Positions 1 through 64,000 of a stretch of 64,000 nt of DNA are shown here, one piece after another. Position 1 is the first letter of the stretch, and every line of letters begins with the position of its first letter. A program made the translations under genes and the position numbers. A model generated the notes under the pieces. The model worked only from the letters and a program-made list of their open reading frames with translations. It had not been told where the DNA came from and did not search any database. The stretch is taken from NCBI RefSeq assembly GCF_000315625.1, contig NW_005434662.1, positions 705,479 through 769,478 on the forward strand. The letters run 5' to 3'. This DNA is from Guillardia theta CCMP2712 (lineage: Eukaryota; Protista; Cryptophyta).

Positions 1-1210
1 AGGGTTGATATGGAGGAGGGGAGCAGGAGCAAAGGGAAGGAGTAGATTACTACAGGAGCCGATCCCTACGAAAGGAATGTCCTGGCCCCAAGCGCTGCAC
101 TCTGATGTGCAATGCGCCGGCGCGTTTGTCCGAGCGGGTAGTAAAGGACCGTGATGGAAGCGTCGAGAGCTCGAGGGGGCCGTGGACGGGACGGGCGTGC
201 CACGGTGTGCATGACTGGCAGGGTCCGTCGTTCCGGTGAGGCCCGGGGATGCTAGTCAAAAGTAGCAGCCTCACGGTCGGCCGGGGCCCGGTCCTCCGGG
301 GTTTTATAGTCCCGCTAAGGTTCTACTCAAGCCTGCCTCAGATCAGAAAATTTCGGGGAAGTTGGGGATGAGGGCTTTGTCGATCGAAGGCGCGTGCGAT
401 GGAGCCAAGTAAGAAGTGAAAGCTATGGTGTTGCTGTTGATCTCTTGCAATTTGTTATGAGGAAGCAATGTTTGCGTATGATTTTACCATTATTTCCTGC
501 TCATCCTGTGATTCTTGATCTTTCATGTTTGGTTGCCTCATGTAAATGTGGCTCTAATTTTTCATTTTGGCATAATCTTATCCCGTCCTCGACCTCATTG
601 TCTCCACATATGATCCCTGAGTTTGGCTATGATGAAGCAAATACAATCAAAGTTCTTCCCATGCAAAGGGCCGTTGTGCCGATGCTGAGAAAACCATTGT
701 CATCTTTGCTCTGAGCCGTAGTTTCCCTTTTTCTGGATGTTGCGCTTCAAATCTTTCTGTTTCTCATGTATGATTTTCTACAGGTTGCTTCCATGCATGG
801 ACCGGATAAGTTGATTTCTTCTTTATGGCTGAATGATGATTTTCAAGAATGCCACCACTCATCATGCGGATAAGCCAGGTCAACAGTGGCTGTAGTGAGC
901 AATTCACCGTGTCATTTAAAGTAAATCAACGTGTACATATCGATCGATCCTTCCACAAGTGTGTTCCACAAGAAAATGTGTCACACATCAAAGCCGACAA
1001 CGAATGTGTAATGTACATGGTTGTGTGATGCGTGTGTTGTGTTTCATGGTCGAGTTGCCTCCGGGCTTTCATAAAGCGATGATATTCTCACACACGGCGA
1101 CAGATGCTGCATGCGGATCGCAAGCAAATCCACACAATCGTTGTCAATCTCAATCGACATCCTGATCAATAGTTTGTTGACTCTAGCCCTTTCATTCTAC
1201 CCCGATATAT

Positions 1211-1743
1211 TTATTCTGACTCCTCAGCGCGCAACTTAGCGTCGCCGTTGGTAACCTTGATCCCAAGTTGCTCAGCACGCTCGACGATAGCCTTCCTCTT
1301 CCTGGTAGAAACGTTCTGTGCGATCTCTGCAAGCACACAGTGAGAATGAGCAAAGCAACAGGGGAAAGAATGTTTCTTATCCTCACCAGCAGCATACTTC
1401 TTGTTGTGCATAAGGAGAAGTTCCAACTCGGCAACGTTGGAGACACGGAACTTGAGGAAACCATCCGGCATCAAGAAACGCGTTTTCTTGTTGGAACCAT
1501 ATCCGATCTTGACGTGCTTGGGAGTACCCTTAAAATGCCTACGGAAGCGACCATCCATACCGTGGGGCTTCCTCCAGGATTGCTGTGAAATCCAGCATAA
1601 GCTTCGAGAACGGGAAGATTTTCTCAACTCACAGCCATTCTCTTGAAAAGGTCGGCATGGAAACGAACGAACTTGTTCGATTTCTTCTTGACAATTTTAG
1701 GGCGAACCGCCGGTCTCAACTTGCTTCTAGAGCCAACAGCCAT
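1211..1743 (-). CDS. RPL32: 60S ribosomal protein L32 (eL32), 3 exons
   Basis: Spliced translation [31 protein letters not shown]...[18 protein letters not shown]...[16 protein letters not shown]...[21 protein letters not shown] matches eL32 signatures; GT-AG introns. Confidence 0.96.
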
Positions 1744-2572
1744 CCTGCACGGATAAGATCAGAACATGTAACCTCATGGTTCAATGGCATTAAAGTTTTG
1801 AACAGAAACAATGCACGGTGGATCACAAGGCCATTTCCATGTCTGTGTGTAGGGTCCTTGTACATCAGCTTTCACGTACCCAGAACCAATCGCACAAATA
1901 TGTCACGGCATACTTTGTTATAGAAAGAGAATCACAAACTCGTCACACACAGTTTCTTTGCACTGTATGATGCTCACGAAACATATGCAATCGAGTCAAT
2001 AATCGAATTTTCTATTCCATCAACCAACACCACAACGAAAAGAATGCCTGGTGTCAAAATGTTGCATCAATCCCATACACCACAGTATGACAGAACATTA
2101 CACACACTGATCGGCATGATCTCTCCAGTGAAACATGCCCAGCTGCCTTCAAGCCTCCTCTTGCATTGCCCCGCCCCCGCCAGCTTCACTCATGCCTCTC
2201 CTCCTTCCCCTCGTGCATGCTCGCTCACCCTCTCTCGCGCGTGCCGAAGAAAAAAAAGAAACGGTTACTTCCGTTGGTGGAAGGATCTGAGGGTGATGAG
2301 ATTTTCAATCTACAGGGGTAGGGGTCACCTCAGATTACAAATTGACCGGTTCTTTATAGATATTTATTTAACATAAAGGACGGGTACTTTGCGAAGATTC
2401 GCTTTCAAAGCGGTTGAGGGGGTAGGGTCTCATTGAGGAATGAAGGTGCGGGATGAGGGGAAACATGAAGGAATTGGGCGAGTGGAGGGATGAGGTCCAC
2501 CGGTGAACGAGGGGGATGAGGTGATACGATGGGATGAGGTGGGGATGCGGGTCTCCCTGAGCTGACTGCGCC

Positions 2573-3977
2573 ATGATCAGTGTCCCACAACTGCTCGCTG
2601 CCATCATGGGCGTTGGGGTGGCGCTGGGCGCAGGAGGAGCGATGCTAGTGATGTCGACCAGTAGGAAGAAGAGGTTAGTATGCTGTGCAGACTATGATGA
2701 TGTGCGGGAAGTCCCGTCTCGAGGGACGGGAAAGGATGACCCCATTAGTAGTGACGGGGCGATGGCAGGAGGAGGCTGAGGCTTGTGAGGCTTCCTGATG
2801 CAGAAGGGAAATCCTATGCTATAGATCCCTCATCGCCTGATATTCGAAAGATAACAAAGGTTTCTATTTTCTGTCCCTATCTCCCACTAATCGCTTCAAG
2901 GCCTTCCGGTGGTACTCTCCCCAGTTTTCACCCAAAGAAGTGCCGAGGTTCTACGACCTGTCAAGTATAACTGAGGTACGCAAGACACTCCACGTGAATC
3001 GAGTGTCGGCACTGATTTGAGGTTAGAACCCGACGGCTTTCCGAGATGTATGAGCAGAAAATACTATGCCGGTGCCACTGTGAACTGTGTTCCGCACAGG
3101 TGATAGACATTCTCGTCTCTCGATACTCTGCTCCTTCGTCCAAGCCAACTCACGTTGTAGCCTTCGATGCAAGGTCAGCCCGATCTCCTGTGCTGTCTAT
3201 CTAATCATGCCCACCTCAGGGGGTTTGCGATCGGGGCACCTCTTGCTGTTCAACTGGGAGTTCCACTTGTGCTCCTGAGGAAATCCTCCAAGAATCCAGG
3301 TGACCTCGTCCTCTTCTGAAGCTTGTCCGTCGCCCGCAAGCTCGTCCCGTGATCTCCGCTCAGGGATCCTCGTCCAGAGCGAAGGATACACCAAGGAGTA
3401 CAAGGAGGATCATGATGAGCGCATGTGCCTGCGTATCGGTGAGTCTGCAGCCTCCTCCCACTGCTGTGATCCGCATTGATTGACCTGCTCCAGATGCGCT
3501 GAAACCCGGGGACAGCGTCATTCTTGTGGATGATCTGCTGGCTACAGGAGGGACTGTCACCGCAGGACTGGAGCTCGTCTGCAATCTTGGGGCTACCGTC
3601 CTGGAAGTATGCTTGATCCCCTAGGAACCCGTAGTGAGATTCAGCTTGACAGGTCTGCTGTATCCTGATCTTGTCAAGCTTCAACCCCGTCTCGCGTATC
3701 CGAGCTTCGCACGGTCCGGAGCGTCAGAAGCTCTTTGGAAGGGTCTGACGAGCTGATGTCGCAGACGGGAGGTTCAAAGACGTTTCAGTCTTCTCCATCA
3801 TTGAGGACTCATCCATACCGCCCATCAACTGTAGAGACCCTGTGAATTGGAAGGTAATTCTTTGTCCTGCCTTCTGACTGGTGTCTGAACAAGGCTTCAA
3901 ACTTTTCTCAGGAGCGCAGGAGGATTATCGACGGCGAGCGAACAGATTTCATCCGTTCTACTTACAACCTCTCATAG
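2573..3977 (+). CDS. APRT: Adenine phosphoribosyltransferase with N-terminal hydrophobic extension, multi-exon
   Basis: Exon fragments [31 protein letters not shown] and the PRPP-binding loop [13 protein letters not shown] (~3517-3555). Confidence 0.88.
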
Positions 3978-4119
3978 CTTTATTAGTCTGCACATGATCT
4001 TCTTCAATATTCTTAGCTCACACGACCGTTCTCTCAACGAAACACCCACCTTGAGAACCGCTCCTTCGCATCTGCAACATGAACGGGATAAATGATAAAT
4101 CCGCTCCGCTGCTGCAGGC

Positions 4120-5858
4120 TCAGGCGAGGATTTGAATCATTTCCTTATGGAAACACCAGTGGATAACAGCGCAGGAGATTCCGATAAAAACTGCGGCTAT
4201 GGCCACGATCGCTACCTTGGAGAATCTCTCCACAGTGTCGTTCTCCTCCCTGATCTCCTTGTCCTCCTTAGAGAATTCGTGCTTGGGGTTGTTGCAGTCG
4301 ACGAAGGAATCCTCGAGAACGCAAGGAGCGATCCCTTGCTTCCTCTTGACGACTGAGCTATGTGGAGTTGAGGGCTGACCTTGCACCTGCTTGGGGGAGG
4401 AAAACATATCCTCCTCAGGTTGCCCAATACGTGGTTCGCAGCCAGCCACTGTGAAAAGTTTCGAGTCAGCGGGGTTGTTGTGGCGTCTTCCATGAAAGCA
4501 TCTCACCTCTCGACGACGTCTTGGTCTGAGACTTTTCGAGCTGCTCCCTCTTGTACTTCAAGAACCTTTCTTTGATCTCTTGCGTCTTCCTCGAGGATTC
4601 AAGCAGCACGCTCTTCTCATATGGGACCTGATCGAAATTCCTGTCAACCTTGCCAAGAGGGTTGAAAGTACTCGCTACCTCAACCGAGTTCGTAGGCGTC
4701 TTCTCAGCTGATGATTGAAGCTCACAAGGCGAGTCGTTTGTAGTGCAGCCCTTGACTCCAGATGGTGTAACCACCACCTCCTCATTCCCGGTCCCAACAC
4801 CCCCTGCCTGCTCCTGCAATTGCACGACAGCGGTCAAGGGATTTGCAGTAGGCTCGAGATCTACAACACAAACCTCTTGCAGGAGTTCGTTTGCGTCCTC
4901 TGGCTGGGGGAGACGTCAACCACCAGCAGCGTGGGACCCACAGATTCCTTACCTCGAATTTCACACTTGCAGGAGAACGGCAGGTCTTCTCCTCGTTGGC
5001 AGGCTCAAACTCTTCTCTTTCCAGCGATCGCGCAGTCTCAACAGTTTCTCCTCCTTCTTTGTCGGCATTGTTGGGCGACGGCGAAGATGCACTTTTAGGA
5101 GGGCTGTCAACTTTTTGTGAAGAAATTTGAGGGAGCGGTTCTATCTCCCGCCTCGGCGCCGTCGGTTCGCTCTTGGCTGGCTTGATAGGAGGAGAGATTG
5201 ACTTTGGGCCAGAGAAGCTCTTCGGGCTTATCTTTCCCTGAATTTTCTTAGAAGCACTGTCGAATCTCTTCTTGTTGAGCGAGCTAGCAGCCTTAATCTT
5301 TGATAGCGGCTTCTCCTCGCTCTCTTTCGGGTTCGGCGTCGTAGAGCTGCTCGTCAGCTGCTCTTTCGGGAACAACGTTGGTATCTTCGACTTTACCGTG
5401 TCTTTGCTGTTGGTGACGCCCTTGCAAGCAGCACTGTCTCTCCTCTGCGATGTGCTCTGCTGGTCGTGCCCGATCTGGTTCCGCTGTGCGCAAACGGAGT
5501 CAAAATTCAGCGTTGTCGGTGAGAAGTCGTCATGGTCGAAGTTGATGTCTTCGAGCCCATGCAGCTCTGCCGTGTTGGGGGAAAGATTCTGGCAGCTGCC
5601 TGCTGTAGATGCAGGGAGGTTCTGACCCTTCGAGGGGGATACCTTGTCCAGCTCCAGTCGCCTGGGCGACGGCAATTCCACCGCCATCTCCTCGTTTTGG
5701 AAGCTCTGCATCCTCAACAGCTCTTGAGTGTTGGGCGAGATGCTGCCCTTGGATCCTTGCTGGTCCTTTGTCTCGCTCGTGCTGCTCCTCTTCATAGATT
5801 CCCCGTCTGCAGGCAGGCTAGAGTTGGTACGATCCCGCAGAAACGACTTGAGGTGCAT
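4120..5858 (-). CDS. Hypothetical low-complexity S/K/P-rich protein with a C-terminal transmembrane segment
   Basis: Long ORFs 4782-5858, 4466-4837 and 4120-4506 joinable by short introns; terminal hydrophobic stretch VAIVAIAAVFIGISCAVIHWCF. Confidence 0.6.
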
Positions 5859-6099
5859 CTTGACTGATGTCTAGGCCCGTCCTCTAACTGACTCCTCTTC
5901 CTTTCTCTTCCTCCTCGTGTCAGGCTCTTCCTCCCTTGACCCGCTCCTCTTCGCTCCAGCCGCCTCCCTCCCCTCGCTCACTGACGGTGCTCGTTGATGA
6001 GTCCCAAGAATTCAAAAAGGCGTGCAAAACGCCGGGATCAACTCCTTTACTCAAAGTTAAGTTAAAAATCAATACGAGGACAATCAACTACTTCAAATG

Positions 6100-6640
6100 C
6101 CGGGCGGCGCCCCCATCCCGGAACGCCGGGTCCCCCTGGCACCGTGACCGTCGTCACCCGGGCCAGTGCCAGCCAGACTCGGCGGTGAGACAGGCTCTCA
6201 CCCCGGGCCCCGGGCCCGACCGTACGCGGCCCGGGCCCGGCCGGTACTAGCCTGAGTCCGAGTCAGCCCGAGTCTGCCGCCCGGCCCTGGCGCGGCGGAC
6301 TCCGATCGGACCGGACGCCGCGGGGCCTGCCCGGCCGGCGGCGGCCGGCCGGGCCGGGCAGCCGCCCGGGACCGTACGCCGACGGTGGGCCATTGCAGTA
6401 CGGTCAGGCCCGGGTGCAGTGCCACGCACGGAGCCTCGGAGTATGGCCCGGGTGCCCGGCACTGAGGCTGGCCCGCCGGGAGGGCCCGCCCACCGTCCGG
6501 GTGCCCGCCCGGTCACTGGGTTGCTCGGAAACTTGTGAACCGTGAGCCTGTGTGCGAAATCGGAAAATGAACTTGCGGCCTTGTCGGAACTTCACTGAGA
6601 GTCAGTGACCGGGCCGCGCGGCCCGGCCCGGCTCTCGGAG
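6100..6640. repeat. GC-rich intergenic island built from short palindromic words (CCGG, GGGCCC, GGCC, GTAC, TGAGTC, GTCAC)
   Basis: Sharp compositional shift between two divergently transcribed genes; similar islands at ~10310-10530, 13215-13300, 15780-15870, 46250-46340 and 58340-58520. Confidence 0.7.
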
Positions 6641-6722
6641 TCCAGAGCCACATGGTCATATCATGGCAGTTGACAAGAACAGTTATTTTGACCGTTACAC
6701 CTGCTTCCTCTTCCCAAGCAGC

Positions 6723-8246
6723 ATGCGCGTGTCCCTGCGCTGGCTGTCTGCACATGCTGTGCGGCTGCGCCAGTCGGTGAAGCCGAACAACACTGCCTCC
6801 TCCACTTGCCCCTCCTTCTCCTCCTCCTCTCGATGTGCAACTTACTCTCCTCCCCAGTCCCCCTCTTCATCAGCCCTCCCTCCCTTCACATTGGTTCGCT
6901 GTGCCGTCCCCACGTTGGGGCGCAGGCTTGTACAGTCTCGCTTGCAAGGCCATCGCCTTGCTTCGTCTAGTTCAGCTGCAGAACGGGAGCCTACATCTGA
7001 AGAGAAAGCAAACATGAAGAAGGAGGAGATGAAGAAAAAGGACGTCCCCCTTGGCATGCTGAAAGCTGATGGGACAAGCAAGCGCTTTTACAAGCAGGCA
7101 GGTGTGCAGCAGGTGAAGCAAGATTGCCCTCGGACTGGAATGCTCAGAACAATGTGGTCGTTGACGTTGGATGGTCGTGGTGTTCGTACACCTGCAAACA
7201 AGCTACTCACCGTGCCCACCAAGGACATGGCCATGGTTGGAGATTTTCTGTCTATCTTGTTCTGGTTGCTGGTGACGTTGATATGAAGGCAATTGCCATG
7301 GAGTTTGATGTCCAGGACCTGAACATTCTTCCATATACAATGCCTCTTGTACGGTGGCTCTTTCACCCCTGATGGTTGCTGATTTCGCATGCCAGACCAC
7401 CCTGGCTACAACGTCCATTGACCAGATCTCGCGCTCGGATGTTCGGCAGAGCACGTAAGACATGAGGAGAACCATGTGTATCTTGTACAGAGGGCTGAAA
7501 GGACACGTGACAGCATAACCTCATTGCTTCGTCAGTTCCGAAACGACCTACTTACCCTCCGAAGGTGCCGTGATTTGCGCTCCTACTACCCTTCGAGCTA
7601 AGCTGACGCGTCGGCAGTAACGATCCTCCCGACCTTGTAGAGAAGGAGGAGAAGATCTGGGGCAGAATTTGTGATTGGGCAGAGAGTCATTACAAGTTCA
7701 AGGTGGGCTCTGCGATCGAGGGGAAGGTTTCACTGACTTGTCAGCAGCTGGTGATCAGCCATGAATGGCTCCAAACAGAGCAGCCCGACGATATCATGAG
7801 CACTGTGCGAGATGACCTCCTAGGTCGATCTGACTGGAGATTGACTGTGATTGATCAAGTGAGAGACGTTTGCCAGTCGATCGCCCTGCCTGACGTTTAC
7901 GGTTCAGGTCGCGGGGTCCACGGGCTCCTTGATGCTCTCCTTGGCTCTCTCCCAGGGCTTCCTTAATGCAGATGAGGCGATGAAGGTTGGAGATCGCATG
8001 AGCTCTCCGTCTATCTCAACATTCATTGTCTCTTGACTTGTTGTGAAGGCCGCTCGTCTGAGTGAAGATTACAACGTTGAGCGATGGGGAATGGTGATGA
8101 ACAGCGGTATGGGCGGACATGATATCGATGCTGCAGACATGCGTTCGAGGTTTGTCCTGCTTGCATGATTTCCCTGATGTGACACTTATGGCAGGCTTGC
8201 AGCGGCATGGCTTTACAACCGGCTCTTGCCAACTGAGTATCGCTAA
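6723..8246 (+). CDS. ATP12: ATP12/ATPAF2 mitochondrial F1-ATPase assembly chaperone, multi-exon
   Basis: KRFYKQ...LTLDGRGVRTPANKLLTVPT...AIAMEFDVQ...PYTMPL...TSIDQ, plus C-terminal AARLSEDYNVERWG...GGHDID; R/S-rich mitochondrial-type presequence. Confidence 0.9.
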
Positions 8247-8434
8247 ATCACAAGGAACAGAAGATCGGATGATGCACTTAGTCACAAGTGGACGGATGAC
8301 TAGGGAATATCCACAATGGTAAGAAACACGTATGTGGAAATCACTGAGAACGCCTTCACGCCCATCGTTCACATCGGATGCTGCGACAATGTTCGAACCT
8401 TGCTCAAATGCTGTATTGCTTACATGGCACCATT

Positions 8435-10085
8435 TTACATGCTCTTTGCTGTTAGCCAACCCAAGAGTTTCTCATTGAACAACTGCGGCACTTCATCATG
8501 AGGGCAGTGCCCAGCCTTCAAGCCAATGTACTCGGCAGAGGGCATGAGCTGTAGTGTTCTGTCTGCCCTTGACTTGGTTATCCATGGATCGTTCTCGCCC
8601 CATAGAAGCAAAGTAGGAATCTTCCTCGCCTCCACGAAATTCGAGAGAGTGTTGACCGTCACATATCTCTTGCCTCCCCTTCCTCCGATGGTCGTCTGGA
8701 AGAAGACTTCAAAGGCATTGGGTTGGAGAGCTGGCCTCTTGATCAGATCAACGAGATCGTCATCGATCCTCGACTTGTCATCAGTGTAGACCAGCGCCAG
8801 TGTGGATGCTATCCTTGCCTCTCTCGTCAGGAGGAATCCTCCAAAGGAGATCATGCTGAGCCACGAGTCAAGTTAGGCCTCGCAGAATCAGTTCTCTCAC
8901 CGCTTGATCAGCTCTTGCACACGATCCACCAGCGTGTATGGAGGCGCAGGAGCATCCATCTCTGAGAGGATGCTGTCCTGCGGGAGACCCGCGTACGGCT
9001 CGACATTTCCATCTTCTGCCAGGGGGCCTGCGGAGTTCACCAGCACAAGGCCCCCGATGCCTTCAGCCGACCCGAGCCCTTGGAAGGCGAGATCAGCACA
9101 CCGCACGGTCACTGGCGCCTGCATTACCTGCTGCCAACATGGCGGAATATCCTCCCAGAGAGTTTCCAGCCAAGATGACTTGCTTGCTGAAGGAAGCAGG
9201 AAGGATCACTTCCTTGATGAAATCGCAGATCTGCGCAGCCCAGACGTGCCCCCCCCACACATTGAACTGCAGTCAAGGTGAGCATGGCTACAGCTGACGC
9301 GTCTGTGCTTGCAAGCATGAAACAGGGAACTCACCCCGGTAGGAACGTCAGGCTGCTCAGAGAAGCCAAACCCGAGAAGGTCGATGGCATACACCGGCCT
9401 GTCGGCCGCGAGCTGCTCCACGTTGTCTCTCCAGTGCTGATGACCAACAGCTCGTCACTTCACACATATCCAAGTCATTCACATCACTTCGATCGATGCT
9501 CCAAAGCCATGGATGAGCAGGATGGGGTTCTTCTTTCCCTCCGGGTTGACGCTCGCATACCTGGCCTTGCGATCACACCAACGATCTTCCGGAGCTTTAA
9601 CAAATATGACCTGACCCTCATTGTCTTCCATTGCCAGAACTGGCCTTCTCTCCACTACACCAAACCAAGAACAAGGTTCAGATGCAAGGAAATGCTGAGA
9701 GCCAGCATGATCGCACCTTTTGCACTGGCTGCGTTGTCGTGACTGTTGTGGCGCCCTCAACCGACGTCTCTGCAGGTTTTGCAGACATCTGACCAATGAG
9801 GGACGAGATTCTTCCACTTCTCAGAAGTTTTCGCACTTCTTCATCACAACTTCTTCCAAAGCTTCGGCAGTGTCTGCCATGGATGGTAGGTGCAACGCGT
9901 GCTTTGGTAGTGAGGGGAGAAGGCCTGACGGTGCTGCTGCGAAGCTTGCTCATCTCAGGAAGCTTCGATGAAGCGGAGGAAGAGAGCGGAGAAGCAGAGA
10001 AGGAAGTTGCAGATGTGGATGGACCGAGCATGAAGGCCATGGAGGCCGGCGGAAGGCTGAGAAGCAGCACAAGCGCCGCCGCCAT
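8435..10085 (-). CDS. Plastid-targeted alpha/beta hydrolase, pheophytinase/chlorophyll-dephytylase-like
   Basis: Signal peptide ending ...SMA|F; motifs LLIHGFGAS, YAIDLLGFGFS, GNSLGG (nucleophile elbow), LLWGENDPW, GHCPHDEVP. Confidence 0.85.
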
Positions 10086-10538
10086 CGCCAGTGAGCTGCT
10101 TTATGAGTTCTATGGGGATGAGGGTCAGGATTTCAGCACTACCGGTAGTTTTCTGTGTGAAATTTGGCTAAGAGGGAGGGGTGGCGACGAATAGTCCAAG
10201 TTTTGAGTAATAATATTTCGGGACGCAAGTTTTCAGGGACCGGCGACATCCAGTAGGGGTCCTAGAGACAGAAGTTGCCTTGGAAGAGTGGGGTAGGGGT
10301 GCTGGAAAGCTACTGAGTCAACTGCCGCAGTGCCACGCCGGGCCCGGCCCGGGCCGGCCCGGTCGGAACCGGGCCGGGCCGCTAGGAGTGGCTCGCCGAG
10401 AGAGTTCTGACGGACCTGGTGAGTCACGTTCCGAGTCTCAATTTCATTACACAACTGAGTCCGAAGCAAAAAATCCGAATGAAAGGAGGAACCCGGCCCG
10501 CCGACGTGTGGTTTGATCCCGCCGCCGTCCGGCGGCAT

Positions 10539-12702
<2,164 letters not shown>

Positions 12703-13332
12703 AACCTACAGCTCTCCTCTAACTTACCCCCACCCCTGCAGAGCACCCCCCCCTACCCCCACAACCCCCTCCCACCTGCCTGACCGTACACAGAGAAAGG
12801 TTCCATACACAGGTGGATTCATCACCTACCCAAGGGGCTGATTAGTAAGCTCCAAGAACCGGTACTTGGAAAATCGTGCTACCCCCACCCCTAGTTTACC
12901 AATGGCCACCTGCACTTGAACCACCCCTGTGAGGACCCGTGCAGCAGCTATGAGATTGAGGGGAAGCAGATCTCTTGATGTAGGGGTAGCATATCGACTG
13001 AAGCTGTGGAGGGTGGGGTGAAAAGTTAAAATACCGGTACCATTTCCACTGTCTGAGGTAAATGATGCCGGTGGGTGGAGCAATTTGTGGAGTCATTGTG
13101 GGGTGGGTGGTAAGGGAGGGTCATGGGGGTAGGTGAAGCTGCTGGGCCACGTCATTTGCAATCGAAACTTATCCACATCCCCACTCACACCCAGCATTTT
13201 TGAAAAAATGACCCACTGAGGCGGACTAAGTCGGACTCAGCCCGCCGGGCGGCCGGCCGGAGGCGCCGCACTGAAGGCCCGGCCGTGGCTGGTGACACGT
13301 GCGACCTTGGACCCTGTTGGCTAAGTGACACA

Positions 13333-13370
13333 TGGGTCGAATTCGGCCCACGTGGGCCGAATTCGACCCA
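13333..13370. repeat. Perfect 38-bp palindrome
   Basis: tgggtcgaattcggcccac|gtgggccgaattcgaccca; the two halves are exact reverse complements with no spacer. Confidence 0.95.
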
Positions 13371-16076
13371 CGGCTTTTTGCCCCTCATACAGCACCCTTT
13401 GTGCGCTGGTCTCAACGAAAAAATGGCAGGGAAGGATAGAAGAGGACAAGCGCTTTCAGGGGCTGCAAACGCCATTCTGTTTCATGCATCCGTTGAGATT
13501 CTACAAGCTTCCAAAGTGAAGGCTTTCCAACAAAATTGCATGTTTTGTTCATGATCGTTGAAATTTCCATCCAATTATTCTGTGTTGCTGTTGCGTCCGC
13601 GGTGCGCGATTTCGCTTGATTCTTTCGTAATAGTTCAGATAGAAGACCATCCTGACTAGTCAAGATCAGTTTTCAATCTTTCGGCTGATTTCAATAACTC
13701 AATTTCCACTGAAATGACGAAAATTACAGAATACGACAATTTTGAGGTTTGTAAGTTGTGGCATTCACATGTGATGATCTCCGTGAAGCTGGAAATATTA
13801 TAGATTGCTTCCTATACATGATAGGCAACCGTTGCATTCGAAATGAGCACCAAAGTTGCCTCAGTTGCGAGGCCAATGCGTCGAATACATATTGGGATGA
13901 ATTTCGTTGGAATGACGTGTGCCTGAAGAATTCTTCGTGGTACATCCACTTCGAGACATGGAAACATCGCTGAACAGTAGTGAACCCTATTGACCAACAT
14001 ATCCATTAACAATACAAAGCGTATTCAAGCTGGATCTTCGCATGTCTGTGTTTTTTTTCCATAATTTTCTTCGTGCCGTATTTCAAGTTTGGTATTCTGA
14101 TAGAAATTGCACGCGGAAGAACATGGTCTACGAAGTCGTTCTCTTCTGGGTTAAGGAATGGTCACAATTCCACATCTTTACATGTATCTTGCATAGTTCA
14201 TGCATAGAGTTTTGAGTACTTGATGGGCCCTGATGACAGTTGCTTCATTGCTACTCATCCGAAGCCACCACTCATCAGACGGATGTTGGAGCTGGCTGTT
14301 TCATGTCTGTTTCACGCAAGTAGCGCCTCAAACTGTTTCCACGTGAAATGTTCTTCGTAATCGCATGTTATTCGTCTTCATTAGTCACTTTTTCTAGCAT
14401 TTCGTTGGAGAAAACTGTGAAAAAATGGTTCGTCGATTGTGTCGTTCAGAAATATTTTTCACATTTTTTCCTTCCAAACAGGGTAAAACATCACCTAGAA
14501 CGTTTAAGAATCATCGTGCAGGGGAAAATAATCCTGCTGAGTGTTGGAGAAAGGCCTAAAGACTCATTTGCAAAGTGAACAGACACGGTATGAATCGCTA
14601 TGCACCAGCACGAGAGAAACATGTGAGTACAAGATTGACGCCGGAACAGATGATTTGAAGACACCACAGCACAAGATCTCGTCATCCTTATGTGATCACG
14701 AGACGCAGGACATGCTGAAAGACTGACATGAGATTGCTCACAGCTTCAAGATGTGCGGATAACAGTGGGAGATGTCATATTCCATGCGGAGTGGTTGTCT
14801 GCATCAACTTCAATTTCACAGTTGAGGAGGTGAATTAATGGCAAAGAAGCTGCTCTGAGAAAGAAAAGGGACTTGGATGTGATGAATATCATCAAGATGC
14901 ACGATGGAAGTGAAGAGTTACAAGGTTTAGTGTAGGTATGAAGGAGATGGTAAGGAAAGTGATTGGGATACCTCATACCGAAATGTTGATAAGCACTGAA
15001 ACAATTTCAAGCGTGGAAGGGGCCTATCTCGACTGAGAAGCAAGACAATCACTCAGAGACATGCAGGTGAATCAGGAGAACCCATTGCAATATCGCAGCA
15101 GGCAAGAGGATGTGAGGAGTTGTGTAGATTCTTGATTCCGTCCACGGTTTTACGACGGAAATGATTTCGCGGAGTGAGCATTCCAAAAATGTTGAGGTCT
15201 TTAACTCGAGGGAGACCAGAGTAGCGTGAACGATAAGACCAGTGATGGATGGAATACTCATTCTCCAAACCTGTAATCAAGTAATGAACGTCCTCCACTG
15301 CGACAGTTGGGTTTTAAAGAAGACCTAATGACAAAGACACAATTTCGCTCATATCATATTCTGTACATTTGTATTAGAAACTCTTTCCAATTAAGTTGTT
15401 GAATCAAGATAGATAGTATGATACATAACTCAATGAACATTTTCCTTTGTCTCTGTGATTTTGTACGCAACAGATCGATGAATTTATCGCTAACAACAGC
15501 ATGTTCTCATGATTCATGAAGTGCACCAATGACCCTCCTCATGGAGCATGGCGGCGCGCCATTTCCCGGGAAGGCCAGTACCCCCACCCAGCAATGGCAA
15601 GTAAACACCCTATCTTTGATTTATTCAAAATACCCGTAGTAGGACTACCCCCACCCTTCATTTTCAGGCCCCTCTAAGGCAAAACCATCTGAAAACGGCA
15701 AAAAGGTGCCGAAGGTTTGTGTCACTTTAGAGCCACTGTTTGATGGCTTGTCAAAATGCAGACTGGCCTCTGTAACGGGCGGTTGACTGACCTTCGGGAT
15801 GATCCGGTCCTGCCGCCCGCCATCATGGCATGATGCCAGCCCGCGCTGCGGCCCGGATCGCATCTGAGTCCCTAAAGTGCTGAATCAGTTGTGATGGTGT
15901 TCATGATGGCCAGTGAGCTGTGAAGCTTCAAGTGTAGGGTGAGCCAGTGGGATTGTATTCAAGTTACAGTACACAGGAAAATTTTTGTTTAGAAGTCAGA
16001 TTTCAATGCTCCTGATTGTTCAAACCAATTTTTCCTGCTGTCGAATGACACTGTTCGACAGATATCAGTTCCAGCG

Positions 16077-16877
16077 ATGTCCAGGACCAAGCATGGAACA
16101 ACGCGAAATCTTCTTCCAGATCCAGATCAAGTTAGACTTGTCTGCTTGAATCCGCGCAATAACCTAGAGCATCTGTAGGAGATCGCCCGAGCGGTCAAGA
16201 TGAGCAAAGAAGCGGAAGACGAAGAGATCGAAATCTTGGACAGGATCATCGACCAGTTGTCGAGGCGTGCGAGGGAGATGAGTCCCATCGGCACTAGCCC
16301 GCTGCCAGCAACGAAATCAGAGAGGATGGAGAGGTGAAGTTGGTTTTCCGTGTTGATCGCTGTATCCTGAACAACAAGCGCGAAGTGAGTCGAACAAGAA
16401 GCTCACGCTTCAAGTGCACAAACTGCGGGAGTTGCTCAAGGAGAGGGCATCGCTCCACCGACAGGAGCTGTTGGAGTTGAAGGTGAACCTTTCTATTGTG
16501 ATGTAAAGGCCTCTGATCCTTGGCTGAAGTCCATGCACCAGAGAGAGATCTCAGACATGGCAGAGAGACACCAAGAGGAGGTGGAGATGCTTGAGAGCGA
16601 GTTGGACAGGAGGGAGAACGAAGTTCAGTCGCTGCAGGAGGCTTTGAGGTGGGTGGAGAAGGAGAAGTTCAATGCGGACGAGTTTCAGCGCTTCAAGACC
16701 TTGGCAGAGCACCAACACCAAGATATTGAGCGTCTTGAGCATCTTATAGAGGATGAGAGGAGGGAAGCAGAGTTATTTTTACACAAACAGGCCAGAGACG
16801 CACAACAACAGCAGGAAAGAGATAGAAGAGAGATAGAACTCCTGAGATCCCAACTGAAAATGCTCCGAAACTCCTGA
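16077..16877 (+). CDS. Hypothetical coiled-coil protein, about 4 exons
   Basis: In-frame splicing of MSRTKHG...PDQ / EIARAVKMSKEAEDEE... / ...QELLELK / SMHQREIS...; E/R/Q-rich heptads. Confidence 0.6.
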
Positions 16878-16900
16878 ACCTGCCTCTTACTGTCTTAAAC

Positions 16901-19750
16901 TTAACCAGCTTTCTTGACGTTCTTCTTAATGTACAAAAAGTATCGATCATGCGCAGTTGCGTGCCGATTGATTCCCTTCTGCCATAGACGATCGAAGTAG
17001 GAGGAGGCCTTGATGCTGTGCCCGCATTCGGGTCCTGGCGAGCCCTCATGGATCACAAAGCCGTCTATGCAGCTGTTCTGTCGGATATTTTTGTTCTGCA
17101 TCTTGATGGAGGTGAATGCTGCCTTCGACCCCTCGCTTACTTTTCCAAGGATTCTGCCGAGCAGCTTTGCATACCACAGGTTGTCTGTCACCACTGTGAT
17201 CGTTCCGTCGTGTGCAAGGATGCGATACATGTCACGAAAGAAGTCAACGGTGAGGAGATGCTGCCCCTCGGAGTCTTCGCCACCAGTCTGTTGAGGAGGC
17301 TCAGGGTGATTGACAAAAATCTGATTGACTGAAGACTCCGAGATCAAGCACGGAAGAATCTGCTCGTTCAATCAGATCGTTCAGAGAGAGGCAGTTGCCT
17401 GACTCACCTGTGTGGCATCACCACCGAGCACCGCCAGGTTCTGAACATCATGGAAAATCATTCTGGTAAAGATCTGATGAACTCGATCGATCCTTAGCTC
17501 CAGGGCCATCCAGTTCGCCGCGTCTTGATCTGCCTTGGCCTGAGCAATGGCCCATTCACCAGCCCCGGAGCAAATTTCAAGCTTGACAGGCAGAGTGTTT
17601 CCGAATAATTCCCGAAAGACCAGAAAGCCCTTGGGGCTCAGCATTTTTCGTATCTTTGTCGTGTAGTCGCCCAAGAATTTTGGAAAGAACTTCTCAATCA
17701 GCTTTTCTTTCGCTTCCTCAGGGTCAGATGCTCCCTTTGCAGCAATGATATCCTGTTTCAAAACCTGATCGAGTCCGAAGCTCTGCCGCCAGTATCAGTA
17801 TAATGAAACAGCTCATCACACCCTGACCTTCCGGAGACCACTGGTTATCTGCTTGACGACGATTTTCTGTGGATCTCCAACGTTCTTAGTTTCAGTCTTA
17901 TCGACATTCTTGGTTTCAGTCTTCTCGACCTTCTTAGTTTCAGTCTTCTCGACCTTCTTAGTTTCAGTCTTCTCGACCTTCTTAGTTTCAGTCTTCTCAT
18001 CAGTTTTCATTGCTTCAGGGCTGCCATTCTTCTGATTTTCCCGAATCCACTTCGTGTACTCGTTGTCGTGGTCCCGAAATGTGATCAAGCGCAGAAGAAA
18101 ATCGCTGTAAGCCTTCAAAGGGCCATTGGACAGAGTGTTGGAGTCGTCCTCCTCCAGAGCCTGCCAAATCACATATAAGGTGTAGGACCAACGAGCGAAT
18201 GCAAACACCTTGACGCTGGTGACAAACTCTTCGATCGACTTTAACTCCCTCCGAATCTCTTCACACTTGTGCTTTTCAAAGATCGATGCCTGTGTTTGGC
18301 AGCACAAGAATAAGCTTCGAACCAGAGGAGCAGAGTAACAAGCTACCGCATGTTGACGACTCTTATCTCGAACTCGCCAGCCTTGTTTACCTCCTTCGAT
18401 CTTACGATGACCGGCCCCCTCATCTTCGTCTTCATCGTCTCCTTCATTTCTCTCTCCGATCTCCTTCTCCATGTGCTGAATCGCATTTCTCGTGGCTTTG
18501 CCATACAGCTTCCACTTTGCCCAGTCTTTCAGAAGAGCTGCTGACCTCGCCAGGGCAATGTTCACAATCGGACTGTTCACAGCTTGAGCCAGGTAAGAAC
18601 TAGAAGCTTCTTCGCTATCCTTCTTGGTCTTCTTCTGCAGCATCCTGAAGAGTTTGGTGGCCTCGCCGAGCAGGAGTCCCTGACACCGCAGAGATATGAT
18701 GTACTCATATGTGGACAGATCCGGCTCAAGACTCCACTCTCCCTGCATGCGTTCGAAGAGCGAATCTGCCTCGGAGGACGCCCCGACTAGCAAGCAGCCG
18801 CGAAGAAGGGTGTTGATGGTCCGAATGTTTGGCAGCACCGGAGGTTTCCTACTCAGCATGGCCCGCAGCACATCCAGAGCGCCCAGTACATCTCCAGCTT
18901 TGCACTTCCCGTTGATGAGTGTTGTGTACGCGACAACACACGGAGCAAAACCTGCGCTGATCATTTGCTTCATCACCTTAGATGCTCCAATCGCATCGCC
19001 GCATCGGACGTAGGCGTTGATCGCAATGGAATAGGTGTGCGTGTTCGCCAGATCCTCGTCTACCGCCTGCTGGAGCAGCTTCTTCGCCTCTGCCAGCTCT
19101 TTCCTGTTTGCATGCTGAGAGATCTGGTCGTTCATAGACCTTGTCCTCTCAGGATCACGAGTCTTGTCGCTCCTCAACTTGGGCTTGCTCTCAGCCTTCT
19201 TTTCACTGAACTTTCTCCTCTTCCCTTTCTCCTGCTTCCCTTCCCATTTTCTTTTTCCAGTTTTGGCTTGCTGATCAACTGATCCCTCACCGTCGCCAGA
19301 TCCTTTCTTTTTCTTGAATTCTTGGTCTCCTGTCTTTCTGTGTTTGTTTGTGCTCGCATCTGCGCTGTTGTCCTCGCGCTTCTTTTTTCCATCTTCTGCT
19401 CTTCTGGGCAAACCTTCCCTGTCCTTACTATGCCTGCGATCCTGCCTCGAGCCTCCATTTCCTCCTTGCACACCTCCGCCTCTCGCGCCCCTCGCACCTC
19501 GCCCACCTCTTCCGCCTCTCCCGCCTCCTCTCTCACTTGCTTCGACACTCCTTCCTTCTCCCCCACCCTTTCCGTTGCCTACACCTCGTCCCCTTCCTCC
19601 CCGTCCCCCTGGACTGCCTCCTCGACCTTCTTGCCCTCCTCTCACTTCTCCTCGTCCTCCTCGTCCTCCTCGTCCTCCTCCGCCTCTTCCCCCTCCGCCC
19701 CCTCCGCCCCCTCCTCCTCGTCCTCGATCTGGTCGCTTCGCCCCCCGCAT
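16901..19750 (-). CDS. PPR protein with C-terminal tRNA (guanine-N7) methyltransferase (TrmB-like) domain and N-terminal RGG-rich region (PPR-TGM type)
   Basis: PPR motifs (TYSIAINAYVRCGD, AYTTLINGKCKAGD, TINTLLRGC, TYEYIISLRC); TrmB-like LEICSGAGEW, WMALELR, IFVNHPEPP, VVTDNLWYA. Confidence 0.88.
17878..17998 (-). repeat. 24-bp coding tandem repeat (KTETKKVE, about 5 units)
   Basis: Repeated ttcttagtttcagtcttctcgacc inside the PPR-TrmB ORF. Confidence 0.9.
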
Positions 19751-19871
19751 GTGCAGTGGGATCCCTGACTATTATGACTATTATATATAACAAATTTCGA
19801 ATATATATAACGAATGTAACAGACTGCTCAGAATCAGCGTAACGTTCAGCGACAGGCCGTAACGGGTGCTC

Positions 19872-21948
19872 ATGGCGGCGTGCAGGGGGCGGGGAGGGGG
19901 CGCATGTGCGACGCTCTTCCTCTCCTGCTGCCTCCTCCTCTCGAGGATAGGCAGGGGCCATGGAGGTTCAACTCTTGCCGTATGCAGTGCTGAGGGGCTG
20001 GGGTGCGGAGTACCGCAAAGAGTCGATGGGGTTTCCTCTCCCTGGGGAGGGGCCAAGACTGGGAGGAGCGAAGTCGGCGGCTTGAGGCTGCGGGGAGGAT
20101 CGAGCTGGTCGAGCTGGGGCAGCTCTCTAACATCTGATAAGAAGGGATACAACCCTGAGAACGACCCAGAGGTGAATGCGAACCATCCGGATCCGAGGCT
20201 GAGCTTCTGCAGGCGGAACACATTCCCAACGACGGGATAACGTGCATGAAGTTCTCGCCCAAGGCGATGGTATGTAGAGCTGCACGTTACCGAGCTCCTC
20301 TGATGGCTGATGCCAGGCACCTAACAACTTTTTGGCCGTGACGACGTGGGAAGGGGAGGTTTGCAAGCTTTCCGTGTTACTGCTCGCGTTCTGATGATGT
20401 TGAGTAGTTGCGATGCTACGAGGTCGATGGATCAACAGGCAAGACAAAGCCCGTTGGCATGCAGAAGCATGAGAAGCCGGCAATGTGCTGCGCGTGGAAG
20501 GTTTGTATTGTATGTCAGGGCTGCGAAGTTCTCACGTGTGGAAAGTTGGATGGCGGTGGCGTATTATCAGGAGGAGCTGACGGCAAGGGAATGCTGTGGG
20601 ACATTCGAGCTGGTACTTGGACTCAGGTGCACCAGATGATGTCTTTGCCATGAAACAAGGTAAATCCTTAGGTTGTGAGCATGACTTTGCTACAGATCGC
20701 CATGCACGATGCTCCCATCTCTGGGATCTTTCACTCTGAATTGCCATCCCCTTGTTACATTACGGGATCTTGGGATCGTACTCTGAAATTCTGGGATGCA
20801 AGGTTCATTCTCAGAATATTTTAATGTTTCAAAAATGTCTAGTTTGACTGATCTCTGTAGAAATCCCTCAGCTTCTCCAATTGGCGTTCTACAAGTTCCA
20901 GACAGAGTTTATGTATGTGCAGGACGTCTGGACTAACTGGGACTGAAAAATACTGCAGGCGATGGATGTCGTGGATCATGTTATGATAGTTGCAACTGCT
21001 GAAAGACATGTTCTTGTATACGACTTACGGTGAGTTGATCAGTGTTGGTTCCTGTGCAGGTTTAACAACATTTTAGCAACCCCGCCCAGCCATTTCGTCA
21101 AAAGTTCTCGCCTTTGAAATACCAAACCCGATGTGTGGCCATATTCCCTGACAAGGTGTGTAACCCTCACATCGGTTAGCTGAAATGCTCTGACTTCCTG
21201 TTTCCTGCAAACAGACCGGGTTCTGTGTCGGGAGCATTGAGGGGCGGGTAGGCGTTGAGCATATCAGCGATGCTGACCTTCCCAAGAACTTCGCATTCAA
21301 GTGTCATCGGTGACTTGCACAGTCCTGCTTTGTCAATGTCCTGAAAGCTTCCTTGACAAGGCAAAACACAAATGCCAAGGACCCGGAGCTATATGCTGTG
21401 AACACTATTGCATTCCATCCTGTGAATCCCTCGTACTTTTCAAGGCTCTCTCTCACCCTCTGCGTCAGTTGGGAACATTCGCCACAGCGGGCGGGGATGG
21501 ATCTTTCAATTTTTGGGACAAGGTACGAGAGGTTCATCGTAAACGTAGCAGCTGTAAAGATGTCCTTCAGGATGCAAAGCACAGGCTGAAAGCATTCCAG
21601 AGGGCAGATCAGGTGAAGTGCCTCCGTTGTTTTGATGTGGTGGGCTTGTGACGAATGCGCTGCTTAGCCAATAACATCCTCACATTTCAACCATGACGGA
21701 TCACTCTTTGCATACTCCGTGTGCTACGATTGGAGTATGTGGAGTATGGTTGCTCTGGAGTTATCTTATTGCGAACTTTCAGGCAAGGGAGTTGATGAAT
21801 TCTTGAAGCTGAATGCCGAGCAGAGGAAAGGGAGAATCATGATACACCTCGTGAAACAAGTATCTTGACCATCGATCTTTGCAAATTTCTCAATAGCTTC
21901 CTGCAGGAATGCCAGCCGAAAAAAGACGTGAACACCAAACGCTGGTGA
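19872..21948 (+). CDS. RAE1: Rae1/Gle2 WD40 mRNA export factor with N-terminal signal-like leader ending in LRLRGG
   Basis: Spliced motifs [101 protein letters not shown]; the FAFKCHR/WDKDA/YDWSKG pattern favours Rae1 over Bub3. Confidence 0.9.
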
Positions 21949-22049
21949 TAAACAGATGCAATGACCGATCTTCGAGCTGTAAAGAATGTAATGTTGAATA
22001 GCCTGCTGTGAGGAAATATATAATATCTTTGTTGATGCCAAAGAGCATA

Positions 22050-22880
22050 TATTTACAATCCTTTTCATCTTGGATTACTCTCAACTTCAGGACTTGTAAT
22101 CTTCTCGTTCAATCATCCACGACGGCGAAGAACTCCGAGCACTTCGCGTATTGTCTTGCTCGAGCAATCTGTAGATGCAAGTTCAATGACTCGCATCTTT
22201 TCACAACAACAAACACGCACCTCGAAGTCTTCTCCTCCAACTCATCGGCGAGGGACAGTCCCATGAGCAACTGCAGCTGCTGAAGCTGGTCGCTAGAGTC
22301 TGGAGCATCTACCAAGGATATGGGAGCAATGTTCGCCTTCACTGTCGAGTTACTGACAACCTTCTGCGTGCAAAGTCAGGCTGGAAAGAACTTCTCGCTA
22401 TCCTTACCATCGGGTTGTCGCTGGGTTTTGTAACGACTTCATTCGTCGTGGTTGTAGCGTTTTGCTTCAAGACGTTCTTAACAAAGATATCTTTGGCCAC
22501 GGGCAAAACCTGGAGACATTCTTCAGAGCAAAATCACCATTATGAGGTCCCCCACCTGACTCTGCACAGCCTTTATGATACCCTTGGGCGCTGATTTCAT
22601 GAAGCGGGAAAGACTCTCCTTCACTTCATCCTTGTCAAGCCCCTTTTTCTCTTCCGGGATCCAGGAGCATCTCAATCGTGTCAGATGCATGCTCCTCGTC
22701 CTACCGGCATGATGAGACCTGGTCGATCTCTCAGTCCTTGGGCTTCCTGCAAAGACAGGCGCACCTCGAGGAACCAGGAAGCTGCACTCCGACTTGAAAT
22801 GAAGCACACGAATCCAACAGAGACAACCCGACGATGAGCAACGAGATGAAGATGGTATTGGTTTCACGTACAGTGAACAT
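22050..22880 (-). CDS. Hypothetical protein with a possible bipartite plastid leader (3' end approximate)
   Basis: MFTVRETNTIFISLLIVGLSLLDSCAS|F followed by short exons (WIPEEKKGLDKDEVKESLSRFMK...); exon joins not fully resolved. Confidence 0.45.
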
Positions 22881-23763
22881 CCTGAAGGTGTGAGTACGCT
22901 GCAGAAATGATTTCAGTGAACCAAAATTTGAAACTCCTTAAAAATCGTACACGCAACCAACATCACCATTTCCTTCATGATATCAAAAAAATTCTAAATA
23001 TCATGGCACCCTTCCTCCTCATTATCATCATGATCATAATCTAGTTTCATATCCTGCTCCTTCCCCTACCCCTGCTCAAGCTACTGACACGCCATTCCAT
23101 GCTAACCCCTGAAGTAAATTTTCCTACATTCAGTCTTCCTGCCCACCTCCCTCCTGCTCTTGCCGCTTATCCTCATCCCTCTGTGTCGAAATCTTCACAC
23201 TCTTTTCATGTGTCCTCCTCCTCCTCCTCCTGGTCTCTTCGTCCCTGCCTCCATCCTGCCGTCTGAATTTTTTAAAAAACTGCGCATCCCGCCATCGTCC
23301 TCAAGCATAACAGAAGGCAGAGCTCTTTTCTTCTAAATCATTAGTTGCTGTCCTCGTACTCACAACCAAACCACCCCTACCCCCTAGTGTCCTTTTTTCC
23401 CTACCGTCACCGTCGACGTAGACCCCACCCTCATACATTTTACCAATCTTTGTAGATCATTACTACCCTCAAATTCGTATTTGACCCCACCCCTTCTTCA
23501 GGACCCTACCCTGATTTAGACATCTTGCCTGCATCCGGAACCCCCCTACCCCGATGAGCCATGCTGGCTGAGATTGAAGGACAGGGCACAGGAGATGGCG
23601 CGAGGAGAAGGAGAAGGACGGGAGAGAGGAGAGGAGGGGACTGAAAGGAGAAGAGGAGGGGAGAAGAGAAAGTTCATGAGGTGAGGGTGTTGTGCGAGCT
23701 GGCTGGCGACAAACGAGATCAGCATCGAGACTTGTCTCACTGACTTGAATTGACATTGTCCAT

Positions 23764-23980
23764 ATGTCCGAGCTCTTTGGTGGATGGGGGCATAAGCTTG
23801 TCGATGGAATACAGAAAGTGGCAAACAAGACGGAGAACAGATTGCAGAAAGTAGCGAATAAGACAGAAGACCTGGCCAAGCAAGTCAACCGTTCTGTGAA
23901 CCCGCTGTCAAGCCACTTCAGGGAGAATGAGAGGAGGAGCGAGTCACGATACGAGCAAGAGGAAGCCGGAGCTGACCTAG

Positions 23981-24022
<42 letters not shown>

Positions 24023-24381
24023 CAGCCGAAAGACAATCGACCAAGAGCATATCATCGCTGGATTCTGCATCCACTTCAAGGGAATTCACTCCCTCAAGGA
24101 TCTCTCTTGACCTGCATGAGAACGCAGATGAGAGCATGTCGACAAAGAGAGCTTTCAGAATGGCTCAAGACATCTATACTGCGATCAAGGAGGAGACGGA
24201 AGCTCTGCGAGCAGAAAAGGAAGAGTACAGGGCTGTTCTGGAGAAAATGAGGAGGTGTCGACAGGAGCAAGAGGCCACGTATGCGGTTGCAGAGGCGATG
24301 ATGGAGAGAGAGAGGAAGGAGCTTGAGGAGTTGGTAGAGAAACTGGAGAACGAAAGCTCCGAGGTCCTTGTTAGAATGTGA
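23764..24381 (+). CDS. Hypothetical coiled-coil protein with poly-Ala tract; may have a further 3' exon
   Basis: 205-aa ORF with an E/R-rich helical C-terminus; (GCA)n at ~23983-24013. Confidence 0.6.
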
Positions 24382-24539
24382 TTGTCGATCGCCCGAGGTT
24401 GTCGCAGATGGCATTATACATGATGAAACCATCTCAGAGTGCAGGTGCGAGGAGGTGGTATCGTGTGCAAGACAACCATACATACGATGACAACTTGTTT
24501 CACTCAAAACAATGTGCTCACTACAGGGTTGTATCTGAA

Positions 24540-26679
24540 TCACACATATCCCTCTGTCTGTGTCTTGCTGCCGATGAGTATGTCAGCACAAAGCAGGGGA
24601 GGAAAAGTGGAGATACCCTGGGAGAGCCGAGGGATCGATGCCGTTGACAACCGAGGAAAGAGCTCTCTGCCATGACTCCGTCACCTGCACCGACCCATGA
24701 GCTCTTCAACCCCCGATCTCCGTCTCCTCTTCAACCACGAATCCGTTCTTGATCTGGATCTCCACGAAGCGGAACAGCAAAGTCCGCAGCTCCACCGCCT
24801 TCATGCGCTTGAGCCTCATCATTTCCTCGCGCAGGCGTTGGCCGAGCAGCTCTGCGCGCTGTTTCGACTCCTCCACCTTTCGCCGGGCCTGCAGACATGA
24901 TGACAAGCAGCGTTACTACCCTACAAGTCGAACCTCGTTGACATCGGACTCAGTGATGTTTGCCTTCCCTTGCGGGACCCCTTGCTTCTGCAACGACAGT
25001 CACCGGCAACACAGGAACAGATACGGCAGAGGAGGAGGAAGCACCAGCGCTCGATCTTTCTTCTCATAGTCCGACTGCGAAACGCTGTTAACTCCAACCA
25101 CCACACTCATTGCAATCGACGTTCGCACCATGAAAGCCAGCGACTGGGCCACAGTTGCTCCGTGTACTCTCAGCGCCTCCTGCGTCCACATCAGCTTGAC
25201 ATCGATCAGTTTGATCAGTGAGCCGCACCTTTGCGCCTTCCATTATTCGCAGCCATTCTTCCAACACGAACACAGTCTTCTCCATCTCATCCTTCACTTG
25301 CTCCTGGATGTTGATCGCCAGGTGGTCGCAGCAGCTGTTGACGCGATCAGCCTGACCCACATGCTTACGAGAAGACAAGACCAGACCTCCCTAGGTCGTG
25401 AAACGACTTCGAAGTCGTTGCTGCCTCCTCTTCACCTGTCTGTTGAGCGAGCGTGAGCAAACCATGGTGTCTCCCGTTGCGACAACCTTCTCTTCATGAG
25501 TCCCCATGGTGATCAAGGTGAGGCCAAGTTCTCCGAGGGAACTTCCGAAGTCCCTCCTGCGAAGCACCTGCAGGTAAGTCAGGAATTCCCTGTTGATGCT
25601 AAAGAATCCCATGACGGTGAGAGTCATCACCATCCTCTCTACAAACTTGTGAACTTCAAACAGCTGATCCTCAAGCTCTTTTATGTACAGCCCCATTTCA
25701 GCGAATTCGGGATCCTGCAAGACAGAGCCTTCACTTGACAACGATGATGCCAACAAGGCCTTTCCTGCATCGATTTTGGCACTTTCGGTGCTCCAATATC
25801 CTTGAAAAGCGCTGATAGGGTTCAACATTACAGACAATACTCAAAAAAATCTTCACTTACATCCAAACAAGGACGGTTTCTTCTCCTCCGGAAGCTTCAT
25901 GGAATCTTCATTCCCCTCAAAGAAAATCTGTTCGCTCGCTGCTCAATCGCCCCGGCGCGCCGCTCCTCGTCACTTCTCACCTGCAGCGGCTTTGACGTTC
26001 GGATGATGGGATGGTTGACAAGACGAAAGAGAAACTGCTGGAGGGCCCATCGGCGCCTCTCGATGAATTCAGCGTCGAATCTGTTGAAGTACGGATCTAT
26101 TCCAGACTTGTCCGGCAGAGCAGGAATGAAGTAGCAAGGGTATTGCTCCAGAAGCTGGATGTGCAGCCAAACGAAGTGATTGAATCTTCTGTTCACTATG
26201 ATCTCACTCGACGAGTACTGCTCCAAGTTTGTCTGCGCAGCGAGTCAGCGGCAGGGAGTGGACATCGACCCTCGTCGTGCACGCTTCCTCACCTTACAAG
26301 TCACCTTGTACACCACGTAGGCTTGATAGCCGTTGCCACTCTTGGTTGGTTGGGTCACAGAGACGTCGAAACGAATCCCTGAGCCATCGTTGTTCTGAAA
26401 CAAAATCGTCAGTCACTTTCATGCGCACTCCTCCCCCGCCGCCGGCACCAGCACCACCAAATAACAATTACTCTCATCTCATCGCTTTTGTCAACATTCT
26501 TATCATCCATACCACTATCCACATCTCTACATCCACCATGAATGTGCTTGTCGCCGTTTTCTCACCATTATGTGCGGGAGATTGGGAGGAGGGCGAGGAG
26601 CGAAACTTCCGGGTTGTTCAGGAGCAGAGGGGGAGAAATCTTCGTCCCCAAGGGGGAGTGTGACGTAGGCGTCGGACAT
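24540..26679 (-). CDS. Sorting nexin (PX-BAR, SNX1/2/Vps5-like)
   Basis: PX motifs VSVTQPTK, YVVYK, VNRRFNHFVWL, FIPALPDK, FIERRRWALQQFL; helical BAR region ending VTESWQRAL. Confidence 0.9.
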
Positions 26680-27716
26680 GGGTCGATGCAGAGCTCTCTC
26701 TCAGCTCATACAAAGCGCTGAGAACAAAGACCCTCCTGTGAAGAAAACTGTTCAGAAGGATACGACTCAGGTTAGTCGATCTCTTTGAGATAGGAATTCC
26801 TTGCCTTCTAGTAAACCATGACCTCCACCGCCAATGGGCGATGGAGGTCGGTGATCCTGCTTCATCACAGCAACTTGTTCTCTCACTCACGATCGTTGCT
26901 TCTACTTCGATGTCTCTCGATCATTCGTTTTCTTATCATCTTAGTCTGATCTTTGTCCGATGGCTGCCTTGAACAGCAGAGCTACACCCTTCTTGTTTGT
27001 ACACTGCAACTGCTTCCTGCACGTTCTCCCCTGCATTCCTTCGTGGCTACTCACCTGGCTTAACATGCAACTCTCCCTCATCCTGTGCCCTCTCCTCTCC
27101 TCCTCTTCCTCTCTCCCCCTCCTCGGCCCTTCGCTCCGTTTCCCTCCTCATCCTTCCCCTCCTTTCGCTTTGCTGTGCATCTGTGCTGACGATGGCACTG
27201 TGTGTACCCCTACCCCCCTCTGCTATTTACATCATTTGGCTCTGGACTACCCCTACTTGAAATTTCACACCGGTAGTTAGATGGCCCCCAGGCTAAAAGT
27301 ACCCGTACCATCAAGAGGATGTTGCAGGGCATTTTTACGGTAATACCCAGTACCCCCATACCAAAAATTCTTGTTTCATGCACCCCTACCCTCAGTAACC
27401 GTCAAGACTATTTTTCTCCGCTTTTGGCCCAATTCTGAAACACGCACTGACATGGCGGCAAGAGGAGCAGGCAGCGAGTGTATGGGAGGGAAGGAGGGGG
27501 TGGAGGGGGAGGGGGGACAGTGTGGGACAGTGTTCATGGTGCAGGACAAGTAGAGATGGAGGGAGAAGGAGAGTCAAAGGGAGTTGACAGCATGGTATCA
27601 GAAGGAGACAGACTGGTGCTGGGTTAAGGAGAAGGTGTCAGCGGGAGTTATTAGTTGGATGATGAACAAGACAGGAGTGAAGGAGTATCAGTGAGGACAG
27701 AGCTCTCATTTGATAC

Positions 27717-29745
<2,029 letters not shown>

Positions 29746-29943
29746 ACCTCCCGTCAGGTCCACTCCCCCCGCGATCAATTTTCTTCCATGCATTCATTTT
29801 CCCCTCTCCGGGCGGTCAGGCCTGGATATGCTGAGATGTTGTAATCATACGTTCAAGGATCTTTCTGTTGTTTGATTGAAGTTCACTTCAAAGTAGAGAC
29901 GAGGCTGTTGAGGTTCGCTGGGAGCAGAGAGAAGCCAAGGCCG

Positions 29944-31956
29944 TCAGCTCTTCCCTCCTTTCTCTTCCTCTTTCCCCCTTCCCTCTGCTCCCCTCCCCTT
30001 CCCATAGACAACCTCTTCCGGAAATTCTCCTCCCACCAAATTCGATGCTCTTGTCTGCGATTCCTTGCTGTTAGAAGAGGAGCATATCACCAAAACTTCC
30101 TCACCTTTTCTGCAAACGCCGGGCAAGAGTCGCCTTCACGAGCTCCAGCGCGTCTTCAGGAATCGCCTTCTCCCCGGCAGCCTCCCTCCCTCCTCCTGCA
30201 CCCTCACTCCTTAAAAGTTTCTTCATGAGAAACGGCAAGCTGCTCTGCACCTCTGGCACGATTGAAACCATCCAGCTGTGCGAGAAGATTCCAGTTCGCC
30301 ATTCCTCCTCCTCCTCCTCCTCCTCCTCCTCCTCCTCCTCCTCCTCCTCCTCCTCCTCCTCCTCCTCCTCCTGCTCACTCTCTCCCTGACCCTGACCCTG
30401 CCCCTTTTGCTGTGAGGTAAGTTGTCGCAAACGCTCCAGACGGTCTCGCAGCTCCTTCCCTCCCACCATGAAGCTCTTCCTCCTGCAGCAGCTGATCCAA
30501 ATCCAGACCACAATCTCCATCCTCTGCCACAGATCTGCAAGCACATGTATCACCTCCACCCAGTAGTCGTCCAGCTCCGACGGCGGCAGGTCAAAGTACT
30601 GGAAGTGAAACTGCCGCAGCCACTCAAACTCCAGCTGGTCATGTAGATCCTCTAGAGCATCGAGACTCGCTACGATCTTGCTCAGGCATGCCCTCCTCTC
30701 CTCCCCTTCCTGGAGCACTCCCCGCGCGTTCCAGGGGAAGTGAAGCTGAAGGAATGTTTCACGGCACCTGCAGTAGAAATTGTGGTACCTTCGAACATGT
30801 CAGGCCACCAGCCACATCATCGCAAACTTCGTCTTACATGTCTTCCTGTGGACAGACCCGATGGGTGCTGCTGAATCGTGACCCCCGACCGCACACCACG
30901 CAGTGCTGGTTCCTGCACTAGAGTGAGGAGAGGAGGGAGAGAAGGAAGAACTCAGTCATACTTCTCATTGAAGCCCGACAGCATAACATACGCGTCTCCG
31001 TTTACCATCGGCACCGCCACACCAGGCGTATCGACCTCCCACTTCACCTTCAACCCCACCTTCCACACCTCCCCCAGCTCTTCCTCCTCCCCTTTCTCCG
31101 CTCGCTCGATGACGTTGTACACTGCGATAGCGGACTGCTCGACCACTCCGTCGTCCGCATGCCATGAAATGCAGCACCTGCCCATCCCGTAGTAGGGCTC
31201 GGGCCTTGTTTCAACGTGGTTTGCTATCGATTCATCGAAGTAGTTAATAAGGGTTGCATTGAAGCTGTTGACTCCTCCCTCCACTGCCCCTTCCCCGGAT
31301 CCCTCGCCGCGCGCCATGAAGCATTCGTGCTGCTTCCTCGATTTCTCCTTCAGTACTTCGTTCAGTCTTCGAATCTCCTGCACATCGAGACTTGTCATTG
31401 CACCGAACTCACCCGTCAACCCTCCTCTCACCGCCAGTGCATGACAGGCGCTGTCGGGAACCTTCGCGGCTTCCGTCTCCCACGATCGGCAGAAGAGTCT
31501 CAGGCCCTTATACTTGTATGTACATCCACGTTCTCCGACAAGGAGCCTCGTCACCATCGTCTGCGTCACTTTGCCCTTGACCCACACGTAGTCTCTACGA
31601 AACCAGCCCATTTGGTCCTTGAGCACCTGTCGTAGCATCAACAACCTTGACTGCACCCGATGGAGATCGCGCTGAGTGAGGTGATTGTATGCATGTACAC
31701 GCCTCTCCTCTCATCCTTGCAGACTGACCTCAAGCGCTCTCCTCGTCGACGGCTCCAGTGCTGACGGCAACAGGTCTCGATGGATGACTCTGAACTTTGG
31801 ATAATATCTCTCCAATGCCTGCTCGAAGCCTCTTCTTCTTCCTCCTCCTTTGTTCCCTGCGATCCTCCCTGCCTCCTCCTCTTCTTCTCCCTCCCCTATC
31901 GCCCCATCGAACCACTCCAGCCCCTCCTTGACCCGCTGCCATAGCGTCTCCTGCAT
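29944..31956 (-). CDS. FTO: FTO-family 2-oxoglutarate/Fe(II) RNA demethylase (3' end approximate)
   Basis: GCTYKYKGLRLF, FNATLINY, EPYYGMG, ISWHADD (HxD), WKVGLKVKWEVDTPG, NQHC...RFSSTHRV after splicing, and the C-terminal-domain motif LEFEWLRQF. Confidence 0.92.
30304..30371. repeat. (CCT)n microsatellite encoding poly-Glu in FTO
   Basis: Uninterrupted cct run. Confidence 0.9.
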
Positions 31957-32054
31957 ACCTCTACACCCGATTCTGTCCAGTACCCCTCCCTTTTAGTCAT
32001 TCAGGGTACCACCCCAACTCAACCCATTTCTGACTCACCGGGCATGGCAGCAGT

Positions 32055-33814
32055 ATGAGAGCCGAGCTTCGCGTGCGGGCGGCGCAGGCAAGTTGGAGGG
32101 GAGCGGGAGATGGAGAGGAGGAGGAAGGAGAAGGACGAGGAGGAGGAGGGGGGAGGAAGAGGGAGGAAGAAGAAGAAGATGTGGTGGTGGCGGTGGTGGT
32201 GGTGGTGGTGGGTGCATGGAAGGACGATGAGATAGGCTAGCACGAAGAGGTCGTGAGAGGTGGAGGCGAAAGTGGACGAGGACACTTGTGTGTCTCTTTG
32301 TTCGGAATGGAGGCTTGACCAAACCTCACAGTAGGGACTATGATGATGGTTATGATGATCATGAGGTGGAGGTGGGGGGTGTGGGGGATGGAGAAAAGAT
32401 GAAGTTGGAGGTGGTGGCGGCGGAGGAGGAGTTGGTGGAAGGGAGAAGGGAGGAAGGGAGGTGGCCTGTGGTGAACTGGAGAGGTTCGTGCTGACTCTAA
32501 AGCTGGTTCAACAGGCCAGCAGCGCCTCCAATAGCGATGTTGAGCTCGGGCTTCGAAGGTTGGAAGTTGGTGTCAAGCGAGAGAACTCTGTGGAGCTCAA
32601 GAAGCGACAGTTCCGGTCCAGCATCACCTACTACCTCCTCTTCTGCGCCTTCCTCGTCCCCTTCATGGCGTACATGCAGCTACACGTCAACCAGAGCATC
32701 GAGCCCTCTGCCTCCTCCATCGGATATGCGGTCGTCGACGGCCACCAGTGCGGGACGGAGGAAGAGAAAGTGCTGCGGGTGATGGAGTGGACAAGGAGGA
32801 TGGGAGGTTACATCCACCGGAACGTCACGACAGGCATGTTCCCGATCGAGGGAGAGGACGGGAGCAAGACGGGGAGGATGGTGCGAGGGCTCAAGGCCAA
32901 CGGGACCATCCATGACCACGAGATCCTCTTTCGTATCCCCCCGAAGCTGCTGATCAATGTGGGGACAGTCTCGCAGGACCCAAACTTCGCCGAGGTCTGG
33001 AAGAGCATCCCTCAGTTCCACAAGGGCCTCAGCGGGCTGGCCGTCTACCTCATCCACGAGTCGCTCAACAAGTCCTCCTTCTGGCGCCCCTACCTCTGCG
33101 CCCTGCCGCGCCACGTCCCGCTCCCCATCTTCTACTCGGAGAGGAAGTTCGAGAGAGAGAGGAGGGAGAAGATTCTCAAACCCCTTCCCGAGCAAGTCAC
33201 AAGGTTCGACGACCTGATCGAGCGGGCGAGGGACGTCCTGGAGGTTCACTACGTCGAGCTCATGCCCAAACTCTTCTCCCAGTTTCCTCTCAAGTTCTCC
33301 CCTGCCGACTACACGTACGCGCGATGGGCATGGGCCTGCAGGTGCCTTATTCTCCTCTTTCTACTCCTCCTTGCCCTCTTCTCTCCTGTTTCTCCTCCTT
33401 TCTTGTCCTCCACCTCCTCTTCCTCTACTTTCCTTCGTCCTCCTCTTTCCTTTCTTCGCCTCTTCCCACCTTGCCCCGCCCTGCCCCTTGTCCTCCGTAG
33501 CAGACTGACTGGTGCATGCAGCATCATTATGTCGAGGACGTGGGGCAGGAAGTTCAAAGACGATGTCCTGGGAAAGATGACCGGTAGGAGAGGGGGGGGG
33601 GGCAAGAGGCAGAGGGGTAGGAAAGAGTGCTGTGCAACCGGTAGGGGGGTACAAAGAGGATGGGATGGGAAAGCGAGAGAGGTGGGAGGGAGGAGAGCAA
33701 GGAAGAGGGCGGGAAAGGGGTGACGAGAGATCGAGGAGCACGAGCACGAGCACGAGCACGAGCAGGAAGAGGATCGAGGAGCACGAGCACGAGCACGAGC
33801 ACGAGCAGGAAGAG

Positions 33815-33880
<66 letters not shown>

Positions 33881-34429
33881 GGGTTGACTGGAGGGAGCAG
33901 GTGAGAACGTGTCGGTGGTCCACACTCTGGTGCCAGCAGCAGACATGCCAAACCACAAGACGGGGACGCATGAGGCGAGCTCGGTGAGAGCTGGGGTCCT
34001 GCTGGACGTGTTGCGCTCTCCTGACCTGCTGCCATTGCAGACACCCGATGGTTCCCTGCTACTGAAAGCTTCTGCGAACCTCTCGGCTGGCGATCAGGTG
34101 CGTTATCCTCCTCATCCTCCTCCTCCTCCTCCTCCTCCTCCTGCTATGAGTAATACTTCTCCCTTCCCTCCCTCCCTCCATCCATCCATCCATCCATTAT
34201 GCNNNNNNNNNNNNNNNNNNNNNNNNNNNNNNNNNNNNNNNNNNNNNNNNNNNNNNNNNNNNNNNNNNNNNNNNNNNNNNNNNNNNNNNNNNNNNNNNNN
34301 NNGAGGGAGGGAGGGAACAAGGGAGGAGCTGTAAAGGGGCGTGTCGGCGTGATCGTGCCCTCCCTGCAGGCATTGTTCGCCAAGATGTCCATGGGAAACA
34401 CCTCGATCTTCTTTCAGAGCCCCGAGTGA
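32055..34429 (+). CDS. SET-domain methyltransferase (Rubisco LSMT/SETD3-like) with N-terminal TM segment; interrupted by an assembly gap
   Basis: RGLKANGTIHDHEILFRIP, LAVYLIHE, SFWRPYLCALP, WAWACSIIMSRTW, LVPAADMPNH; the first exon is inferred through a GC donor (CAG|gcaagt at 32088). Confidence 0.8.
33736..33880. repeat. Intronic (GAGCAC)n and (GAGGAC)n hexamer microsatellites
   Basis: Visible tandem arrays; another (GAGCAC)n array at ~43789-43851. Confidence 0.9.
34203..34302. other. Assembly gap (100 N)
   Basis: Run of n. Confidence 1.
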
Positions 34430-34537
34430 AGAGGTAACGCCTGAGGGAGACCCAAGGGAGGAGGATGGGGAGGAGGAGGAGGATAGCGGGTGCATATATA
34501 CACGTTGTATACAATCACATCATCCTTGACGGGTTAA

Positions 34538-37500
34538 CTAGTGGAACTGAGAAATAGAGCGTTCCTCCTCCATGTTCTTCCTCTCCTCCGCCGTCTCCCC
34601 TGGCTGCTTGTTCGGCGTCGGAAGGTCCTCCACTGGAACCCAGAGGTCCGCAGCTTCTGCGGGGGGAGAGGAAGCAGGAGGAGGAGGAGGAGGAGGAGGA
34701 GATCCCTCCTGCTGTCGACGCTCCTCTACTTCGACTTCATGATGCTGCCCCGCCAGCCCGTTGGACAGCAGCTGCTTCATCCACGAAATGGCCTGCCCGG
34801 TCGTCACAGGGGAAGCAGAAGAAGCAGAAGCAGAAAAAGAGAAACAGGAGCAGGAGCAGGTGCAGGTGCAGGTGCAGATACGGAGGAGCGACAGTTCAAA
34901 CCTCCTTCGATGAAGAGAGAGATCCCTTGTCTCCAACAAAGTACATGTTCAGCCACCTGCTGTCAGATTAGCTCCTCCTCCACCTCCACCACCTCCTGCT
35001 CTTCCTCTTCCTCCTCCTCCTCCGCTCTGTATATCCCTCCTCCTTCGTCATCCCAATCCACTCCTTCTGCCCCCTCCCCACATGACGAACCCGTGCGGCA
35101 AGCATGGCGCCACTTTGAGCTTCACATCCTTCACCCTCCCTAGATTTCGCATCCTCCGGATAAACATGATCTGTTCGCTTGCTCGTCATCCAGGGCGGAG
35201 CGAGCAAGTGCGACTGGATGAGAGAAGAGATAGGAAGGGGATGGGGAGGGGAGGGAGTGTACACCGAGGAGGATAGGCAGGAGAGAAAGGAACAAGAATG
35301 GGAGAAGAGGAGGAAAGAGGAGTAGATGGAGATGAGAAGTCCAAGGAGGAGGAGGAGGGAGGAGGAGGAGAGGAGGAGAAAGAAGTTTGAGCTGACCGAA
35401 TCATCCAAGAGCGGATCGAGCTCAGATGCCATCACCGCGCAGCTCGGGAAATCCCGCAGGATTTCGTCAGGAGCAATCTGCAGGGACAGAGATGAAAAAA
35501 GGGAGGAGGGAGGAGGGAGGAGGGAGGAGGGAGGATCGGAACATCAATCACGTAAGTGGAGTAAGGGAGGGTGCACACCAGAGGCGAGAGAATGGCCAGC
35601 CATTTGCGAATCTTGGCGTCCTCCTTGGGGTCGTCTGCTTCTTCTCAGCCCTAGCAGAGGCGGCAGGTCGAGTCTTCACCTGATAGCCGCGAGGAAGGGT
35701 CCAGGTGCAGCATCGCAGAGAACTTGCCATAGATGGAAGCGAAACGATTGGCATATGCGTCCATGCAGAGCTGATGAGAGATTTGAGGAGGGGAAACAGA
35801 AGGGCGACAGAAAGTGGAAGAGGAGGAGGTGAGGATAAGAAGTGAGAGAATGCGGAGGAGGGGGATGAGAAGAAGCAATAGGAGGAGCAGGAGAGGGAGG
35901 AGAGGGAGTGGGGATGGCAATCAGGAGGACAGGAGGGGCAAGGAAGCTCTACCTGCAGGTTGCCGAGAGGAAGCAGCGGGTCCATCATGGCGAGAATCCT
36001 CGAGGGGGAGGGCGTCAAGTGCAGGTACTGAACTCCATGGAGTCAGAGGAAGATGAGACTAGGAGAAGAAACGCTGAGCGCAGGAGGTGGAGATGAATGC
36101 AGAGATCGGGGCGATGGAGGAGGCCGAGGAGGGGGCAGAAACTACTGAGAAGAGGAGGAGAAGGGAAAGAAACGAGAGGTGAAGCGGGGGAGGAGGGGGC
36201 AGAAACTACTGAGAAGAGGAGGAGAAGGGAAAGAAACGAGAGGTGAAGCGGGGGAGGAGGGGGCAGAAACTACTGAGAAGAGGAGGAGAAGGGAAAGAAA
36301 CAAGAGATGAAGCGGGGGGGGGGGGAGGGGTTAAGGCACAGGAGGGGAAGGGTTGAAAGAGCATCGACCAGTGCTGGATAGAGCATGACTACTCCAGCTG
36401 GAGGCTTGATACCCAGCTGTAGCGCCCTGATCGCAACCTGCCCACAATCAGATAGATTTCAGTTCAGCTTGCCGATTCACTCTCCATCTCGTCCTCTTCC
36501 TCGTCCTCCTTCTCTCCCTCGTCTCCTCTTCCTCCTCATTGTTCCTACCGTAGCCGCCAAGTTCCCTCCCGCACTGTCCCCGACGCAGATCACAGATTTT
36601 GCCGTGCTGCCGAGGGTTGAAGCATGAGCAAGAGCCCAGCAGTAGGCGAAGAAGGCCTGGCAGACGGCGACCGGGAAGGGGTGCTCAGGAGCAAGATCGT
36701 AATCCACAGAGAGGATCGGGGCTTCCAGCGCTTTGGCCCAGTCTCGCAGGTAGACCTCGTGGGAGGCAGAGCTCTGCGCTATGAAGCCTCCCCCATGGAA
36801 GTGAAGGATGAGGAAGGGAGAGGGAGGCTTCAGCTGCTTCGTGTTTCCCCAGCTGATCCCCAGCGCGCTCCTCCCCTCGACCTCCTGCCCCTGCAGGCAG
36901 CGGAAGGAGATGAGACGGGCCTTGACTCGGAGGGGCGCGACGTATCCCTCCCCGCAGAACAAGCGACACTCTTCCTCCGTCGGGGCGATGGAGACGAACA
37001 CATCCTCGGCGCCCGCCCTCCTCATGGAGATGGGCCGGGACCCATCGATGACGATCTCCCTGCTAACCTCCACGTTCGCTCCTACCACAGCCGCAAACCT
37101 CTTGGCCACCGGCAGCTCCGTCAGGTTCCAGAAGGACTTGACGAACTTGACGTCTGCAGAGCCGTACTGCTGCGCGATCCTCCTTCCCTTCTTCACCGGC
37201 TTCATCAGGAAGCCGACGCCATGGTAGTAGGCGCTGGCCAGCTGGGTGAGCAGGTGATCGCTGTGATGCTTCTCGTAGCTCCTGCTGTAGGAGGCGGCAG
37301 CAAGCAGGACCATGCGCAGGAAGTGCTTCAGGCGGGAGGGATACTGGTAGCCGTGCATGTCACCGTACAGCACAGACAGGTCGATGTCGCTCAGTTTCTC
37401 TATCGCAGACTCCAGGGGGATGTGGGTGAAGAACAAGCTCGTCCTTCCTTCGGACGAGGATGTTCTGAGAGAGCCCGTGGTAGCGACCAGCTCCCCTCCC

Positions 37501-39570
37501 TGAGTCTCTGCGTCGGGGTTGTTGAAGCTGAGCGTGAGCTGGAGGAGCTCCTTCAAGATCTCGAGGATCTTAAGATAAGACTCGAGAGGATAGAGCAGGC
37601 TCTTGATCCTCGTGCCGAAGAACACGCTGCGGAGCAACCAGTCAGAGAGATCGGGGTGACCTCTGCATCCCTCTTCTCACCTCTCTCGCTCCGAGGTGAT
37701 CGCAGCCGTCTTCTTCCTCAGCTTCTTCAAGCAGCAGCTCACCACACGTAGCTGGGCCCAGAAGCCATTCCCCATGCTGTCCGCCACGTCGTGCATGGCA
37801 GCGAGATCTGCAATCTGCATAATAGTCTTGTCGATATGCTGCAGCGAGATCAGCGCATCCATGAAGCAATGGCAGCAGCGCTTGTAGTGTTTGAGCGTCT
37901 GCTCGGGGGAAGAGTTGAAAAACCTTACACCACGTTCATCCTTCCCTCCTCCATCACCAACGGTCTGGTACCTGAGATTCTCCTCCATCTCCTCCTTCAA
38001 CTCCCTGCGGCAACAGCGATCAGCGAACCGATCACTTGATCGAGGACGATCCTCGCGAGCAACCTGATGTCCTTCTGCAGGGAAGAGGAGAGGTTGAAAC
38101 CGAGAGGCATCAAATCCTCGATCAGCAGTTCGTCCTCGTTCTCGATCACCCAGTCCATGGTCTCCTCCCCGCTCACTCTCGACGCTTCCGCATCATTGCC
38201 CAGCAGCTCCAAGATCGTCTCTGCCCCGAAGATGCTCGCTGGGTTCTCAAAGAATGGTGGGGAAGCATGCTGGAACCTGATCTTGCAGAAGTTGCCAGAG
38301 CTGAAGTACTGCCCGGCAGACTCTCTCACGCAGACCACAGGAACTTTGATAAGCTCTGCGTCAAAGTTGTCGTTCTTCCACTTCCAAGGGGCGATCAACT
38401 CGTCTGTGTTGTTCACCAGAATGACAGCGCTTGCCCCCGCCTGTACCATTCGGCACACTTTGTCCACAAATCCGGTCCTCGGGCCCTCCTTCTCTAGGGG
38501 GTCACGCCTTGCAAGCGCGATCTTTCCTTCAAGTTGCTCAGTGTTTTCCAGCCGATGGTCGGCAGTTTCAGGATCAGCCCATATCATCTGGAGGGAGCAA
38601 ACTCTCAGAGACATCTCGTCAAGTTGAATGTGACAAGAGCACCTCTCCCTCCGCATCGCCCATGTGTCCGAAGAGAGCGTGCATGCATTCAAACTCTGTG
38701 TAGCAGGAATCAGCGGGGGGAACGAAGAGGCTCGGCTCCTGACTACCTCTGCACAACTCATTCGAAGATCCTTCTTCTTCTGAGATGTATATCTTCCCGG
38801 TCACGCCGCCTTTATGATCCGGAATATGTGCTTCTGCAAACCTTGTGAGTGCAATCCAGGTAGGTATTGCAGCGCCCTAGCACCTAAGCTTTCATGCCTC
38901 CTCCTCTTCCAGTAGCGCTTCCTGACGAAATGCTTGGAGCTCACTGTACCTGTAAACCTTCCCCCTTCAAGATTAGCCAGCGTCCACGAGATAGCGCTAG
39001 CTCACCCGAAGTCCCAGTTAAAGGCATAGTGCCATCCGTTGATGTCGGTCTTTCCCGCATCGATTTGCAGCTCCCATTCCCCTTCGACGATCTGCTCGTC
39101 AACCTGAGATAAGACTCGTCACTACAGTGATCGACAGCAAACAAGCTCGTCGTCACCGTCTGCAACGACCCATCACTCCATGATAAGTTCGGAGGATCGG
39201 TTGGGAGCAGGTAGGAACCGGAGAACTCGTTGAAGGGGGTCAGTCGGCGCTGCCTCTCAACGAGGTACGGAGTCTGGATGACGAGTCAAATAAGGTACCA
39301 CAAGCCTTGCACTGGACCTCGTCCTGCAACGACGCCTCTCCTCTTGACGAGCCATGTCTCTTGGACAACTTGTCTTTCACGCTCTGCTCTCACGACATGG
39401 TTCAGACGTGCTGCCTTATTGCACTATAACTGTCACCCGGAAAGCTCCTTCTACGGTACCATGTATAGACCTCCACATGCCCCGATCTCACGTCATCCTG
39501 TTGAGTTTCAGAAGTAAGTTACTATGACTTGGGAAAGGTCAGTAGTCCTACGATATCTCCTAAGCTCCAT
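34538..39570 (-). CDS. Hormone-sensitive lipase-type GDXG lipase with HSL N-terminal region, upstream PA domain and DysF-like domain (5' end uncertain)
   Basis: HFHGGGFIAQSS, SVDYDLAPE, GDSAGGNL, ELDPLLDDS, LPHG; HSL_N-like GNGF and FWNLTE; PA motif LEGKIALARR...FVDKV...QAGASAVILVNN; DysF-like ERQRR...LLPTDP...WSD, EWELQID...DINGWHYA, FVRKRYWKR. Confidence 0.85.
36126..36320. repeat. 64-bp purine-rich tandem repeat, 3 copies, intronic
   Basis: cagaaactactgagaagaggagg recurs at 36136, 36200 and 36264. Confidence 0.9.
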
Positions 39571-39914
39571 GACACCCCTTGCAGCGGAAAGGAACGCTCG
39601 AGTCCACCTTTCCAACATCCTTCTTTCCCCTCCCTCCTCTCCCTCTCCCTCTCCCCTCCCCTCCCCTCCCCTCCTTTGTCCTCTATCCTGCTCTATCCTC
39701 CTCTGTCCTCCTCTCTTCTCTCCTCGCTCCCCTCCTCTCCCTTCCATCTCCCTCACCTGCTAGCTGCTGACGCTTCTTGCTGTCCAGTCCCCGGATTGCA
39801 TCTCAGCAAGCACCCCGCAAGAGTTGTAACGGTATAACGGTTTATGCAACGAAGGATCAGCTGAGTCGTTACGTGAAGCGCTGCGGCTGTAACGGTGAAC
39901 GACATAAAAGGAAG

Positions 39915-41541
39915 ATGCGGATCCTGTTAGCGGCGGCTATGGCGGCGGTGGCGGCGCACGAGGGAAGCGCGTTCATGCTGTCTCCTTCATCCTCGTCCTT
40001 CATCAAGGTCTTAGCGCAGAAGATGCCTGCTCTTCCTCTCCTTCATCCTCCTTTGCTCCCCTTCCCTTGCCGAATGCGGGTTTGCCCCCTCCAGGCGCAC
40101 GTTCACCCTGTCCGCAGGCGCAAGGATCGGTGTCAAGCTTCGCCGGGAGATTCACTGGAGTGACAGCAAGGAAAGCTACGCTGAGAAACAGCCATGCCTG
40201 CTCGGTCAAGGCGTCTCTCCAGGGTCAGGACGTCATGAACAGGTTCGATGCCATCGGCAACTCCGCAATCCAGAAGTTGATGGACGCTCTGCCGCTGCGA
40301 GAGAGTAACCACGTGGAGGTGAGCCGATGTATTCCTCCATGCATGTGAATGCCAACGTGTGACTGTAGGGGCTGGGTGCAAGCAGCTGGATGGAGGGTGG
40401 CTTCTCAGGCTCTGTTCAGGGCTGGACCGCAGAACCGAAAGTTGGATGGTGGGTGCTCGACGCAGTCCTCTCCTCGCGCTCTGACAAACTGCCGTCAGGA
40501 TCTCCAAGTCGAGCATGAAAAGCAGCGACTTCTCCACTGGCTCCTCCAGCCTCGTCGTCCTCATGGGGTCTGCCGCCTCCACTTCCTCCTACGGATGCCT
40601 GCTCTGACCGTTGATCCCCGCAGGCCATCCTATGACACTCCCCACCTGTGGGTGGACCTAACCTTCACACCGCAAGAGATCCTCGTCAACCTCGACTTTC
40701 CTGCAAGGTGCTCTCCCTCCTTCCCTGGGGATCCCAGGGCCAAGTCTCCTGCTCCGACACATGGAGTGGAGGGAAACATGTAACATTTGTCCTCAGGGTC
40801 GACCTGGCGGCAAACAAGGACTACATCGCGGAGTACTACAAGGTAATGGCACGCTGGGTGAGCTTGAGACTGACCAGGAGGGCCCGAAGAGCGCGTCAGG
40901 GTGGTATGACTCTCTGATGAACGATGCTGCCACAACGGCGCTCGCCGGAGGGAAGGGGCTGAACGAGCGAATCCTTGCTTCGCCAGTGAGACAGGCCCGG
41001 ATATCTCTTGGGCTCTGCCTCACCCTGCTGCAGATGTCTCTGTCTCTCTCCATGGCGAAGGATCAGCAGTCTCTGGATTTGATCGAGAGGGCTGTGGACG
41101 AGCAGGTCAGAGGAAGCTCTTGCGCAAACTCGCGACACAGTTGAAGTCGCCGACAGGTTTCCACTTGGTGCTCATGGATCCAGGGAGCCCGTGAGGTCAA
41201 CAGGATGCAGGTGGGTGGGCCCGGGGAGAAGGAGGGGTGGGAGGGGGAGGAGTCTGACTCGTGCCCGACTCAGAGAGGAAGCATGTTCGCGAGAGATACC
41301 CAGATGCAGCGAATGCGCTTCTCTTCACTGGTGCTGAGGGCTCCGCCTACGTTTACACATGATCTGACATGTTAACAGTTCCAAAAGTTCCAGTCCGTCT
41401 TCCCCAAGGATCGCGCCCAGCAGGTCTTTAGCTGCCTTTCAGGCTCGGGTATCCTTACCTCTGCCTTGTCAGCTTGCAGCCGCTATGGTCGGGCCAGGCG
41501 ACGAGCAGTACGTGGGCAGTGCCGGAGACAACTCTGAGTAA
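39915..41541 (+). CDS. Plastid-targeted red chlorophyll catabolite reductase-like protein (ferredoxin-dependent bilin reductase superfamily)
   Basis: Leader MRILLAAAMAAVAAHEGSA|F; PSYDTPHLWVDL...LVNLDFPAR/VDLAANKDYIAEYY, ASP, WCSWI and RD motifs resemble RCCR. Confidence 0.65.
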
Positions 41542-41673
41542 GGAGAACGAGGTACATATGAGGGTAGAGAGAAGGGGGGGCAACGAGTTTTGCCTCCCTA
41601 TTCAAGTGAGTGAACAAGAACTTGTGTTGGCTTCGTCAAAGCTCGGTCCTGTGCCTCGAAAAAGAGATGAACA

Positions 41674-43788
41674 TTAGAAGGAGGAGGAGGAGAAGGAGGA
41701 GGAGAGGGAAATTCTCAACCCACCACTCGTCGATCTTCATGTGACCAGCGTGGACGACTAGCCCATCCTCCTCCCACATGGCATGGAAGAAAACCCCTTC
41801 CTGCACGGCAACCTCACAACGAGACTGCCAGCAAGACGCTCACCGGTCCATGCATGTACGCCGCCCACCAGCTGAGAGAGTCGAGGACGAGGATGGTATC
41901 TGCCTGCACCATGAATCCCAGCAAGCTGCTCTCTGTATAGTCTTCAATGAAGGAAACCGCAGGCATCATGTCCAAGAGTTCGTCCTGCGAGAAGTTATAC
42001 TGTCCCTTCCCTCCTCCCATCTCACTCTTCCTTCCTCCCTCCTCCATCCCACTACTTCCCTCCTCCCTTCCTCCTCCTCCTCCTCCTCCTCCTCCTCCTC
42101 CTCCTCCTCCCTCCCTCCCTTCCCCATCTTCCATTCTCCCTGATCTTCCTCCTTTGCCTTCCCCGACTCGTCCTTCAGCTCCCCTTTCCTCCAGCTCCTT
42201 CTGACCTTAATGCAAAAGCGGGAGGCCTTGGAGGGCTGACAGAATATGACGACATGCCAGCTGCGGTGCTGGGCGAGACTTGTGAGCAGGAAGGAGCGGA
42301 GGACGCTCTCTCTGTGATCAGACTCGATGAGAACTGCGCAGGTGGGAAAGCTGAAGAGGGACTTCCATGAGGAATACTCCTCCTGGTATGCCAGAGCTAA
42401 CCTGAGGAAGCTTCAAGAGACTTGCAGAGAGAGGGAGAGAGAGGGGGTGAGGGCGAGAGATAGAGGAGGGGGGTGGGGGGCGGGGACAAGAGTAATATGC
42501 GAAAAGGAAGATGGGCCGAGGGAGCGAGAGGGAGGATGGACCGAGGGAGATGTCATTGACACCTTGCCGGCAGCTTGAAGTGCTCGAGGACAAGATCTCG
42601 ATGCATGGGGTGGAAGAGATGAGGAGAGAAATCTCCATGCATCATGACCGAATCTCCGGACCTTACCGCCCTCATCGAGGGCTCCGGGATAGCAAACGAG
42701 CCTTCCTGGCCCACAGCCCCGATGCTTGACGTGTGGAGCAGATGAAAGGGAATCTCATGTATACTGTCTGACCGTCTGAAGTTTGACAACCAAGAATGTC
42801 TGTACGACAATCTCTCCTTAGAGCGGTTCCCTCCGCAGATCACCTTGCTGTCCCCATAGCACCAGTTGAGCGGCAGCAGCACTTGAAGCCTCCCCGCGTC
42901 CTCGTCCTGGTCGTCATTAAGGGCAGCAGCAAGTGCGACGCCAGACGCCACTGCCGTCATCATCCGACCGAGACTTTCTCCCATATTGCAGACCCCGTTG
43001 GCATGCTGAATGCAAACAGACACGAATCGCTCTCGTGAGAACCTCGTGGCTTCATGCGGAATTTTCTGTACGGCAATCCTGCGGGGGAAGGGGATGTCCC
43101 AACTGCAGAGACCATCAGCTCATGGGGATGAGCAGATGGAAGATCGAGGGTAGAGAAGGAAAGAAGTAAGGAGGAGAGTGGGGTTTTGGGGGNNNNNNNN
43201 NNNNNNNNNNNNNNNNNNNNNNNNNNNNNNNNNNNNNNNNNNNNNNNNNNNNNNNNNNNNNNNNNNNNNNNNNNNNNNNNNNNNNNNNNNNNTTCCTATA
43301 CCTCTCCATCTAGACGTGTTTCTCTCTATCTCCTCTCCCCATATTGCTGTTTGAGGAAGTGGCGAAGAAGAGGACGAGGGAGAGGAGGGAGAAAAAGGAA
43401 GGGGGAGGAGAGGAGCAAGGGGAGGGAGAGGAGCTGACCCGTCCGGGTAGAGGTAAGAAGGCGACAGGATCCTGACGAGTTGAGGATGGTGCGAGAGGTA
43501 ACGATTGAGATGCGACTCGTCGTGCCAGAGGGCAACCACCTGCATCGCAAGCTTCAATCTAGGCTGCAGAGATTCATTTATCACATCGTTCTCGTCGTCT
43601 CGGTCGATCGCCTCGCTGATCGCTGCTGACATCTGAAGGAACTCGTCCGTTCTCCCGCCGATGAAGCCGCCGGCGAAGTAACATGGCCTCAGATGCTCTG
43701 AAATTGGATGGTCAAGAATATGTCGATGATAGCTGTTTGCAAAAGAGCAATCACGATGACTGAGAAATGAAACAATGCAGAGGGGCAG

Positions 43789-43853
<65 letters not shown>

Positions 43854-46196
43854 GGACAGCACTTGACCAGGAGCGATATATGCTCTCGAAGCTGTTCTTG
43901 TCTCTGGTGTTCCCATGCCGTCTTGAATCATATGTCGGATGGCAACAAGGGGCCTTGGGAAGATGTCAGGATCTCGCACAGCAACACAAGATGAGGAGGA
44001 GATGGCGAGAAGAGGGGGTGAGAGAAGATCAAGTCGAAAGGACATAGAGAACATGAGAGGAGGAGCGGAGAAGAGGAGCGGAGGAGGAGACGGCAACCTG
44101 TCCCTTGTGGGGAAGATTTCTACCGCCGCAATGCCTTTCTCCACTATCACATCAACATCAAGGTAGAAGACGACGTCTGTTTCGGTCTTCAACTTGGAGC
44201 TCTGAGACAGGAAGTAGTGATAGCGGTAGAGCGTGTCTGCTGGGAACCCTCTGCGAGAAAGGGCGTGAGGAGGAGGAAGGGGGGACGCATCCTCTGACCT
44301 GCCCCTAATCGGGATGACTTCGGAGGGAGAGGGCATGCGCGAGAAGATCTCTTCCGCTCCCCTCGGGTCGTCCGTGAAGGTGAAGAAGCAAAGGTGATGC
44401 TCACTGACGAATCTTTCCCTCACAGTCCTGATGTGCTCCGGCAGGTATGCGCAGTACCTGCAACAGGCGCCGACGTCAACCGCAGCCGACCGGAGTAAGT
44501 CTCTTGCCTCCCGGTGCAGATGGTGAGGATCCCAACCCTCATCTTGTTGAGCATGGCTCCTGAGACAGTCAGATCGGCTCTGTACTTGACGTTGACCGCC
44601 TCGTCGGACGGGGATAGCTGGCTCTCATGGATCCGGTAGAAGACGAGGACGCGGGGTACGATCACGGTCTTCACGCTGCTCATCAGCACTGCTCGCTGCC
44701 ACAGCCTCAAGTCTTCTGCTGGGAGTTCAGGTCGATAGCGAAGGGGACGGAACAGGTTCTCGAGGTCGGCGGAATCCGAACAGACCTGCGGGCCTCAGTT
44801 TCAACGGGCCGTCATCGCCCGGAACCCTTACTCGAGCATGCTGGTGCAGAGTGTTGGAGCGCGCATGCCACTGGGCGTCTTGTGAGGATTCAGCAAGGCC
44901 CTGCTTGCAGTTCTGCAGCGCCAGGAGATGTAAGTTCAGTCCACCATGTTCGAGCAAAGAGAGGCAGACCGTACCAACGAAGACAGAGTCTTCCAGAAGC
45001 TCCTCGAGTATGCGACTCCAGGGTGACAGATAACGTTGTGATCTTCTCGAAGCTGACTGAAGATGTCCTCCTCGCTCACATGGTCCCTGCCCAGCAACTG
45101 TCGCCACACCCGTCAGAGACGAAGCTGAAAGCGCTTCACTCACTTCTTGTGCGGTGAGGTACACAGGATTCATCTTCGTGTTGATAACATCCACACCCTG
45201 TCGCCTTCATGTCACCCCATGGACATCTCTCGTTCTCCTGCAGTCTCACCTCCCCTGCTTCCACAACCCGCACAAAGTACGAGGAAACCAGATCCGCTCC
45301 CTCCATCACCGCCTCAGCCTGTGCTATGTCAGTCGATCTCACTTCCATCCCCTCATCGTTTCAACCTGCAACTTGAAGCGATCAGGAGAGTAGTAATCGT
45401 CCAGGTTGACATTGAATGCCACGTCATAGTCCTCACTAAACACCCAGTCCAGAAGGAAGTTCATCGCTACGGCATGGCTCTGAAATTCCCTTGAAAAGAA
45501 CGTATACCGCTTGCCCTCAAGTCTATGCAGGTACTGTTGCATGAAAGAGTGATACTCTCCTCCATAGTTCAACTCCACGATGTCGAAGAAGGGATAGTTC
45601 TGATTCAAGATGCTCTCAATGCACTTCTCGATCCACCGATCCTCATACTTCAACCGAGCCTGTTTGTGATACAGGATCGCAACCCCTTTCAACGGTTTAC
45701 CCGAAGTGAAGCCCCTTGAGTCGTCAATTGTGGGAGCGCTACCCATGATCTCATCGTAATGCCGAACGTCATGGAAGTCATCCTCGGAGTCTACGACAGA
45801 GAAAGAGATCTCTTCTTGCTGCAAAAATGGCCTGGTAGACTCAGCCCCTTCGATTCGGATGGTGTGAACACCCGGGCTCAAGTCGGCCGGAAAGACCTTG
45901 GAGTAGGCAGCACCATTACTGATGTCGACCTCCTCGTAAGTCTCTTCGTCCACGATTATCCTCATCGACAGCCTCTGACTGCCAGCCCTGCAAGCTCCGC
46001 TCCTCGAAGAGTTCCCGTACGACAGGAAGAAGGAGACGGGAAGTTTGCCGCGCACGAGGACCCAGCCTCGCATCGGCGATGTCGCATGCACCCTGATAGG
46101 GATCTCATCGTCTTCTCTTCGTCCTCGCGCATCTCCTCCTCCTCCCATCGTGCTCACCACCACCAGCATCGCCATGGCCAACCTCCACATCGCCAT
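41674..46196 (-). CDS. Secretory multi-domain glycosyltransferase: GT2-like + GT6 + degenerate GT11-like
   Basis: Signal peptide MAMWRLAMAMLVVVST; CIESILNQ...NLDDYYSPDRF...YRIHESQLS (GT2-like); RVGILTICTG, FTFTDD, FYLDVD, YFAGGFIGG, WHDESHLNRY, LSPSYLYP (GT6); SLSWWAAY (GT11-like C-terminus). Confidence 0.8.
43193..43292. other. Assembly gap (100 N)
   Basis: Run of n, apparently within an intron of the GT gene. Confidence 1.
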
Positions 46197-46344
46197 CCCA
46201 CCTAGAGCAGCATTTTTCCTGGGACGCAGAGACCCGAGTTTGCTGAGTAGGCCTAGATCGACCGGGCCGGGGCCGCCGCCATCCGGGCCCGGGCCCGACC
46301 CGGCCTGAGTCACTGACCGGACCGTCGGTCACGGTTACGGTTCA

Positions 46345-48209
46345 GTTGTTAGGCTCAGTTGTACTAGGATACCGAAGTAACTTGTAACTAGTAATGCCGA
46401 CATCAGTTGACCTTCTAACTGACTTAAAGTCTAGCATTGTAGTAGATTGCATTGAGCCACAGGTTCTTTGGTTCGTTGGAATGGATTATGGCGAGTCTGG
46501 TTCTGGTGTCTAGTGAATAGATTCCTGACTCCGCTCTGCCATTCTGCCAGTGTTGATAAGGGGCAGCCCGTTCCAGGTAGATCAGTGTTGTGTTTTTCAT
46601 ACATTCTCAGAGATTTCGTTGACGTCATCTCACCGCGGTTGTCTACGCGGCGTACAATGTTGTCTACCGCGTACAACTCTACTCATACAACTGTTCACTT
46701 TCAGTTTCGCTATCGACAGATTCTTCAGAGGTAATGTCTTCAAATTCTTGGCGAACATCCCATATGCTGATGGGTATAGATCTCATAGGTGTCGGTCTGA
46801 AAGCTTTTTTTTCATCCTTGTGTGCTTCGTAGTACACTGGGCCTTGTTCCCTCCCCATCTGAGAGAGTTTTCATTGGTGTAATAGGTGAGTCCGTCCGGG
46901 GTCTGTTTCTGAGTGATGGGTTGCTAGTCGAGGTTTAGAAGTGAGAGAAAACTCTCCTGTTGTATTACTCGTAGCAAGGATTTCTTGTCCCATTGTATTG
47001 AGTTGGTTGTAGAGATAAATCTATTGGTTTTGACGTCTGCTTCTTTGATTTCGATGTACCATAGATATGTCTTGGGGCAAAAATAGAATGGTATGAAATC
47101 CTTGTTTGTAGTGATGATACCATGTGTTCCTTTCGATACGCTCCCTTGGTGAATTACAGTATTACCACTGTTAGTTATGCGCCATATCGATAATAGATTT
47201 GTGACAGCATTCTTGTCATGAATAATTGTGGCAAGAGTCGCGAAAGCTTATGCCTTGTTGGTGACTGATTCCATTTTGCCTACGAGTAGACCTCAATGAT
47301 GGATGTGGTAATTTCGCTCTAGTATGCAAACTTTTTCCGAATCCAGTTACTATCACAGAGAACACTGATAGTTGCTCCTGAGTCAACGATAGCGAACAGC
47401 GAATGCTTGTTCTGTGTTGATCTACAGGTCATGAAGACTTTGGGTACTGCTTCAAATATGGAATTTAGGAACCAGGGGATGGATACTTTCGAAAACAGGG
47501 TCGCATCTAACTGGATGTGGTCTGTTTGAAGAGGTATTCCCTTGGATTTACGTGGTTGTAGTGTGTGACATTTCGAGTAATCTTTTCCAGATTTATTCTT
47601 ATGCCTATTGTTTTTAGCAATCATAGTGGATTTAGCGGCAGCCTTGCGAACAGTTTCTTTCAGACGTCTTGGAGGTGAAGAAGCCTCCTCTTCGTCTTCA
47701 GACATTTTTCTTCCTCGCTTGCCTCATCTGCGCTGTAATCGTTGGATTCAGCGGCATGATTGGCTACTCTATTTAGTGCTCGGGTGAGGTTTACAATGAA
47801 ACTCTTGTCACCCAAGTCTTGTTTCTTCTTTAACTTCGACTTTGGGTAACTCCCGCTGTCCTCATTTGAACAGTTGGGTTTTTTCTGGCGAAAGTTTTTT
47901 GCGTTGGGTTTCCCACCGAACTTGGGTTTGTTGAAGCCCTTATTCGGTTGGTTCCCGACTTGTGCGGCCGCTCGAGTAGCTTCTTGTTGTTTCTTTCTCC
48001 AACTGTAGTATTGGACGTTCGGTAGACCATGTTACTCTTGCGCTTTGGGCCTTCTCGCTTTGAGTCTCCTGGTGTTTCTGCCTTCCGTTTGTTTGGACTT
48101 GGTAGATCCTTGCTTAGTGAGGTGAAGACGTTCTTCGTGGAATCTTTGAAGACTTTCAATTGTTTGTTGGGGGCCAGTTCAGATGATAGGCTGTGAAGAA
48201 TGAAGCTAG
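46345..48209 (-). mobile_element. Decayed Ty1/Copia-like retrotransposon fragment (Gag-protease region)
   Basis: AT-richer and intronless with stops/frameshifts; protease-like AIVDSGATISV followed by NLLSIWRITNSG; K-rich Gag-like ORFs; no RT or integrase recognised. Confidence 0.6.
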
Positions 48210-48597
48210 TTGCATCTACATCCTGGAAGTTGTGATAACCACACCGGCATTCTTGTACTGTGTCGCCCTGGTACCCGAGAGCTTGGACATGAGCTCGATT
48301 CGAACGTGTGTCCGCCTCAGATACCGTACAATCACGCCGTGACCGTGACGGCCGCGCCCTGCCCGGTGACTTCTGAGCTACCGATTTTAACTTGAAGTCG
48401 CTGAGATGAGTGGCTGAGCTGAGTAGTAGACGAGGTCTCGGGAATCGAGCTTTACTTCTTCTATCAAGAGGTATATAGACTGATTAGTAGGGCAGCATGC
48501 TTGCCGTGGAGGCTGACGACAAAGACGATCTGGTACTAACACAAATAGACTCATGTCAGTGGAGGGACTCTGGCAAAAAGAAATGAGAAGGTTATGA

Positions 48598-49743
48598 CTA
48601 CCTGCTATTAAGTGGAGACTTGCATGGGGTACTGGGCTCTGACCCATCAAGAAGTACAACATCGACCAGGTGTTGAGCTTCGCAGTCACCCTTGAGCCCC
48701 TTCTTTGCCACGGTGTCTCGATCTACCTGCAGCTGACTATCGTCGCTCTTCGATGCGTGCTTCAGGCTGATGAGATACAGGGTGTAGTTCGCCTTGAGCT
48801 GTTTTATCGGTGACGTCAGCAAACAATCTCCGCAAGCATGTACCTCAAACAGCACGTACCTGAAGCACCACAAGCAGAATGCTCGCAATGGGGATGTAAA
48901 CCTTGAAGAACAGCTCCCAGTCGAAGCTCCCTCTGATACTGATGATCTTCTTCGTGGGATACAGCAATCCTCGGTGATACACGGCCCATGTCAGGCAAAA
49001 CGCATACACCTTTGTGATGCAGGACCAGATGGCTGCGAACTGAAGCATACGTCGGACGACTCGAGACTCGCTGAAGCGATACAGGAGAAGTGCGATGAAA
49101 GTGGGTTGCTCTGTCACGGCGGCGAAGAGAAGGCTTGTAGCAAAGTATGGTACAATGCGCTGTAAAGAAAGAAGAGATAGTCAGCGCCTTGCAAGGTTGG
49201 ACATGTCCAACAGACGGGGCAAGCGTTGTATATTACCAGGTCAAGGGTGTAGTACAGAGCGTTCCACAAGACAACCCCAACCAAGATAGTCATGAGGTGA
49301 TGTGTCAGCAGCATCCAGTCTATCCGATCCTTGTACAGCATCTCAAAGATGTATAAATGTACCACCAAGCTTCCCATCGTACCAGCCGCTTTGTACTGCT
49401 CCACGACTGTATCCTCAGTCCCGATCGAGCTCATGTCCAAGCTCTCGGGTACCAGGGCGACACAGTACAAGAATGCCGGTGTGGTTATCACAACTTCCAG
49501 GATGTAGATGCATATGTTCTTCTTTGTTCTAGAGCTCATGCTTGCATACTTGGATGAACTCTTGGTCAGCGCCATGTCCAGCACCTTCGCACCTGCCCAG
49601 CAGCCAAGGAGCAACAAGGCCGTCGCAGACGAAACGATGTAGAAGTCCCAGGGGGCTTGCAGGCCCAGACATGCGATGCTGTCGGAGAAGAGACTTGCAT
49701 CGAGAGGGCCTTGGAGTGCGTGGATAGAGGATGAGTTGGGCAT
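48598..49743 (-). CDS. Multi-pass membrane protein (TLC/TRAM-LAG1-CLN8-like), copy A
   Basis: Several hydrophobic helices, YIFEML...LLTHHL motif, TEQPTFIALLLYR; 3 exons. Confidence 0.7.
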
Positions 49744-50308
49744 GTTCACAGCCTGGTGCTACGAAGAGAACAAGTCAGATGTACGTGTAGATCAGATCAT
49801 CGAGAATCACGTGACTATCTAGATCTTTCATTGTAATAGTGCTCTTTCCTACTGCTTGCTATTGTGACCTTGCTGTACTTCATTCCCTTTCGATCTCACA
49901 GCATCTCCCTCCAATACGCACTGCGTGCCTCGACTTTCCTCCCTGTCCGGGAACAAGCAGCCGTAACCCACCCCCCTCTTGTGCCATGAGACCACCCTAC
50001 CCATGAGAGTTAACTGTCGAAGACCCCCTACCTGTGAAAGATAACAGTCTTGCAGCTAGCTCTCGGATATTGATTCCCGGTGTAGCGGAAATAGCGGAGC
50101 TACGAGGAGCTGCCTGCTCGTCATTTGTTTACTCTCACAGGTGGGGTGGTTTCGATGGGAGATGAGGGGTGTCTTTATGTACCGTACGGCTGCAAGGCTG
50201 TTAACTTTCACAGGTAGGGTGGTCTTGATGGGAGATGAGGGGTGGCCTTATAAACCATCATCGGCGGCTGAAAACAGCCGGAGCTACGGTCAGCAGGCTC
50301 TTGGACAT

Positions 50309-50538
50309 TTAACTCTCATGGGTAGGGTGGTCTCATGGCACAAGAGGGGGTGGGTTACGGCTGCTTGTTTCCCAGCGCTGCAAGGCAGTTAACTCTCATG
50401 GGTAGGGTGGTCTCATGGCACAAGAGGGGGTGGGTTACGGCTGTTTGTTTCCCAGCGCTGCAAGGCAGTTAACTCTCATGGGTAGGGTGGTCTCATGGCA
50501 CAAGAGGGGGGTGGGTTACGGCTGCTTGTTTCCCAGCG
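50309..50538 (+). repeat. 80-bp minisatellite, about 3 copies, with degenerate and inverted copies in the palindrome spacer
   Basis: ttaactctcatgggtagggtggtctcatggcacaagag at 50309, 50389 and 50469; inverted copy at ~49952-50016; degenerate units at 50130-50260. Confidence 0.92.
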
Positions 50539-50766
50539 ATACAGTGAGCCCTGGGAACGGTGCACCGGGAGGGAGGTCGAGGCACGCAGTGCGTATTGGA
50601 GGGAGATGCTGTGAGATCGAAAGGGAATGAAGTACAGCAAGGTCACAATAGCAAGCAGTAGGAAAGAGCACTATTACAATGAAAGATCTAGATAGTCACG
50701 TGATTCTCGATGATCTGATCTACACGTACATCTGACTTGTTCTCTTCGTAGCACCAGGCTGTGAAC

Positions 50767-51912
50767 ATGCCCAACTCATCCTCTATCCACGCACTCCAAG
50801 GCCCTCTCGATGCAAGTCTCTTCTCCGACAGCATCGCATGTCTGGGCCTGCAAGCCCCCTGGGACTTCTACATCGTTTCGTCTGCGACGGCCTTGTTGCT
50901 CCTTGGCTGCTGGGCAGGTGCGAAGGTGCTGGACATGGCGCTGACCAAGAGTTCATCCAAGTATGCAAGCATGAGCTCTAGAACAAAGAAGAACATATGC
51001 ATCTACATCCTGGAAGTTGTGATAACCACACCGGCATTCTTGTACTGTGTCGCCCTGGTACCCGAGAGCTTGGACATGAGCTCGATCGGGACTGAGGATA
51101 CAGTCGTGGAGCAGTACAAAGCGGCTGGTACGATGGGAAGCTTGGTGGTACATTTATACATCTTTGAGATGCTGTACAAGGATCGGATAGACTGGATGCT
51201 GCTGACACATCACCTCATGACTATCTTGGTTGGGGTTGTCTTGTGGAACGCTCTGTACTACACCCTTGACCTGGTAATATACAACGCTTGCCCCGTCTGT
51301 TGGACATGTCCAACCTTGCAAGGCGCTGACTATCTCTTCTTTCTTTACAGCGCATTGTACCATACTTTGCTACAAGCCTTCTCTTCGCCGCCGTGACAGA
51401 GCAACCCACTTTCATCGCACTTCTCCTGTATCGCTTCAGCGAGTCTCGAGTCGTCCGACGTATGCTTCAGTTCGCAGCCATCTGGTCCTGCATCACAAAG
51501 GTGTATGCGTTTTGCCTGACATGGGCCGTGTATCACCGAGGATTGCTGTATCCCACGAAGAAGATCATCAGTATCAGAGGGAGCTTCGACTGGGAGCTGT
51601 TCTTCAAGGTTTACATCCCCATTGCGAGCATTCTGCTTGTGGTGCTTCAGGTACGTGCTGTTTGAGGTACATGCTTGCGGAGATTGTTTGCTGACGTCAC
51701 CGATAAAACAGCTCAAGGCGAACTACACCCTGTATCTCATCAGCCTGAAGCACGCATCGAAGAGCGACGATAGTCAGCTGCAGGTAGATCGAGACACCGT
51801 GGCAAAGAAGGGGCTCAAGGGTGACTGCGAAGCTCAACACCTGGTCGATGTTGTACTTCTTGATGGGTCAGAGCCCAGTACCCCATGCAAGTCTCCACTT
51901 AATAGCAGGTAG
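50767..51912 (+). CDS. Multi-pass membrane protein (TLC-like), copy B
   Basis: Mirror copy of 48598-49743 with identical translated ORFs. Confidence 0.7.
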
Positions 51913-52344
51913 TCATCACCTTCTCATTTCTTTTTGCCAGAGTCCCTCCACTGACATGAGTCTATTTGTGTTAGTACCAGATCGTCTTTGTCGTCAGCCT
52001 CCACGGCAAGCATGCTGCCCTACTAATCAGTCTATATACCTCTTGATAGAAGAAGTAAAGCTCGATTCCCGAGACCTCGTCTACTACTCAGCTCAGCCAC
52101 TCATCTCAGCGACTTCAAGTTAAAATCGGTAGCTCAGAAGTCACCGGGCAGGGCGCGGCCGTCACGGTCACGGCGTGATTGTACGGTATCTGAGGCGGAC
52201 ACACGTTCGAATCGAGCTCATGTCCAAGCTCTCGGGTACCAGGGCGACACAGTACAAGAATGCCGGTGTGGTTGTTACAACTTCCAAGATGTAGATGCGT
52301 ATTTTCTTCTCTTTGTTCTAGAGCTCATGCTTGCATACTTGGAT

Positions 52345-52719
52345 GTACCCTTTGATGTCGTACCCTTGACATCGTTGCACTTAGAACGATGCAACAGCAT
52401 CATGCCGAAATAGCACAAGCTAGAAGGGCGATACGGAGTTTTAAGTGGAGTACCTCCGGTACCGTGTCGGGTCAACGTGGCAGGGGTGCATCTTGTACGA
52501 TGGACCTGGCGGCTAGTCGTAAACTCAGTACAGACGGCATGTATAGTACTACGAGGATGAGACCTGACCGTACCTCAGCAAGATCATCTACGACACTATT
52601 TAAACCGGGAGAGGAGCGGCTCGAGCCTGTGTTGCGCGTCGCTGCTCGCTTCCTTGGCGGTCCCTTCATACGCTTTCTTGCTACTGCTGATACATAAACA
52701 AATCTAGCTTCATTCTTCA
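52345..52719 (+). mobile_element. Inverted upstream piece of the same Copia-like element
   Basis: Its frame (...ATADT*TNLASFF) continues in frame into TALSSELAPNKQLKVFKD on the minus strand at 48193, through a shared 16-bp sequence. Confidence 0.55.
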
Positions 52720-53028
52720 TTCTTCCACCGGTTTTGATATCAGAGTGTAGCCTATGATATTGTATTCTGGTTATTACCCAATTGCAAGATTGTGTACTTT
52801 CATGACTCTCTCCCCGAGGCTTTGCTTTGAGTCTCAGAGTCTCGATTCGTCATCCGGCGCAATCCAGTACATGACATCATAACTACCCATAAGAATATTT
52901 TGATATTCATCGATCTTTCCAATATCATCAGGCTTCCTTACTGACCATTGGCCATACCGTAGTGCCTGGGCCTCCTTCCACTGAACGTTCAGTGGGCCAT
53001 CCTAACAAGACCTTGAACTTTATTATCG

Positions 53029-56000
53029 CTATTGTACAGATTGTAGAACTTCCTGCTTCAGCTTCGTGATCTGCTCGCTGTGCAGATTTCCCAGCACGCT
53101 CAACTCCTCCACCGTCTGTCGCAGCGCGTCTACTTTGAGCATGTCGAGACGGACTGGAGGCGCAGCAGTCAGCAGGGGCAAGCAGGGAGGGCCAGGACTC
53201 ACAGTTGAGGTTGTCCTCGACTTTGACGAGATGCGGCTTCAGCTTCTCTTCAATCTCCTCTCCGCGCAGGCTGGACAGCTCCCCTACTCGACCTTCCAGC
53301 GCCCCCAAGCGTTGCTGCAGCTGCTTCAGGAGGAGAGACAAGGCAAAAGGGGTAGAGAACATACCTCCAGCCCCGCTGACCCTCCCTCCTCTTCTCCGCC
53401 CTTGCCCTTCTCTTCTAGGGCAATCACCCGCTCCTGTAACAAGGTCATCGAACCGGAAATTCTCAAGTCTCATCCTCTTCCCACCTTGAGGGCGGTTTCT
53501 TCCTCCCGAAGACCCTTCACTTCCTCCTCCAGCTTCTGCAAAGCTTCTGCCTGAGCTGCTTCCTGCTTGTATATTAGCCCCCCTCTCCTCCTCTTCCTCC
53601 TCCGACCAACCGCTTCTTTCCCCTCCTCCTGTGGGGGCTTGAACAGCACAGCCTCCTGCAACTTCTCCGTCTGGAGCGCGACTCGATCTAGCTTCGCTCT
53701 GAGCTCTGCGACAGCTTCCTTGACGTCCTCCAAGCTCGCCTGCTTCTCCTGCGTGCTGCTGCTCTCCTTAAGCTCCGAAGCCAACTTGTCCAAGGAGGAC
53801 GACATAGTCTCCTGCTGCTCCTTCATGCTCGACATCTGCTGCTCAAAGGTCTGCAGCTTCTCCTGCTGCGCTTGCAGGCCCTGCGTCAGGTCCTCTGCCC
53901 CCACCTTCCCTTCCAGCTCAGCCTTGGCTGATGCCAAGGAGGCGAGGAGGTTGTCTATCCTCTCCTTCGTGCTCGCCATCGCTGCCTGCTGGGCGCTGAT
54001 CTTCTCCTCCGCAGAGGCGCGCAGGCCATCCAACGAAGTCTCCTGCTCCCTTCCTCTCTGCTCAACGGCATCGACCCGAGCAGTGAGTAACTCGAGCGAC
54101 TGCTTTCTCGCATCCTCCATCCTCATGCTCTGCTCCTGCTGCTCCCGCGCTTGCTCCTGGGCCCGCGCGCTCATCTTCTCCCCCAGCTCCTTCATGCTTC
54201 CCTCCAGTCCCGCCAGCTCCTCCTCCATGTTCTTCAGCTTCAGGTTGTGCAAGTTCGCCATGTCGTCCAGTCGCTGCGACAGCTTCGCTGCCTCCTCCTC
54301 GCGGGAGCTCTTGACCTTCTCCAGCTCCTGCTGCAGGGAGGAGATCTCGCCCTCCTGCCTCCCTCCCGCCCCTTGAGCTCCTCTATCGCTTCCTCCAGGT
54401 GCCGCGACATTCCGTGCAGCCCGGTCGCGCTGCTCTCTTGCTGCGTCTCAAACCTCGTCCTCAGCTCCTTCAGCTCCTCCCGCATCTGCTGCTCTTGCAA
54501 CTGCGCTGCCAGGCTGTCGAGCCCTCGGACGACCTCCATCCTCTTGTAGACCTCGGTGATCGCTGCATCCCGCTCCTTCTGCTCCATGCTCGTGGCCGCT
54601 GCAACCTCCTCCACCCTCTTCTTCGTCGCCTCCTCTGTCTTCTTCTGTTCCTCTGCATGCGAGTAGAATCGAGCGGTGAGCCTCTGGAGATCGGAGGAGG
54701 AGGAGGCTTGCTGAGATTCGACGTCTGCCAGACGGGAGGACAACTTCGTCGTTTCCTCCTGAATCTCCTCCCTCATCGCCTCCCGCTTCCTCTTCTCCTC
54801 CTCCCTGCTCTCCAACAGCCTGGCGGACAGCCCGTTCACGTCCTCCCTGATCTTCTTCTCCCTCGCCACCGTTTCCTCTGTCACTTTCTTCAGCTCCTTC
54901 GCTATCCCTTCCACCGCCTCCTTGCGAGCGGTGCGTTCCGCCTTCACTTCCTCCACTGCCGCTTTCTGTCCCCTCTCAACTTCTTCTCGCAGCCCACCGA
55001 TCTCGCCTCTGACCTCCTTCACGACTTCCTTCCGCTTCTCCTTCTCCTCCTCCATCTTCTTGTTCATCCCCTCCTCCACTGCCGACACCTCGTTCCTCAT
55101 CCCCACCATCTCCGAGTGGGCGCGAGCCGCCTGTCTCTCCAGCTCCTCCTTGATCTTCAGCATGTTCCCGTCAGTCGCCTTCCTCAGACCCTCGTGCGCG
55201 TGCTTGAACGACTCCAGCGCTCCGATCATTTTCCTCTGATCCTCCAGCAGTTTCGAGTCCATCCTCGTCAGCTGCAGGGCGCTGTTCCTTGCATGCTCAG
55301 CGATGGTCGTCTGGATCTGCCGCAGTTCCTCTGCAAAGCTGTCCCGCACCTGCAGCGCCTGCTCCAGGTGACGTTTCATCCTCTCCTCAACCTCCTGCTT
55401 CCACCTCAGCATGTCCTTCCCCTGCTCGTCCACCCTCGAGCTTATCCCCCCCACCATCTGCGCCGTCCTCGTTGCCTCCTGCCTCGCCTGCAGCTGCTGC
55501 ACCGAAGTCTTGCCCTGAAAGTCCTCAAGAGCCTGCGACAGCTCCTGCACGCTTGCTGCCATGCCCTCCTGCTGCTTCCTGACGTGCTCCTCCAGCGAGC
55601 TGTGCGACTTTGCCACCTCCTGCTGGAGCGAGTCTATCCTGCTGCTCGTGCTGTTGAAGAAAATCTCCGGAGCTTCCTGCAGGTCCTTCATGACGTCGAG
55701 CATCTGAAAGAAGCGGTCAGAGGATGGCGAGGGGTCAAGAAGGAGGAGAGGGAGGACAAAAAGTGGGAGGGGGTGTGACTGAAGAGGGTGAAGAGGAAGA
55801 AAAAGGGAAGAAAAGATGACCAACAGAGGATGGTGAGGAGGACCAGGAGTGGGTGAGGGAAGGGAGAGGAGGAGGATACATGCAGCCGAAGATCCTCTAG
55901 CTCCTGCGCCTGGTGAGCGTTCTTCTGCTCAAGGTCTTCCCGGAGGGAGAGGATGTCGGAGGATGTGCGGGACTTCTCCTGCAGAACTTCGTCCTTGAGC

Positions 56001-58121
56001 TGCAGAGCAGAGCTCTGGAGCTCGAGGATGAACTTCTCAAGCTGCTCCCGCTTCTCCTCCTCACGACCGGAGCGATCATGAAGCTCGTCGTCGAGAGCTG
56101 ACAGGTCGCTCCTCAGCTTGTCAACTTTGTCCGTCAGCCCGACGTCTCTCACGTCCCGTCCTCCCTGAGCAAGTGAGTCAAGTAAACACACTCCCGCTCT
56201 CGTGCGACCCTCCCCCGAGCGTTCTCCTCCCCTCCTTCCACTTCCATCTTCACTCTCTCTTCCTCCTCCTCCTCTTCCTCCTCTTACCCCACTGTTCTCT
56301 TGAAGATTCTCCACCAACGAATTCAGGGATGAAAGCTGCAGGCGGATGCCGGCCAGATTCTCCTCCATCGACTCTCTGATCCTCTGCTCCACCTCCACCT
56401 GCTTCTCGCCCGTCCTCATCAGCTCCTTCGTCAGCTCCTCTCGAACTTCCTGAGCAATCCGCTCAGCATTCTCCGCAGAGACAATGACCTCCCGCGTCTG
56501 CCTCGCGCAAGTCTTTGTCTTGGCTCCCAGCAACTTCAGCTGTGCCTCCACCTTCTCCCCGCTCTTCTGCAGCGAAGATTTCAGCTCCTCCTCTATGCCC
56601 TCCATCTTTGTCCTCAGGTCTTCGAACGCCTCGAACCTCCCTCGAATCTCAGTTCTCACTATCTCCTCCAGGAAGCTCCTCTTCTTCTCCAGCGCCTCCC
56701 GCACGGCAGATGAGAACTCGTCCTGCTGCGACAGCCTCTCTGTGAACCGCTTGTGCACCGCTTCCACCAGCGCTGCATGCTCCACGTCCGCTGACTTGAT
56801 CGCTTCTGCCAGCGCTCGCGTCACCACCTCCAGATCTTTCTGCATCCTGCCCTCAAGCTTCGACCTCGCCTCCTGCTCCTGCTCTAGCGCCTCCCTCATC
56901 CCCTGCAGCCTCTCCTCGCTCGCCATCGACTCTTCCAGCATCCTCTGCTCCTGCGATCGGCTTTCTTTCTCCACCTTCTCCTTCAGCATCACAAACAGAC
57001 CAGACGCCTCCGAGTCCAGCCGGTTCAGCTCCTTCTTTACCTCCAGCATTCGCTTTCGCACGTCCTCAAACTCGCTCCGTACCTTGCTCCAGTAATCCTC
57101 CTGCGAGCGGTCTACGTACTCCCTCGACTCGGGCATCACCTGGTCCTCCATCTTCCTGATCCTCCACTTCACCTCCTCCACTTCCGCCTGCGCCTGCGCG
57201 TACAGATCCTTCTGCGCTGCCTCCCCCTCCCTTGCCCTCTTCCTCTGGACGTCAGCCTGGTCCTTCATCTCCGACAGCGACGACTGCAGTAGCTGCTGGC
57301 TCTCTTCAAGGCTGATGAGCCTTGAGGACTGATTCTCCAGCATCCTCGTCAACTCCTCCTTCTCCTTGATCGACGTCGCCAGAGCCTCCTCCTTCTCCCT
57401 TAGGGCCTCCTGGAAGTACCCCCTCAACTCCTTCACCTCTGTGGCCAGCTCCCTCATCGCCTCCCTGTGCGCCCCCGAAGACTTCTGCGCATCTTCTCTC
57501 AGCTCGAAGAGTCTCGACTGCATCTGACTCTGAATGAGATCCCCTTGGTGCAGCTTCTCACTCATCGCCTGCCGTTCACGAAGGAGGTGCTGGATGTTCT
57601 CCTCCATCCCTGTCAACTTCGTGTTCAGCTCCGACACAACCTGCACAGAGGAGCTGGTCTGTGCGACAAAGATCTGCTCCCATCGCCGGAAGAGCTGGAT
57701 GACCTCTGGCTGCATGCTCGCCGACCGGAATGCCGTCGGGTCGTCAACATGGTAGGCTCCGTTCTGCAGGGCGGCCTCGTAGGACTGCTGCATTCGTTTG
57801 AGGAAGTTGTCCTTGTCCGAAGACGGCTGGTAGCTCACGAAGGGAACTGTCTGCTTGTCGTTGTAGTTGAACTGTGTTTGAGGGTTCTGACGATTCATCT
57901 CGCTGGCTCTGATCTGCCGTTTGTCCTGCACATGCACATCAGGTAACTCGACCTTGGTCGGAATCTTCTTCTCCTTTCACCTGGAACTTTCTAAGACGAT
58001 CGGCCTCAGCTTGCTCTTGAAGGTCCTTGAGATACTGTCGCTTCTTCTGAATGGAGACCTCTACACCGTCCGGGTCCACCAGGTTCGGAAGGACACCTCC
58101 CCGATTGTTCCGTTCTGCCAT
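53029..58121 (-). CDS. Very large coiled-coil protein (~1500 aa), function unknown
   Basis: Consecutive long E/Q/K/R-rich ORFs (55688-57937, 54240-55823, 53470-54261) linked by short introns. Confidence 0.8.
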
Positions 58122-58633
58122 GGTCCACAGATTGCGACCTTGGCAGTTCTCCTCCTGGTAAACTCACTCTACCTGTGCTCCTCCTCTTCTGCTCTCTTCT
58201 TCTCTCCCTTCCTCAGCTCTTCTCTCTCCTCCTCCTGCTCCTCTCAGCCCCCACTGCTCAACATCCAACTCCCTCCCCCACCATGAAAGCCGTTGAAACA
58301 TTTTACTCAACAAAATTAGAATAGTTTTAATTGAAGCGAGGTGGGCCCGGTCCTAGTGGCACCGGGCCCGGCGACCGTACCGTACGGTACTGGCGACGGT
58401 GACCGTCAGTCACACGCCCGGCCGCCGGCCCGACTGGGTGAGTGACGCTCAGTGACTCACACCTTGGAGGCTGCCGGTACGGCCGGGCCGGGAACTCGGA
58501 ACGGCATTCCGAAGTTCCACTGCCCTGAGCCTGACTTACTAGGCTACGGATAAATCATGGCATAGCATTTATCAAGTTCTCAGTCTAACTTGTAGTGGCC
58601 ACTGGCAGGGCTGGTCTGATCATCCTTGCCGAG

Positions 58634-60071
58634 TCAGCAGCTAGTCTGCTGTGTCCTCCCTTCCTCCACAGTAATCTCCTCCACAGAATTCCCGCGCAGC
58701 CTCGTGCCTGTCGCCGCCGCAGCCCACGACCTGAGAAAACTTGGCAGTCAGGTGGGCAGGGATTGAGAAGAAGAAAGAGAAACTACGTCTCGGAATTCAT
58801 CCCACTTCTTGTGAATCCACCTGCGGGAGATTGCAGTCAGAGTCTACATCCTAAAACTCGCTGCACCATGACATCACCATCGCGAGTCGGGAGCCTGAGA
58901 ACGGATCGGGATTTCTTCCGCCGGCTTGTCATACTGGGGCTCCGCAAGCTTGTTGGTTGCACTGACAGTTGAGGTGAGTCATCAGAGGAGGCGGACAAGG
59001 GGAGCCACACCCGAGCTTCTGGAAGGAGGGGACTTGCTTCGATGTAGAATCTGGGCAGGGCGTTAGTCAAGACCGCCTGACACACTTCAACTGTAGCCGT
59101 ACCCATCATCGGATGCGCATGGACTAGCTTCCCTTGCACATACTCCACGCTGAACCTGATGGTGGTTGAATGAGCCTGCCTTACACGGCTCCCATGCTCT
59201 CACTTCCTCCCGTCTTTCTCCGTCTTCTTGCCCGCCTTGTCGTGCATGACGTCGTTTTTCCAACTGCCGAGGGAGTCAGTCCCACGTCAGGCACTGGGCA
59301 TACGGCCTTACTTTCCCTCGTACTTGCTGCCATCGATCCACGTAAACACCCCGAAACCTTCCTTCTTGCCTGACAACAGAAGTTTTTAACGGCAAAGGGC
59401 ATAGAAAGCGTATCTGTCACTGACCGTTCGCGTATTCTCCCTCGTAGACCCCCGTGTTGCCTTCGTATCGTCCCCTTCCATGTTTCTTGTTCTCAACAAA
59501 CTCTCCCTCGAATCTTGCCAATACTTCGTCACTCACAGCATAATCAGTAAACCAAAAGTGCACAACCTTCGATTGTCTGGAAATTTGATTGTCCCTTTCC
59601 CATGAATCTTTCCCATGTTGTACTCGCCATCGTACACGTTTCCTGGAGGAGAGCTGAGATCAACAAAGACATCTCTGACATGCTTCTACACCATTCTTGA
59701 ACTGATATTTTCCTCTCCCATGAGGAACTCCTTCGAAGTAGCTTCCGCTGTATCCTGAACGAGCAAAGCGTCAGGCAAATCGCTACCTTCCTCTCCGTCT
59801 TCCTCTGACGTACTTTCTCCCTCTACAGTCTCACAGACGCCTTCTCCATGCATCTTCCCATCCTTCCAGTCGCCGGTGTATCTACTACCATGAGAGTCTT
59901 CAAACATTCCGTGCCCTTCCCAACATTCCGTCAGACCCCACTTGAGCAGCCCGTGCTGTCACCATGCATCTTGCCGTTGCGTATGGAGCCGCGATAGCTC
60001 GCGCCATTGCTGAACTTGTACACATCTCCCTGCTTCTTGGGTTTCTCCAGCGGAATTGAAAGAGGCTCCAT
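58634..60071 (-). CDS. MORN-repeat protein (3' end approximate)
   Basis: Repeated YxGxWxxGKMHGxG units: YTGDWKDGKMHGEG, YDGEYNMGKIHGKG, FEGEFVENKKHGRG. Confidence 0.88.
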
Positions 60072-60562
60072 CGTCGCGTCTCGTCGTTAATTCCTCTTCC
60101 TAGTCCTCTCCCTTCCTCTTCCTCCTTTGTTCAACTTCCCTCCTCTGTATCGTTGTTCTGTTTCCTCTGCTCTTGCCTGATCTCTCACGTTGTTCCTCTT
60201 CCTCTCCTCTTCCTCTCCTCTTCTCAGTCTCCTCACAAACTCAGGAAAATCTGCATTTTGACGTCTCCTACCTAGCGGCGAACCGGAAAAAAAGAGAAAA
60301 AAAGAGTCATTCCAGCGAGGATCGGCCGGTGTAAAACTTCCTCTAAAAAAATTCGTCGTGATTGACGGTGGGCGATAAGACTGAGAAATTCTTTGGGCAT
60401 TCAGAACCTTTACTAACCACACGAGGGAAATCTCCACGAGATGTCATGAAACAGTCATCGAGCGTGTCTTCCAACAGTCTGACAGCAAGACACCAACTTG
60501 CAAGAAAGACCGTCACCTACTATCAACTATGAGACTGGTCGAGTACAGTCCATTCTCAAAAT

Positions 60563-62210
60563 TCAGATCCTTGTCAAGCATGCTCGACAGAAAGGACAGC
60601 ACGTGTTCGTTCGGAGCCATGGCCTGATGCAGCCTTCATGAAAGAAATGCCGGCAGGGTAGCTGCCAACCCTCCAGGTTGGCCTCCACCTTCTCAAGGCA
60701 GATGCAGCAGTCTCCCTAGAGCGATCTCAACAGTCAGTGGACGCATGCTGCTAGTCTCGATCCGATTCACCTCCTTCCTCCCCTCCAAGTCTCTCAGTCG
60801 CTTTGCTATGTTGCTCAGCCTCTCCAGCTGGTGAGCCTTGAGCCCAAGTTTCTGCCACAGCTGTGAGAGGAACGTGAGCACACCGTCGGCCGCCACCTTG
60901 ACTGAGTTGTCAAGCTCTAACAGACGTTCGTAAGACATGTCTTCCACCTCCCACTTCTGTTCGTCAGCCAACAGAGGAAAAGTTGAAGGTACAGCATTCA
61001 CCTCCCGTGAGTCTGCCGGACGGCCCATCCTGGAGGGAAGAGAGGAGACTGCACGTCTGTCGTGACTCGGAAGCTCCTCAGTGCCTCGGAGACTCGGTCA
61101 TGGTCTCCCCTCTCAGAAGATTCACCAGTCTCTGCATGCCGGTCAGCCTCTCGTCCCTGAGAGGACCTTGGAGGATCCCGATGTAAGAAAGAACTCGATC
61201 TTGAGTGAAGGCTCTGGGGCACATCCCAAGGGTCCCCGACGCCCAGTGGTGCTGGTCCTTCGATCATCATGTAGAGCCTTGCCTGCAGCTCCTCCGCTAG
61301 CTGGTTGTCGACACAACTTTGCGCTTCCTGCGCTGCTGTAGCAGCGGCTGTCTCAGCAGCTCGAACGCTCGACCTCGCGTCCTCGAGAAGCGTCTGCAAA
61401 ACAACAAAGATTCAAACGAGAGGATCAGTGACATCAAACCCCAACCTGTTGCATCTCCTCGTCTGACTCGGAGGCCAGGGAGTACCAGGGAGTCGGAGCA
61501 CACCTTGAGCTGGGACGCGAAGATCGAGACCCGTGCTCTTGATCGCCTACTGGACCTGCTTGCTGATCGCCTGCATTGTCTTTCTTGCGAGCCCATTCTT
61601 GCAGTCTGTTGGCGCTCAACGGCCGACGCTGCCTTGGTGGCTCCCCGAGCACTTGCATTTCCTCCTGCCTCAAGGGGAGAGTGACTAACCCTTGTCTTGC
61701 CAGCGGCCTCCTGCTCTTGGCAGCAGGGGGCGAGTGTACCATTAGAAAGTTACCATGTGCGTCATACATCCCCTTGAACTTGTTCGGATCAGCATGCTGG
61801 TCCAGCTCCTGGGTTGGGGGCTCCTCCTCCGGAGGCTCGTCCTGCAGGATGCCGTGCGATCTCAAGAAAGCTTCTGAGATCAACCTCCGGCTCCCAGCGG
61901 AGAAGGGCCGGGGAGTCGATCTCCTAGTCGGCCGCCCTGGGCTCATCCAGCCCTCGTGGCTGCACCTGGGCGGTAGCGCCGACTCGGAGGGATCGGCTTC
62001 AGCAGCTTTGGATCTCACTGCCTGCGGGGGGGCCCTTGGAGAGCTGACCTGAGACTGTTCAGCCCCCGCATGCTGATCCCTCCGAGCTGATCTGACAGCG
62101 GCGCATCCTGGGACGGATGCTCCTTTGGTGTTTTGCTTCCATGGCTTGTTGCCAGCGTCTCTTACAGCTGTTGAAGTGTTCCTGCCCTTGGGATTCTTCC
62201 CAGCGATCAT
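60563..62210 (-). CDS. RING-H2 E3 ubiquitin ligase
   Basis: DMSYERLLEL motif followed by CCICLE...LPCRHFFHEGCIRPWL...CPFCR. Confidence 0.88.
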
Positions 62211-62960
62211 GGTGGAGCAAGGCGATCGGAACAAGGCAACTAGAGGTTATATCTCGAGCAGAGTCCATCACATCACTATGCTGGTTGTATCATCGTCTAC
62301 TGCAGGCTCATTGATACGGGATCAGATGCAGGATCTGAGTCGAACTGGACGCTACGTCCAGCTCTCCGGTGGACTTCCTTTGCCCCTCCAGCTTTCCTGC
62401 TGTCTCCTCGTGTAGCCACACCTGAAAGGAGGTCAACAATACAGAAACTCTCGAGCATCGAGTCGTTGTTTCAATTCCTTTTCCTCTCTCTTCAATTCTT
62501 CATTCAACTCCCTTGATCTGTTCTTCTGCGCAACACATCATGCTTCTCATCCACAATCTTCCTCCTCCTCATCATCATCAACATCACCATTATGAACATG
62601 AACATGAAGATGAAGATGAACATGAAGATGAAGATGAACATGAACATAAACATCCTGATCCATATCCATCGCCCTCTCCCTCTCATCCTCCTCTCTTTCA
62701 TTCTTTGCCTTCTCCTCCCCTGCTCCTTCATGTCCGGCACGCTTCCGAACTCCATGGGCCGCTCTTTCGCCTCTATGCCGTTAGGGGGTGGGTATCTCAT
62801 GGGGGGTGGTGTATTTGCAGACAAGGGTGGGTAGGATGCATATCATCTATATGATAGTAAAGCACAGGGGTGATAGCATGATGAAGAAGGGGTGACTATC
62901 TTGAAGGGGGTGACATTGAAATTGAGGGGGTAGGGGTGATCTCGCTAGTCAACAAGCGAG

Positions 62961-64000
62961 ATGGCAGTTGGACTTGTCGCAGAGAGCGACGGAGATGGCG
63001 GGATCAGGCTCAAGATCGCCAAAGGAGATGAGATAGAGAGCGTGATGGTAAGTCCAGAGATGTTCTTGTGTTGAGTTCGAACATGTGACAACCTTACAAA
63101 CCTCGCATTCCCTCAACTCGTTCCTCTGAAGCTATTTTTCAGCACCCTTGTCTTTGCGACCATGACGTAATCATGGTACAGGTGATCGTGAAGCAGCTGC
63201 AGTCAGAGCAGAAGTCTATGGTGAAAAAGTTTGAGGAGTCACAGATGCAGATTGCTTCTCTTAAACGCGAAAACGACGCCTTGAAGAAAGAACTGGGGGA
63301 CCTGACGTCCATCAAACTTCACATCGGCGAGCTCGTCAACAGCCTGAATCAGATCAAGCAGAGACAGGATTCTTTCGAGGAGTTCATCGAGGCCAAGAAC
63401 AAAGAAACGGAGAAAGTCAAGGCTATGATGGATAACGTGAAGCAGCAGAATGGGAAGGATTTGCAGAATATCAAGGAGCTCGAGGACAAAGTTGACAAGG
63501 TGGAGCGGGAGTACTTAGCGTTCAATTCTTACACCGTCAGGAGCATCAACACATTGCAAGAGGAGCTGCATCAGCAGCAAGTGCTCGTACATGAGCGGGT
63601 AGGCTACAAAGAGCTGAATGTATTGAAGGAGGAGTGGGAGAGCGAGTCAAAGAGGGTAGCAGCCTCAGTGAAGGAGTTCGAGGCGGTGATAGAAGACAGG
63701 CTGCGAGGAAAGGCCGATCTCACCGAGATCAAGATGAAGCTGGATCGTTACGAGCTCGACGACCTGCTGTCAAACTTCACACAGTCGATTGAGGAAAAAC
63801 TTCGCTCTCGGGGAAAGATTGTCCAAGAAATCCGAGACGACGTAGACGCCATCCTTGCCCTCATGGTCCAGGACGCCAACGTGGCCGCGGTGACCACTCA
63901 ATGCCTCTCATGCGAGAAAACTTCAGTCAGCATGCGCCCTGGCCCTCCTCCGGGCAGCGGGAGGGAGCCGGTCCTGATGGAGGGGAGCGACGGGCGGTAC
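62961..64000 (+). CDS. Coiled-coil protein, possibly QRICH2/C16orf96 (DUF4795)-like; runs off the window
   Basis: Open frame from ~63182 to the end; KADLTEIKMKLDRYELD and TTQCLSCEK. Confidence 0.6.

Follow-up and report, generated by a model that had tools for sequence, protein, structure and literature searches.

How a gene for a nuclear pore component comes to begin with a leader that ends in the last six residues of ubiquitin is the question raised by the Rae1/Gle2 locus of Guillardia theta. The locus lies in a window of 64,000 nucleotides (the whole stretch of DNA that was analysed, C12:705479-769478), and the genome that we searched comprised 669 contigs with 87,145,349 bases. In cryptophyceans an algal-related Rae1 was reported as one of just two pore proteins connected with the nucleomorph; the same study predicted no signal peptides on it and suspected that its N-termini were incomplete (Irwin & Keeling 2019, PMC6411479). 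The removal of leaders from proteins retained in the periplastid compartment is a standing question in complex-plastid biology, and the hexapeptide LRLRGG makes it testable. From the evidence set out below, we consider it fairly probable that precursors targeted to the periplastid compartment or the nucleomorph, including a Rae1 derived from a red alga, are matured at LRLRGG, where a protease of the deubiquitinase (DUB) kind would cut them.

Spliced transcript contigs gave a 16-exon model of the gene, which encodes a protein of 439 aa. The features of the locus, in window coordinates, are the following.

19780..19811, no strand assigned: A/T-rich TATA-like stretch, read from the sequence, that separates Rae1 from the divergent gene upstream; likely core promoter
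19872..21948, plus strand: coding sequence of Rae1/Gle2, with the stop codon at 21946-21948
19872..19943, plus strand: start codon and signal-peptide-like segment, which passed the hydrophobic-window test (locus L071)
19944..20081, plus strand: transit-peptide-like linker of 46 aa, rich in G, S and R, with no Phe and one Lys
20082..20099, plus strand: LRLRGG, identical to the ubiquitin C-terminus and in frame with the ATG at 19872; proposed cleavage after GG
20100..20171, plus strand: predicted mature N-terminus (SSWSSWG...GYNPENDPE), the rest of exon 1, placed by alignment with the ortholog P0020
20213..21948, plus strand: exons 2-16, which code for the body of the protein, a WD40 beta-propeller, from transcript joints and the built model

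Three independent runs supplied spliced transcript contigs, whose joints defined 15 introns, all of the GT..AG type and 41-69 nt long. Exon 1 was covered by joint-free contigs in all three runs (from 19869, 19890 and 19974 to 20169), indicating that the leader and LRLRGG are part of the Rae1 mRNA. The possibility that the mRNA begins downstream of the motif, which the initial annotation had named as a test of its own reading, was thus not borne out by the contigs. The contigs start at least 58 nt downstream of the TATA-like stretch, and before exon 2 there is no in-frame ATG besides that at 19872. Our model is 98% identical over the shared part to the annotated G. theta protein P0180 ('putative Rae1, nuclear pore complex component', 379 aa). 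P0180 opens with an ATG that is out of frame (19960) and relies on an intron absent from all Rae1 transcript contigs, and the public model therefore lacks the leader, which may explain the absent signal-peptide predictions in PMC6411479. The transcript-based model supplies the N-terminus that Irwin & Keeling suspected to be missing (PMC6411479).

The n-region of the Rae1 leader is MAACRGRGGG, and it is followed by the hydrophobic h-region ACATLFLSCCLLLS (19902-19943). The signal-like call comes from a crude test of hydrophobicity and not from trained prediction software; it asks for a charge-free hydrophobic window of 10 residues within the first 35 aa. The linker is of the acid-poor, transit-peptide-like type and has no aromatic first residue. 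Downstream of LRLRGG, exon 1 encodes SSWSSWGSSLTSDKKGYNPENDPE up to its end at 20171. Given the composition of the leader (10 L, 8 R and 21 G of 93 residues), the expected number of chance occurrences of LRLRGG is 4e-4. The Pfam search of exon 1 returned neither ubiquitin nor any other domain, suggesting that the ubiquitin fold is absent and the tail alone is present. The reading frame and the transcripts thus bore out the leader as it was first described, with LRLRGG at 20082-20099 after a signal-like start and a Phe-free linker, and the blank Pfam result agreed with the further statement that no ubiquitin fold lies upstream. A degenerate ubiquitin domain inside the linker was considered and rejected, as the linker is too short and has no Pfam match. 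A ubiquitin fold takes up about 70 residues, compared with 11-50 aa for the leader linkers found here.

The motif recurs in the genome. The search with degenerate LRLRGG patterns yielded 284 matches, against 148 for the reversed controls; by pattern, CTNCGN... gave 146 (control 60), CTNAGR... 58 (control 50) and TTRMGN... 80 (control 38). When only CTN and CGN codons were allowed, LRLRGG had 70 matches and its reversed control 24. With the same codon families, 11 matches were obtained for LRLRGA (control 13), 28 for LRLRAG (control 19) and 15 for GGRLRL (control 36). From each degenerate pattern we then took the first 30 matches, which gave 90 loci of 3 kb, and found 75 exact LRLRGG sites in them, about 83% of the loose matches being exact. 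A site was scored as leader type when an in-frame Met with a charge-free hydrophobic window lay upstream, and this was found at 37 of the 75 exact sites (49%), at distances of 26-109 aa (median 47). In the same DNA, the background for this test was 2.0% of six-frame positions and 2.2% of L/R/G-rich hexamers (binomial p~1e-41 for the enrichment). The contrast was kept when the threshold was changed (53% versus 3.6% with looser hydrophobicity, 35% versus 1.0% with stricter), and only 1 of 16 permuted hexamers within the sample that did not overlap LRLRGG had a signal-like start. Enrichment behind signal-like starts, which had been proposed as a check on the motif, is therefore present in the 90-locus sample.

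Pairwise BLAST among the 37 leader-type precursors gave no match at E below 1e-3, and their LRLRGG codon strings comprised 36 different 18-mers. These results suggest that the constraint acts on the peptide and not on repeated DNA; a DNA repeat or a common leader cassette as the source of the recurrence was ruled out on the same two grounds. Extrapolation from the sample gives about 236 exact LRLRGG sites genome-wide, at least 8 of which are polyubiquitin repeats, and G. theta probably has about 115-125 genes with leader-type LRLRGG by the same extrapolation. The remaining half or so of the exact sites (38 of 75) have no visible leader and may represent chance matches, spliced leaders or ubiquitin genes.

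The position of LRLRGG relative to the cargo was evaluated with proteins of known relatives. In the eEF1A gene (L011), the residue that directly follows GG was aligned with the Gly at position 2 of solved eEF1A, which means that LRLRGG replaces the initiator Met only. The alignment of the Rae1 ortholog P0020 with human RAE1 (3mmy_A, E 1e-94) began with the first residue after LRLRGG, corresponding to human residue 7, and this agrees with the initial view that the sequence following GG resembles a native Rae1 N-terminus. The MBF1-like protein of G. theta (L059) has the junction LRLRGG|SYLSGQ, and its metagenomic ortholog P0296, which is 48% identical, carries an unrelated leader followed by LRLRGG|MSYFQG. 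The anticipated placement of the motif at the boundary of homology was thus seen in eEF1A, in the Rae1 ortholog and in MBF1. With the precursor whose junction is LRLRGG|MKLF (L019), the PDB search aligned only the tail, to the junctions of polyubiquitin repeats. DUBs cut polyubiquitin at exactly such a place, ...LRLRGG|M. At the 37 leader-type sites, the +1 residue was Met in 4 cases, Gly or Ser in 15 and Pro in none, compared with Pro at 3 of the 38 other exact sites. Composition also changes across the junction: acidic residues rise from 5-6% in the 30 positions before LRLRGG to 16% in the 10 positions that follow, the share of Lys goes up from 2.4% to 6.7%, and the linkers as a whole (11-50 aa) contain 7% D+E versus 15% downstream.

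Rae1 homologs were sought first with a stop-free stretch that comprises exons 4 and 5 and the in-frame intron 4 between them, and in a second round with P0020, a full-length ortholog. The named matches were RAE1 or mRNA export factor; P0020 itself has the Pfam WD40 assignment and matched mRNA export factor/human RAE1 in the PDB at E 1e-94, versus 1e-22 for Bub3. Relatives with long N-terminal extensions represented no fewer than 12 lineages (below 90% identity), mostly from metagenomes and one a Hanusia phi fragment; judged by sequence similarity alone, the leader-bearing metagenomic lineages are probably cryptophytes. All retrieved leader-bearing relatives have the hydrophobic start, and in nearly all of them the motif lies 17-22 aa upstream of the conserved NPxxDPE. 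The motif reads LRLRGG in 11 of the 12 lineages and AVLRGG in the other; L71, R72, L73, G75, G76 and S77 were invariant in the alignment and R74 was conserved at 90%. Conservation beyond the motif was found at S77, W79, G80, N94 and P95, and the 45-130 residues from the hydrophobic start to the motif could not be aligned among the 12 lineages.

Outside the leader-bearing clade, the nearest named relatives were red algae, with Porphyridium at 56% identity to P0020, followed by Galdieria, Pyropia and Porphyra. In the maximum-likelihood tree, the leader-bearing clade had a support of 100/100 and joined between the red algae and all others, a placement that is compatible with a red-algal origin of this Rae1 without resolving it. 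The phylogenetic check suggested at the outset was therefore answered in part, the closest named relatives of the clade being red algae. The leader-bearing clade matches the 'algal-related' cryptophycean Rae1 of PMC6411479.

The cargo behind LRLRGG included eEF1A, a SAM methyltransferase, a SAP-domain protein, ankyrin repeats, an NAD-dependent epimerase/dehydratase and a RETICULATA-like membrane protein. Weaker matches were CBM20 starch-binding, HTH_3 in the MBF1-like protein and, for the downstream part of L019, a Trm112-like assignment (E 1.2). Pfam searches on the short first exons of LRLRGG genes were mostly blank, and when the SAM methyltransferase gene (L031) was used to look for homologs, the G. 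theta protein was the sole match. An ORF in one of the sampled loci is 100% identical to GUITHDRAFT_99447 of G. theta CCMP2712. The LRLRGG cargo has cytosolic or nuclear functions, and such functions behind a signal peptide would fit only the periplastid compartment or the nucleomorph in a cryptophyte.

Based on these observations, we propose the following route. A Rae1 precursor of the red-alga-derived, endosymbiont type would carry a bipartite leader, of which the signal peptide would direct it to the ER lumen around the complex plastid. The linker without a leading Phe would then take it across the periplastid membrane via the ubiquitin-dependent SELMA machinery, and the protein would be retained in the periplastid compartment. 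LRLRGG would mark the end of the leader, where a cysteine protease of the DUB kind would read the bare ubiquitin tail and cut after GG, freeing Rae1 with a near-native N-terminus for its work at the nucleomorph. As a speculation, the same cut might also shed ubiquitin added to the leader during SELMA transit. Several features point to a DUB-kind protease for which the tail would be sufficient: all six residues are those of ubiquitin, variants with one residue changed are rare, the junction resembles that of polyubiquitin, Pro is lacking at +1, and the compartment is known to have a ubiquitin system.

The fold to which DUBs typically bind is missing upstream of LRLRGG here. The earlier proposal of a nucleomorph-destined, DUB-matured Rae1 is supported in part: the recurrence of the motif, its boundary position and a leader-bearing clade with red algae as closest named relatives favour it, and of the four refuting conditions set out initially, none of the three examined held. 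Against it stands the missing fold, and among the Peptidase_C78, USP, UCH-C12 and OTU loci of the nuclear genome, none adjoined the LRLRGG sites listed. A ZUFSP-like putative DUB, Gt2_270, is encoded in the nucleomorph and conserved in four cryptophytes (PMC6559170); it is a candidate for the enzyme, as are the proteasome-associated DUBs of the periplastid 26S proteasome. A separate 'TPL peptidase' has been postulated for periplastid proteins (PMC5756292). That a bare-tail-reading DUB would be this enzyme and would remove more than 100 periplastid or nucleomorph leaders, with one cut both maturing the protein and shedding the SELMA ubiquitin, is a wider claim on which we regard the case as evenly balanced.

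Other known systems share parts of this arrangement. In linear ubiquitin fusions (polyubiquitin and ubiquitin-ribosomal proteins), the LRLRGG|X junction likewise frees the own N-terminus of the downstream protein, whereas the leaders have only the six-residue tail and no beta-grasp fold. At the LXGG sites of coronavirus papain-like and other viral DUB-like proteases, an enzyme that also deubiquitinates cuts a short tail-like motif outside ubiquitin, and these viral proteases work on the ubiquitin-like tail alone. The viral sites lie in viral polyproteins, whereas LRLRGG ends a cellular organelle-targeting presequence and its protease is putative. The PEXEL/TEXEL export motifs of apicomplexans are cut by plasmepsin V and ASP5, respectively. 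They resemble LRLRGG as short motifs that lie tens of residues past the signal peptide and are cut during trafficking, as is proposed for LRLRGG; conserved residues remain on the new N-terminus after PEXEL cleavage, whereas none is conserved after the GG of LRLRGG. A PEXEL-like motif in the leaders themselves was tried and ruled out, the RxLxE/Q/D consensus not being matched and no conserved residue following GG.

Toxoplasma PUBL is also a protein of a SELMA-lineage plastid, with RGG between the leader and the mature, ubiquitin-like domain; this RGG was discussed as a possible DUB site and was neither processed nor needed (PMC5487736), which calls for caution. It concerns a single protein in which mutation had no effect, whereas the cryptophyte LRLRGG is recurrent and conserved. 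The periplastid DUB of diatoms, ptDUP, is the only one proposed for this compartment and is absent from cryptophytes, where an alternative enzyme is expected (PMC12412216). It belongs to the enzyme class proposed here and to the same compartment, but its proposed role is the stripping of ubiquitin from imported proteins and not leader removal (PMC12412216, PMC5756292). The periplastid bipartite signals of cryptophytes and diatoms (Gould et al. 2006, cited in PMC4494062 and PMC12136025) are similar in having a signal peptide, then a Ser/Arg-rich, acid-poor stretch with a non-aromatic start, and cytosolic or nuclear cargo. As far as they are described in these citing papers, the signals are defined by the start of the transit-peptide-like part, and a hexapeptide that marks its end is not mentioned. 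Our literature search, which was incomplete for key papers, found no link of LRGG, RLRGG or LRLRGG to Guillardia, cryptophytes or the periplastid compartment.

Three other explanations were weighed against the DUB-kind protease. LRLRGG may be a maturation site for a presequence peptidase of its own that has no relation to DUBs, the identity of the motif with ubiquitin being convergent or incidental. The boundary position and the recurrence would fit such an enzyme equally well, and it would account for there being no DUB gene next to any listed motif site and for the absence of the fold that most DUBs need. We nevertheless consider it unlikely, since all six residues are those of ubiquitin, with single substitutions 3-6 times rarer, and LRLRGG|M reproduces the polyubiquitin repeat junction in a compartment with a known ubiquitin system (PMC5756292, PMC12412216).

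More doubtful again is the idea that LRLRGG is a sorting or retention signal, for example a ubiquitin mimic for Cdc48-Ufd1-Npl4 of SELMA or for an E3, and not a cleavage site. Ubiquitin readers bind the hydrophobic patch of the fold and not the tail. A recognition element also need not abut a native N-terminus, yet LRLRGG sits directly before residue 2 in eEF1A and before the native Met in MBF1 and other proteins, and the amino-acid composition switches exactly at GG. These points weigh more with us than the association of the motif with signal-peptide-led proteins (49% of sampled exact sites versus 2% background) and the ubiquitin dependence of SELMA import (PMC5756292, PMC5487736), both of which would suit a sorting signal.

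That the Rae1 leader is untranslated, the 379-aa P0180 right and LRLRGG a product of chance within 5' sequence rich in G and R can hardly be maintained, although P0180 skips LRLRGG and the longest transcript contig begins just 3 nt upstream of ATG 19872, when the annotated intron occurs in no transcript contig, 12 ortholog lineages encode the hydrophobic start and the motif in frame with Rae1 (LRLRGG in 11), and the chance expectation of 4e-4 is joined by a genome-wide pattern with p~1e-41.

If leaders are indeed removed by a DUB-type cut at LRLRGG, this could account for the missing ptDUP in cryptophytes, and the motif would serve as a one-line predictor of the periplastid proteome together with its exact mature N-termini. 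Its position at the junction predicts the cleavage bond to the residue, provides a bait for the enzyme and names the enzyme class, and it would tie the maturation of leaders to the ubiquitin-dependent step of SELMA import. LRLRGG would also be a simple and specific marker for periplastid and nucleomorph proteins and an aid in the repair of gene models. For Rae1 itself, the leader supports delivery to the nucleomorph of one of the two nuclear-pore-associated proteins left there.

Two further observations concern the surroundings of the motif and the gene. The window contains two classical Phe-type plastid leaders, at 10085 on the minus strand (...ASMA|FMLGPS) and at 39915 on the plus strand (...EGSA|FMLSPS), both without LRLRGG; with n=2, the absence of the motif from Phe-type leaders is only suggestive. 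The search for a second Rae1 copy, which had been recommended in the initial annotation, was answered in part by a weak Rae1-like locus on another contig, a single exon match at C79:316652-316741 with 63% identity over 30 aa.

In P0180, the public G. theta 'putative Rae1' gene model (379 aa), translation starts at an out-of-frame ATG, giving the protein MEVQLLPYAV..., and an intron joins this start to ...SLTSDKKGY (window 19960-20124). This intron was absent from all transcript contigs. Owing to the out-of-frame start and the intron lacking in the contigs, the signal-like leader and LRLRGG of Rae1 are hidden in P0180. Elsewhere in the genome, we found a short, exon-sized Rae1-like match, a candidate host-type, leaderless Rae1:

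C79:316652-316741, minus strand, 63% identical to residues 113-142 of Marchantia RAE1

Two ORFs of the window carry classical cryptophyte plastid-type leaders, with a signal peptide followed by FML and a Ser-rich stretch:

10085, minus strand, plastid-type leader ORF
39915, plus strand, plastid-type leader ORF

Their signal peptides end in ...ASMA or ...EGSA, directly before FML, and no LRLRGG-type motif was found in either ORF (n = 2).

Among the loci fetched around LRLRGG-coding sites, the motif-bearing precursors of L012 and L025 are both membrane proteins, one RETICULATA-like and the other multi-pass, of unknown family, indicating that the LRLRGG device extends beyond soluble periplastid proteins. 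Two further loci are tandem paralogs 3.1 kb apart, which have ...VPAR|LRLRGG|GHHEFTISSDEQHF in common:

C13:130769, L039
C13:133887, L040

The signal-like start lies within the same ORF as LRLRGG in one paralog, and probably on a separate exon in the other.

On three contigs, LRLRGG-coding sites are spaced by exactly 228 nt, as expected for polyubiquitin arrays:

C38:281297-281769, 228-nt spacing
C99:57218-57462, 228-nt spacing
C191:52039-52511, 228-nt spacing

A USP-type deubiquitinase gene is located on the other strand of C38 (274762-277651), about 3.6 kb from the LRLRGG sites.

Upstream of Rae1 lies a divergent gene:

17816-19750, minus strand, 644-aa ORF

Its product has an extremely G/R-rich N-terminus with GRGG repeats, a region that by eye resembles PPR-type helical repeats, and a tandem KTETKKVE repeat at the C-terminal end. 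Downstream, the 3' ends of Rae1 and a convergent minus-strand gene overlap (window 21950-22300), and a single transcript contig spans both. Opposite-strand raw reads stop close to position 22028, where they carry a loose poly(T) end. At 22116, 8 of 28 reads showed a T>C difference.

Follow-up and report, generated by a model that had tools for sequence, protein, structure and literature searches.

Within the 64,000-nucleotide stretch of Guillardia theta DNA that was analysed (the window), transcript contigs define a nuclear gene forming one minus-strand unit of 16 exons, with the ATG at 46196 and the stop codon at 41638-41636. The whole coding region (41636..46196, on the minus strand, as are all the features described below) contains 15 introns and encodes a protein of 1004 aa, a model based on contig junctions, canonical boundaries and the open frame. 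The contig junctions place exons 1-4 at 46196-45366, 45318-45250, 45197-45144 and 45097-44975, exons 5-8 at 44912-44832, 44785-44508, 44457-44299 and 44250-44098, exons 9-12 at 43953-43868, 43697-43585, 43539-43439 and 43102-42563, and exons 13-16 at 42401-42206, 41984-41844, 41800-41724 and 41648-41636 (CDS end).

The 15 minus-strand junctions, every one of them GT/GC..AG, were derived from RNA-derived contigs of two runs belonging to different studies, and when the exons are joined locally a single 1004-aa frame stays open through all of them. Contig X3 (4011 nt) spans 46146 -> 41470, and RNA-type runs from five studies contain this stretch. It should be noted that the transcript evidence consists of assembled contigs, whose RNA nature is the tool's guess, and that the raw RNA run X19, of which about 6% was read, provides a single read on the locus. 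Domain and database searches used single exons or database proteins as queries, the joined 1004-aa model being employed in local comparisons only.

The original prediction placed a single polypeptide with GT2-like, GT6 and GT11-like parts at 41674-46196, with an assembly gap (43193-43292) across which the domains could have been mis-joined. The gap falls within intron 11 (43103-43438), whose junction 43102->43439, with GT..AG ends, is present in contigs X1 and X3. As the gap is spliced out with the intron, the protein is not broken by it and the domains stay joined; the residues across it (YLYPDG|WDIPFP) align to orthologs and to BoGT6a, the Bacteroides ovatus GT6 (PDB 4ayj), without loss. The single polypeptide is borne out, as one frame over 15 spliced junctions. 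Concerning its extent, the ATG end at 46196 stands, but the stop codon carries the 3' end 38 bases beyond 41674, to 41636.

Domain architecture and conserved motifs

The N-terminus (aa 1-22, 46131..46196) resembles a signal peptide when sequence and hydropathy are inspected by eye, with a short hydrophobic core followed by a GGGG run and charged residues. The hydrophobic stretch measures 13 residues, and a further membrane-span-like segment was not found, no other 19-residue window of the whole protein exceeding a Kyte-Doolittle value of 1.6. A hydrophobic leader is likewise found at the start of orthologs P0003 and P0007. An all-beta domain (aa ~32-135, 45792..46103) is delimited by alignment and by an AlphaFold2 model of exon 1, which predicts seven beta strands at aa 34-134 with low confidence (block pLDDT about 41-79). 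This domain has no Pfam match, and a Foldseek comparison of the exon 1 model (pLDDT 59) with the PDB yields only weak Ig/FN3-like matches, with TM <= 0.3. According to the alignment it is common to the eukaryote-like orthologs only, the virus-like proteins being devoid of it. The leader-like core and the predicted strands are consistent with the signal peptide and beta-rich domain first proposed for this end of the protein.

The GT2-like GT-A domain (aa 167-445, exons 1-6, 44609..45698) was recognized with PF00535, marginally, on exon 1 (E 2.8e-5, 24.6 bits vs a cut-off of 23.3) and with a family-specific GT2 HMM (179 bits). It carries the motifs FDIVELNYG (45561-45587), NLDDYY (45390-45407), EDLRLW (44699-44716) and YRIHESQ (44618-44638); the GT2-like motifs, including NLDDYY and EDLRLW, are conserved throughout the tri-domain family. 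No solved structural relative of this domain was retrieved by sequence search.

The GT6 domain (aa 469-690, exons 6-12, 43081..44539) was delimited with Pfam PF03414, the family HMM and the BoGT6a alignment. Exons 10-11 read through (43429-43704) match PF03414 with E 1.6e-10 and 40.7 bits vs a cut-off of 25, a six-frame scan of the whole genome gives 33.7 bits at the domain, and the family GT6 HMM scores 238 bits. Its motifs comprise GFPADTLYRYHYF (44211-44249), DVD (within 44148-44162), the acceptor-loop RH (within 43923-43943), YFAGGFIGG (43654-43680) and WHDESHLN (43504-43527); thus AGG, DVD, WHDESH and the acceptor-loop His are all present, and the domain looks intact, as judged from its sequence. 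The GT6 of ortholog P0003 aligns end-to-end with BoGT6a (E 4e-30), with DVD opposite NAN and WHDES opposite the Trp189/Glu192 motif. The Guillardia domain shares with BoGT6a a minimal catalytic domain, the Y-x-A-G-G donor-pocket motif and the acceptor-site His, Thr, Trp and Glu found at the 2'-fucosyllactose-binding positions, and differs from it in having DVD instead of NXN, a DXD motif like that of the PaGT6 (Parachlamydia) and cyanophage P-SSM2 type (PMC3516806). Unlike these bacterial and phage enzymes, the Guillardia GT6 occupies the middle of a 1004-aa protein that is encoded by a eukaryotic gene with introns. Human ABO GTA and GTB and bovine alpha-1,3-galactosyltransferase belong to the same family and share DVD and WHDESHLN (E about 1e-17 for an ortholog GT6 domain vs ABO chains), but the vertebrate enzymes have one domain only and are type II Golgi proteins bearing a stem region. 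At the GalNAc-favouring position of GTA (positions 266/268) Guillardia has a small residue. The A-G-G at the ABO specificity positions, already read as a hint of a GalNAc donor, is the triplet of BoGT6a, which reads YYAGG and is described as a GalNAc transferase (PMC3516806). Behind the conserved His, the acceptor loop is short by 4 residues relative to BoGT6a and by 7-8 relative to the virus-like copies. Use of a 2'-fucosylated (H-type) acceptor can therefore not be taken for granted, and the cryptophyte GT6 may act on a different acceptor from BoGT6a and the ABO enzymes.

The C-terminal region (aa 719-1004, exons 12-16, 41639..42996) corresponds to a degenerate GT11-derived GT-B domain, as indicated by HMM, hhalign and alignment. 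Most of the family motifs are replaced: GVCNMGESLGRMM (42958-42996) stands in place of GGLGNxLFQ, HGDFSP (42622-42639) in place of GYFQS, AVLIESDHRE (42308-42337), with a 7-residue deletion, in place of the HxRRxDY region, and VVIFCQPS (42230-42253) in place of FxxFSDD, while SLSWWAAYM (41853-41879) is retained. PF01531 scores 16.6 bits (E 4.8e-3), below its cut-off of 23.9, and the domain is not among the six PF01531 matches at E<=1 in the genome. The similarity is nevertheless present, with 32.6 bits against positions 6-257 of a virus-like GT11 HMM and, for the last motif region only, an hhalign GT11 probability of 85% (E 6e-6), so that the C-terminal part does have the GT11 similarity on which the original prediction depended. 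It is also collinear with proteins whose Pfam GT11 matches have E values of 1e-9 to 1e-28. Concerning its fold, a proxy model from Hanusia (P0001, pLDDT 72, from an alignment dominated by viral GT11) has fucosyltransferases as six of its seven best matches (Z 7.5-8.8), and Foldseek against the PDB with the C-terminal Hanusia proxy model gave nothing significant; judged from this proxy, a fucosyltransferase-like fold appears to be kept.

The HxRRxD(Y) donor-binding motif is absent from the Guillardia domain on the family alignment, in agreement with the suspicion that the tail was degenerate. It is lost in Guillardia, in Hanusia and in the environmental ortholog L100, all eukaryote-like, through the 7-residue deletion in the two cryptophytes and through a different replacement (GVHVTSLLDF) in L100, whereas the virus-like copies keep all GT11 motifs, H[VI]R[RK]xDY included. 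The C-terminal half of this domain is 31% identical to the environmental ortholog vs 56% for GT6, and in its first half Guillardia and Hanusia share 76% identity. Given the lost motif, the third domain of the Guillardia protein is probably not an active fucosyltransferase, and most likely acts as a scaffold or in acceptor binding, without catalysis. Its retention in three eukaryote-like lineages, together with the 76% identity, makes it clear that it has some role, which might include an unusual catalytic mode. The DVD, YFAGGFIGG, WHDESHLN and SLSWWAAY motifs each lie where they had been predicted. An intact GT11 gene, with HVRRSDY and SSFSWW, is found elsewhere in the Guillardia genome.

Tri-domain relatives and phylogeny

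The GT2-GT6-GT11 order is common to a Hanusia phi fragment, to a few environmental eukaryote-like orthologs and to giant-virus-like ORFs, a combination for which no description was found in the literature. The giant-virus-like copies are intronless ORFs of 750-1290 aa on AT-rich contigs. Proteins P0009 to P0015 display Pfam GT2, GT6 and GT11 within one ORF, on contigs with a GC of 0.19-0.33 (0.48 in one), and are surrounded by dense genes, inteins, topoisomerase IA, GT25 genes and GMD. The IMG/VR loci include a contig named GVMAG, and the giant-virus label of the relatives' contigs derives from gene content, base composition, IMG/VR listing and this one name. Among the 80 IMG/VR loci fetched (of 384 matches) and analysed with domain HMMs, fusions are confined to L020 and L021, which are tri-domain, with GT25 genes adjoining the fusion, and L022, which is a GT2-GT6 fusion. 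A widespread fusion on the basis of the 384 matches was rejected, most of the 80 loci being standalone GT6 ORFs of ~240 aa with separate neighbours. On other viral contigs and in bacteria GT2, GT6 and GT11 occur as neighbouring genes, some viral contigs carrying the family-specific GT2-like domain as an unfused ortholog next to GT6 and GT11, and in bacteria a GT6-GT11 fusion has arisen independently. Word searches gave no match with exon 12 and only itself with the Hanusia fragment, results limited by query length that do not imply an absence of relatives.

In GT6 trees, built without vertebrate GT6 sequences, the fused proteins group together as one clade, nested among standalone GT6 of viral and bacterial origin, and the tri-domain clade is supported by SH-aLRT values of 98 and 95 (96/94 on the full-length alignment). 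In the rooted full-length tree the eukaryote-like clade is one of four unresolved lineages, and giant-virus monophyly obtains a support of only 53/65. The suggested per-domain phylogeny nests, for GT6, the fused clade among viral and bacterial sequences, and a bacterial or viral origin, raised as a possibility, agrees with a real viral kinship, the nearest non-eukaryote-like relatives being tri-domain ORFs on giant-virus-like contigs.

The window also contains, as predicted, a GMD-like gene. At about 30 kb from the fusion gene, its linkage to the latter is treated as unproven. On one virus-like contig, GMD lies about 9 kb from the tri-domain gene.

Proposed function and origin

We regard it as likely, on sequence evidence, that the locus is one expressed algal tri-domain gene with a motif-complete GT6, a GT11 part that is probably non-catalytic, and an entry into the lineage via giant-virus exchange. 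The fusion protein would enter the secretory pathway, its GT2-like domain adding a beta-linked sugar and its GT6 domain adding an alpha-1,3-linked GalNAc, or possibly Gal, a transfer suggested by the DVD metal motif, the catalytic Glu of WHDESH and the BoGT6a-like A-G-G donor-pocket triplet. The GT11-derived domain, apparently keeping its fold, retaining the last motif and having lost the donor-binding HxRRxDY, would be non-catalytic, and any fucosylation would come from a separate enzyme, e.g. the product of the GT11 gene that is intact at another place in the genome. Most likely the gene reached the cryptophyte lineage long ago through giant-virus exchange, after which it would have gained introns, leader and beta domain while the third domain decayed.

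That the fusion is itself an artefact, due to a mis-join at the gap, to the merging of adjacent genes when contigs were assembled, or to contaminating or recently inserted viral DNA, is extremely improbable: there is an assembly gap within the locus, contigs are no proof of a single molecule and X3 does extend into the convergent neighbouring gene, but two runs splice out the gap-bearing intron, the frame is open through 15 junctions, single ORFs of orthologs and virus-like proteins have the identical domain order, the gene has 15 spliceosomal introns, its local GC (0.53-0.57) is near the window mean (0.53), and runs from several studies contain the stretch. The original prediction of an assembly line, with three activities in one protein, is a different matter, since the fusion and the viral kinship hold while the three activities are doubtful. 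With all domains active, the protein would be a self-contained builder of a blood-group A/B-like epitope (beta-Gal, alpha-1,2-Fuc, alpha-1,3-GalNAc/Gal). Such a reading has in its favour that the three families recur together, as neighbours (viral contigs, bacteria) or fused (giant-virus-like contigs, bacteria), that the virus-like copies keep every motif, that GT6 has the residues used by BoGT6a for 2'-fucosyllactose, and that Guillardia and Hanusia retain a conserved C-terminal domain. We nonetheless consider it improbable for the algal protein, where HxRRxDY is gone, by deletion or in L100 by another replacement, GGLGN, GYFQS and FSDD are altered too, the Pfam GT11 score falls under the cut-off, and the clade without the GT11 motif is precisely the one with a shortened GT6 acceptor loop.

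Concerning the direction of transfer, the family could instead have been born in cryptophyte-like eukaryotes and captured from the host by giant viruses, whose uptake of host genes is known; the eukaryote-like clade is one of the four lineages, and the 53/65 value for giant-virus monophyly fits a sister relationship. We find this rather unlikely, as the tri-domain clade falls among the standalone GT6 found in bacteria and on viral contigs, other viral contigs have unfused GT2-like orthologs adjoining GT6 and GT11, the virus-like copies are intronless and have the ancestral, intact GT11, and the eukaryote-like copies look derived (motif loss, loop deletion, added leader and beta domain). Entry into the alga through giant-virus exchange remains the preferred reading.

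Several known systems resemble the tri-domain family. In E. coli O86, WbnJ (GT2), WbnK (GT11) and WbnI (GT6) jointly make a blood-group-B-like glycan; the same three CAZy families thus act on one glycan, and GT11, GT6 and GT2 also lie side by side in many bacterial and viral loci, but the E. coli enzymes are separate genes, all catalytically competent, whereas Guillardia has one polypeptide whose GT11 part is without the key motif. The PBCV-1 protein A111/114R is a three-domain glycosyltransferase, and like it the ORFs of the giant algal virus PkV RF01 string several GT domains in one viral protein. Those of PkV RF01 have two GT domains, including GT25+GT6 (10.1101/2020.07.30.228163). The recurrent pairing of GT6 and GT11, as neighbours, as an independent bacterial fusion and in the giant-virus-like fusion, makes a strong comparative argument for one shared glycan.

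GT6, the family of the ABO blood-group enzymes, has been described as three clades, one of vertebrates, one of bacteria and one joining phage and Parachlamydia members, and how the family spread horizontally is still an open question (PMC3516806). The Guillardia locus represents a fully domesticated, spliced and expressed algal GT6 within a three-domain fusion, whose closest fusion relatives lie on giant-virus-like DNA, and comparison of the virus-like proteins, which are intact, with the algal copy, which has decayed, offers a natural experiment in how one activity of a multi-enzyme protein may be lost while the domain is kept. Candidate targets are virion or algal surface glycans, which may mimic A/H-type epitopes. 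As a tentative proposal, algal giant viruses might encode a one-polypeptide blood-group-A/H-like glycan synthase (GT2 + GT11 + GT6) that cryptophytes captured and repurposed; if so, giant viruses could plausibly have carried GT6 genes from phages and bacteria to eukaryotes, a route that bears on the transfer question of the ABO family.

Gene structure and expression

The fusion gene is real, old and functional at gene level, as indicated by its introns, its base composition near the window mean, its expression in RNA-type runs of several studies and its diverged orthologs. Four public runs were aligned to window positions 41000-46800 (5801 letters), and exons were joined at contig junctions of two runs from different studies, X1 and X3, both classed as RNA-type by tool guess only. 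The gene lies on the minus strand, from the ATG at 46196 to the stop at 41638-41636; a single X3 contig of 4011 nt spans 46146 down to 41470, and X1 contigs extend to 46201, 5 bases upstream of the ATG. Junction ends in both runs read CT..AC on the plus strand, i.e. GT..AG on the minus strand, and once the cuts are shifted within ambiguous bases, GT..AG holds for 14 of the 15 introns and GC..AG for the other. Local joining of the exons yields one open frame of 1004 aa.

The continuity across the assembly gap at 43193-43292 on which the original prediction depended is borne out. The gap lies inside intron 11 (43103-43438, minus strand) and is spliced out by the junction 43102->43439, seen in both X1 and X3, while the flanking residues align with no loss against orthologs and a solved bacterial GT6; hence, the reading frame is unharmed. 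A second gap, at 34203-34302, is away from the gene.

Intron 9 contains a dinucleotide microsatellite (about 43760-43850) translating as (LV)n, (SC)n and (AR)n, where contig depth reaches 755-9104 in every run with many loose ends; this depth was rejected as expression and considered a repeat artefact. A convergent plus-strand neighbour (about 40350-41650), with small GT..AG introns at 41103-41153 and 41208-41270, overlaps the fusion gene at the 3' ends, and the X3 contig reads through both.

Domain architecture and GT6 active site

Databases were queried with individual exons or database-returned proteins, the joined model being used in local scripts only. Exon by exon, Pfam recovers GT6 (E 1.6e-10), GT2 barely above the cut-off (E 2.8e-5) and GT11 below it (E 4.8e-3), and HMMs derived from the relatives score the Guillardia model with 238 bits for GT6, 179 bits for the GT2-like domain and 32.6 bits for GT11 (HMM positions 6-257). 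The N-terminus has a hydrophobic core of 13 residues, with no other membrane-span-like segment in a scan of the protein. Seven beta strands are predicted, at modest confidence, for residues 34-134, and the model of this region gave no convincing fold match. The GT2-like motifs FDIxExNYG, NxNxDDxY and EDxxLW are kept across the family, and the GT6 motifs GFPxDTLYRYHYF, DVD, YxAGGFxGG and WHDESHLN in every member.

Among solved structures, the best match (E 4e-30), obtained via the environmental ortholog P0003, is to BoGT6a of Bacteroides ovatus, described as a GalNAc transferase that acts on 2'-fucosyllactose (PMC3516806). BoGT6a reads YYAGG, alike to the family YxAGG motif, and residues matching its His122, Thr134, Trp189 and Glu192 are retained. 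The Guillardia GT6 thus looks catalytically competent from its motifs, with GalNAc as the more likely donor. The loop straight after the conserved His (BoGT6a His122) is, however, shortened in the eukaryote-like clade, by 7-8 residues relative to virus-like proteins and by 4 relative to BoGT6a, whereas virus-like proteins read HPGFY there, as BoGT6a does.

For G. theta, a CAZy-style table lists three modules each of GT6 and GT11 (PMC6260743). A second GT6 protein of this alga is encoded by an uninterrupted 1076-aa ORF (L005:4995-8222; G000:C4:396994-400221, + strand). In it, a hydrophobic segment and GT6 (Pfam E 4.7e-27) follow an N-terminus of low complexity, and the roughly 450 residues beyond lack family matches; the protein resembles the fusion in the GT6 part only, at 27% identity.

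Relatives and origin of the fusion

Only six proteins came out of the full HMMER scan made with exon 12. One, P0003 (975 aa), matches the Guillardia protein in its leader, its beta domain, GT2, GT6 and the beginning of the C-terminal domain; another is a protein fragment from Hanusia phi, the closest named relative found, with 76% identity across the part that the two have in common. Used as query, P0003 retrieved proteins of 746-1275 aa that combine, within a single chain, Pfam matches to GT2 and GT6 with a clear match to GT11 (E 1e-9 to 1e-28) and are collinear with the Guillardia model as far as residue 973-984. Ortholog identity to the Guillardia protein is 38-56%, depending on the region compared. 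The literature, with incomplete coverage, yielded no account of a GT2-GT6-GT11 fusion or its virus-cryptophyte link; a GT25+GT6 ORF is reported in the giant algal virus PkV RF01 (10.1101/2020.07.30.228163).

Contigs of four relatives (P0009, P0011, P0012 and P0013) show tightly packed genes on both strands, many without family matches, intein-bearing helicases and nucleotide-sugar enzyme clusters, with GC of 0.22-0.33 except for P0012 (0.48). Two more tri-domain ORFs emerged from IMG/VR (80 loci examined of 384 matches), on contigs of about 0.20 GC, one named GVMAG, neighboured by topoisomerase IA, several GT25 genes, GT4 and GDP-mannose 4,6-dehydratase. Judged by gene content, base composition, IMG/VR listing and the one GVMAG name, the tri-domain contigs are read as probably those of giant viruses. 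Fragments of the eukaryote-like ortholog (P0017 and P0019, in the P0003 cluster) are filed at NCBI under 'Promethearchaeia archaeon' as MAG proteins; the complete contig, with a GC of 0.58, a TSNAXIP1_N eukaryotic-type neighbour and an in-frame insert resembling an unspliced intron, looks like mis-binned eukaryotic DNA.

The other IMG/VR matches among the loci examined are mostly small standalone GT6 of known type, often adjoining a separate same-strand GT11 gene. The family-specific GT2-like domain also has a true, unfused ortholog at seven loci (177-233 bits, NxNxDDxY present): in L032, L037, L043/L044 and L046 it shares its strand with separate GT6 and GT11 genes, which is the gene set of the fusion as an operon-like cluster, and in L026 and L034 only GT6 accompanies it within the contig part examined. 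Bacterial and archaeal GT6 are mostly standalone too, often adjoining GT11, and 11 loci (L103, L104, L106, L108-L113, L119 and L140) carry GT6-GT11 ORFs of 531-907 aa, in bacterial genomes including Hoeflea, Rhizobiaceae, Planctomycetota/Pirellulaceae, Kuenenia and Haliotispira; none of the 11 has the family-specific GT2-like domain.

GT6-domain trees unite the tri-domain proteins, nine virus-like and four eukaryote-like, in a single clade (SH-aLRT 98; 95 with bacteria added) that is nested within standalone GT6 from viral contigs, corroborating the viral kinship raised in the original prediction, with the direction of transfer not settled by the tree. Bacterial two-domain fusions fall outside this clade, hence GT6 and GT11 were fused more than once, independently. 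A full-length tree, rooted on the nearest standalone GT6, recovers the tri-domain clade (96/94) and the eukaryote-like group (100/99), giant-virus monophyly reaching just 53/65, with the four lineages inside the tri-domain clade not separated. These phylogenies support a single origin for the tri-domain fusion.

Fate of the GT11-derived domain

Virus-like GT11 domains keep GGLGNxLFQ, GYFQS, H[VI]R[RK]xDY, FSDD and SFSWWxAY; in Guillardia and Hanusia the last motif alone persists, and the HxRRxDY region is replaced by a stretch seven residues shorter. Related fucosyltransferases have an essential Arg here, which binds the GDP-fucose phosphate. The environmental ortholog at L100 (GC 0.58, adjoining a eukaryotic-type gene) has lost the Arg pair differently, its downstream ORF reading HVTSLLDF at the site; against it, the C-terminal half of the GT11 domain is 31% identical and GT6 56%. 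An intact GT11, with HVRRSDY and SSFSWW, occurs elsewhere in the G. theta genome. Of the seven best structural matches to the Hanusia GT11-domain model (pLDDT 72), six are fucosyltransferases (AtFUT1, POFUT2 twice, FUT8, NodZ and POFUT1; Z 7.5-8.8); this is supporting evidence only, since viral GT11 dominates the folding alignment. Judging from sequence, the Guillardia domain is most likely no longer a fucosyltransferase and retained for another role.

Concerning the three-activity, ABO-type assembly line originally proposed, the fusion and the GT6 motifs hold, but the fucosyltransferase step is doubtful, with HxRRxDY lost in Guillardia and Hanusia. The GMD-like gene mentioned alongside it is present in the window (10676-11927, minus strand, split by introns, with motifs of 18 and 11 residues), but about 30 kb from the fusion, and the linkage is unproven. 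The giant-virus-like contig L020 has a GDP-mannose 4,6-dehydratase gene (21066-22112, Pfam E 6e-119) some 9 kb downstream from its tri-domain gene, with GT25 and GT4 genes around it. The virus-like proteins would be better candidates for a complete three-step assembly line. In the eukaryote-like clade, loss of GT11 motifs and the GT6 acceptor-loop deletion co-occur, which suggests that the algal enzyme may no longer build the fucosylated H-type intermediate.
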